Shown here: in pieces, positions 1-64,000 of the stretch | Numbering within the stretch: the stretch's first letter is position 1 | Layout: each line of letters starts with the position of its first letter | Assembly (NCBI GenBank): GCA_964016885.1 | Contig: OZ024743.1 | Span: 275,404,001-275,468,000 of the forward strand | Source of the DNA: Eledone cirrhosa | Lineage: Eukaryota | Length of the DNA stretch: 64,000 nucleotides | Reading direction: 5' to 3' | Position numbers and translations under genes: made by a program | Notes under the pieces: generated by a model | Database searches by the model: none | What the model saw: the letters and a program-made list of their open reading frames with translations, nothing else | What the model was told of the DNA's origin: nothing

Positions 1-867
1 CCAGCACTCACTGTAAATGAGGTTGGTGTTAGGAAGGGCATCCAGCTGTAGAAATCAAGCCAGAATCAGTTCCACCCTTGCAAGCAAGGAAAAGCGGACG
101 TAAAATGATGATGATGATATGGCCTTTTATGCTAAATTGTATCACTAAGGTGTCAGAGGACTTTCTGATAGTACTCCTGTGTAGCTGTTTACCCTTTCAA
201 TGCAAAATGCTTTGGTAGTTGAAGTAAACGGCATCACATTGATTTTATTCCACACCTGACATGCTTTTTTGGGTCTTAATGACATTGGATGCTTTGACTG
301 ATGACTGAACTTTGGTTTCTGGGTTGTACCCATACACCCACATCCCACCTCTAATTATTATAGAATTCAGGAACTTAGGATCCTTGTTGGCCGTATTGGG
401 TGAAATGAAAATGCAAGTTGTATAACACCTTACTGGCTGCTTGAAAAATTAAAGTCGGATAGTTTTTCAACAGATCTTGTATATGTGTCTGTGGGCACAT
501 GCACACACACATAGACACGCACACAGACACACACACACATATTACTTTAATTATATGCTATGTCATTAAGCAAATGTAATCTGTGAAGCAGTAAATTAAA
601 ACCTATATTACAGGAGATAAGCATTAACTATTTTAGCTGCTAGCTCTTGATATATTATAGTTCACCAGTTAATTATGAGCAATAGTGTGTTATTATAAAG
701 TGATTACTAACAATTATCCATTTTTACTTAATTGATCCTGTCGGTTTTTTTAAAATGGCATTTAAAAAAGAAGAAATTAGTGAACAAAAGAAAAGACAAC
801 AAAATAATGTGTCTATTATATCAATTATCTTAGTAGGGTCAATGTTAGACAAATTCTATGATCATCA

Positions 868-1060
868 TTATGTGGATTGGCAGTAGCGGTAGAGGATCAG
901 ACGCTATGCTTTGACACATAGAGTTACGGCCCTTGCCATTCTGAGTTCAAATCCCGCCGAGGTTAACTTTGCCTTTCACCCTTATGGGGTCGATAAAATA
1001 AAGTAGCAGTAATACACTGGGATAATTGCTGGCCTTGTGCCCAAAGTAGAAACAATTATT
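868..1060 (+). mobile_element. tRNA-derived SINE, (ATT)n-tailed family
   Basis: A-box-like tggcagtagcgg, B box gagttcaaatccc, core gcctttca.cctta.ggggtcgataaaataaagta, tail gtagaaacaattatt. Confidence 0.88.
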
Positions 1061-1804
1061 TCTATGTCTGCTCTTTGAGCAGGTTTTCTATGGTTAGATA
1101 CCCTTCCTGGGGATTTAGTAGAAGAGTAGGAAACATTTGCCCAAGGTGCCTTGCTGTGAGATTGAACCCAAAACCTATATATCTCCAAAGTAAACTTAAC
1201 AACACAGTCATGTCTGTTAAATTTATTATGTATGGAAAAATTTTTGTGAACTATGATACTTTCATTTGAAAAACATTTCATGAACTATTTATTTTGAGTA
1301 AATGAAATTATATCTTTGTAGTAACTTAAGTATATCATTGTATGTCCCCACAATTGTTTGTATTGCTTGTAGTACTGCTTTGTTAATGTAACCTGGTTTC
1401 TAGGTTTTATTTGCTGCATTGCCTCTCTGGAGATGTGAATATTATACCGAAGACATGCTTTCAAAATGTTAACACTGTCCCTATACACTTTCTTTGTCTG
1501 TTTTCATGCGAATGAGTTTATTAGATGGAAAATGTTACACTGTTTTGTTTTTTTCTGTGTAGCACACTGATGGGAATTGGTGTGGTTAAAGAAAGGGCTC
1601 AGTTTCCAAGAGTGTGGCACTTGTCCTAAGGGGTGTTTAAAGAAATGTTAGATTAACATCTTCAATTGATCTGAATAATCATTTCAACATCAATGATGGA
1701 TCATTATCACAAAAGCTCATGATGTCTACATTGGACAAAAGATAGAAAACTATAGTACAGCATTTGTATTTTTAAACGAGCATATATCACTTCAAAATGA
1801 GACT

Positions 1805-2040
1805 CAAAGGTGACAGTGGAGGAGGTTGCTCTGAAAGTGTGGCAGCTAAAATAAGAACAGGCCGGAAGAAGTTTAGGGAGTTACTACCTCTGTTAACAAC
1901 AGAGATTTTCTGTCTGAGTGAAGGGTAGATTTTTTTTATGCTTATGTGAAAAATGCGATGTTGCATGGCAGTGTGATGGTCAGTAAATGCAAAGGATATA
2001 CGGCGGCTGGAGAGAAATAAAGTGGGCATGCTCCATTGAA
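1805..2040 (+). mobile_element. Short degenerate RTE-LINE ORF2 fragment
   Basis: SGGGCSESVAAKIRTGRKKFRELLPLL block shared with the longer RTE copies in this window. Confidence 0.75.
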
Positions 2041-2782
2041 GGGATAAGTGCTCATTTAGAATTACAATTTCTGTAGTAGTTTTAGTAGCAATGGTGATGG
2101 TAGCAGCATAAATGATTGGATACCTTTCACTGTTGCAAGTATTCAGACTAGGTCTCTGGTCTGAAAATATCCTGATATCTTGATGCAGCAACCCATGGTC
2201 TGTGCTTTTATTCCTCCCTTCCCTCCATCAGTCTTAGAGACCTTGAAATGTGTTATAGACACAGATCTTCCTTCTGCATAGGCTCAAGTAGAAGTGGGGA
2301 GGCATGGGTCTAAGATTTTGAGGAGTCATTCTCTCTCCATTAGCAGCTGAGAGAAAACCCTTTGGTAAAGAATTACCTTTTATATAACATGTTCTAGTTC
2401 TTTTATTCTATTCTGTTACTTGTAAGTACATTGCATATACTACACATACATGTGTATATTTGTATCTCATTCACAAATTATATATATTTAGCACTAATTA
2501 GCAAAATACTTGAGGAGTGTTTTGAATGGGTGGAGTTATATTTCACATCTTGCTTGGGCAAATTACCAGTTGAAATGAGGCACATATATATATATATATA
2601 TATTTACCTTCGTCTATTATTAGTTGAAATGGAGCATATATTTTGGACCTGACCTGGACCTATTATCAATTATGCATAGGTCTGCTCTTCTGACCAAGCT
2701 ATTAACCAATATTATTATTGCACTGAGTAATTGCTGGCCTTGTGCCAAAAGTAGAAACAATTATTATATATATATTATTAAA

Positions 2783-2982
2783 TAGGGCGGTGGATTGGTA
2801 GTATCGGTAGAGGGTCGGACGCCATGCTTTGCAGCAAAGAGTTACGGCCTTTATGGTCTGAGTTCAAATCCCGCCAGGGTTAACTTTGCCTTTCATCCTT
2901 ATGGGGTCGATAAAATAAAGTACCAGTAATGCACTGGGATAATTGCTGGCCTTGTGCCAAAAGTAGAAATAATTATTATATA
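2783..2982 (+). mobile_element. tRNA-derived SINE of the same family, preceded by an orphan tail at 2719-2768
   Basis: near-identical to the copies at 868 and 21492. Confidence 0.88.
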
Positions 2983-3765
2983 TTTAATTGGAAGGTGTGA
3001 GGTTGTTCTTTGTAACCCATAAATATATGTAAACATGTATTATTCAATTTAAGGTTATATAGAAACAAATCAATTAAACTATTGAACCTTTTTAAAATTT
3101 GTTTATCATACCGTCATCTACTTGTTTTCTTATGCTGACCTCTGATTGATGGGGTTTGTTTTTGACAAGTTTTTCTGCATAGGTGTGAGCTGTAAATTTT
3201 ATCTTGAAAGCAAATGGCTTTGTGGACAGGATGTTGGACTCATGGTCGTAAGGTTGTGGGTTCAATTCCTAGATTGGGTGGCACATTCTGTTCTTGAGCA
3301 AGATGCTTCATTTCACATTGCCTTTCATGATAGGACAGAAACCTCCTATGAGATGGAAATCCAGCTAAACCTACATAGGTGTTAGCTGTAAATTTTTTAT
3401 AGCTGTCTATAAAACTTTCAAAGAAGACTAGGATGATTTCATGAAGATGAACGGTTGTGAAGGGTATTTGAACAAAGCCAAAGCCATCATCTAATCACTA
3501 TGATTCTGACTTGTAGAAATAGCTGTGTTCTTGTTTTAAAAGTTCCTCTCAACATGAGTACCAATTGCTATCAGTCATTGTTGACACATGATTTAATCCT
3601 TAGCAGTGATTTTAGAGGTTAAAAACTGTCATTCATTTTGAACTTGTTCTTGTATTGCATGTCTATTTTTAGTTACTATACTATTTTATATATATAATGT
3701 ATGTATATTTATTTATGTACGTATATGTATGCTTATTATTTTTCTTTTTCTAAATCTATTTTCAG

Positions 3766-3930
3766 AACTTGAAAGATAACTTTTGGAACTTTGTCTTTTA
3801 TAAGTTCATTTTTATCTTTGGAGTGATGAATGTGCAGACAATGAATGAAGTTATCAGCTGGGTCACCTGGTTCACTGTCCTTGGATTTCTAAATCTGCAC
3901 ACCCAGCTTTGTAAGGATAGATTTGAATAT
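3766..3930 (+). CDS. AMFR: AMFR/gp78 internal coding exon A (transmembrane region), NLKDNFWNFVFYKFIFIFG...LCKDRFEY
   Basis: ttttcag acceptor at 3764-65 and gtgagt donor at 3931; 165 nt, phase 0/0; closely resembles vertebrate AMFR LKDKFWNFIFYKFIFIFGV...QLCKDRFEY as recalled. Confidence 0.95.
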
Positions 3931-4711
3931 GTGAGTAATCTTCACAATCATTTTACAATTCTTCATATTTTAGCTATATATTCCTTTTCCTTAGGAGCAT
4001 TGGCAAAAGCCTTTCTGTAATTTTGTGGTTGGCGTTAGGAAGGGCGTCTGGCTGTAGAAAACCAGTCCCAAAACACCCAGCCCACACTGTAAAGTGGATG
4101 TATAAAAGACACGGCAAAAAGCACCCAGCACACACTGTCAATGTGGTTGGCATCAGAAAGGGCATCCAGCCATAGAAAACCAGCCAGAAACTCTCCTATA
4201 TGAGCGAGACACGGTCACCCGACCCAACTTGCCTATAAATGGGACAAACCCGTCTAACCCTTGCTAGCGTGGAAGATAGACAGTAATCAATGATGATGAT
4301 CATATGTATATATTTGTGTGTGTGTGTGTGGATACAAGGATACACACACTTACCTAGCAAATGCAGGGTTTGATTCTTACTGGCTCTCCTGTCTGATAGT
4401 TTCTTTTGCATCTCCAGCAGTATTTTACCTGAATTATTATTCAACTCTTATTTATAATTATCTGCATTGTGGCAGCTTATGGAAAGGAAAAGCAAGCTTA
4501 TTTTCAAATGTGTCTACATTCTGTAATGTCCATCAGCACTGTACTAGGTAGGTAAATTGACCTTTCCAAGCCAAATTACGTAGTGTCTTCTAACATTACC
4601 TAATTTCTGTGAATGGTGGTTCCAGTCGGACTACCGTTGGCAAATTGGAATTGAAGAAGCATACACTGATTCGGGAACCTGGAAATTTCAATTTCCTACC
4701 CACACAAAGTC

Positions 4712-4880
4712 ATTTGACTCCTACCTGTCCTGATGCTTTTATAATCTTAGCAACAATATCTGACAGTCCTGCAGTTTTACCATTCTTCATCTTTTTGATT
4801 GTTTCTTTGACCCTGAAATTGTCAACTTCAATAGCTGGTCCTTCCTTTGAGTAAGTTGGGGTTAGTTTCTCTTCCCCAAA
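4712..4880 (-). mobile_element. Short RTE-LINE ORF2 fragment
   Basis: EGPAIEVD...MKNGKTAGLSDIVAKIIKASG, homologous to the copy at 40116-40496. Confidence 0.75.
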
Positions 4881-5058
4881 CTTACTTAAATTAATGAGTG
4901 AATGAGGATATGACTGAAGCTGTGTCAATTTTATTTGACAAGCTTTGTTTTTTAGTTATATGGCTGACTGAATACAAACATGCTTTTTCTCAAAAAAAAA
5001 TTTTTTTATTCTTTCCTTTTCTCACTCTTTATTTTCTTATTTCATCTTTTATTTCTCA

Positions 5059-5100
5059 TTCTATTTTCTAATGAAGGACTAATGTCCGAAACGTAAAGAA
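5059..5100 (+). ncRNA. Degenerate minimal type I hammerhead ribozyme, Penelope-pLTR-like
   Basis: CTAATGA (one substitution from CTGATGA), A, GGAC-TAAT-GTCC stem II, GAAAC-GTA with palindromic ACGT stem III, then AAGAA able to pair with the upstream ttct/tttt. Confidence 0.6.
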
Positions 5101-5599
5101 TCTCTTCCTACTATATCAAGTGTTAAACTAATATATTTCTTCATTATACTGTGTTGTTTGTTTTGTTGTTTTCCTTTTATTTTTTGTATTCATATGTGTG
5201 TGTGTGTGTGTGTGTGTGTGCGCGTATATATATGTGTGTACGTATATATATATATGTGTGTACGTATATATATATATGTGTGTATGTATGTATGTATAAC
5301 TTGTATTTGCTTAGCTCCTCATCTTTTTATATTAAGACTAGTTGTGAAACTGCTGATGTTTTTGTCCTTCATAAAGAGCCTGTTTTTCCAGCTCAGTGGT
5401 TTGTTGTAGATCCCTAGCTAAAATGATGTACAAGTGAGACATGATCCCCTGGTTTTTTCTTTGTAGGTTCTGAATAAGAATAAATTAGTCCATGACAACC
5501 CATAATAGCTTGATTTGAAATAATTACTTAATGTAATGATTTAGCAGAAAATGTCTAAAAGTGTTCTTTTTTAATTCAAATGTTTATAGTATCTTTACT

Positions 5600-7240
5600 G
5601 GTAGGCAGAGGGTTGTGAAACTTTGCATCTCCAAATGCAGGAGTTGATGTCTCATCTGGTGGTGAAGCAATTGTGTAAGTGTTTCAGCCCCTTCTACCAT
5701 GACACCAGAGCTATTTGGTGCCACCCACTGATGTATGTTTTGAAGCTCCTGCACAATCTTAGATGAGTCTAATATTGTGACACTGTCCACCTCAATGCAT
5801 CAGAACAGCATGAAATTCAATGAGTCTAATGTTGTGACTTTGAGCAAGACATGGCCATCCACTTCAATGTGTCAAGGACACCTTTTCTCTTTTCTTTTGA
5901 GCCAGATGTAGTGAGTTGGTTTCTCAGCTGCCTCTGATAATGCCCTTGAAATGCGTTTCCTTTCCTTTGCCGCCAGTTCAAGGTTCTTGAGCAGCGAGTC
6001 AACCTTGATTTTGACAAATCCTGTGACCTCAAATAGCTCTGGTGTCACATTGAAGGGAGCTAAAACACATACAGAGTTACTTCACTGCCTATTTCTGATC
6101 CACAGGTTTCAACCAGCTCACTGTACTTCCTGGCCTTCCTGCTCAATTCATCATCAATGTTTGTCTCTCTTGAGACAGTAAGCTCCACCATCTTTACCAC
6201 CTTCCTTTCTTGCACCACAAGATGGGGTCGAGTCTTTTGGTGGTAAAAAGGGGAAAGTGGTATTTGCCATCCAGGTCAAATGAGATATCCCAAATCCCTC
6301 CAATATTAGGTCAGTCTTCTTTCTTATAGTGACTGGCTTGCTGTGTTCTTTTTCATTATAAAACTTTATCCTGTTCTTCTGCACTAGTTGTGGTCTCTTG
6401 CTGCTGTTCACCCTCTTCACCCTCTTCCAAATCAGCCAGTACTCTAAGCAGTTGGTTATGCTGCTATATGTATCTTGCTCTGCAGGTCTACTGGGCAACT
6501 AGATAGTATGTGCTTCATCCTTTCAGCCTTTCTACATTTGCAGAGGTCATACTCATCTACTTTCCAGTGTTTTAGGTTTGTGGGGCTAGGAAGCATGTCA
6601 GACGGAGTAAAGCAAAAAATTGATTCTGGCCGCTTCCCATGACCAAAGCTCCTGACATCCTATCTCCTGCTTAACCAGAAGCTTCTCCCAAGATATGGTC
6701 CCTGTTGGCCACATTTTATCAAGGGTGCATAGCAACTTCTTACTTCCTTCTTTTTTACCTGGTTGACTACCATGGCCCTTCTCTCCTGATTCATGGCACA
6801 ATTTGGTCTGGATTAGGAAGTTCTAAGACCCTTTCTATTGCTCTATGCAGGACTTACTATATTTTTATATCCCAGAGATGACAAAAAATACTCCTTCACT
6901 TCTGTTTTCTTCCAGTCATAAGTCCCAGTGAGGAGGAACATGATATGATCATTTAGATGACATAGTCAGTATGGTCTGCACCTTATCACACTTGTATTGC
7001 TTGATTATTGTTGGATAGGTTGGACCACCATTGTTGCACATGGCAAAGGTTTGTGGCAATCCTAGCCAATTGCAAATGTAGATATTGCATTTTCACTCAA
7101 TGGTCTTGACACATGGTAGTGCAACTTCACACAATATCGGTGTCCATTGCAGTCTGGGGTACAGTGCAAACTACATGCACCAGAGCTGGGAACATGCCAG
7201 GTAGTAATGTTCTATCACTGAAAGCCCATCCTCGGCCATC
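5600..7240 (-). mobile_element. Decayed, 5'-truncated non-LTR retrotransposon with restriction-like endonuclease (HERO/NeSL-like)
   Basis: minus-strand translation across frameshifts: WLGLPQTF; INFLLYSV-DMLPSPTNLKHW; C-K-C...HILSSC knuckle; HNQLLRVLA; VELTVSRETN..RKARKYSEL; EVTGF; LSEAAEKPTHYIWLKRKE with stop at 5872. Confidence 0.8.
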
Positions 7241-8264
7241 ATCTGGATTTTAAGTACCTTATTTCTATCATTGAGTGACCTATAATACATCAATACAGTG
7301 AGTAAACATCATTAAAAACTGAGAAAAGTCCTGAAATATTAGTATTTGGTATTCTCTCATGGCTATGGGACATGACCATAGTTTAAAATACTCTGTGAGA
7401 CTTAGTATGTTTATTATAAACAGGTATATGCTTTTATATATGCCTCTATTAAAGTGTTTTGTTTCAATGCTATAGTGTACTAGAGAATATATCTATAGAT
7501 TTTTAGCCAATGCTGTATATATATATGGACAGATGCAACTAGTCTGTTGTTGCTGATAAAATCCCAACATAGGATTCTATTGAAATTATTTTGGCAGAGC
7601 CTTCTTTTTCTAACTATAAAGATATACTATACACAGACGAGGTGTATACATCTGTCTTTGCATACAGTAGTGGTTAGAAATCTATAGATATTCTATAGCA
7701 ATGAAACCTTGTATTGTTCTTCAACTGACTGAAAGAAAATTTCTCTATACATTTTAATGTAGTTGTACTGACAAATGAATCAGCTCATTGTAATGTGACC
7801 TAATGGTCTTTTATAATGTTTTAACTCAAAGCAACGCAGATGTAGTATTTATACATTAGATATGAAATGTAATTGATTTTCTTAAAGTGACTTAGAATAA
7901 TTAACATGGGACTTTCTCAATTTAAAATGACTCTATTTTAGTTTTATTAATCTATAAAATTCTATAGCCATCTGGATTCTTGGTAGTAAACAGCTTCCAA
8001 TTATGCTCTGGTTGTGGTTCAACAGTAAGTTAGCAGCTTTAATTTGATCTTGTTAGAGTATATTTTTTTTAATAATTTCATCAGTGTTTTCTGTTGTTCT
8101 ACGATACCACCCATCTCTCCATAGCTAAACTTGTTGATGACACTTCAGAACTTTACTGACTACTCAAGTAGTTTACAAACCGGTTTTGTTAGTTTTTCTA
8201 AGGGAAATGTTTTCTTATAGAATGCTGTCATTCATTTTGTATGTGTGTGAAAAATAAAATCTGT

Positions 8265-10430
8265 CATCATCATCATCGTTTAGCGTCCATCTTCCACGCT
8301 AGCATGGGTTAGATGGTTTTGTCCCATTTGATGCGGGAATGGTCGGGAGATCATGTCCTGCTCACAGGGAAGCGTCTCTGGCAGGTTTTTTTACAGCTGG
8401 ATGCCCTTTCTAACACCAACCACATTTACAGTGTGGACTGGGAGCCTTTTCACCGTGTCTTCTACAAGGGCACCTTACAGTGTGGACTGTTGTGTCATCG
8501 ACACAGTGGACGGAATGGGAGAGGGAGGATGCAGTAGGGTGTGGTGGTGGGGTGTGCATTGGATTAAGAGGTGCCTACTGACTAGGTTTGTATGCAATGG
8601 TAGTCGTGTCTTCTGTACAACTGCACGGCGCCAAAGATCTCGATCCAGTCTCATTGTCTTAGAGAGGTGTAGGTGGGCAAGGTCAGTTTTTATCACTTCG
8701 TCCCAGGTTTTTCTTGATCTACCCACTCTGCAGCTTCCATCAATTTTCATTGCCCTGCACTTTTTTATACAGCTGTCATCCTTCATACACATCACATGTC
8801 CATACCAACGCAATCTCCTCTCCAGAACACAACATTTGATACCTCTTATGCTTAGTCCCCCTCTTAGTTCGTTTATGCTTCGCCTTTCGCGCACATTACT
8901 ATTACACTTCCATTGGAGCATGCAAGCTTCATTTCTTTCTAATCTATGCAGGTCTTCAGCACACAATGCCCAAGTCTCACTACCATGTAATATCGCTGTT
9001 CGTATACATGCATCATACAATCTGCCTTTCATTTTTAGAGAAAAACCCTTTGTGGCCAACAGCGGTATTAGCTCTCTGAACTTTTTCCATCCCATTCAAA
9101 CTCTGGCTACTACACTTTCAGAGCACCCTCCTCCACTGCTGATTTTGTCACCCAGGTAATGGAAGGTGTCTACTATTTCTATAGAACCATCTGGGCAGTT
9201 GAAGAAGATTTCATCCAGTGGGTCCTTGCTACTTACTGCACCTGAGCATCGGCCACATATAAAATCTACATTCTTAGATAGCTTACCTCTGATCCCACTA
9301 CATCTTTTATGTACCCATAGTTTGCATTTGGGACATAGAATGAAGTTTCTGCCTACTTCTTTCTTACACACTGAACATGGCCATTTCCCAGAGGATAATT
9401 GTGCCCTATTCTCTTTTTTGCATACTAGAACCTTAGTCTTAGACAAGTTGACTCTAAGGCCTTTTGATTCAAGACCATGTTTCCATGTTTGCAACTTCCT
9501 CTCTAGTTCAGCCATAGATTCAGCTATGAGAGTTAGATCATCTGCATATAGAAGTTCCCATGAGCAGCCAGTCTTAAACCCCTCTGTTATAGCCTGTAGG
9601 ACAATAATAAACAGCATGCTAGCATGGAAGATAGACGTTAAACGATGATGATGATGAGGGGGCTAAGAACGGAGCCCTCGTGAACCCCTACCATTACGCT
9701 AAATTCATCACTGTATTCTTCGTTAATTCTGACCTTGCTGACTGTCCCTCTATACATGGCTTGTATAGCTCTCACAAGCCATTCTTCTACTCCTAGTTTT
9801 CTAAGAGCCCACCAGATTAAGGTGCGTGCGTGGGACTCTGTCAAAGGCCTTCTCCAGGTCAAAAAAAGCTAAGTAGAGGGGTTTACTGTTAGCCAGGTAC
9901 TTCTGCAATTTCCGTACAAGGAAAAGAACATCCGTGGTACTTTTACCTGTCACAAACCCAAACTGCATTTCATCTAGATCAATTTGGTCTCTAATCAGTT
10001 GAGTAATAACTTTCTGTGACTTTCATGATTTGGTCAACTAATTTAATACCTCCTATAGTTTCCTCTATCCAGGGCGTCTCCTTTGCCCTTGTAACAGTTG
10101 ATGATGATGATGATGATGCTACACCAGTCATTTGGTATGACCCCATTCTGTATTACTTGGTTTACTATCCGGGTGACCATAGTATGTCCCACCATTCCAG
10201 ACCTTCAACAGTTCAACAACTATCCCTGAAGGCCCAGTTGCCTTGCCTGTCTTTATATTTTTGATTGCTTTACTTACTACACTACCATCAACTTTCACAG
10301 CTGATCCTTCTATTGGATCGATGTGGGGCAGACTATCTTTATTCCATTCATTCTCCACATTCAGTAGTCTTTCGTAGTGACACTTCCAAGCTACCTTCTT
10401 ATCACTATCAGTGAGGGCAAGTACACCAAA
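8265..10430 (-). mobile_element. 5'-truncated, disabled RTE-clade LINE with (GAT)n tail
   Basis: DLEKAFDR, LLYADDL, Cys/His finger, RLRWYGHV; tail tcatcatcatc at 8265; stops and frameshifts. Confidence 0.93.
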
Positions 10431-11859
10431 TTACTTTCCAGTTAGTTTGGTATTCCATCACTTAATCACCCCTTCATTCCTGTTCTTTTTTTTATTAGGC
10501 TTAATGCCCAGTAAGTGAAACAAAAGTTGGGGGGGGGGGGGGGGTAGTTCGGTTAGAGTACACATATCTGCAGAGAAACATGACAAAATTCAACTGAAGT
10601 TGTGTGAATGTATAAATTCATACACTGACAAATATAAACATGTCTTTCTTATTTATTTCTATGAGGACTGAAAGAAAGTGAACACTCTGACATGAGACTG
10701 TGTATATATCTCTCAGTCCAGAGAAAGATGTGACCAATAGCTTTCTCTTCAAAAAAAGACAGTATAGGTCACTTTTGAGCACAAATAGTAATATGTAACC
10801 CAGTATGGCATGTTGCATGGTTGGGTCATTAGTGACTAAACCACCAACACTTGCAAGCTTACTTGGTGATGAGAGTGATTTTTGGACACTCTGCAGTATG
10901 AAATAAAAAAAACCTGTCAAAAGGCGGAGGAAATCGGGAGAATCAATGGCCTTCCAATAAAGTATGTACATATGTATATATTTTTCTTTTTTATGTGCAA
11001 AGACATTGGTAGCAGGATGTTGGATGTGATCAGTGGTGAAATCTAATAAACCAGAGCTTTAGCATTGTATCACAAAGGCGTCATGCAAATGATCCAGTAT
11101 GTTAGACAATGGATGAGTTCTAAACATTCCAATTAGATGGATACTGCAAGAACACATAGAGTAGCGCTTTGTGTTTTCCACTACTTGCACAACCAAAACC
11201 CCCTACAAGGGGGTGTCCAACTGGATGGAGGATAGGATAAAGAGAATTTTTCAGTCTAGTTGAGCATATGACAACCTCGTTACACTGTTTGTGTAATGAT
11301 AAAATGCACCTAGAACACTCTGTAAAATGACAGGGCTGGTGCCACAATAAGATGCACCTGGTATACTCTGTAAAGAGGTTAGTATTAGGAAGAACATCCA
11401 ATTATAGAAACCATGCCAAAGATGAGGTCCCTCTTACCTGCCTAGTCTCTGACCATGACAACTCCTCCAACCTATGCCAACATGGAAAGCAGATGTAAAA
11501 TGATAATGAGGAATGGTTTTAAAAGCCCACCAAATATGATAGTATCAGAAAACTGGATCTTCCAGCTTGCATAATAGTTGTGCTATACTGGTAGTTGAGA
11601 GGTTGACTTTATCCACTTAATTATTGTGAATAATTCTAGAATGAATACAGATTTTGTTTTGGTTAGGAGAAAGTTGAAATGACCTGCCATTTCCAGTGAT
11701 AATAGAGATTATATTATGACAACTGAAAACAAAGTTGAACATTTTATTCCTTGATGTAGTGAATTCTTAATGTTTGTTTTAATGGTTGGATTTTTTAAAA
11801 TTTTATTAGAATACTGAGATAGCAACTCTGTGAAAGTACTAGATTCTTTGACCCTATAT

Positions 11860-12053
11860 AATAATTGTTTCTACTTTTGGCACAAGGCCAGCAATTACCT
11901 AGTACATTACTGGTACTTTATTTTATCGACCCCCGTAAGGATGAAAAGCAAAGTTGACCTCGGCGGGATTTGATCTCAGAATAGAAAGGGCCGTAACCCT
12001 ATGCGTCAAAGCATGACGTCCGACCCTCTACTGATACTGCCAATCCACCGCTC
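11860..12053 (-). mobile_element. tRNA-derived SINE of the same family
   Basis: reverse complement of the 21492 copy; flanked by repeated ctatataataat / tttgaccctatat. Confidence 0.88.
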
Positions 12054-12415
12054 TATATAATAATGCTTATAATTATATAATATTTGACCCTATATCATAA
12101 TGCTTACTCAAATTTCTAAAATATATTTTTATCTGGCCTAAATCCACTTTAGAAACTGTTTGGACACATTAGTTTCTAGTAACTAGGTACATATGCTAAA
12201 ATCTAATCACACGTTAAATTGTGTTAACATGCAATTAAGTTAGCTCTACCAATCCATCATATCATCATCATCATCGTTTAACATCTATCTTCCACGCTAG
12301 CATGGGTTTAGGCGGGAATTGTCCCACTTGAGGCAAGATTGGTCGTCTCGCTCGTACATTTCAATAATGGACATTGTTTGTAGGGTGGGGTGGGTGGGGT
12401 ATTACACACCATTAA

Positions 12416-12657
12416 CACTTTAGTTACCAAACTGCCTGAAACCACCTATGGTTTTGTGATGTAAAACTTTTTTTTTTTAAGTGTTTATGTTTATCCCAAA
12501 ACTTTCCATCATAATTATATGTAAGAACATTTGTTAAGTTATGTTCCAAACACCAGCTTAATAACGAGAAAGTTATTACTAAATCTCTCCAGATTTTTGA
12601 TTATTTAAAAAATTATTTAAAAGTCTGTCTCCCATTAGAAATATGGTTATGAAAGGG
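12416..12657. mobile_element. TTAA-type MITE, inverted relative of 56018-56247
   Basis: ttaacactttagttaccaaactgcctgaaacca ... attagaaatatggttatgaaaggg. Confidence 0.7.
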
Positions 12658-12860
12658 TTGCCCTTATAGTGTCATTAGTTTCTGCTAAAACTTTTTTAGT
12701 CTATTTTATCATTCATATATATATATGTATGTGTGTGTTATTCAGTTTTTTTTGTTTTTATTTTATTACTGGAGGTGGAACCAAAATGAACACTCAATGC
12801 TATAACAACGTATATATCATATATGGGATAACAAAGTTTCACTTTAAAATGTTTTATTTG

Positions 12861-13183
12861 CATATCAAACGTTACATATGTTTCACAGATGATTGGCCCG
12901 AGGACTTTATTGATATGATAGACCGGAATCCAGTATAGATCTGCTCATCAAACTTGATGACTCAAATCAAAACATTCTCAAAGGATTAAGCCCGACTCAA
13001 TATGGCCACACATTGGCCGGACAACTTGTCAACAGGAAACTGGCTATATTGAGTTGTTTAATCATTTCCATATGTTTTGATTTGAGTCTACCTATCTGAT
13101 GAGGAGATCACTACTAGGTCTATCACATCAATAAAGATCTTGAGCCAATCATCTGTGAAACTTTATCTCATAAATGATATATG
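12861..13183. ncRNA. Rod-like imperfect palindrome with opposed hammerhead-ribozyme cores
   Basis: nested complementary blocks such as gtttcacagatgattggc/gccaatcatctgtgaaac and gactcaaatcaaaacat/atgttttgatttgagtc; minus strand TTGATGA-GCAGAT..ATCTGT-GAAAC-ATAT-GTA; plus strand CTGATGA-GGAGAT..ATCTGT-GAAAC. Confidence 0.7.
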
Positions 13184-15714
13184 TATATGATTTTCACAGT
13201 TATTGTGAGTAGTAGCAGTTAGAATTATTTGAAAAAGTTACATTCAAAACACTTAGAAGATTTAGATGTTGAATGAGAAAAGATAATACCGATAGACTAA
13301 TGTTATTTGTATTGTAGTGGTGTGTGTGTGATCTCAAATAGATACTCTTTTGAAGGGCAGGAAGGGGGAATGAATGCTATGTTACACACAATGGGCTTCT
13401 ACACAGTTTATGTCTACCAAATATCAGTCAAAGAGCATTGGTCAGCCTAAGGCTGTAGTGGAAATCACTTACCCAAGGTGTCATGCAGTGCAACCAAACC
13501 TGAAAACGTGGTTGCAAAGTGAACTTCTTGTTCACACAGCAATGCCTGCAGCTGTTCCTCATATTCATTATTGATGCATAATTGATTTGATTTCTATATG
13601 GAAGTTGGAAGCACTTATTAGCTGCGTTGATTTTCTAAACTCAGATCCTGAAAATAAGACTTTTATCTCGAGTAATAACTTGATAGATAGTTGTTGTTGT
13701 TATCTAATTGTTAGCTCTCATTGAGCAGCCCGATGGCAAGGAGTGAGAGCATACATTTGTTTAACAGTAGCTTACAGACTGGTCTACCAGTTGGCTATAC
13801 TCTATAGTTTACATTGTGGCCACTTAGTATGCACTTTCTATTGCAATGTTTGGTATCTAAGTAGATTGTTGATTTACTTGATATAATTAAAGTGTCTTGG
13901 TTATTTACAGTAGAATGTATGATTTTAGTAAGATGCAGGCATGGCTGTAGGGTCGGAAGCTCGCCTCACAGACATAATTTGGTGGTTGTTCCCACTGTAT
14001 GGCACTTTGGGCAGGTACCCCCTATTTTAGCTTTGGGCCAACCAATGCCTAGTAGGTGAATTTGTTAGGTGGAAACTGGGAGGAACCCCATCACACACAC
14101 ACGCACATCTGATATCATTATCTGAACAGCGGATTAGCAAAACCATTTTGAGTTCAAATCGTATCTAGGTCAATTTTACCTTTCATCTGTCCTGTATTAA
14201 AAGTAAATACCAATTATGAATTCAAGTCCCATCAAGGTCAACTTTGTTTTCATCCTTCCTGGGTTAATCAAATAAAGTAGTGGTCAAATATGAGGGGTAG
14301 GGGTGATTTAATCACTAATCCTTCCCCTTAAATTGTCCTTATTAGAAAGGATGTTTTTTTTTAGAGCTATAACTCCAGGTGAAGTTGTAGGAGCATTGTA
14401 GTGACATAACAGCATTTCTTGAGCATTTTAAACCTGGCACAGCCTATCTCTTTCCAGGGATGAACACAACCAATTTCTTCCAGAGAACGAGAGAGAGAGT
14501 GATAGTGAGGAAGTGAGAAAGAGATATGGAGGAACAGTCAACTCCAGTACTGGAATGATATTTTTTTTATCAACCCCAAAAGAATTAAAAGCAAAGTTAG
14601 CCTCAGTGTCTTTTGAACCCAAACTGCAGAGGGCTGGAATATATATTGCAAAGCATTCTACCCAATGTTCTAACAGCTCTGTTAGTTTTCTGCCTTTGTG
14701 ATAAAGGATTATTTTGATTGATAGTATTTTCAGTTTATTCTTTGTTATTCAAGAATAATATTTCATTAAAATATAAAAGAAAAAGAATATTTTCTTTGTC
14801 TTTGTTTAACCTCTTTGTATCTGAAAACAGATTTGTGTCACCATTATAACTATTTTTAGCTATTATTTATAATTTATTTTTTTGTTTCTTGTGAAGCCTT
14901 AGATCAGCCCTGATAAAACAGACATGATCAAAAGTTTATCAGTGGTGCCCTCTGCCCAATATCTAACAGTACCTTTATTTTGTTAAGATAGTGGGATATA
15001 TTTTGAGGCTGATTTAGGTGTTATTTCCAGCAAGTTGAGTGACTATGCAGAGGTTCATGTTTTGTTTTGTTTGTCTAAAAAGCTATTTTGAATAGAGTAT
15101 GATTTTGTTTCACAGTTAACTACTAAAGCAGTGAAGTCAGAATACTGGGAATGGATCTGTTTCAAAACTATTAAGTGTTGCACAAGGCCCAGTCACAATG
15201 GTTGACTTATATTATCCTTGTATCTTCACTTCACAGTAATTAATTCTCTCTCTCTCACACACTCTCTCTCTCTCTCTTTCTCTAGATATCTCTTCTGATG
15301 TAGCTTTATGGTTATACTAAAATACATATAGTCAGGTAACCATGTTTTACTCATAGATTCTGTATTTGGTATTAAACCAAGCTCCAAATGGAATGAGCAT
15401 GACCTGGTTACCTGACTAGTCTAGGCTCAGAATGTGACAACCTGTCTAACCCATGTGAGCGTGGAAAATAGATGTTAAACGGTGATGATGATGATGATAA
15501 TAATATACAATTTTACTCATGCATTGTTTCCTCAATTTGTGCAAGCAAATGTATATATACATACATGTATATATATTGTTGACTTATAAAGCATTGAGAA
15601 ATTTGAAAATATGGTCACCACAATGTATACAACCTCATTTACCAGAAGTACTTACTCAGTTTATTCATGTTATCAAATATTATAGTTATCTACATTGTGA
15701 TGACCATATATCGT

Positions 15715-16020
15715 TATCATCATCATCATTTTATGTCTGCTTTTCCTTGCTTGCAAGGGTGGGGCGGGTCCTCTTCAACACAGCATCTCTCCATTCGTCA
15801 CGGTCCTTCGTCATCTCTTCTGTGAGCTTCAGCGATCTAAGGACAGCTCTCACCAATTCCACCCATGTTTTCCGTGGTCTTCCTCTACTGCGTCTTCCTT
15901 CCACAGGGATTTCTTGGCACTTCTTCACCCAGCGGTCATCATCCATGCGCATACCAACACAGTCTTCTCTCCTGCATACTACAGTTGATTCCTCTTATAC
16001 ACAGTTTCACTCTCAACTCT
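15715..16020 (-). mobile_element. RTE 3' fragment of the short-tail subfamily
   Basis: GRPRKTW...KRTRPTLASKEKQT* running directly into (GAT)n. Confidence 0.88.
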
Positions 16021-16189
16021 GTGTGAATGTGTATATAAAAGGGTAAAATCTCTCTTAGGTCACGAATGACCTTGGGATTTGCAGCTAGAAAGTTTCCCTT
16101 CTGAGGCACATATCTGGTTTGTGGAAGACCAGCTATCGTCCATTCATACCAGTCTCCCCTCTCCATGCCACTGATGTTGTCTAAGGGAA

Positions 16190-16356
16190 AGGCAAAGGTT
16201 GATACAGCTTGGCCCCAGTGACTCATTTCTACAGCTGAGTGTGCTGGAACATGAAATAAAGTGTTGTTCAAGAACACAACACATTGCCCAGTCCCGGGAA
16301 TTCAACTCACAACCTCATGTTTGTCAATCTGACACTCTAACCACTAAGCCATGTGC

Positions 16357-16358
<2 letters not shown>
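16190..16358 (-). mobile_element. Second tRNA-derived SINE family (relatives at ~3210-3325 +, 33570-33800 -, 48290-48560 +, 56860-56960 -)
   Basis: minus strand ggcacatggcttagtggttagagtg...gagttgaattccc...gttcttgaacaacactttatttca. Confidence 0.7.
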
Positions 16359-16398
<40 letters not shown>

Positions 16399-16404
16399 AA
16401 ATAA

Positions 16405-16652
16405 AAAAAACACAGTCCACGCTGTAAATGTGACCGTGTAGGCAACACGGTAAAAACCTCCCAGCCCCACACTGTAAATGTGGTTGGTGTTAGGAAGGGC
16501 ATCCAACTGTAGAAAACCTGCCAGACAGTCCTATGCGAGCAAGACAACCACTCTTGCCTCAAGTGGGAAAACTCCCGTCCAAACCCATGCAAGCATGGAA
16601 CACGGACGTTAAACGATGATGATGATGATGATGAGGAGGATGATGATGATGA

Positions 16653-16695
<43 letters not shown>

Positions 16696-16860
16696 AAAAA
16701 ATGCACAGACATCTGCTTTTCCATGCTTGCATGGGTTGGACACTGATCTTTTTCAGCACAGCATCTCTCCACTCGTCGTGATCCTTTGTTCTTATTCTAG
16801 CTGCTACGCTCCTGGTACACCCTCCTTCACAGGTAACTAGGTCACCTAGAAAGAAGAAGC
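16405..16860. mobile_element. Tail-to-tail pair of RTE 3' ends separated by (GAT)n and (TA)n
   Basis: + strand 3' UTR 16405-16655 ending in (GAT)n; - strand tail and ORF pieces 16705-16860. Confidence 0.75.
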
Positions 16861-17231
16861 TTATCAACTGCTTCTTTGGATCCAACCTCGGATTAAAAAA
16901 GGTGCATATCACTGATACTCTTACTATCAGTTTTCCCTGAACATATAATACATACAAAGTTTTCTTTTCCCCTGCCTGCTATTTCACTATACCTTTTGTG
17001 TACCAAGAAAATATGGTCACTACAAAGCAAATAACTATACAACCCCATTAACATCTTCATTTAACATATATGTACATATTTTCAACTTGTACTGTCTGTT
17101 TATGTCCTACAACTTGCAATTTGAAGGGTGAAAATCAGTAGAATAAGCACCATACTTAGAAATAAGATGATGATGATGTTGACATACACGTTATATGTTT
17201 ACATTGATGTGTGTATATATATATATTACAG

Positions 17232-17384
17232 CTTTCCTTCTCTCCTGGTACTGCTCGATGGGTTCATGTCAAACTACTTACTCTTCTTGGTGTGATTTTC
17301 TGTTCCTGCATGGGTCTTCTTGTTATCTCAGGATTTGTTGGGATGCAAGCTGGATTTACCATATTTGCATTTATGGCAGCAGAG
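17232..17384 (+). CDS. AMFR: AMFR exon B, LSFSPGTARWVHVKLL...FAFMAAE
   Basis: tacag acceptor and gtttgt donor; 153 nt, phase 0/0; continues RFEY|LSFSP and ends in AFMAAE as in AMFR. Confidence 0.93.
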
Positions 17385-19729
17385 GTTTGTACAGTTCTTT
17401 GATTTTTAAAAAATTAAAATATACATGTATCTTTGTTAGATGTTGCATATCTTGCAGTTCTTGTATTGCCTCTCTTCTCACTTATCTTGGATGTCAATAA
17501 GAAAAGTACTCTATTTGATGACAAATAAAATCCATAGGTATATAGCCTTAACCACCATGAAATGGGGGAATATTAAGAAAAAATGTTAGTATATTTGTAG
17601 GTGAGCATTTCATTTTTCAATGAAATATCTTTATACGCAAGACCTGGATGATATTTTCAGTCATTTTTTTTTTAATAAAAAATAAAATGGGTTTTATATG
17701 CCATCAAATATTGTATTTCTGAAATACTGGAGTAGAGAAAGAATACTTTTATTCTATATTTAGAGATTGTTGTAAGGTTTATCTTTGTTGCCTTCATGTA
17801 GCAAAGAGAACCAAGCAATCTCTCTAAATCTGTAGTGACTATGATGACTGAAGGGCTATGGGGAAAAGAGCTGAAAATGCTGAAGTTAGATCATTTCCTC
17901 TATCAAACCATCATTTTCTTTGTTTGCCACTAAAAGAAGAGAGTATAGAGATTGTGAGGAACTCTCCTTTCCCCAAAGCTTTGAAATGAGTGTTAAAATG
18001 GCAGATTTAAACTAATTAAATTATTACACATATTCAAGTGAGTGTATATGAGAGCAAGGTGCCTGTATTCTGAAAATAAGTGTTTGTCATAATGAATCAC
18101 CTTAATAGTAGAATTGTTGGAGAATCAAACAAAATACATCATGGTATTTAGTTACAGCTCTTTACGTTGTATTCAAAATCTTGCCACAGTTGCTTTTGCT
18201 TTTCATCCTTGGGGGTCGATATAATAAAGTTACAACTGTGAGTTGATTAAATAGATTTTCACCTCATCTAAATGTTACTGGCCTTGTGCCTAAATTTGAA
18301 ACCAATATAAATGGTGGGGTGATGGAAAGAGTAGATTGTCTAATTAAATATTCAACAGCATTTACTTACATCTAAGTTTCCAATCCATGTTTTGTCATGG
18401 TTGACTAAAGCTTTCATTCCTCTGAGATTGATAAAATAAGTACTAGTTTGGTATTTGGTATTAAATCAACTGAACTTATAAATCAACTAAACTTATAAAT
18501 GCATATCCTTGTTCCAATATGAGTAGTGGATTAACAGAATTGTTAGTGTGTCTGACAAATGCTTTGTGGTATTTGTTCCATTCTGAGTAAAAATCCCACC
18601 AAGGTCAATTTTGCCTTTTATCCATCTGGGGTCAATAAAATAAAGTACCAGTCAAGATAATTTGACTTCCCCTCCCTTCAAATTACTGGCCATGTGCCCA
18701 AATTTGAAATCATTTAAAAAATATTTTCTCTGCTGGTATTGATTGGTTCCTAATAAATTTTATAATGAATAACTGAAAAAGACAAACAAATGGAGGCACC
18801 ATAAAGAGGACTGTTTCAGTTGGGCACAAGGCAACCCCACTAGTGTTGGTACTGTGATAGAATGCATCTGGTACACTTGGTAAAGAGTATTTTTAACATA
18901 GGGTTGAAAGGATCCCTTAGTATGGTTAAGGACATGACAACCTCTGTAGTGTTGGTGTCACAATAAAATGCACCCAGGACAAGTTTTTGATGCACAAGTA
19001 AAGATAACAAGATCGAAAGGACTCTTTAGTCTGGCTAACAACATGACAACCTTTGTAGTGTTGGTACACTCTGTAAAGTGGTTGGTGTTAGAGTATCCAG
19101 CTGTAGAAACCATGCACAATGTACAAGTGAAATATGATGCTCCTATCTATCTGGAAGGACAGTAACTCGGAATAAGAACTAGCTTGAATTGTGATGGCCC
19201 ATGCAACCTATGCCAAAGTGGGAAGCAATAAAATGATGATGATTGAGAAATCATGATATTTATAAGTGTTCAGTAAATAACATCTAAGGTACTGCAACTG
19301 TTTTGAATGTAAAGGTTTTAAGAATTCTCTACTGATTTCTTTATTGCTATTTTTTCTGTATATTTGGTTATTATCAAATCTTTTTATGTTTGTTATAAGA
19401 CAATGCATCCCCCAATTTGGTATAGAAAACAGCAACAGGTCCACAGATGGCCTGCTGTTGTTTAACTTCCAATCAACTCTGTTCAAGTAGACCTATCATT
19501 TGAGGTATTTCATTTGTGACCATCCTGCCCTTATATACAATGGAAGGATGTAATTTGCAGGAAATTTGATTGCTATTTCTAGTAGGTCAAGCAACTATAT
19601 AGTGGTTTTTTCGATTCACCTGACACACTGTATCTCAATTTGGTGCTTATAATGTCTTATATAATTTATATTAAAAATTTAGCAGTTAATTTATCACTTT
19701 TCTTTGTTTTTTTTCTTTTTTCTTTTTAG

Positions 19730-19770
19730 TGTCTTATCCTAGGAATAAGGATTATGTACGTTATGATACG
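19730..19770 (+). CDS. AMFR: AMFR micro-exon C (41 nt), CLILGIRIMYVMIR
   Basis: long polypyrimidine tract plus ag at 19728-29 and gtaagt donor at 19771; phase 0/2; aligns to AMFR SLLVTVRTAHVILR; absent from the ORF track. Confidence 0.88.
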
Positions 19771-20054
19771 GTAAGTACAATCCCTTTTCTTTTTTCACTA
19801 TATGTCATAATTAATAATTGTCATAGACTAAGTGTATAGGATCTGATGTTTCATGTCTCTGAACTGTGTTGTCATTGCAAAAACATTTAATTCCATGGCT
19901 TGGTTCATCTAGCTGTAAATAGATACCATTATGCATCTTGTATTGTTTACAACAAATAGTACTAGTATCTTGTTCTGGCTGAAAACATACATAAACAACC
20001 ACATGTGGCTTAAATTGCATTTGAGCAAAGTGTGGTATTTATGCTACTGTAATA

Positions 20055-21488
20055 ACATTAGCTGTATGGCCAAACTGATGGAATCCTGTGTCAGAGAAAC
20101 ACTTTGGAACTTCTGGAGCTCTCACAGCCTCATCCGGCCCTCGCAGTTTGGATTTATCCCTAACTCCAGCTGCTGTGATCAGCTTATCGAGTTCCTTGAA
20201 GACATCACCCGGATCACTGACAGCGGCTCATGGGTGGATGTTGTTTACCTTGACTTTGCTAAGGCTTTTAATTCTGTGCCACACAAAAGACTTATGGCAA
20301 AACTCTCTGCAATGGGTGTGAGGGATGATCTTTTTGGACTGGTTGAAATCCTTCATTCTCAGCCGAAAAGAGGTAGTCACGGTTCTAGGACAGCATTCTT
20401 CACCATATGAGATGTCATCTGGTGTACCACAGGGATCTGTTCTTGGTCCCCTTTTGTTTGTGGCATATATTAATGACATAGATGCCAACTTAAAGAATGC
20501 CATGGTACTGAAATATGCAGATGACATCAAGCTGTACCTTGAAATCAAAAGGACTGATCCTGAAATCTACAACTCTTTCCTACAATCAGACCTGGACACA
20601 ATGCAGCAATGGATCACAGACTGGCAACTGAAGCTGGCTGTGGACAAGTGTACCACCATGCATTTTCGGAGGAAAAATCCAGCGTTCACAAACTCCCTCC
20701 ACAACACTGATATCAAGAAGTCCTCTTGTGAACGTGACCTGGGCATTACTGTCAGCAGCGATTTGCGTTGGACAAAGCATGTCTCTAAGATTGTCAAGAA
20801 GGCCAAGGGTGTCTTGGCATCACTCAGCAAGACCTTTGTTAGCCGCTCTCCAGCCATCTATTTAAAACTGAATACAGCTATGGTACGACCACACTTGGAA
20901 TTCACATCATCAGTCTGGAACCCCTATCTTGCTCAGAACATTGACCGCCTGGAAACTGTTCAGAGACGTGCAACCAAGCGCGTACCCTTCATCAGACACC
21001 TACCATACTATGAACGCCTTGCTTCCCTGGGTATGGATTCATTGAAGCTCCGACATCTGGCAATGGACTTGGTAAACACCCACAAAGTTATTAACCATCT
21101 CGCCAACAACAACCCTGAGCACCTTTTTTATCTCCATGTGTCTAACACACGTGGACATGCCTACAAAATCAGAAAACAGCACAGCTCCCATGACTTTCGT
21201 AAACATTTTTTCACGCTCAGAGTTGCTGAAGCATGGAACAAACTGCCTGCGTCAGTTGTTAGCTGCTGAGACACTGCATCCTTTAAAACACTCATGGTTC
21301 CCGAAATACGCCAAAACTACACCTGATGTACCCCTTCCATACACATGCACACATGTGTATATCATGACTCATGCACTGTTCATTTTCCTGACGTTTGTAC
21401 ATTACCCTATGTACTATACATACACTTTTTGATGAGTTGTAGTGCACCTGAGCACTGTACACAATATTTCATTATTATTATTATTATA
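20055..21488 (+). mobile_element. 5'-truncated CR1-clade LINE with a frameshift near 20330 and an (ATT)n tail
   Basis: QFGF, YLDFAKAFNSVPH, SGVPQGSVLGPLLF, YADD, VRPHLE, QRRATK, TRGH, WNKLP motifs. Confidence 0.93.
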
Positions 21489-21491
21489 TAA

Positions 21492-21697
21492 AGGGCGGTG
21501 AATTGGCAGTATCGGTAGAGGGTCGGACGCCATGCTTTGACGCATAGAGTTACGGCCCTTGCCATTCTGAGTTCAAATCCTGCCGAGGTTAACTTTACCT
21601 TTCATCCTTACGGGGTCGATAAAATAAAGTACCAGTAATGCACTGGGTAATTGCTGGCCTTGTGCCTAAAGTAGAAACAATTATTATTATTATTATA
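21492..21697 (+). mobile_element. tRNA-derived SINE directly after the CR1 (ATT)n tail
   Basis: full-length copy from agggcggtg to gtagaaacaattattattat. Confidence 0.9.
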
Positions 21698-22679
21698 TAC
21701 CATACACATCCCAAAATTTCTGCATCTTGTATTTGTTTGACATTTTTTAGGGCGCAATTAAGTATTCAGTGAAACAATCTATAATTGAACCCTAACCCCT
21801 TCCATGAAAAGTATATTTGTCAGTAAAACCTAGAAAATGATTTAAAACAGTCACTGATTTGTACAAAAAAGTAGTCTAAATAACAGTAGTAAACAAGTGT
21901 GTGGTAGTACAAAATACTAGTTTAATGAAATATGATCGAGGTCAGCTGGTTCAAAGCTTTTATTTAACATCCTGAAAGGATTTAGCAAAAAAATATCTAA
22001 AAATGTGTTTGTTATTTAAAATGCTTATAGTATCGTTACTAGTGGACATGTTGGTGTGAAAATTTACAATCCAATATAATGATTTCTAGTATAGGCACAA
22101 AGCCAGTAATTTTCGGGGGAGGGGAAAGTCAATTGAATTGACCCCCGTAATAACTATTTAATAAAATAAGAAGACTAAACTCAACTTATTTACTAAATAG
22201 AGTAAATCAATTTCCAAGGAGAATTGTTTAGACTACTAGCTTCCTTGTACAAATTTGGAAGTAACAACTGCCAACTGCCTTTATTGTTTTTACTAATGAA
22301 AAGATAATGTCATAGTTATAGGAGCTATAAAAAGTGAATTTGCTTTGATATGACTTTTTGAGATATATTTCTCACTAGGATTTTAGGTTAGACTCACAGA
22401 ACAGATGTGTCTCTAAAGGGTTAATAAGTAAGAAACTCTAGTTAGAGTAAATTGTATCATCATGGATCTTGTCTAGAATTTGTATTGTTTTCTGGTTAAT
22501 ATACTTGGGCATCTGGTATTTATTTCATTCATTATAATGAAATACAGTTCGAGTTGTCCCTTTAAAATCATTCAAGTTTTGTAAATATGGCAAATATTTT
22601 GTGGAAAGAATTGAAAAAAATCCCTGTTAATTAGTGACTATTCTCAATTATGTGATTCCTTTCAAGGCCAGCTGTTACA

Positions 22680-23760
22680 TAAAGTATGGGTGCATAAAAG
22701 ATGTAGTGGGATTACAGGTACGCTAACTAAGAATATAGATTCTATATGTGGCCAGTGCTCTGGTGCAATAAGTAGCAGCAAATGCCCACAGAATACTAGC
22801 TCATTCCATTGCCCAGATGGTTCTATAGAAATAGTGGACACCTTCCGTTACCTGGGTGACAAAATCAGCAGTGGTGGAGGGTGCTCCGAAAGTACTGTAG
22901 CTAGAGTCCGAACGGAATGGAAAAAGTTCAGAGAGCTTATACCACTATTGGCCGCTAAAGGTTTCTCTCTAAAAATAAAAGGCAGGCTGTATGATGCCTA
23001 CATACGAACAGCGATGTTACATAGCAGTGGGACATGGGCCTTGTGTGCAGAGGATCTACGCAGACTGAAGAAGAACGAAGCTTGCATGCTCCGTTGGATG
23101 TGTAATAGTAATATACGCGAACAGCAAAGCATAAATGAACTAAGTGAGAAATTAGGAATAAGAGGGATCAGATGCTGTTTACTCGAGAGAAGACTACGTT
23201 GGTATGGTCACGTGATGCGCATGAAAGATGACAGCTGTATAAAAAAGTGCAGGGCGATCAAAATAGACGGTAGCTACGGAGTAGGCAGACCCAGAAAAAC
23301 CTGGGACGACTTGATAAAATCCGACCTCACACACTTAGACCTCTCCAAGACAATGTCACTGGACCGAGATCTTTGGCGCTACGTAGTAATACAGAAGACC
23401 CACCTTGCCTCAGTACAAAGCGAAACCTACAGTCAGTAGGCACCTCTTAACCAAAATACACCCCCGTCCCACTAACCCTACCCGCACCGCCATTTACACC
23501 ACCCCTTTCAATGTAAAGCTATGTTGGTACCACAACATCCAGCCCTAAATAAATGAGGTCGTGTAGGTGTCACGACAAAAAAAGACAGTCCACGCTGTAA
23601 TGTGGCCGTGTAGGTAACACGGTAAAAACCTCCCAGTTCCACACTGTAAACGTGGTTGGTGTTAGGAAGGGCATCCAGTCGTAGAAAACCCGCCAGGCAA
23701 TTCCTGTCCAGACCTATGCTAGCGTGGAAAATGGACGTTAAATGATGATGATGATGATGT
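22680..23760 (+). mobile_element. 5'-truncated RTE-clade LINE
   Basis: ORF 22690-23439 (end of the finger plus C-terminus), then 3' UTR and (GAT)n tail. Confidence 0.93.
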
Positions 23761-25057
23761 TTACTAGCATATCTGAAAAATTTGAGAATCATTAGATATT
23801 GACATGAGTGTTTTTATTTATCTAAAAAAAAAAACGGGTTATGCTATATAGTTTATCTAAATACTTCCACTAAGTCGTGAATTGGTAGAGTTTTTAGAGA
23901 AACAAAATGCTTTGTAGTATTTGTTCTGACTCTGCACTCTAAGTTCAAATCCTGCCAAGATCAACTTTGTCCTTTCATCCTTAAAATAAAATATCAGTTC
24001 TGTCAATCTAGCTTTCATCAACATCACTGTTTAATGTCCATTTCCCATGCTAGCATGGGTTAGATAGGTTGTCCAATTGTGAGACAGGTCAGGTCATAAC
24101 TGTGTCTTGCTCAGATAGAACTGTTTCTGGCTTGATTTCTACAGCTGGATCCTCTTCATAATGCCAACCTAATTTACAATGTGGTCTGGATGCTTTTTAT
24201 CGTGGCATCAAAAGACCACTTTTCAGTGCGGACTGGGCACTTTTTGTTGTGACAAAATTGTTTCTACTTTTGGCACAAGGCCAGCTTGTGACAAAATAAT
24301 AGTGAAAAAAAAAGAAAAAAATTTTTGTTCTTGTTATTATTTTTATTTATCTAAGCTCCAAAAGAGCCAAGATAATTGAGCAGAGAGAATTTGTATTAAA
24401 TTTGGTTTGATTTTGGCAAAACTATGAAATTAATAGTGACAGTAGTTCTGTTAGAATAACAATATCTAAGGTTATATTAGTGATTATTATCTCTTAGTAT
24501 TTATGCCATAGTTTAGGTAGTGAATTGGTAGACTTGATAGACAATTAGATTAAATGCTTTAGTATTTGTTCAGGCTCTCTGCAGTCTCAGTTAAAATCCC
24601 ACCAAGGTCAACTTTGCCTTTCATCCTTTTGAGGTCAATAAATAAAGTACCAGTCTAAGGTTGATGGATTGGCAGAATTGTTTAAAAAATGTCTAACAGG
24701 ATGTCTGTTTTGAGTTCAAACTTAGTTGTGGTGACAAGGAGATAGTGTCAGCAATGAAAAGTTTCCTTTGACAATCTGGTGATCAATCAGTTCCTTGGTA
24801 GGACACAGAGCAAAAAAAATTTAAGAACCACTAGTCTAGGTTTTATGTTCATTTATATAGTCAACACAGTTTTGGGGTCAAGTTAACTCTTGTATGAAGC
24901 GTTCAATGTTTGCTAACTAATGAGAGTTAAGAGGTTTCAGCATGTTCTTAACTATTTTACCCATGAGCTAGTGTTTAAAATCTTGTAAAAATCATTTCAG
25001 TATAGCTACAAGAAGTCTTTTCATGTTAAGTCTGCTAAGAACTAATTAAACATTTCA

Positions 25058-28000
25058 TTACTCCGAGTTGGTACCATCAATGTAAGCACAATGAAAGGAA
25101 GAGCAGGAGAAATCGTAGAAATGCTAGAGCGAAAGGAAATTGATGTATGCTGTGTGCAAGAGACTAGATGGAGAGGAGAGTCTGCTAGAGTCCTTGTAGG
25201 AAAAAGTCAGTGCTACAAATTTTTCTGGGTGGGAAATGACGATGGGATGGGTGGTGTAAGTATACTACCAGCTGACAAGTGGGTAGATAAAGTAATCTCA
25301 GTGTACAGAGTAAATGCAAGAATCATTAAACTCAGACTAGTCCTGAATAAAACAATTACCACAATAATATCAGCTTACGCACCCCAATCGGGGTTGCCAG
25401 ACGAACTTAAGGATAGATTTTACGAGTCCCTAATACACACTACTGCTCTAACAAACGACAACGACTTCCTAATCATCGCAGGAGATTTTAACGGACACGT
25501 AGGTAAACACTGACGGCTTCAATAGAGTCCACGGAGGCCATGGGGTTGGCACAAGAAATGAAGAAGGATTCAGACTTCTATAATTCTGCAACGCCAATGA
25601 CATGTCGATATGTAACACAAACTTCAAAAAACCCGACAACCACCTGATCACCTATAGATCAGGGGAGCATTCTAGTCAGATAGATTTTATCCTCATCAGA
25701 GGACGTGACAGATGGACGGTCGTAAACACAAAAGCCTTCCCTAGTGAGGAATGTACCTCCCAACATAGCTTAGTTGTCAGCGACCTCACGATCAGAACTA
25801 GACGAACCTGGAAACAGAGGCCAACCTGGAGAAGAAAGATCTGGAAGCTGAAAGACCCCTCAACCAGTAACAGATTTAAAGATATTTTACTTAACGCCTA
25901 CGACAGTAGAGAAGAACAGATAGACATTCAATGTAGAAGAGCACTGGGAGTTCCTAAAAATAACTTACTAGAGGCGACGGATGAGGTCTGTGGCTGGAGT
26001 AAGACCACACGCAGGAGGAGAGTGACTTGGTGGTGGAACAATAAGGTAGATGAGGCAATTAAGACCAAGAGACAGACATGGAAAGAATGGAAGAACGGGG
26101 GGAGCAGGGTACATTACATAGAGACCAAGAAGGAAGCTAGGCGACATGTATACTTAGCTAGGAGGGAAGCAGAAGATAGAAAATTCAAGCATGTTTTGCA
26201 ACGTGAGGCACCAGAAACAGATGTTCAAGATTGCGAGGCAGTGTGTCAGAGAGAATTGTGATGTCATTGGAGAGAAGTGTATCCGGAATGATAAAGGTGA
26301 TCTTGCCCTCACAAGTGCTGAGAAGAAAGATGCATGGAAGAGTCATTATGATAGATTACTAAATGAGGAGAATGCATGGGAAGAAGAGACCCTACCCCAA
26401 GTAGACCCTATAGAGGGGCCAGCAGTACAAGTCAGCAGCAGCGTAGTAAGTAAGGCAATCAAAGATATGAAGATGGGGAAGGCAACCAGTCCATCGGGTA
26501 TAGCTGCCGAGATGCTGAAGGCATCTGGGTCTGTAGGTCACACTATAACCACACGTATTGTTAACCAGGTAATACTAGAAGGTGTCATACCAAAAGATTG
26601 GTGCAGTAGCATCATTGTCAACTGCTACAAAGGTAAAGGTGATGCACTCGATAGAGGAAACTAGAGGTATAAAGCTGATGGACCAGGTCATGAAAGTAAC
26701 AGAAAGAGTTATAGCACAGTTGATTAGGAACCGGGTGAAACTAGATGAGATGCAATTTGGGTTTGTAACAGGAAGAGGCACCACTGATGCCCTCTTCCTT
26801 GTGAGGCAGTTACAGGAAAAGTACCTAGCTAAAAGTAAGCCACTCTACCTGGCATTCGTCAATCTCGAGAAAGCCTTTGACAGAGTTCCATGTGCTGTAA
26901 TCTGGTGGGCTCTTAGAAAACTAGGAGTATATGAATGACTTGTGAAAGCTGTACAAGCCATGTATAGGGGAGCAGTCAGCAAAGTTAGGATTAGCAATTA
27001 GTATAGCGAGGAATTTAGCGTACAGGTTGGTGCCCACCAGGGCTCTGTTCTTAGCCCTCTCCTGTTCACCATAGTCCTGCAGGCAATAACGGAGGAGTTT
27101 AAGACCGGGTGCCCATGGGAACTCCTGTATGCTGATGACCTCACACTTATAGCTGAATCTATGCTAGAACTAGAGAAGAAATTCCAAACTTGGAAGCAGG
27201 GACTAGAAAGAAAGGGTCTCAAAGTCAACATGACAAAGACTAAGGTCCTTGTAAGTAGACGAGAAAACAGAACCCAGATCCCCTCAGGGAAATGGCCTTG
27301 CTCAGTATGTCGGAAAGGTGTAGGTAGGAACTCCATTCTCTGCCCCAAATGCAAACAATGGGTACACAAGAGATGTAGCGGGATCTCAGGAAGTTTAATT
27401 AAGAATGTAGGCTTCACATGCAGCAGCTGTGCTGGGACAGCAAGCAGCAAACAGCCACAGGAAACAAGCACCACCAATCTCTGGGAGGGCTCTGTAGAGA
27501 CAGTAGACAGCTTCTGCTACCTAGGTGACCGAATTAGCAGCGGAGGTGGGTGTTCAGAAAGTACAATAACTAGGGTAAGAATGGGATGGAAGAAGTTCAG
27601 GGAACTACTGCCACTGCTAGCTGCAAAAGGGTTCTCCCTCAAAATGAAAGGCAGACTGTATAATGCCTGTATCCGAACAGCAATGTTGCATGGTAGTGAG
27701 ATCTGGGCGCTGAAGGTGGAAGACTTACGTAGATTAGAGAGAAACGAAGCCTGCATGCTACGATGGATGTGTAATAGTAATATACGCGAACGACAAAGCA
27801 TAAATGAATTGAGAGAGAGACTGAGCATAAGAGGAATCAAATGCTGTGTGCAGGAGATACGGTTGCATTGGTATGGACATGTGATGCGTATGAAGGATGA
27901 CAGCTGCATAAAAAGGTGCAGAGCACTAGAAGTCAATGGAAACCGCGAAGTGGGGAGACCCAAGATGACCTGGGATGAGGTAATAAAAGCCGACCTTACC

Positions 28001-28385
28001 CAATTACACCTCTCAAGGGCGATGACACACGGCCGTGACCTCTGGCGTCACGCAGTAATACAGAGTACCCGACCTCCCATGGATACAAGCTGAAGCATAT
28101 AGACAATATGCCCCCACACCCTCACTGCAAGGTGGTCGTGGAGGTACCACGGCAAAAAAGCACCCAGCCCACACTGTAAAGTGGACGTGTAGGCGCCACA
28201 AAAAGCACCCAGCATTCACTGTAAATGAGGTTGGTGTTAGGAAGGGCATCCAGCTGTAGAAATCAAGCCAAATCAGTTCCTGTATGAGCAAGGCATGGTC
28301 AGCCGACCAGACAGTGCCCACAACAGGACAACCCGTCTAACCCATGCTAGCGTGGCAGAACGGACGTAAAACGGTGATGATGATT
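25058..28385 (+). mobile_element. Near-complete but disabled RTE-clade LINE ORF (APE endonuclease, RT, PHD-type finger)
   Basis: GTINV, VQETRW, SAYAPQ, AGDFNGHVG, SQIDFIL (APE); MQFGF, LEKAFDRVP, HQGSVLSPLLF, LLYADDL (RT); several in-frame stops and frameshifts; (GAT)n tail. Confidence 0.95.
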
Positions 28386-31300
28386 ACATTATTCCTTGTG
28401 AAATATCCTGTATTTCAATTAATTAATGGAGGGATTTACTAAAATTATTAATTCCATTATTAGGATAGTAACTTAACATTTGGTTCTTATACAAAACTAT
28501 GTTGGAAGATTTTAATTTCAATAATTACCCTTTAAAATGGGTGGCTTTGTCTCCTTGGAACCAGGGCTGGTTTTGGCTAGGTTGGTATCAAAAGGGTAAA
28601 AGATCTTTATTCACTCTATTTCGAGGCTAATTATGTATTCCCCACCCTCCTCTCTCTCTCATTGTATGTCATTGATCTCTTAATGTTAATTATGTTCTGT
28701 CAAGTTTTAATTAATTAATGCGTTAGTTTTTTTTATATAGTTTGTAACTTTTGATTATATAAAATGTTAGAAAGAAATGTTGACCTTTTTATTTGAACAT
28801 TTATTTTAGATGTTTAGTTTCACTTTTTTTGTCATTTGTTTTTAAAGAAATCCTATGGAGCACACGAACTGTGAGGTTAAATTTCTAGGCTAGTCAAACT
28901 AAAGAGTAATGCTCAAAAGTTTCCAACCTTTTTTGCCCTCTTTACCCCATGTAAATTTACCATTCCCACCCTGTATTGTTTAGTAATTTGAGTTTGTATC
29001 TCTACCCTAATAGAGCAACCAACAACGGGGAAAATAAAAAAATACTGTTTTTAACTTTGTGTTTTTATGGATATATGAACCTAAAATAATAAATAAATGT
29101 TAGTTCACTCATGAATTGATACCAGTGTTAGTATTAAATACAGTCAGTCAATACCCCTATCATCATATTTATCATTTAACAACTATTTTCCCTGCTAGAA
29201 AAGGTTAGATGGGTTTTCACAGACCTAATTAGTACTCTAGCAAGGCTAGTGACCTCCTAGACAGAGTGGGTGTAGGGGGTCTGCATTTTGCTTACATATG
29301 GTTCCGTATTTTATCATGACACCAGCGCTAAAGAGGTTGTTATGTCTTTGACAGAACTGAAGGGTTTGTTTGGCAAGCCTTCTATGGCTGTTTACCCTTC
29401 TCCTATCTAAGCAAAATTTACCCTATGCAGAAAACCTCTGCTCTAGCTACTGAATTGTGTCTTTGGGTAAGGGATATAACTGCTGTCCTCCATCTGACTA
29501 GCCATGGTGATTCACTTTTTCATTTTTGATTAAGTACTTGAAAGGGCATCTAGCTATGAAATTAATTGCTTCAACAATATGAAAGTGTCTAGGTTTGCTT
29601 AAATTGCATCCTACTCATGTTAGCATGAAAAATACTTATGAAAACAGAAGTCCAGTGACTATTCTACTATTATTGTTATAACAATTGAAAAGTTATGTAA
29701 TTGAAACCATTTAGCAGAAAATGTATCAGTGAATACGTTGCCATTTATAAATTTATTTTATACTCAAGCTACAAGTCAATGAGAAACCATCTATGTGATT
29801 TTTCAGCCTGGTAGACATATTATAAACTGATATATTCAGAATAGCGTTCTTATCTCAGCTGTGTCTGTTGCATTACCATGATATTCTCAGAATTTTGAAG
29901 TGAATTCTTTATTATCATTCCGTTGTCCATGCTCAGGATATCTTTGTATTATCATGAGCAACATAATAAGAACAATCTACTCCAACAGTTTGAATAAATG
30001 GTTTAGTTTGAAATTCCAAGAATTTTCCCGAATATGACAACTACTTAAAGAAGACAGAAGGTACAACAGTCAATATGTTGTGGTCACAACAATCAAGATA
30101 AGGACATTAGTTCGAATATATCAGTTTATCATTGTTTTCACCTCCACTTTTCTATGCTGGCATGGGTTGAATGGGATGTTTTGAGACAGTTTTCCAGACG
30201 GAGCCCTTCCTGGTGTCAATTCTTTTAGTTATGTCTTATGACATGCATGGATACAGTATTATTTTAAAAACCAGGATACATGCTGTAGTTTATAATATTG
30301 ATAATTCCCCATCTTCGAAATTCAGACAAAATCTGGTAGATAATGTATTCCACTACCTTAAACAAAAACAAACATTGTTTTGGCTGGAATGCCTTTAATT
30401 ATAGGTCTGCTTGATCAAGGCTGACCTAGGGTTAAACGGCAACACACATGAAATAGTTAAACCAAACATCAGATCGCTGTATTTTCTACTTAACTTATGA
30501 ATTTATTAAAGATGAGAATGGAAATTGTCACATTTATACTTTCTTCCAGAACACAGTAGCATAATTAGAAGTTGAAACTAATATTGGATCAGCTGCTATA
30601 GATTTACCCCTTACTAGAATATGCCACAAGAATACATTTTTTTCTTTTTTTTAATTGCTTTACACTATTGTAAAGCTATTGTTATTGCTATCATCACCAA
30701 TTTTACATGTTGGCATGGACCAGATGAGATTTTTATTAGGCAGAGTTCTATTGCCAGATGCCCTTCCTGACACCAACCCATACTTTATTTTTTCCAAAGA
30801 AAGGCCCAAGGTTGAAAGGATCCATCAGTTGTGTCAAGGATATGACACACTATTGCTAGTACCATGATAAAATGCATTCCCAGTACACTGTAAAGTGCAG
30901 GTTCATATGTAAGTGAGATGTGGTCAGCAGTTCTGACAATATACTGATTTGATCTGAGACAACCTGTCTTAGCTTTGCTAGCAGGGAAAATGGACATTAA
31001 ATCATTATAATATATATCACTGATCTTTGACTCTAAGTTGTGGGATATAAACAAACATCACCACTTGTTTGATCAGTTTAGAGTAGCAGATTTATGTCAA
31101 TGAAATAAAGGATAATAATCACTAGATAACCAACATTGTTTAGTGAAGTGTAATCGTTGTATCTGTGGCACTTTATATATACTGTTTGATATAATGATAT
31201 AGTGTTTGATTCACACTTTCTCAGGTTGCTTTCCCTTTTGTTTATCTTTACATCTTTACAAGTGAAATTAAGAAAAATTAAAAGAAATGAAAGGGGGTGA

Positions 31301-31751
31301 AATGACATTAGATGTAATGTCATGCAGCATCTCTTTCAGCCTGTTGCATTGTGAATTTGCCTATGATATCACTTTTGCCAAGCTGTATCAGCCTTTGCTT
31401 TTCTTTAGACAACATTGGCGGTGTTGAGAGGTGAGACTTGCTATATGTGTAATAACTGTTCTTCCACAAAACACCTTGCCTAGGACTTCACCTTGAAGAT
31501 GAATATCCATGTACAGATCCATTGTCTCAACAGACAAGAAGGCTCCAGTCATAAGAAATGATGTATCCATTGAAGTGTTTTGGTGAATGCAGTTTACAAC
31601 CCTCCCATTATTTCCATGACCTAATTCTTTATAAGCATTCAGATATTTGAAAGATTGCTCGTATTGAATGTAAAATTGTACATATGTTATATATAATCAT
31701 CTTTATTGCCTTTATTATATTATCAAATTAATTCATTTGGTATATTTTTAG

Positions 31752-31884
31752 CTATGCCATTCATTTGTGGGATTTGAACATGGATGGAATTTGGGAAAAA
31801 CGATCACTCTATGTGTACTATTCAGAGCTAATATTCCAGTTAGCAGCTCTTATTGTTGAATTTGCTCACCATTTTCATATGCTA
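31752..31884 (+). CDS. AMFR: AMFR exon D, YAIHLWDLNMDGIWEKRSLYVYYSELIF...HHFHML
   Basis: tttttag acceptor and gtaaga donor; 133 nt, phase 2/0; resembles YVIHLWDLNHEGTWEGKGTYVYYTD...HHIHML; absent from the ORF track. Confidence 0.93.
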
Positions 31885-33301
31885 GTAAGAAAGAATTTTT
31901 TTTCTCTCCTTCCACATTTTTCAGCTGTTGAATGTTAAAAGTTGATTGGAAATTATTTTTCTTTCTTTGTGGAAAAAAGTTTCTGAAAAATATATCAAGA
32001 AACATTCTTTCATTTTTCACCCCCCCCCCTCTCCCTCCATTGTTGTGCCAGATTAAATGCCTTAAAATTTTACCTCTCACATAATTTGAAATCTCACTGA
32101 AGGAATTTAACCATTAAGTACATGCTGAATAAGTGCCTAGATATTTAGTGCCTTTGACTAACCCAACATCATGTGCCTTTTGATTCTCCCAAATAAAATA
32201 ATTTCAACTTGTAGTTTGGCAAACTGATAAACCTAGTTTTTATTACTTCTTTCTCTAACCACGGGAAGAAAATTACTAAGCCTGCATTTTCTACTGTACA
32301 ATCCACACTCACCCATACCAAATCATGTTAGTTCATAACACTGTATGCCTCTCTCCATCACCTTGGATATTTCCACAAAGCTGCTACGAAGCAAAGATGT
32401 TTAGTGAATGATTTATTAATTGCAGGAAATTATTAGATATTTGATTTAATTATGCAGATTTATATAGAATTATGAATCTTTAAGGTTCAGTAATGCACCT
32501 CTCTGAGGTCTGTTCCATAGGTGGCTTCCTGGTTGACTTTAATGTTAGTGCCAGCCCTTAAGTAGATGATGGAAGCTTGTCATTCATATCAGTGTAGATT
32601 TGTAACTAGCAATATAAATTCTACTGATTTATAGACTAGAAGGTTAGACATATGTGTCCCTGTTTTAACAGCTGTATCCGGCCAGGATTCTGTCATTTTT
32701 TTTGTTCAAACTGGCCATAACCAGCTGCTTATACTTATGTTAAGGTATTGTTCTCAAAATAAATATTGAATTCTCATAGCTTTGATATTATGATAATTAT
32801 GTAAGGTAAAGCCTTTTCTGTGAAAATATAATAGTAAATATAGAATAATGTAAATGCTAAAGGGTTAAAATAGGTACATCACGTCCCCACTCATCATAAC
32901 TGATGATTTAAATGGTTGGCAACAAGTAGGACATCCAGCCATAAAGCAGAAAACTCTTCCAACTCGTGTCAGCATGAGAAAGCATCATATCTTCTGATTT
33001 GTTGAGAATTAAGAATTGCAATGTAATTAATGTAAAACAATTTTTCCATTGTTATGGTTTATAATATAGAATTCAATACATGCTAACATGTGCGAAAATT
33101 ACATGGTAGACTATTCTACCAATCACCTATATTTTGTTTTTATCATAATTATACACCTCTATAAATGAACTATTTTTACTAATTATTCTGTTATTGATTT
33201 CACTCGTACCTATCTATACATACACACACAAATGCACATGATTTTCATGTATATTTACCATAACTTTCGTTGTAAGTTAACATTTTTCTTATAATCCTTA
33301 G

Positions 33302-33435
33302 CTCCATGGTAAAATTTTCCTCAGTATGGCTAGTTTGGTGATTTTCATGCAATTACGCCACTTGTTCCATGAGTTCCAGAGAAGGATCAAGCGACACAAA
33401 AACTATATTAAAGTGGTCCGCAATATGGAAGCAAG
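33302..33435 (+). CDS. AMFR: AMFR exon E, LHGKIFLSMASLVIFMQLRHLFHEFQRRIKRHKNYIKVVRNMEAR
   Basis: ccttag acceptor and gtcagt donor; 134 nt, phase 0/2; near-identical to AMFR LSMASLVIFMQLRYLFHEVQRRIRRHKNY. Confidence 0.95.
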
Positions 33436-34253
33436 GTCAGTAGTTCTTTTGAATTGTAGATGTAGTTGTTATTGTCATTGTTGTTGGACCTTTGTCGATT
33501 CCAATGATGAGTGTTCCAGTTATACAATAAATAAAACATTTTGCTTGTGAAATTTATGTGCAAATAACTAAGCACTCCTCAGACACGTATACCCTTAATG
33601 TATTTCTCAGGGAGATTGAGTATGACACAGTATGTGACAAAGTGGACCATTTGAATTACAACTCTTTTTTTTTTTCAACTGTATGGGCCAGAGCAATGTG
33701 AAATAGTGTCTTACTCAAGGACACAATGCACTATTGGGAACCAAACTCATGACCTTATAATTGTGAGGCAACACCACAACCATTAAGCCACATACCTTCA
33801 CATTATAAATGTAGTAAATGAAGACTACATTCTAAAATCAATTATCATTTGGAGTCTGCTTTCCCTGCTGGCATGGATTGGATGAGTTATCACTGTCAGT
33901 CTGTTCTTATTTTTAGTTAATGTCCTCTCAATCAAGTCCAAAGCCCACAGCTTGCTCATAAATATTCTATTTTTAACGTGGTTTCTATAGCTGAAGATTT
34001 TCCTGACACTAACACATACTTTATACATATGGTATATAGTGTTCATCTTTGTCAAACTGTTATGCTGCGAGAAGTATTGGTTATACAGGACATAAACAAA
34101 TGACACTGATTGCATTAAATGTTGTTGATATAAGATGCATGTAATAAACTGACACTATGCCCTATGAAAATGCATCCAATACACCCTATAAGAGTGTTAG
34201 AGTTGCTACCATGATAAAATGCACCGTCCATTCTGTATAATGGTAGAGCTATT

Positions 34254-36797
34254 ATCATCATCATCATCATCATCGTTTAACGTCCATATTCCACGGTTGC
34301 ATGGGTTTGGACGGGAGTTTTCCCACTTGAGGCAAGAGTGGTTGTCTTGCTCGCATAGGACTGTCTGGCAGGTTTTCTACAGTTGGATGCCCTTCCTAAC
34401 ACCAACCAAATTTACAGTGTGGGTCTGGGAGGTTTTTACCGTGTTACCTACACGGCCACATTACAGCGTGGACTGTGTGTTTTTTTGTCATGACACCTAC
34501 ACGACCTCATTTGTTTCGGGCTGGATGTTGTGGTACCAACATAACTTTACATTGAAAGGGGTGGGGGTAGTGGGACGGGGGTGTATTTTGTTAGAGGTGC
34601 CTACTGACTGTAGTAGGTTTCACTTTGGACTTAGGTAAGGCGGGTCTTCTCTATTACTGTGTAGCGCCAAAGATCTCGGTCCAGTGACATTGTCTTGGAG
34701 AGGTGTGTGTGAGGTCGTCCCAGGTTTTTCTGAGTCTGCCTACTCCGTGGCTACCGTCTATTTTTATTGCCCTGCACTTTTTTATGCAGCTGTCGTCTTT
34801 CATGCGCATCATGTGACCATACCAACGTAGTCTTCTCTCGAGTAAACATCTGATCCCTCTTATTTCTAATTTTTTCCTTAGTTCGTTTATGCTTTGCCGT
34901 TCACGTATATTACTATTACACATCCAGCAGAGCATGCAAGCTTTGTTCCTCTCCAGTCTGCGTATATCCTCTGCACACAATGCCCAGGTCTCACTGCCAT
35001 GCAACATTGCTGTTCGTATGCAGGCATCATACAGCCTGCCTTTCATTTTTAGGGAGAACCCTTTAGCGGCTAATAGTGGTATAAGCTCTCTGAACTTTTT
35101 CCATCCAGTTCTGACTCTAGCTACTGTACTTTCAGAGCACCCTCCTCCACTGCTGATTTTGTCACCCAGGTAACGGAAGGTGTCCACTATTTCTATAGAA
35201 CCATCTGTGCAATGTATTCTCTGGGCACTTGCTGCTACTTATTGCACCAGAGCACCGGCCACATATAAAATCTATGTTCTTAGTTAGCTTACCTGTGATC
35301 CCACTACATCTTTTATTCACCCATACTTTGCATTTGGGACATAAAATGGAGTTTCTACCTACTCCTTTCCTACACACTGAGCATGGCTATATCCTGGATG
35401 GGACCGGCGCCCTATTTTCCTTCCTACAAACTAGAACTTTAGTCTTAGACAAGTTAACTTTAAGGCCTTTTGATTCTAGGCCATGCTTCCATGTTTGGAA
35501 TTTCTTCTCTAGTTCGGCCATTGATTCAGCTATGAGCGTTAGATCATCTGCGTATAGGAGTTCCCATGGGCAGCCGGTCTTGAACTCCACTGTTATAGCC
35601 TGAAGGGCAATAATAAATAGTAGGGGGCTAAGAACGGAGCCCTGATGAACACCAACTTTTACGCTAAACTCTTCACTATATTCGTTGTTAATTCTAACCT
35701 TGCTGACTATTTCTTTATACATGGCTTGTATAGTTCTCACAAGCCATTCATCAACACCTAGTTTTCTAAGAGCCCACCAGATAATGGAACGGAGGACTCT
35801 GTCGAAGGCTTTCTCCAAGTCAACAAAAGCTAAGTATAGGGGTTTACTTTTAGCTAGGTACTTCTCCTGTAGTTGTCGTACAATGAAAAGAGCGTCTGTG
35901 GTACTTTTACCTGACACAAACCCGAACTGCATTTCATCTAGATCAATTCTCTCTCTGATTAGTTGCGCTATTACTTTTTCTGTGACCTTCATGACCTGGT
36001 TGATTAATTTAATGCCTCTATAGTTACTCCTATCTAGGGCATCTCCTTTACCCTTGTAGCAGTTAATGATGATGCTGCTACGCTTGTCCTTCGGAACAAC
36101 CCCATTCTGTATGACTTGGTTTACTATCCGGGTGACCATGGTGTGTCCCACCGTTCCAGAAGCTTTCAGCATTTCAGCAACTATTTCCGAAGGCCCAGCC
36201 GCCTTACCCGTCTTCATGTCTTTGATTGCCTTACTTATTATACTACCTTCGACTAACACTGTTGGTCCCTCTATTGGGTTGATGTGGGGGAGACTGTCTT
36301 TCTCCCATTTATTCTCCTCATTTAGTAGCCTTTCGTAGTGACACTTCCAAGCTACCTTCTTATCAGCGTCAGTGATGGCAAGTACACCATCATCATTCAG
36401 GACACACTTCTCCCTGACAATATCACGGTTTTCCTTGACACATTGCCTAGCAATCCTGAACACCTCACGTTTTTGGTCCTCGTATTGTAGAACATACTTG
36501 AACTTTCTTTCCTCTGCTTCCCTTCTTGCGAAGTACACTTGTCTCCTAGCTTCCCTCCTGGCCACTTGATAGTCTTCTCTACTTCCCTCATCCCGCCATA
36601 CTTTCCAAGCCTGCTTTTTGGCCTTAATTGACTCCTCCACCTTACTGTTCCACCACCATGTTACTCTCCTCCTGCCTATAGGCCTGCTCCAGCCACAGAC
36701 TTCGTCTGCCACCATCAGCAGGTTTGCTTTCAGGAATTCCCACTGTTCCTCTATATTGTACGACTCTAAATGCTCTTCCTTACTGTCGAAAGCATCA
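34254..36797 (-). mobile_element. 5'-truncated RTE-clade LINE
   Basis: 442-aa ORF 35387-36715 with RT motifs, frameshifted C-terminal pieces, and tail at 34254. Confidence 0.95.
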
Positions 36798-37274
36798 AGC
36801 TAGTGTTACAAAAAACATACCCAGCCACTGTAAGGTGGTTGGTGTTAGGAAGTGCCTCTAGCCGTAGAAACCATGCCAAATATGGAACATAATGAGCAAC
36901 ATTGGCCTCAGACTGTGACAACCCATCCAATTCCTGCGAGCATGGAAAGGGGACGTAACATGATGATGATATACATAGATACTATGGACTTTTCCATCAA
37001 CCAAATTCACTCACAAGGTGTTGGTTGATTCATACTGTGGTAGAAGACACTCACTCAAAGTATCAGACAGTGGGGTAGATAGAATCTGAAGCCATGTAGT
37101 TGTGAATCAAAATTCTTAATCACACCACCATGCCTGTATCTATGTGTAAATATAATTGAATTTTTTAAAATTGAAGGTAGATTCAGTTATTTGAAATTAA
37201 GTTTTTAATTGAAAATAGGAAAATGTAGTTAGCTTTCTTTTTGAAGCATGTATTTCTGTTTTTTTTTTCTTTAG

Positions 37275-37385
37275 ATTTCCAATGGCTAGTGCCAGTGATC
37301 TGGAGAATTGCAATGACGACTGTGCTATCTGCTGGGAAAAAATGGAAAATGCTCGTAAATTACCATGTGGCCATCTTTTCCACCA
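37275..37385 (+). CDS. AMFR: AMFR exon F, first half of the RING-H2 finger (NDDCAICWEKMENARKLPCGHLFH)
   Basis: ctttag acceptor and gtaagt donor; 111 nt, phase 2/2; C-x2-C...C-x-H-x2-H ligands. Confidence 0.95.
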
Positions 37386-37410
37386 GTAAGTTTATTTTGC
37401 TTTATATATC

Positions 37411-38616
37411 AAGAAATGTTAAGACTTTTTTCTTTTCAGGCACTTTTAATGGTATGTAACATGCCAAACCTTTTTTTCTATGTTGAAGGTTCAGGCCACT
37501 ACAGCACTTTAAACACTGCCTATCATACATGTCTCGTCACAGCTGACTGATTCCACAATGCAGTCAGTACGTGAGGACAACTTATAGACTTGATATGCAG
37601 TAGAGTTTTGTGTGAAGCTCAGCAAAAACACTGCAGAAACCTGTGAAATGGTCACAACTGCTTACAGACTAACTTCATGAGCCAGGTGTCTGTTTTCTGC
37701 TAGTACAACAGGCGGCTCCAAGAGGGCAGGGAGCATGTTGGGACTAAAAGAGGTGTGGCAGCGAGAGGGACATCGGGCGCCAAAGTTGGTCGACAAAATT
37801 TGTAAATTTCTGAACGAGGACCGTCATACATCTCTTCTGACTATTGCTAAACTATTTGAAGTGGCTAAGGATACTGTGCACAGTCATTCATGACAATCTG
37901 AACATATGCAAATTTTGATTCCAAGGTGATCAATGAAAATCAAAGGCAAAGGCATGTTGATGACAGCAGAGCGATGATCGAGTGGATCGCTTCAAATCCA
38001 AATGCCTTTGAGTTTCTGGTAACCTGTGACAAGATCTGGGTCTACTGTTATGATCCAGAGACTAAGAGACGGTGCCCAGTGGAAACATTCTGACTCCCCA
38101 AGAAGGACAGGCAAAGCAGATCTACTGGTAAACTCATGATAATCCCATTAGGTTCCCTCGAGTCAGACAGTCAACAAAGAGTACTATGTAGAAATTTTGA
38201 GGCAGTTCAGAAAGAGATTTCACAAGAGTCCTGAACTCTTCATATCTGGTCAGTGGCACCTGCACCAGGACAATGCCCCCTGTCACAAATCCATCCTGGT
38301 GACCAACTATTTGACCGATATGGGGATTATGACTGTTTCTCATCCTCCCTACAGTTCAGACTTAGCCCTGTGACTTCTGAATGTTCCTGAAGCTGAAGGA
38401 GAAGCTCAGGGGTATCTGCTTTGAGGATGTGGAGGAGATGGAGGCTGTGACAAGCGCCCTAGACACCTTCACTTTGGAGGACTACAAAAGGTCTTCCAGA
38501 AGTGGCTGGAGCGCTACAAGTGCATTGAAGTTGGAGGATTTACTTTAAGGGAGACAAATTTTGTGTTGATCTTAGTTAAATAAATACTTCTGATAAAAGT
38601 TTCAAAACTATTTCTT
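37411..38616 (+). mobile_element. Fossil mariner (DD34D-type) DNA transposon, ~1.2 kb
   Basis: FCVKL..AET..M HTH start; VTCDKIWVYCYDPETK; LHQDNAPCH; HPPYSSDLA; degenerate terminal inverted repeats aagaaatgttaagactttt / aaaagtttcaaaactatttctt. Confidence 0.85.
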
Positions 38617-38689
38617 CTTAAATGAAGCTTATATTTTTTTTAACTTGCACATCTCAACCAATATATTATTTCAAGGGAGATAACTTCGT

Positions 38690-40575
38690 TATCATCATCA
38701 TCATTTTACGTCCGCTTTTCCCTGCTTGCAAGGGTGGGGCGGGTCTTATTCAGCACAGCATCTCTCCACTTGTCACGGTCCTTCGTCATCTCCACCGTGA
38801 GCTTCAGCGATCTGAGGTCTGTTCTCACCACCTCCGCCCATGTTTTTCGTGGTCTACCTCTACCACGTCTTCCTTCAACTGGTATTTCCTGGCACTTCTT
38901 CACCCATCAGTCATCCTCCATGCGCATCACATGTCCATACCACCGCAGTCTACTCTCTCGCACACTACATTCTATCCCTCTCAGACACAGTTTCTCTCTC
39001 AACACATCCATGTTGGTCGTTCACACACATTGACATTGCACATCCAACGGAGCATGCTTCATTTCTCTCCAGCCCGTCCTTATTCTAGATACTATGACCT
39101 CGGAATACCCCCTCCCATGATAATCTGATCTCCTAGGTACTGGAAGCTATCCACCACTTCTATAGCACCCGCCTGCATTTGAAAAATGTGTCTATCAATG
39201 CGACTTCTACTGTCTAATTTGCCTGGACATCTACTGCATACGTATTTCTCCCTACCTGTTAGTTTGCCTGCTATCCCACTACATCTCTTGTGTTCCCAGG
39301 ATCTGCATTGTGTGCATTTTATAGAATTTATGCCAGTTCTTTTTCTGCATATCTAACATGGCCATTTCCCTGACGGAATCAGAGTTTTGTCCTCTTTTCT
39401 ACTCATCAACACTTTTGTCTTAGTTAGGTTCACTCTCAATCCTCTTGCTTCCAGCTGCTGTTTCCATAGCCAGAATTTATTCTCTAGCTCCTCTACTGAT
39501 TCTGCTATAAGAACCAGATCGTCAGCATAGAGAAGTTCCCATAGACAGCCAGTCTTAAACTCCTCTGTTATGGCTTGGAGGACTATAATGAACAAGAGCG
39601 GGCTGAGGACTAAACCTTGATGTACTCCTACTTGTATCTGGAATTCCTCACTAAACTCCATTCCTACCCTGACTTTACCTACAGCACCTCTGTACAAAGT
39701 TTGCAATGTCCTCACAAGCCATTCCTCAACACCTTTTTTCCTTAGGAACCACCAGTTGACAGATCGGGGTACCCTATCAAAGGCCTTCTCTAGGTCAACA
39801 AAGGCTAAGTATAGTGGCTTATTCTTCTCTAAGAACCTCTCTTGGAATTGTCTCACCAAGAAGAGGGCATCTGTTGTACTTTTCCCAGACACAAAACCAA
39901 ACTGCATCTCCTCTAGTTTGACCCTTTCTCTAATTAGTTGTGTTAATATCCTTTCTGCCACTTTCATAACCTGATCCGTCAGTTTTATACCCCTATAATT
40001 GCTCCTCTCCAGAGCATCCCCTTTACCTTTGTAGCAATTTATGAGAATACTGCTGCACCAGTCTTTGGGTATGACACCACCATATATAGCCTGATTGATG
40101 ATGCGTGCAACCAGTTTAGTGCAACCAGTTCCCTGATGCCTTCAGCATCTCAGCAACTATCCCCGACGGTCCAGCAGCCTTACCATTTTTCATTTCCTTC
40201 ATCGCCTCTTGGACCCTATATTCATCAATCTCAATAGCTGGTCCCTCTGTCGGATCTACTGAGGATAATTTCTCCACATTCATCAGTCTCTCATAATGAC
40301 ATTTCCAGGCCTCCTTTTTCTGATCATTCGTGACACTAAGTACACTGGCATCATTCCGGACACATTTATCTCCAACAACATCCTGATTTGCATTGACACA
40401 CTGCCTTGCAATGTGGAACCCCGCACACCTCTGATCTTCCCGTCGCAGAACATTGGTAAACCTCCTACTCTCAGCCTCCCTGCGTGCTAAGTACACCTGA
40501 CGTCTAGCTTCTCTCTTAGCGGCTGTATATCCTTCTCTACTCCAACCCTTTTTCCAAGCCTTCCATGCTAGTCGT
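38690..40575 (-). mobile_element. 5'-truncated RTE-clade LINE of the short-tail subfamily
   Basis: ORFs 40116-40496, 39353-39967 and 38706-38903; ORF ends TRPTLASREKRT* immediately before (GAT)n. Confidence 0.93.
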
Positions 40576-41162
40576 TAGTCTCTAATGGCCCTATTTACTC
40601 ATCAATCATAATATGCTGCATGTCGTCTAACTCTTGAAAATGTAAACAAACACACAATACATTTCCTATTTTAGTTATGCTTCCACAATAAGTAGTTTGC
40701 TTTCTGATCACAAGATCCTGAGTTCTAACCTTACATTTGTCGCTGTAAATAGTTATTTCTTCAACTGACACATGTATACTCATACATAATACATTTCTTA
40801 TTTCAGTCATGTTACTATAAGAAATTTGCTTCCCAATCACAAGGTTCTGGGTTCTAATTGTCTCTGAAAATAATTAAATCTCCAAAGTTACTCCTAATTC
40901 TGTATGTCATTTCTACATATATGTTGAACAATTATGTAATTATATTCGAGAAATACATTTTAAAAGATATTATTATTTATCTTTAATCACTTTCATGTGT
41001 AAATAATTAACATAAACTATAGGGTTTCTCTGATGCAAAACGTTAATTTATCACCACACAAAATCTAGTAATTCTGGTATGTATGGCATAGCAATACTGT
41101 ACTTCAAAAATTAAATATGTTCAATAATGTTGCTATCATTATTGACAGCACTGATGCATTAG

Positions 41163-44100
41163 TCATCATCATCATCACCGTTTTACGTCCGTTCTGCCAC
41201 GTTAGCATGGGTTAGACGGGTTGTCCTGTTGTGGGCAGTGTCTAGTCGGCTGATTCTGGCTTGATTTCTACAGCTGGATGCCCTTCCTAACACCAACCTC
41301 ATTTACAGTGAGTGCTGGCTGCTTTTTCCCCGTGGCACCTACACAACCACTTTAAAGTGGGCTGGGTGCTTTTTTTGCAGTGGGAGGGGGTGGGGGCATA
41401 TTGTCTATATGCTTCAGCTTCGGCTTGTTCCTGTGGGAAGTCGGGTCTTCTGTATTACTGCGTGATGCCAGAGGTCATAGTCGTGTGTCATCGCCCTTGA
41501 GAGGTGCAATTGGGTGCGGTCGGCTTTTATCACCTCATCCCAGGTCTTCTTGGGTCTCCCCACTCTGCGGCTTCCATCGACTTCTAGTGCTTTGCACCTT
41601 TTTATAAAGCTGTCATCCTTCATACGCATCACATGTCCATACCAACGTAACCTCCTCTCCTGCGCGCAGCATTTGATTCCTCTTATGCTCAGTCTCTCTC
41701 TCAGTTCGTTTAGGCTTTGCTGTTCGCGTATATTACTATTACACATCCATCGTAGCATGCAAGCTTCGTTTCTTTCTAATCTGCGCAAGTCTTCTACAGA
41801 CAGTACCCAGGTCTCACTACCATGTAACATTGCTGTTCGTATACACGCATCATACAGTCTGCTTTTCGTTTTGAGGGAAAAGCCTTTTGCAGCTAGCAGT
41901 GGCAGTAGCTCCCTGAACTTCTTCCATCCCATTCTTACTCTAGTTATTGTACTTTCCGAACACCCACCTCCGCTGCTAATTCAGTCACCTAGGTAGCAGA
42001 AGCTGTCTACTGTTTCTATAGAGCCCTTCCAGAGTTTGGTGGTGCTTGTTTGCTGCTTGCTGTCCCAGCACAACTGCTACATATGAAGCCTACATTCTTA
42101 GTTAAGCTTCCTGAGATCCCACTACATCTCTTGTGTACCCATTGTTTGCATTTGGGGCAGAGATTGGAGTTCTTACCTACACCTTTCCTACATACTGAGC
42201 AAGGCCATTTCCCTGAGGGGATCTGGGTTCTGTTTTCTTCTCTACTTACAAGAACCTTAGTCTTTGTCAGGTTGACTTTGAGACCCTTTCTTTCTAGTCC
42301 CTGCTTCCATGTTTGGAATTTCTTCTCTAGTTCCATCATAGATTCAGCTATAAGTGCGAGATCATCTGCATATAGGAGTTCCCATGGGCATCCGGTCTTA
42401 AACTCTAAAATTATTGCCTGCAAAACTATAATGAACAGGAGAGGGCTAAGAACAGAGCCCTGGTGGATACCGACCTGTATGCTAAATTCCTTGTTATAGT
42501 CATTGCTAACCCTAATTTTACTGATTGCTCTTCTATATATGGCTTGTACAGCTTTCACAAGCCATTCATCTACTCCTCTTTTTCTAAGGGCCCACCAGAT
42601 TATAGCACGGGGTACTATGTCGAAGGCTTTTTCCAGATCGACAAATGCCAGGGAGAGCGGCTTACTTTTAGCTAGGTACTTTTCCTGTAACTGCCTCACA
42701 AGGAAGAGGGCACCAGTGGTGCTTTTTCCTGGTACAAACCCAAATTGCATCTCATCTAGTTTTACCCGGTCCCTAATCAACTGTGCTAAAACTCTTTCCG
42801 TTACTTTCATCACATGGTTCATCAGCTTTATACTTCTGTAGTTTCCTCTATCTAGTGCATCACCTTTACCGACCCAGATGACTTCAGCATTTTGGCAGCT
42901 ATACCCGATGGACCGGTTGCCTTCTCTGTCTTCATATCTTTGATTGCCTTACTTACTACACTGCTGCTGACTTGTACTGCTGGCCTCTCTATAGGGTCTG
43001 CTTGGGGTAGGGTCTTTTTTTCCCATGCATTCTCCTCATTTAGTAATCTTTCATAATGGCTCTTCCATGCAGCTTTCTTCTCGGCACTTGTGAGGGCAAG
43101 CTCACCTTTATCATTCCGGATACACTTCTCTCCAATGACATCACAATTCTCTCTGACACACTGCTTCGCAATCTTGAACACCTCCTGTTTCTGGTCCTCA
43201 CGTTGTAAAACTTGCTTGAATTTTCTATCCTCTGCTTCCCTTCTAGCTAAGTATACTTGTCGCCTAGCTTCCCTCCTAGTCTCTATGTAATGTACCCTGC
43301 TTCCTCCGTTCTTCCATGCCTGTCTCTTAGCCTTAACTGCCTCATCTACCTTATTGTTCCACCAATAAGTCACTCTCCTCCTCCCTGTGGACTTGCTCCA
43401 ACCACAGATCTCGTCCATCGCCTTTAGTAAGTTATTTTTAGGAGCTCCCAGTGCTCTTCTACATTGAATGTATCTATCTGTTCTTCTTAACTGTCATAGG
43501 CGTCGAGTAGAATATCTTTAAATGTTACTGGCTGAGGGGTCTTTCAGCTTCCAGATCTTTCTTCTCCAGGTTGCCTTCTCTTTCCAAGTTCGTCTAGTTT
43601 TGACTGTGAGGTCGCTGACAACTAAGTTATGTTGGGAGGTACATTCCTCACCAGGGAAGGCTTTTGTGTTTACAACCGTCCATCTATCATGCCCTCTGGT
43701 GAGGATAAAATCTATCTGACTAGAATGCTCCCCTGATCTATAGGTGATCAGATGGTTGTCGGGTTTTTTGAAGTTTGTGTTTCATATCGACATGTCATTG
43801 GCATCGCAGAATTCCAAAAGCCTGAAGCCTTCTTCATTTCTTGTGCCAAACCTGTGGCCTCCATGGACTCTATAGAAGCCGTCACAGTGTTTACCAATGA
43901 GTAAAATCTCCTGCAATGATTAGGAAGTCATTGTCATTTGTTTGGACAGTAGTGTGCATTAGGGACTCATAAAACCTAACCTTAAGTTCGTCTGGCAACC
44001 CCGATTGGGGTGCGTAAGCTGATACTATTGTGGCAATTATTTTATTCAGGACTAGTCTGAGTTTAATGATTCTTGCATTCACCCTGTTCACTGAGATTAC

Positions 44101-44165
44101 CTTATCAACCCATTTGTCAGCTAATAGTATACCTACACCTTCCATCCCATTGTCATTTCCCACCT
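41163..44165 (-). mobile_element. RTE-clade LINE of the same subfamily as 25058-28385, in inverted orientation
   Basis: APE, RT and finger ORF pieces nearly identical in peptide sequence to the 25-28 kb copy; same 3' tail cagaacggacgtaaaacggtgatgatg. Confidence 0.95.
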
Positions 44166-45476
44166 ACTTTCAATAATTAATACATGTTCACTATTTTCAG
44201 TCATTTGTCTACATTACTGGATCTACCTACAATTTTGGTAAATCAGAATAAAACTGAAAATAAAATTATTTTTAATTTGACTTGTTAGTTTCCCAGGTCA
44301 ATATAATAGAACATGGAATTTTTAGGTTTTTAAATGTTATTTCTTTTTGGAGGCTGGATTTCGTTTAACATGCTGTAATTCATATAAAATTATATTTGTA
44401 ACTAGCAGAAGTACCTTAAATAAATACAATCACAAGAATTCATTATATATTTGAATAATTGCTTTAAAAATATGCTAACACTCTTTAATTTGTCTGTAAA
44501 GGTTGATTCACTCAGAATTGTACATCCAAGCCACCCAGAATATAGTTCAAGTTAAGCTTAATAAAAATGCACAAAAAAAAACTCAAAGCCTGATATAAAA
44601 TTTTACTTTGACATTTATTATCTGGGATAACATACTTCCTTTCTAAATTCTTTACTAATTTATATAATTACTGTAAATGAATTATTTTTCTAATCTCTAA
44701 CTTTTTTTTCTGTTTCTCTTGTGCATTTAGGTATACATTTTATTTTTCAGGTATAGGAAGTCTCAGAAAAAGTAGCATAGACTATGACTAGCTTCGTGCA
44801 AAACGAAAATTGTGTAAAATTGTAGCCTTTAACTTAGAGCATACATTAACCTTTATCTATCATGATTTGCTCATTGTTGTTAGCAAAGTTACCTTTCCCT
44901 GAAGTAATATATTACTAAATGGCAGTACAAAATTGTCACAAAATTGCCACTTTGATTTTTCATGTCTACGTATTCTTCTTTGAATATAAATTTAAATTAT
45001 GCTCGTTTGTTCCAACCCTGGTTTAATTTTTCGCTTGTATTTATTTACTAGTGTACCCATGTCACAAAAATTGATGAGTTTTGATAATTGTAGAGAAATA
45101 CTTTTTTTTATTTGGAAAATCACTTAAAAATACTATTTTTATAACACTTCATATATTAGATATAATATATAAATTTTTTATTTAAATAGTAAATATTAAA
45201 TTTTCTTCGATAAAAATTTTGCAATTATTATTTTGTGACCATATTTCTAATGAAATACACACTATTTCAATTAATGAAAAATTTTAAGGGATTTACTAAA
45301 GTTATGTTGGAATATTTTAATTTAAATAAGAATTCTATGAGTGCTTTTTTCTTAATGTCACTCGCTCTGTTGTTTGTCAGTCTCCTACTTCCACAGTCTC
45401 TCTCTCTCTCTCTTTTTGACAGCAAATAACATATTGCATAATATGTGGATTTATTTATTTATTTATTTGTTTTCAG

Positions 45477-45661
45477 TTCTTGTTTGAGATCTTGGTTAGA
45501 ACAAGATACATCTTGTCCAACCTGTAGAACAATGTTAAATAATCGTTCCAACAATGAGACCAACAGCAACCGGCCTGAAACTGAAGAAACACCTGAAAAT
45601 AACACACCACAACCACCTGGAGCTAACCAACAGACAACCAACCATTTTTTCCACTTCGATG
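45477..45661 (+). CDS. AMFR: AMFR exon G, second half of the RING finger (SCLRSWLEQDTSCPTCR) through NHFFHFD
   Basis: tttcag acceptor and gtagta donor; 185 nt, phase 2/1. Confidence 0.95.
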
Positions 45662-45695
45662 GTAGTACACATTTCTTATTTAGTAGGTATTCATT

Positions 45696-46098
45696 GAGGG
45701 CGGTGGATTGGCAGTATCGAGAGAGTTTCAGACATGCTTTGTGGCATAGTTATGGCCCTTTACATTTTGAGTTCGAATCCCGAGGTTTAGTTTTGCCTTT
45801 CATCCTTCCAGACTCAATAAAATAAAGTGCCAGTAACACACTGAGGTCGATTTAATCGATATTTCCTTCTCTAAAAATTGTTGGCCTTGTACCTAAATCA
45901 GAAACCATTATTGTTCTGAAGGTATTCACTGAGGGTGATGGATTGGCAGTGTCGATAGAGCTTCGGGCAACAGGCTTTGTGGCATACAGTTATGCCCCTT
46001 TTCATTTTGAGTTCAAATAATACACGAGTCAATTTAATTGACTTTCCTCTTCACTTCAAATTGCTGGCCTTGTGCCAAAACTAGAAACAATTATTATT
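45696..46098 (+). mobile_element. Two tandem tRNA-derived SINE copies
   Basis: both begin aggtattca(t/c)tgaggg(c/t)g(g/a)tggattggcagt; the second copy has an internal deletion. Confidence 0.82.
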
Positions 46099-47492
46099 CG
46101 GAAAGTACTGAATTGGCAGAATCATTTGTTGCAGTTCCTATAAAAATCTGGATGTCTTGAGTAGTAGTATTTGGCCAAAATAGGATACTCACACAGATTT
46201 TTTTTTTTATTACCTCCTAGCAATTCTTAAAAAATATAATGCAGCTCTGGTTAAGTTTTCTGAACTGTCAACTCAAATTATTGCCAATTTCCCATAATTA
46301 AATTCTGCTGCTGTTAGAGAAATTGAATTAAAAAATTTAATAGTTCTGATTTATGTTATTTTTATGTATAACATTTGATATTTGATGCAGATAAAAAAAA
46401 AATGAATTGATTATTCTTTACCTGTGTACGTGGCTGGAAGTTTTTGCTATCCAAATATTTTGTTGATGGACATATTCTTGCTTAAATAGAGGCAACTCTT
46501 AAGCTCCGATTTAGGTGATAACAGTGTAGGTAGTTTAGTCTAATGGGTCGGAACTTAATGATGGATTTAAAAACTTATTAGGAGCCAGAGCTTATACATC
46601 ATGCAAGATAATATGGCAAAATGAAACGTATTAATTTTTACTGCAAATGTGTATTGAGTAAAAATGTGCAAGTTTTGGATTTATGCAGATGGTTTTGATA
46701 TAGAAATAAACAGCATGTGGGATATTCATGAAAATATAGCACCATTCAACCTCTGAAGGATGGACATTGTCTAAGATCTATAACTAATTTATGATTCAAA
46801 GCAACACACAATTCATTAAAAGAGATAAAAATATATGTAATAATGGAATATATTTTATTGAATTTTCTATTGATAAATAGTAGTTACATCATTTGTTAGT
46901 AGAGCAAGTTGTTATTCAATGAGAATTCTAAATCGAGATTGATTTTTGGATTAAGTAGACCAGCCATATATTAAAGGACTCAATACAAGGAAAGTAGAAT
47001 GGTTGACTGTATTTATTTTCTGGTGTTTTAGAAAGGTATTTTTGAATACTTCTGTAAAACACCAGAAAATATATAGTTATATATTAAGATTTTTTTGTGA
47101 TAACCTTGAACTTAAATGATGCATTTACACAAAAAATGTTACAGCACTATCTTTGGGAATCATACCACACATCTGTTATAGATTGAACAGGACAACTGCA
47201 CAAACCAATACACTAAGATGATCCGACAGATTTTTAATCTAAAATTTAGTGTGTGTAAATGCTTACTGGATAAACTGAAGTTGTTGTTCCTCCCTCCTAT
47301 CACATATCAGTAGAATACACATGTAAGGGAAAGGAGGTGAATATAGCATATTTGTTAGAATGAAGAATAATAGAAATCTAGAGAAATACAGAAAAAGGAG
47401 TGAAGAATAGCACTTTGGTTTCTACAGACTTATAGAATAGAAAAACTTTTTAGTGTTTACTGACTTAAAGTGTTTCTTGCTTCCTTGTTTAG

Positions 47493-47599
47493 GTTCTCGA
47501 TATGTCAGCTGGTTACCAAGTTTCTCCGTTGAAGTCACACATACCCAACTTTTACCTGGCAGGCAGCCAGCCGTTCAAACCTCTGTACTGGATAGCATG
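47493..47599 (+). CDS. AMFR: AMFR exon H, GSRYVSWLPSFSVEVTHT...LDSM
   Basis: gtttag acceptor and gtaaaa donor; 107 nt, phase 1/0; SWLPSFSVEV motif. Confidence 0.94.
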
Positions 47600-48712
47600 G
47601 TAAAATATTTCATTATTCATTGTAATAGTTTTAAATATTACAACCAGAAATAACTGCTTATAGTCAAAGCCAGTCTCTTATATTTTCTTAGTTCACAAAT
47701 TTGAATGTGTTGTCAGATTTGAAACAAGAAATATTTCTTTTAACTCTTTCTGTTCATACAGATCTGAAAAGAAATGTAGTGCTGTTGCTACAATAAAATG
47801 CACCTTGTACACTCTATAAAGTGGTAGTGCTGGTGCCACAATAAAATGTACCCAGTACACTCTGTAATGTGTTAATGGTGCCATGATAAAATGCACTCAG
47901 GGCATCCAAACTGTAGAAACTATGCTAAAAATGAGATGTTTGAACAAGACGTCTTTCTGACCTGTCTAGATTTAGACCAGTCCAACCTATGCAAGCATGG
48001 AAAGCAGAAGTAAAATGATGATGATTTATTTATATATTCTATTGATATATTTATGTCACTGTATTTTTTTTTTTATTGATATATATCTAGCTCATTGTTT
48101 ATTTATTTCTTTAAACTACAAGCAAGACAACATTACTTGTCCCACTCTGCTTAACTCAACATAGTTAGGTCAACATTCAGTTGATCTAACTATGACAAGT
48201 CATACAGATATCTAACTTTGTAAAATGCATTCCTACAAAGTAAGCATTTTGGCCTTTCTGCCTTGGTCTCAACAAGAAGTGTATGTATGAAGGCACATGG
48301 CTTAATGATCATAAAGTTGTGAGTTTGATTCTCACTGGTTTGTCGTTGAGCAAGTCTCTTTATTCCACATTGCCCCCGTTTACTCAGCTGGAAAAAAATG
48401 AATTGTACTTGTAATTCAAAGGTTCAATCTTGTCACTGACTGTTATGCTGAATCTCCATGAGAACTCAGGCTACACGTGTCTGAAATGTTCAACCACTTA
48501 CACATTAATTTCACAAGCAGATTCTGTTGAAAAATCAACTGAAATGCTCATCATTGTAACTAATGGTGGTCCAACATAGTATACATGTTTATCTGTAGTT
48601 GGTTCCCCCAACCCTAATTATTGACTTTTCGTTGTTTTATGACTAATAGACAATGTAATTAGAAACATTAATTTGTTAATTTATATTGAATTTTTTGTTT
48701 GTTTTTCTTAAG

Positions 48713-48838
48713 GCTCGTCAAGTTCACTTGGTGTTTCCTCATATCCCTTTGAATGTTATCAATGATGACTTGCGTATCACAAGATCTATTGACCACACTA
48801 TTGACAACATCCTGGAAGGACGTATAACCATACCAACA
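48713..48838 (+). CDS. AMFR: AMFR exon I, CUE ubiquitin-binding domain (VFPHIPLNVINDDLRITRSIDHTIDNILEG)
   Basis: cttaag acceptor and gtaagc donor; 126 nt, phase 0/0; FP and DNIL CUE motifs. Confidence 0.94.
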
Positions 48839-48904
48839 GTAAGCTATTCAAGTGTTTTATTGTTTACACCACAGATCCATTAAAAGCTGTCACATTGTTA
48901 CTTT

Positions 48905-49092
48905 ATAATATAATTGTTTCTACTTTTGGCACAAGGCCAGTAATTACCCAATGCATTACTGGTACTTTATTTCATCGACCCTGTGAGGATGAAAGGCAAA
49001 GTTAACCTCGGCGGGATTTGAACTCAGAATGGTAAGGACCGTAACTCTATGCGTCAAAGCATGGCGTCCGACCCTCTACCGATACTGCCAAT
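48905..49092 (-). mobile_element. tRNA-derived SINE of the same family
   Basis: reverse complement of the family consensus. Confidence 0.88.
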
Positions 49093-49681
49093 GTTAGAAG
49101 ATAGAAACAATGTTATTCAGGAAGCACTACATAAAATGGAGACAACTCTTCCCTATGATTTAGTTCTGCATATGATATAGTTGTCGTTTTACTATTTTTA
49201 TTAACATATTTTTAATGAAAAATAAACTGCCTAGATGTTTCAATAAACTTTTAGATTAATAAAAAAAACTTGAAGGAGCTTAGTAAAATATATAACTTTC
49301 TTTATTTATAAGCTGATGTTTGGAATGTTAACAATTTAAAAACATTACCATTTTACAAAGTAGACTAGGTGATTTTTGTTGTGACATCAGTACGACCACT
49401 GAATAGTGGACTGCTTTTTTCTGTAGCATCAGGATGGGCTGGGTGCTTTTTGTTGTGGGAAAGCAATGCATAGCTATGTGGTTGAAGAGTTTGCTTTGCA
49501 ACCACATAGTTGTGTATTGATGTCAGGATGAGTATCTGACCAAAGTATATTTCCCCCAAAAAGTCTCGTCCAACCCCTGCTAACACAGATAGGTTTACAT
49601 AAAAATGATGACACACAGTCTTTTTTTTCTTTGTATCATGCCTATTTTCATAATTGTTTTTGTTTGAATTTCTTTTCACAG

Positions 49682-50031
49682 CCATCTCTGTCGGCAAACT
49701 CTTCTAATACTACTCTCATCTCAACACCATCTGTACCATCTGCTGCACTCAATGACCAGCAAGATGACCAAACTGCTGCAGACGTCACTGATGACATAGA
49801 CCAGCCACCCAGTGAGGAAAATGTTAACCCTATACAAACAGAGGCTCTACCTAACGATAATGATAAGGATAATGACAATGACAGTGTCAGTGACTTAACA
49901 AATGTTCCTTCCATCTCTGCAGCAGTGGCTCCTCACAACACCCCTTTACTCAGCAGCAGCTTAGAGTCAGCTTCAGTTGAAAATTTGTATTCCTTTCGTC
50001 CTACTTCTGATTCACCTCCTTTATCTAGCAG
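49682..50031 (+). CDS. AMFR: AMFR exon J, low-complexity Ser/Thr/Asp/Pro linker
   Basis: ttttcacag acceptor and gtaatc donor; 350 nt open frame, phase 0/2; bridges exons I and K in frame; sequence itself not conserved. Confidence 0.82.
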
Positions 50032-51770
50032 GTAATCTAACACCATCAAGTTTATTCAGAAATTGACACTTTAAAATGCCTTTAATAAATAACATTTTTT
50101 CTTTTTTTATAATCATATCATATGCTTGTATGATCATGTGTTAAGTTCACTTTGCAATCATGTTATTCCAGCTTTGATCTTAAAGCACAGCATCTTTGAT
50201 TAGTGTTTTCAACCATAGTCTGTGGTTGACCTAAGCCCTATACTGTAATTGGGTAGGCAGAAACTGTATTGAAGCCTGTTGAATTTACTTCACCTGTTGG
50301 TAGACAGAATCTGTTGTCTGGTTTAACACTACCACCACCTGAGTCTTTGTTGTCTTTAATGAATACCTACTCTATTGCAAGCACTGAGACTAACGTTTCT
50401 TGTCTGAGAATAACCCATAAGCCCTGGTGTTCCCTCTTTCTTTTAGCAGGTCATAGTAATGGCTTAAACCATTCATTACTAATTTTCTAATGCAAGACTA
50501 TTATGATTGATAAATATTTTTTTTAATCTAGAATTTGAAGAGATTTAATAATATATAACAAACTTTTGCATTATTTTGCTGTGTTTTAGAACATAACTTA
50601 AAGTTTCTTACTTAAAATTATGATGAAAGGTTTTTAGATAAATATAAACACTTTAAAGTAAACAGCATAATAGCTCAATATCATAAACAAGGACAGTTTG
50701 GTATCAAATAAGTCAAACTAGGCAACCTCTGACCTAAGAGCCATGCTTAACCTGTGGAGGATAATTATGTCCACAATGGCCTTTCATGTGGTGTACAACT
50801 TCAATTCTAACCTAGGATGATAGTAGTGTTTATCCCCAGGTCTGTCTTGATTTACCATATTTATAATCAGAAACATCTCAACTGTGTCATGCCATATTTT
50901 CCTATGTACAAGGAATTTGGAATAACATTACCCATATCCTTTCTAAGATGGTAGAGGAAGATTTGGCTGCTGTTTCTAGTAGGCCAATCAACCATGTAGA
51001 AGCTTCCCTTATTAGCATATCTAGTGAAGGTGATTGATGACTGGTGTCATGTGATCTTTGGTTCTTAGCTCTACATAGAAGACTATTCTGTCTTCTAACA
51101 ATTGTAAAATGTAATAAAGTAACCATCATAGCCAGTAATATGAGGTATATTATGAAGCAGTGTATTATGTGTAATTTATCTAAGCTACAGTTTAAATAGA
51201 ACATTACCAGCACCAGTTTCATTGGTCTTGAGGAGCCTGCAAACTTCATGGATACCACCCCTTCCCCCACACCTAATAAGCAAACAAACAAAAAAAGAAA
51301 GTATTTGACATTGTCAACAAGTTAAATTGGTATGTAAAATTAAGTGGAAAAAGATTTTTTCATCGGTGTTTGGACTGCGTTAAGTGGATAGCACAATAGT
51401 ATAAGAATGAGTTTTATTCTAGTTTTTTTTTTGTTGGTTTAGTATGAGCTTTCTTTAATGGTTAATATGCTTTTCCTCTTCTAAACATTCTTGCAGCTTT
51501 TCAATTCATATTAACTCTTTTGTTGCTTTTTTTCTAATGATATACACTATTTTAATTAATTAATGAATAATTTGGAGCGATTTACTAAAATTATGAATCA
51601 TTTCATTATCAAGATTGAATTTATAACATAGTAAATTGTTCTAATGTAAAATTAAGTTAAATAGGAATAGCCAGGTTGTTATCCAAGGGGTTAAGATTGA
51701 GACATTGATAAACATTCTCTGTAGTCTTGAGCTTTCTTTCAGTTCATTATTTTTTATTCTCTTTTATTAG

Positions 51771-51887
51771 TTCCCATGATGACTTTCCTACATCTACGTG
51801 TACTGGAGGAAGATTCTCAAAGTCAGCAAGTGAAAGAGAAGGGATGTTACAACAGAGAAAAAATAGTATGCTGGAAAATGCCAGAAG
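51771..51887 (+). CDS. AMFR: AMFR exon K, G2BR (Ube2g2-binding region), RFSKSASEREGMLQQRKNSMLENARR
   Basis: ttttattag acceptor and gtgagt donor; 117 nt, phase 2/2; matches RFSKSADERQRMLVQRKDELLQQARKR. Confidence 0.94.
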
Positions 51888-52752
51888 GTGAGTCACTTTT
51901 GCAACAAAAGTGTTTAGGGGGAATAATTTATACAATTTTGTTTGTACTGAAGCCACTATAAAATGTACCCAGCACATTCTGTAAAGTGGTAATATTGGTA
52001 CCATAAGATGCACACGGTATACTTTGTAAAGTGGTAGTACTGGTGTCATGATGAAATGATCTGTCCAGCTATGCTAAGATGGAAAGTGAACGTAAAATGA
52101 TAATTGAAATATGAACAGGAATTGGTAATAGAGCATAAGAAAGAAATGTTTTGTGCACTCTGTCTCAATTTAATTCCTGCTGTAGCTTACTTGGGTGGTA
52201 GACTCAATCTGTCACCTGGTTTAACACCACCATCAGGCTTTTGGGGACTATCAACAGACTCCATTCTGTTGCAAGCATTTGGACCATGTCTTCAGTTTGT
52301 GGATAACTTCCTCCCACCAGTTTAAGAGGATCTGATAAAGGGCCAATAGCACTGGTCTTAACTCATTGATAAAAACATGCAGAACCTAATATATAATGAG
52401 TTATCTCCAATTTTTATATCAAGTTCGTAGAGTAATATTTAAATGAGTGGTTTCCTAATTTATTTTATTACAGACCCTTCTACAGTTTTCCAAAAACTGT
52501 GTAACTCACACCCATATTTTACAGACAATCCTCACCACTCAAATTCTATTAGGTTAGCAAATGAAACAAAATTTAGCAGGGAAAACAAACATAAAAAAAA
52601 TACAATATACTTTTTATTAAATTTTATTAAAAGACAGCTTATCTCGTGAGTTTGATTTCTGAACTGGATGACATGTGTTTTTGAGTAAGACATTTCATTT
52701 CATATTGCTTTTCAATAAAACACAGGAGAAACCTCTTATGAGATGTAATGTT

Positions 52753-53417
52753 CATCATCATCATCATCATCAACGTTTAACGTCCGTGTTCCACGCTTGC
52801 ATGGGTTTGGACGGGGGTAGTCCCACTTGAGGCAAGAGTGATTGTCTTGCTCGCATAGGACTGTCTGGCAAGTTTTCTACAGTTGGGTGCCCTTCCTAAC
52901 ACCAACCACATTTACAGTGTGGGTCTGGGAGGTTTTTACCGTGTTGCCTACACGGCCACATTACAGCGTGGACTGTGTGTTTTTTTGTCGTGACACCTAC
53001 ACGATCTCATTTGTTTCGGCCTGGATGGCGCGGCACCAACATAACTTTACATAGAACGGGGTGGGGTGGGGGTGGGACGGGGTGTATTTTGTTAGAGATG
53101 CCTACTGGCTGTAGTAGGTTTTACTATGTATTTAGGTAAGGCGGGTCATCTCTGTTACTGAGTACCGCCAAAGGTCTCAGTCCAGTGACATTGTCTTGGA
53201 GGGGTGTAAGTGTGTGAGGTCGGAGTTTATCAGCTCGTCCCAGGTTTTTCTAGGTCTGCTTATTCCGTGGCTACCGTCTATCTTTATTGCCCTGCACTTT
53301 GTTATACAGCTATCGACTTTCATGCGCATCACGTGTCCATACCAATGTAGCCTTCTCTCGAGTAAACAACATCTGATCCCTCTTATTTCTAAATTTTTTC
53401 CTTAGTTCGTTTATGCT
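52753..53417 (-). mobile_element. RTE 3' fragment
   Basis: C-terminal ORF remnant, 3' UTR and (GAT)n tail matching the 34254 subfamily. Confidence 0.9.
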
Positions 53418-53951
53418 TTAATGTTGTAGGATGCAAACTAAACCTGTATAGATATTAGCTGTAAATTTATTTTTTTTATATCTCATAGAACTCTTAGGTG
53501 GTTGAGAACTAACTTTGGGAAAGACTGATTCAAATTAAGAGAACTCTTCAATTGTGTCAAGGCACGACAACCTCCCTAGTTTTGGTGATCTACATGATAA
53601 ACGCACCCAGTACACTCCAAAGTGGTTGGTGATAAAGGGCATCCACCCATAGAAATCCTGCCAAACGGAGTCTGGAAGACTCTTCAGCTGTGTCACAGAC
53701 ATGACAACTTTCTGAGCACTTGTCACACTAAAATGCACCCAGTACATTCTGTAAAGTGCAGGAATGTATGTGAGAAGCGAGCACTTGGTTGTTCTGAGAG
53801 GTCAGTAGCTTCAATTAACTGCTGACTTGGTCAGTAATGGCCTGTTCAATCTTTGATAGCAGAGAAAATGGATGTTAAATGTTGATGATGATATGACTAA
53901 AGTTTCTTTCACTTTTCAAGATTTCAATAATTCTCTTTTTTTGCTTTATAG

Positions 53952-54087
53952 ACGTTACTTAAATGTCCCAAGAGAAACAAACCGTGAAGATCTGGAAGTG
54001 TATTATTCAATTAATTCTGACATGAGGGAATTAGCATATCAGGCAGCCAGGCGGCGCATGCAAGAACAGCAACCACAGAACACATGA
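53952..54087 (+). CDS. AMFR: AMFR terminal coding exon L with VIM (p97/VCP-interacting motif RELAYQAARRR) and TGA stop
   Basis: tttatag acceptor, phase 2; R-x5-AA-x2-R VIM pattern; stop at 54085-87. Confidence 0.93.
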
Positions 54088-54737
54088 AAGTCATCTCCAC
54101 AAAAATACAATTGCTCCTCTCCAACACTTTCCTTTTCTTCATGACTTCTTATTTCATATTTTTGTCCCTTTCTCTCTTTACTTGAAGTTCACTTGCTTTC
54201 TTCTACCCTCCCTTTAGGGTGTAGAACATTGCTACATAATAACACCCTGCACCCAGTTGTCATTCTGTTAGCAGGAGAAGAGAGAACTGGAATTATGGTG
54301 ATGCTGATGATGATGATGATAATCGACAAATGAAAAACACACTTGAATGTGATCTGAGTCTAACTGAGAACATCTGTTGCTTCCCAGCACTTTTGTATCT
54401 GGTCTACAGTATACTAAACCAATGCTTTTACAGCCTGCTTGTTACAGGTTGGGGATGAGACAGTCAGAACACATACTCAACACATGGAAGTTCGACTTCA
54501 TTGCATTCATATTGTTCTTATAGATATTGTAAAACTTTTTTTTTCTTTTTGAAAGTCAGAACTCTATTTTATATATTTGGATAAGTAATACAGATGAATG
54601 CAATATTTTATTTAAGGCGTAATACAGACACCAACAAATACACATTAACACACACACACAGGCAGGATACTAGGTTTTTACTTAAGTATGCATGCCATAC
54701 TGTTTTGTGTGACAAACTTTTGTCAATAAACACATTA

Positions 54738-54780
54738 AAGTATATATATATATATATAGACACGCACACGTGTGTATGTA

Positions 54781-54835
<55 letters not shown>

Positions 54836-55052
54836 ATACATATATGTAAATATGGATTCACTCTGTAGTGAAATGCAAAACAGTGAAAAATACTCAATAC
54901 TGTTAAGTAGAATAGAGTAATATCCATTCAAAACCAAATCATCGTGAATCTCTACTTAGAGTTTATTGTTACCGATTCTCAGTCGCCTGAAGCTCAGTAA
55001 GGAGAAACTCTGAATAACAATTCATGAAAACTCAGCTTTGAATATATATATA

Positions 55053-55104
<52 letters not shown>

Positions 55105-55165
55105 GTGTGTGTGTGTAGGTATGCAGATGTGAATATATGTTTTTATATATATATATGTGTGAATA
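54738..55165. repeat. (TA)n/(TG)n microsatellite clusters
   Basis: directly visible. Confidence 0.9.
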
Positions 55166-56017
55166 TGTATGTATATTGGATTTTGACTCTGTTGTATTAA
55201 AAAAAAAACTTGATTAGATATTCTATGAATTTGTACAGTTGTTACTGCTGTTGAGCGTGGAGTTCAAATTTTGTTTCTTTTTTCTGTTTGAGCATACACA
55301 AAAGGTGTATTACCAAACACCATATATATTGAGCAATATTAATGAAATATATGTGTTGTCGTATTTGGAAGGATCAAGCCGCTCTTCAAGATATGTGCAC
55401 TGTTTGAGTTTCACTTCAGTTTTCATTATTAATCAGGTAATAAGGACAAAAAGATGATGTAAAGTTGAAGTTGGTGAAGACAGGAGATACAGACGACAGA
55501 AGTCATCAATAAGATCAGACTGTGTAGTGAAAGGACTTTGACAATTAACTAATTAATTAGTTGATTAACAAACTAATGGATTATCTGATTTATGATAAAA
55601 GCTGAAGTGAAACTCATCTGGTACGTGTGTCTTAATTGGCAGTTCAACCCTCCTAAATTACAACTACATCTGTTTCAACACATGATGCTACAGCAAGACT
55701 TTTGCAAAACTAATACAACTACAAAATATATATATATATATATATATACACACTCACTATCTACATATGTATATGTATGCTTATACCAGAATTAACATAA
55801 CTTAAGAAGGTAGTGAGCATGGTAAAAAATCTATTATACACTTTTGTGTTGCTAGCTTAATTTTCCATTTGACTCCTCTCTGTTTCTAAAAAAAGAAAAA
55901 AATATTTTATTTAGAAAACAATATTTTCTGAATATTCTATCAATTTACTATGTTGGATAAAAATTGTACCCCTCCATTAATCTGCAATAATTTATGAAAA
56001 CAAATATTTGCCTTTAA

Positions 56018-56247
56018 CCCTTTCGTTGCCATATTTCTAATGACAGATGCTGCTTATAGTTTCCAAATAATTTTGAAAATAATCAGAAATTTTGATGGGT
56101 TTTGTAATGTAACTAGCCTTATTATTAAGTTGTTTGGAACATGACTTAACAAAGGTTGTTACTTAAAATTGTATATAAAGATTTTAAAACAAATAGTTTT
56201 TCATCATAGAACCTGTGATGGTTTCAGGCAGCTTGGTATCAAAAGGG
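56018..56247. mobile_element. TTAA-flanked MITE with piggyBac-like CCC...GGG ends
   Basis: ttaa|ccctttcgttgcca ... tggtatcaaaaggg|ttaa; inverted copy at 12416-12657; partial copies near 28400-28598 and 51540-51693. Confidence 0.78.
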
Positions 56248-58699
56248 TTAAGCTAGGTAATGCAGTTAATATTCAAGATATTTTCTTGATAATAATTCAA
56301 AATTTTAATTTTTGTTTCTTTTGATTGAAAGGAGTGTTTTTTATTATTTTTTTATATACTTACTTCCTCAATTTTAACATAAACTTTCTGCATCATGAAA
56401 TGAAGAGAAAAAGATAAATTCAAAAGTAAAATATTTTATTAAAAATTTACAATATAATTTAAACAAACAAAAAAACATAGTGGATGGTAATTAAACTAAT
56501 AGGGCATTTGTCCCTACTTGGGGTCTGTGGGGGTCCATGAGCTAAGTTCAAAATCTCAAGTATTTTGTTTAAAAAAACATGCACATGCTATTGGATATCC
56601 ATTCTTCTCTAAGTATAAAGATTTCTCCTTCAATTGTTATTCTCACCATATTACAATCTGGGATGGGAGCAATTGTAGCAGATGATGTGCTTTCATGGGA
56701 AAATTCATTTACATAAAAGGGGTGATTAGTAATGAAAAAAAATGAAATTTACCTGCTCACCCCTATGCAGGTTTAGTTGGTCTCCTATGAGGTTGTATTT
56801 CATAGGAGGTTTATCAGGTGTTTTAATAAGGGACTCAGTCTTATAAGGAAAGACAGATAAAGTGTTGTGTTCAAGAGAACAATGCACCACCTGATCCAAG
56901 AATCAAACCCACAATTTACAATTGTGAATTCAATATCCTAACTATTAGGCCACATGCCTTTGTAGGGGAAACGGTTGGGAACCACTAGTAAGGTATAAAA
57001 CTAAAACAAAATTCTTTGCTGAGCTGTTAACTATGAGACTTGCTTTGCTTTCAAGTGGCCTAAATATATTACTTGTTGATATGTTTCCAGCATAAAAAAT
57101 TTCCAAATATACAGTTTGAGAAAATTTGAAAAAAAAGTTCTATTTAATATATTGTTATATTTAAAGTCTAAAATTTATATTAAAAACAAACAGAAATAAA
57201 TAAAGTTTTCTTACTTCCTTCACTTTCACAAACATGTTCAATAATATATTGAGAGAATTGGTTGTCATTAGAGCATCAGATAAAATAATGTCTTGCATTA
57301 TTTGTTCTACCAGTTTATGTTCTGAGTTAATATCCTGCTAGGGATAAATAAAGTATCGGTCAAGCACTGGGGATGAATTTTTATTGACTAACTCCTTCCC
57401 ACAGATTTGAGGTTTTGTGTCTATGTAAGAAATTATTAATGGCAGCAAATTAGCAAAATTATTAGTGTTCGACAAAATGCCTTGGGGTATTTGTTCTAGC
57501 TTTTTACGTTCTGAGGTCAACGTCACTTTACATCTTTCTGGAGTTGATGAAATAAAGTACCAAACAAGTACTGGGGTCAATTTAATTGGTTAACCCTTCC
57601 TCTCCCTTGAATTTCTGGCCTTGTGTCTGTTAGAAATAATAAATTCTTTATATATTCTTTGTATTTTATTGTACTTGAAATAATTTCAGTTTCTTGTGTA
57701 ATTAGTTATTTAGGATCTTCTAAGAAGCTTCCAATATTTTTTCTGTGTCTCTTTGGGTTATCCTCATCTATATGAGTAGACAACTGAATTGGCAGAGCGT
57801 CGGAGAAAAATATCTTGTGCTATTTCTTAACGTCACTTTATGTTCTGAGTTCAGATTGATTTTTTGCCGTTTCATCCTTCCACGGTGAATAAAAGAAATA
57901 CCAGTCATATACAGTGTTATAGTTGACTACATATCCTTGAAGGTGATGCTCCAGCATGACCAGAGTCTAATGATTGAAGTCAATAAAAGAATGAGATTAT
58001 TTTCTCAGATACAAATCACTCGCTACATTTTTTCATTGTCTTAATTTTATTTTTAACTCTGAGTGCCAGTGCTGTTTACCCACCCACTTATTTACAGGCA
58101 TGTTAATGCCTTTGAAACCATTGGCAATGTATAAATAAGTTAAACTGTTATTGTGTGTGTGTGTGTGCTTAATATTGCTGATAGTGAGAATGAGTATTCA
58201 ACAACCCTGTGGACACACTGGCGAAATTCCAGATTAACAGGACACCGACATGACCATAATAAATAATTATTAAACTCTCACTCTCCTTTTCACATAGTGA
58301 GTTCCACTCACTGCGGGTTGTTGTATCATCCTTCAGCAAGTTACTTTATTTCACAATACTCCAGTTGATACAGCTGACAAAAATGATTTGTACATGTAAT
58401 CTAAAGGATTAGTTATGTGATGCTCAATCTTCCTGTGAATTATGTTAAAAGTGCATGTCTGGAATGCTCATTGATTTGCAGATATTGCTTTTGCAAATGA
58501 TTAGAGCAAGTACCAAGCCATGATTGTGTGTAAAGTGGGTGCTGGCAATATAAAAACCATATCCATGACAGTTTTAGGAGCACGAAACGATGTTAAATTA
58601 TTCTATATAGTAGTACTTGATTATTAATTTATTTGAATATCCAGTTTACTTGTGTGTGTGTGTAGTGGCCAACATTAACAGTACCATGCCTGCCTCTCC

Positions 58700-59230
58700 G
58701 ACATGTAGAATCCCCGTGGTTATGAAACCATTGTTAATCATCACCCTAACAGCAAAATGGTTAATCTGTTCACACCTTGGTTTTGAAGTCTCCCAGTAAA
58801 ATAAATTTGTCTGACTTGGGGACTTTCCAGAGTACAGCTCTCAGCTAAGCACAGAATGCAGTCTTCATTAGGATTACCAGGCACTTATCCAAGAAGCAAA
58901 GTGTTTGAGCAAGCACATTTATCAATTGGCTCTATATATATATATAGGGATAGGAAGCTCTTCTAATATCTTAAACATTTAGAGCTAACATCAGCCTCAT
59001 TGTGCTCTTCTTTCAATTTACCCCACCAAGAAAGAGTGTAACCACTTCTAATTTCTTCACGCTACTCATCACCTTCTAGTTGAGTCTTTGAGAGAGCAGC
59101 TATAACTACATGATATCAACTTGGTCTGCATGAAACAAATACAGTACGTCTTTCAGTATTACATTCATTCTTATAATTCAGCAGTGTCCGCACATTCCAA
59201 CTGGAAATATTCATGGAGCATTCAGACATT
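58700..59230 (-). mobile_element. Old BovB-like RTE endonuclease (5') remnant
   Basis: SWNVRTLL..ERRT..IAALSKTQLEG..GYTLSWWGK..DKFILLGDF across stop codons. Confidence 0.72.
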
Positions 59231-59341
59231 TTGTATTTTTTACTTCATTTTGTGAGTGTAAAGCAGATGACTGTTAGAACAAATTGACCAGATATACATA
59301 CACTCAAAGAATATATATACTGATGTATGTATGTGTGTGTG

Positions 59342-59377
<36 letters not shown>

Positions 59378-59432
59378 GTATGTATATATGTGTGTGTGTG
59401 TAGACTATATACAGCAGACTAATTGAATTGCA

Positions 59433-60258
59433 AGAGAGGAACGAAGCTTGCATGCTCCGCTGGATGTGTAATAGTAATATACGTTAACGGCAAAGCATAA
59501 GCGAACTAAGGAAAAAATTAGAAATAAGAGGGATCAGATGTTTACTCGAGAGAAGGCTACGTTGGTATGGTCACGTGATGCGCATGAAAGTCGATAGCTG
59601 TATAACAAAGTGCAGGGCAATAAAGATAGACGGTAGCCACGGAGTAGGCAGACCCAGAAAAACCTGGGACGAGCTGATAAATTCCGACCTCACACACTTA
59701 CACCTCTCCAAGACAATGCCACTGGACCGAGACCTTTGGCGGTACTCAGTAATAGAGAAGACCCGCCTTGCCTAAATACAAAGTAAAACCTACTACAGTC
59801 AGTAGGCATCTCTAACAAAATACACCACCCCCACCCCATCCACACCACCCCTTTCAATGTAAAGTTATGTTGGTGCAACAACATCCAGGCCGAAACAAAT
59901 GAGATCGTGTAGGTGACACGACAAAAAAACACAGTCCACACTGTAATGTGGTCGTGTAGGCAACACGGTAAAAACCTCCCAGCCCCACACTGTAAATGTG
60001 GTTGGTGTTAGGAAGGGCATCCAGCTGTAGAAAACCCGCCAGACAGTCCACGCTGTAATGTGGCCGTGTAGGCAACACGGTAAAAACCTCCCAGCCCCAC
60101 ACTGTAAATGTGGTTGGTGTTAGGAAGGGCATCCAGCTGTAGAAAACCCGCCAGACAGTCCTATGCGAGCAAGATAACCACTCTTGCCTCAAGTGGGAAA
60201 ACCCCCGTCCAAACCCATGCAAGCGTGGAACACGGATGTTAAACGTTGATGATGATAT
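59433..60258 (+). mobile_element. RTE 3' fragment with an internal 112-bp tandem duplication
   Basis: RLRWYGHVMRMK...GRPRKTW, followed by 3' UTR and (GAT)n tail. Confidence 0.92.
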
Positions 60259-60339
60259 GAATTTACACATTGAGTATTTCCCTGTGAATTGTAAAAAAGT
60301 AATCTACTCGGATTTTCAATAAACTTTCAAACTTTTGGA

Positions 60340-60915
60340 GGATTTTCATCAGAAAATATATTTCCATATCTCTAACACCTGCAGATATGCTTACAAAATT
60401 AGAAAACAGTACAGCTCTCATGACATTCGGAAACATTTTTTCACACTCAGATTTGCTGAAACATGGAACAAATTACCTGTATCAGTTGTTAGCTGTCAGG
60501 ACACTGCCTCCTTCAAAACTTTCATTCTTCCTGATATTCCCAATTTATACACACATATGCAGGTGTGTGTATATCGTAACTCATACACCGTTCACTTACC
60601 TGATATTTGTACTTTATTCTATGGGTGGCGTATTGGCAGCATCAGTAGAGCGTCAGGCACCATAGAGTTGTGGCCCTTTACGTTCTGAGTTCAAGTCCTG
60701 CTGAGGTTAGCTTTGCCTTTCATCTTTACAGGGTCAATAAAATAAAGCACCAGTAATGCACTGGAATCGATTTAATCGACTTTCCCCTCCCCCCAAATTG
60801 CTGGCCTTGTGCCTAAATCAGAAACCATTATTCTATGTACTATACATGCACTTTTGATGATTTATAGTGCATCTGAGCCCTGTACACAAACAATAATTTT
60901 CATTATATTATATCA
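60340..60915 (+). mobile_element. CR1 3' fragment interrupted by a SINE
   Basis: AYKIRKQYSSHDIRKHFFTLR...WNKLP and 3' UTR homologous to 21130-21488. Confidence 0.88.
60624..60827 (+). mobile_element. tRNA-derived SINE with a 10-bp target-site duplication
   Basis: ttattctatg at 60614-60623 and at 60828-60837. Confidence 0.88.
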
Positions 60916-60923
60916 TAATGATA

Positions 60924-61110
60924 AAGGTGGTGGATTGGCAGTAGAGGGTCAAACGCCATGCTTGGCATCAAAGTTACGGCCCTTTACCGAGTTCAAATCC
61001 CGCCGAAGTTAACTTTGCATTTCATTCTTACAGAGTCGACAAATTAAAGTACCAGTAACACACTGGGGTAATTGCTGGCCTTATGCCAAAAGTAGAAACA
61101 ATTATATTAT
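60924..61110 (+). mobile_element. tRNA-derived SINE after the CR1 tail
   Basis: family consensus with B box gagttcaaatccc. Confidence 0.85.
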
Positions 61111-61254
61111 ATCATCTAAAGAACCTAGTAGTATCACTGAAATGGACGCACTAATTTACATATAGCGCTTATGTTGTTTGTTAATCATTGATATATATTT
61201 AATTGAGCGAATTAAATGATTGATATCATACACTCTTAGACACACTTGTTGACA

Positions 61255-61470
61255 AATATCGGAAGTCAATGTACTGTTATGTTGTACCGTTGGTAACACA
61301 TGGCAACCAGTTGTTTGCTACGGCCGGCTCCATCGCTGTGACCATCCATCCAGAACAGACACACGCGCACAGATATGCAGACACGCACTGCCACATGTTC
61401 AGGCACCTTCAGCCAACGAGGAAACTAACAACACTTGAGCTACAACAAATAACCAAATCGCCATGTTGTT
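61255..61470. promoter_or_regulatory. Candidate promoter/enhancer motif cluster (ETS, RFX X-box-like, YY1-like)
   Basis: CGGAAGT at 61260-66; GTAACACATGGCAAC at 61293-61307; CAACATGGCG on the minus strand at ~61459-68; more CpG than the flanks. Confidence 0.35.
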
Positions 61471-61720
61471 GGTTGTAGTGATGATGTTGGTGGTGGTAGT
61501 ATTGGTGTTGATGTCGTTATTGTTGGGAGAGGTGGTGGTGGGGCTGGTGTTGTTATTTATGGTGGTGGTGGCGGTGGGGAGTATTGGTGTTGTTGTTTAT
61601 GATAGTGGTGGTGGTGGTGGTGGGAGAGTCGGTATTGTCGGTAAAGCTGTTGGTGGTGGTGGAGAGTCGGTGTTGTCGGTAGAGATGAGGGTGGTGGGGC
61701 TGGTGTTTATGGTGAGGGAG
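61470..61720. repeat. Degenerate (GGT)n/(GTT)n low-complexity tract
   Basis: directly visible; accounts for the Val/Gly-rich ORF 61463-61951. Confidence 0.8.
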
Positions 61721-62149
61721 TTCGTGTTACGCAGTACACACGCGTACGCGTGTACTTGCACACCCAAACACATGTTCATTCACGCAACTCTACACATATA
61801 CAATACATCACCTTCCACCTCCCCTCACATACACATGCCGATCGATTCTAACATCGATGTTTATCTTTCATCTCTTGTCAAATACCCGGTGGAGGATTGT
61901 TTAAAAACCCTAAATGATATATTCACAATAAAGGTAACAATTGTTTATTAGCCCAACTAAACTACCTAGGTGTTAGTTAAACCAGCTCTGGAAGTCTTTA
62001 TGAAGAACCAAGGGTAGTTTACAGTGCCGGATTAAAACTTTGATGAGGCCATGTGCTGTAGAAAGCTTGGAGATCCCTCTTTAAATAAACATTACACTAG
62101 AAGGGTTTCACACAAAAAGAGATAAATAAAATAAAACATATATGTCTTT

Positions 62150-62348
62150 TTGCGCCGGACATCATGCTTTGTGGCATATAGTCACGTCTCTTTAAGTTCT
62201 GAGTTCAAATCGCGCCGAAGTTAGCTTTGCCTTTCATCCTTACGGAGTTGATAAAATAAGGGACCAGTAAGATACTAAAGTCGATTTAATCGACTTCTCC
62301 CTTCTCTTTAAATTGCTAGCCTTGTGCCTAAAGTAGAAACTATTATTT
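62150..62348 (+). mobile_element. tRNA-derived SINE, 5'-eroded
   Basis: B box, core and gtagaaactattatt tail. Confidence 0.8.
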
Positions 62349-62789
62349 TGAGGCCTTTTCTTTATTTAAGACCCTAAGAATGTACTTTCTTTGAAGAAAA
62401 ACAATGAAAATCCATTCAATAATGTAAACCAAGAAAAAAATATAACCACTGTTGGAACATCTATGATCACAGGTCTTCTGGATCAGGACTGACCTAGGGT
62501 TAAATAACTGGATGTGGATCTACGGAATATTGCAATGAAACATCAGAATATTTTTGTACCTGGAAGAAAAACTCTGCCAAAGGATTATTCATTAGTAGTG
62601 TACACACACCCGCACGTACAGACACATTACACACTCGCACCCGCACGTACAGACACACACACACGCACAAGCTGCTCTTTATATATACTTATATACATAC
62701 TATAACATATACACCTATATCATCTTTCACACACAACGGTAGCTATAGATACTACCAAGAAACATCAACTTAACTACGAGAGTGAAGTG

Positions 62790-63090
<301 letters not shown>

Positions 63091-64000
63091 TGACGCCTGT
63101 ATATACAAACACACACACTCACATATGTATGCATAGAAAGATACATATTTTCAGATGCAAAAATCACTAGGTTGTTTCTGAACATAACTGTTTCTACTTT
63201 AGGCACAAGGCCAGCAATTACCTAGAACATTACTGGTACTTTATAATAATAATTGTTTCTACTTTAGGCACAAGGCCAGCAATATTATATATAACTTATT
63301 TGAATGTGTCACCATTGTGAGCATTGACATTTCGTGTTTAAATTATTGATTGCACTGAGAGAAAAAGAGTGAGATAGACAGAGAGAGAGTGTGTGTATAG
63401 TAGATATATCGATGAGTTGAACTTGGCTTGCTGAACCAATTCGCTGGAATTCATCATCTATATTACAACATTCACTATAAATATCTATCTATCTATCTGT
63501 CTTTCACTCCGCCTCTTTCTCCCTCTCTCTCTCTCTACACACATATGCGTGTGAACGACACATACATACACACATACACTCATGTACGCACACACACCAT
63601 TTTATATAAAACATACATGAACATTTAAGTATATATATATAGATACGGATATACAATATGAATACATAAGTATATATATATATATATATATATACAAATC
63701 TGCAAAATAATTGTTTTACGCGACTATATACTTACATGAATACACGTGTACATATACGCGTGGTTACATATACATACATGCATAAGTGCGTACAAACATA
63801 CATATATACATAAATATATATAGGTACGTACGTACGCACATACATATATATACATGGTGGCTGCCAACTCTTTTTCGAGTACGGCCACTACTTTATATCC
63901 ATGTAGGAGAACCCCTACCGATGCGCTGAACGAGTGTGATTTTTTAGTCCAGCCAGCGACTTGAAAACTCTGGTACAAACACTACACTTGTGACAATTAT

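Follow-up and report, generated by a model that had tools for sequence, protein, structure and literature searches.

The window, by which we mean the whole 64-kb stretch of DNA analysed here, carries on its plus strand an AMFR/gp78-like gene, and, as the initial annotation had recognized, a rod-forming segment of approximately 320 nt lies inside one of the introns of this gene, which is 13.3 kb in length (Table 1). The exons flanking this intron (3766-3930 and 17232-17384) have clean splice sites and open frames, and exons further downstream match PF25563 and the RING families of Pfam, as well as AMFR in the PDB (E 4e-9). Pfam and PDB searches with the two flanking exons themselves gave no informative match, and these are presumably AMFR exons, as judged from exon order and from what is known of human AMFR. 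The introns of the gene also contain remnants of LINE-type reverse transcriptases (RTs) at 9099-9662, 19919-21266, 25046-28090, 35390-36799, 39356-40141 and 42019-42948, in three of which the RT is followed by a PHD finger. A very high-copy short repeat flanks the rod in inverted orientation at 11858-12052 and 14213-14279, the two occurrences being ~2.3 kb apart.

The region from 12850 to 13195 folds as a rod on both the plus and the minus strand (-145.0 and -145.8 kcal/mol), with z-scores of -15.2 and -13.4 on the two strands, and 0 of 100 shuffles folded equally well. The paired blocks and apex hairpins described in the initial annotation are found in place; the extent which it gave to the rod, 12861-13183, lies inside the feature as delineated here, and the full feature is larger, spanning 12731-13187. 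The alternation of stems and loops is what is expected from two diverged inverted copies of one sequence. A chimeric assembly can be ruled out, given that the arms differ by 17% and that a short-read contig (runs X1 and X2) spans both of them; this contig shows 0 differences over 12868-14437 and comes from one sample, which is possibly the source of the assembly and is not independent of it. The site is barely covered by the RAD-seq runs X4 and X5.

Table 1. Features of the rod and its host intron, with positions counted within the window
Feature	Positions	Strand	Basis
Host intron, AMFR/gp78-like E3 ligase gene	3931..17231	+	Splice sites, open frames, downstream exon matches
Optional 3' tail of left copy, short form, decayed, ending in (TA)/(TG) microsatellite	12731..12810	-	Tail profile match (L131 1360-1439); BLAST to L016, L020, L021
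Left core copy, ~25 nt 5'-truncated, 9.6% diverged from column majority (non-CpG)	12806..12980	-	nhmmer, L001 1631-1457
Type I hammerhead motif of left copy	12869..12955	-	Descriptor match, pair check
Central spacer X, outside the repeat core	12980..13047	+	Sequence comparison with L013 and L019
Initial ~30 nt of X repeated in inverted orientation, forming the rod's inner stem	13041..13071	-	Alignment; inverted repeats I1 and I15
Right core copy, tail-less, with two deletions	13072..13187	+	Pairwise alignments to L006 and to the left arm

A dispersed repeat family accounts for both arms

Both arms of the rod belong to one dispersed repeat, which we term family A. Querying the genome of the same organism with the rod returned 383 candidates, and nearly all of the 40 that were scored match a single arm only. 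A 20-mer of the core has 65 exact matches in the genome as against 0 for the reversed control, and it is kept in 7 of 51 independently drawn copies, from which a family size of ~470 copies (range 250-1140) can be estimated. The family searches yielded 131 loci that collapse to 95 places, 91 of which have a core match, with 128 copies altogether; a pattern-drawn sample, obtained from the first 30 of the 65 matches to the 20-mer, comprises 28 places including that in the window. A (TA)n run located ~55 nt upstream of the hammerhead core marks the start of the unit, whose family core spans ~190 nt, with copies ending either there or after an optional tail of 70-140 nt. The 5' and 3' ends, as read by eye from the flanks, lie mostly in TA/CA microsatellites; these are all that the flanks show, and a fixed target duplication was not seen at the copies. 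A profile of the tail matches at 15 of the 28 pattern-drawn places, on one arm.

The median divergence of the copies from the column majority is 12.6% at non-CpG sites (4.5-25%, 101 copies). Columns at the 7 CpG sites of the family alignment are kept at 56% as against 80-87% elsewhere, and this strong CpG decay suggests that the repeats were once methylated. No paper naming the family was found in the literature searched, and it may already be catalogued in repeat libraries such as Repbase and Dfam.

Two other short repeats were encountered in the same genome. The first of these, family B, with 1589 candidates, displays a core resembling a compact type I hammerhead, together with (TA)n flanks and an optional tail, and is arranged head-to-head in 12 of 40 places (L162-L191, core near 1500-1580; for example, L157:1130-1260 and L188). 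The second, family C, is young; its head-to-head arms are nearly perfect, and it too has a tail and (TA)n flanks (L036:1090-1330, L075:400-660, L189, L191 and others); CUGANGA was not seen in the copies examined, all of which are truncated. A hairpin-capable tail motif, ACTCTRCTA...ATTGAGTRC, is common to families A (L065:1490-1520), B (L170, L188) and C (L075:548-600), although the cores of the three families look unrelated.

The hammerhead motifs of the two arms

The type I hammerhead motif that had been proposed on the minus strand is indeed present in the left copy, with TTGATGA at 12951-12945, a 6-bp stem II, GAAA at 12884-12881, the palindromic ACATATGT of stem III, and a GUA triplet after which cleavage is predicted, between 12873 and 12872. 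The type I descriptor written for this analysis matches nowhere else on either strand of the entire window, the plus strand having no match at all; run on 20000 shuffled versions of the left copy, it matches 5. The C3U change in the core is likewise borne out by a U at 12951, where C is the family letter in 70 of 87 cases, and this U3 stands opposite G8. Stem II closes a long hairpin and stem I forms 3 of its 4 pairs, with the supposed bulge in the latter being instead a mismatch caused by decay (A-G here versus C-G in the family). The left copy keeps the full predicted motif of the family except for C3 and one stem I pair. The pairing probability of its stem II is 0.02 when folded alone and 0.00 within the rod.

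The plus-strand hammerhead of the initial annotation is not confirmed: CTGATGA (13096-13102) and GAAAC (13157-13161) are present in the right copy, and stem III and the cleavage triplet are missing. Alignment to other copies reveals that 47 nt have been deleted after 13161, between direct repeats of GTGAAAC, and with them stem III, the triplet for cleavage and the 3' strand of stem I. A further 6 nt are deleted in stem II. The "tc" cleavage site and the acctat/ataaat stem I that had been put forward for this strand are downstream sequence of the element moved up by the 47-nt deletion, and the differing stem I sequences of the two arms, previously taken to argue against a simple recent inverted duplication, are products of decay and deletion rather than of two distinct ribozymes. 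A loose motif scan found the 47-nt deletion at none of the others among the 95 family places. Of the two predicted ribozymes at this locus, only the left one retains a cutting site.

The putative family hammerhead

Across the family, column majorities spell out CTGATGA and GAAA and, for the stems, a 6-bp stem II, the palindromic ACATATGT as stem III and a 4-bp stem I that is extended distally; the cleavage triplet is GUA. Stem II continues into a ~60-nt hairpin, and the first pair of this stem (10.1-11.1) is G-U in 63 of 84 copies, unlike the conserved G-C that passages of PMC4209133 report at this position in the hammerheads of Penelope-like elements (PLEs). The strict descriptor is passed by 5 of 76 family copies, and on their antisense strand it is matched by 0 of 76. 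This restriction of the core to one strand across the family implies a single ribozyme in the family, copied twice at the locus in the window, where one of the two copies is dead.

The assignment of the family motif as a putative hammerhead rests on motif order and complementarity, and several results speak against a ribozyme. Rfam searches at E values up to 5 returned 0 matches in 11500-14500, and those at the 8 loci with the best copies returned 89 matches with no hammerhead, all of them below the gathering score and mostly to microsatellites. RNAalifold predicted 0 pairs for a consensus of 28 copies, and two-sided changes in the stems occur almost only at CpG sites. Core columns are slightly better kept than the others (A/T: 0.90 versus 0.87, p 0.064; G/C: 0.86 versus 0.80, p 0.041), in searches which themselves favour core letters, and the core letters are intact in 21 of 76 copies as compared to the 26% expected from independent decay. 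There is no case for selection on the core, as the count of intact cores fits independent decay and the searches are biased toward core letters.

Head-to-head pairs and alternative origins

Two cores with facing 5' ends are found at 30 of the 91 places. The pattern-drawn sample contains 14 such core-core pairs among its 28 places, or 17 head-to-head places when tail-only partners are counted. Pair counts in both sets are biased upward because paired places could be drawn twice and one search used the tail. Adjacent same-strand tandem pairs occur at 0 of the 28 pattern-drawn places, and among the 91 places only partial same-strand neighbours are seen (L048, L051 and L148). At 61 of the 91 places there is no core-core pair, and copies with a single arm are thus no rarer than pairs. 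The position of the junction differs between the 30 pairs, and 7 of 11 other long pairs, hand-picked for their long arms, fold with a stronger z than the -16.9 of the pair in the window (12 shuffles each).

These observations bear on the alternative that the initial annotation had offered of a fold-back MITE derived from a Penelope element. The Penelope hallmarks are retained, as discussed below; the MITE-like unit is not, in view of how many copies have one arm only, and a head-to-head retro-insertion takes its place. A derivative of a DNA transposon, in which the arms are terminal inverted repeats, would explain the inverted arms around a short spacer, but most places have a single arm, the inner junctions vary, the tail lies on one arm, and the flanks are microsatellites with no fixed target duplication. 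We therefore see next to no likelihood of such an origin.

The principal suggestion of the initial annotation was a viroid-like RNA with ribozymes in both polarities. In the form considered here, a viroid-like or retroviroid RNA that self-cleaves through hammerheads in both polarities and replicates by a symmetric rolling circle would have been copied into the genome. The locus does resemble the Avsunviroidae and the retroviroid CarSV in its length, its rod-like fold on both strands and the presence of CTGATGA and GAAA on both strands; CarSV, as described in part of PMC12382478, is a genome-integrated example with both polarities on record, and both arms at our locus would have had the full motif before the deletion. 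In contrast to these agents, the two motifs are paralogous copies of one duplicated repeat, of which the plus copy has no cleavage site, and the rod-like fold itself follows from the inversion of that repeat. Furthermore, the motif is confined to one strand of the family, the unit composed of the centre and its arms has no second copy in the genome searches that were run, the tandem, same-polarity multimers that the initial annotation had suggested looking for are absent from the 28 pattern-drawn places, and the junctions of the 30 pairs are scattered over many different positions. Together with the many places that have no core-core pair, this already largely refutes a viroid-like RNA at the DNA level, and we consider it exceedingly improbable. 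Two of these findings, the motif on one strand of the family only and the many copies with one arm, are among the outcomes that the initial annotation had itself named as refuting its reading.

A third possibility is a dispersed non-LTR retrozyme that moved via hammerhead-cut circular RNA monomers, with the inverted pairs arising as a side product, which partly overlaps the explanation favoured below. The unit of 200-340 nt, low in GC, non-coding and bearing a type I motif with a palindromic stem III, fits the account in the relevant passages of PMC7229834, and family A resembles the animal non-LTR retrozymes treated there and in part of a 2026 preprint (10.64898/2026.07.22.740005) in being short, AT-rich, non-coding and non-autonomous with one type I hammerhead per unit. 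The same part of the preprint argues that animal retrozymes derive from the pseudo-LTRs (pLTRs) of PLEs. Nevertheless, the tandem head-to-tail units that define retrozymes are found at 0 of the 28 pattern-drawn places, with inverted pairs being seen instead of tandem arrays, the ends of copies do not fall at the cleavage site, and the copies are old and decayed. A retrozyme in this sense appears unlikely.

The relationship between the arms and the spacer raises a further alternative. Over 90 columns the two arms in the window show 83% identity, as against a median of 79% in background comparisons, 20% of which are as high, and they share 1 derived change out of 8 and 6, respectively. The arms are therefore about as old as the family, in agreement with the statement in the initial annotation that they do not stem from a simple recent inverted duplication. 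The palindrome, however, extends ~30 nt into spacer X with an identical junction to the repeat in both arms, which makes the arms look like the outcome of one event. Spacer X shows 76% identity over 68 nt to a stretch upstream of the copy in L013, which is itself related to one in L019; genome searches with the versions from the window, L013 and L019 matched only themselves, and X is absent from the family B loci. At 92 nt, the spacer in the window is the widest of the 30 pairs, the others ranging from -16 to 32 nt.

A local fold-back could have followed the insertion, with a single copy and its flank being duplicated in inverted orientation by an error of replication or repair rather than by retrotransposition. 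The entry of the palindrome into a non-element spacer, joined to the two arms at an identical position, and the short TGGCYAT homology at the switch point speak for this process. However, head-to-head pairs are far too frequent for random repair, both here and in family B, and the tail on one arm conforms to the pattern of the other pairs. Moreover, with only 1 shared derived change, any duplication would have to be about as old as the insertion. We accord this process a small probability.

The search for an autonomous parent

Candidate PLEs with a GIY-YIG endonuclease abound in the genome: a protein search with an endonuclease remnant from L071 yielded 5818 and Pfam PF01541 yielded 10596, many of them in head-to-head pairs. 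The repeat core is present in 0 of 30 loci of a young PLE and in 0 of 30 Pfam GIY-YIG loci; in the search of the former, a 72% match to the tail came from the self locus, L074. As none of these 60 loci, out of thousands of candidates, carries the core, an autonomous parent was not identified among them. On the minus strand of L071 (1774-2118) a GIY-YIG remnant is followed within ~150 nt by a weak 72% match to the family tail, this being the sole hint of an autonomous link. PLE remnants near 5 of the 95 family places were considered as a parent and rejected, as they have their own ends, and their proximity is attributed to common (TA)n targets. Beyond the end of the tail no common sequence was found across copies, except for one unrelated common repeat. 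The young, high-copy PLE (L077-L103) encodes an 887-aa open frame with a C-terminal GIY-YIG domain and is present in many near-identical copies, often head-to-head; its 3' end contains a hammerhead-like variant, TTGATGG...GAAA.

A probable Penelope-like inverted insertion

The rod represents two decayed head-to-head copies of one dispersed repeat, and we consider it highly probable that both arose when a non-autonomous Penelope-like retroelement inserted once, in inverted form, from a template that bore one type I hammerhead. A Penelope-type RT with a GIY-YIG endonuclease, acting in trans, would have cut a (TA)n target, and the RNA would have been copied twice, once per strand, from two start points, one with and one without the tail. 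Truncation at the 5' end and joining at short homologies may have occurred during insertion, and the presence of ~30 nt of X in both arms could reflect either one rearranged template or a fold-back at insertion. The "two polarities" of the locus therefore stand for one and the same ribozyme.

Several properties of PLEs are in line with such an insertion. According to passages of PMC8557442, it is common for a PLE insertion to have a 5'-truncated copy in inverted orientation directly at its 5' end, to carry a tail on just one of its ends and to target (TA)n, and the head-to-head inverted truncated copy, one-end tail and (TA)n targets of family A resemble these pseudo-LTR insertions. The PLE hammerheads described in parts of PMC4209133 combine a long helix II with a short helix I and a helix III that is small and palindromic, are low in activity and occur mostly as solo copies, with minimal hammerheads also found in opposite-strand pairs 100-700 bp apart; the type I motif of family A shares this combination of helices, and its many dispersed solo motifs and its opposite-strand pairs within a few hundred bases are likewise comparable. 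Excerpts of PMC11167929 further show that a PLE protein cuts and extends both strands, that two internal RT start sites define the PLE tail, and that hammerhead cleavage is unnecessary for insertion in vitro. The passage of PMC6962438 that concerns squid counts hammerhead-1 matches in its genome and goes no further. Family A differs from known PLEs in that no RT/GIY-YIG ORF was found linked to it, in that its stem II closes a ~60-nt hairpin starting with G-U, and in that its tail of 70-140 nt is longer than the published 30-40 bp; the pair in the window is additionally distinguished by its 92-nt foreign spacer.

Implications

As a ribozyme the locus would now be inert, because the host pre-mRNA reads the strand of the deleted copy. 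On either strand, moreover, each motif lies downstream of its own complement, and the rod would therefore sequester it. The likeliest present effect of the rod is an intronic double-stranded RNA of ~300 nt. The single locus matters little, being a decayed scar of a retroelement, and the repeat family is best described as a new family of a known kind, a real structure of ordinary origin.

Since head-to-head insertions of Penelope type give rise to rods in which each strand bears a hammerhead core, and such rods would pass the filters used in searches for viroid-like RNAs, a warning is in order for those searches. The dozens of inversion junctions in family A, along with its two defined 3' ends, could help in testing how PLEs insert in inverted form. 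We also note, as a tentative proposal that is more doubtful than the origin of the rod itself, that at least three otherwise dissimilar (TA)n-targeting families share the head-to-head-plus-tail layout and the tail hairpin ACTCTRCTA...ATTGAGTRC, and that this hairpin might be a signal for in-trans mobilization by one Penelope-type RT, with the founder of family A possibly having had a type I hammerhead that was unusual in its ~60-nt stem II with a closing G-U. The tail motif common to the three families, the most promising lead that is left, provides a testable candidate for an RT recognition signal.
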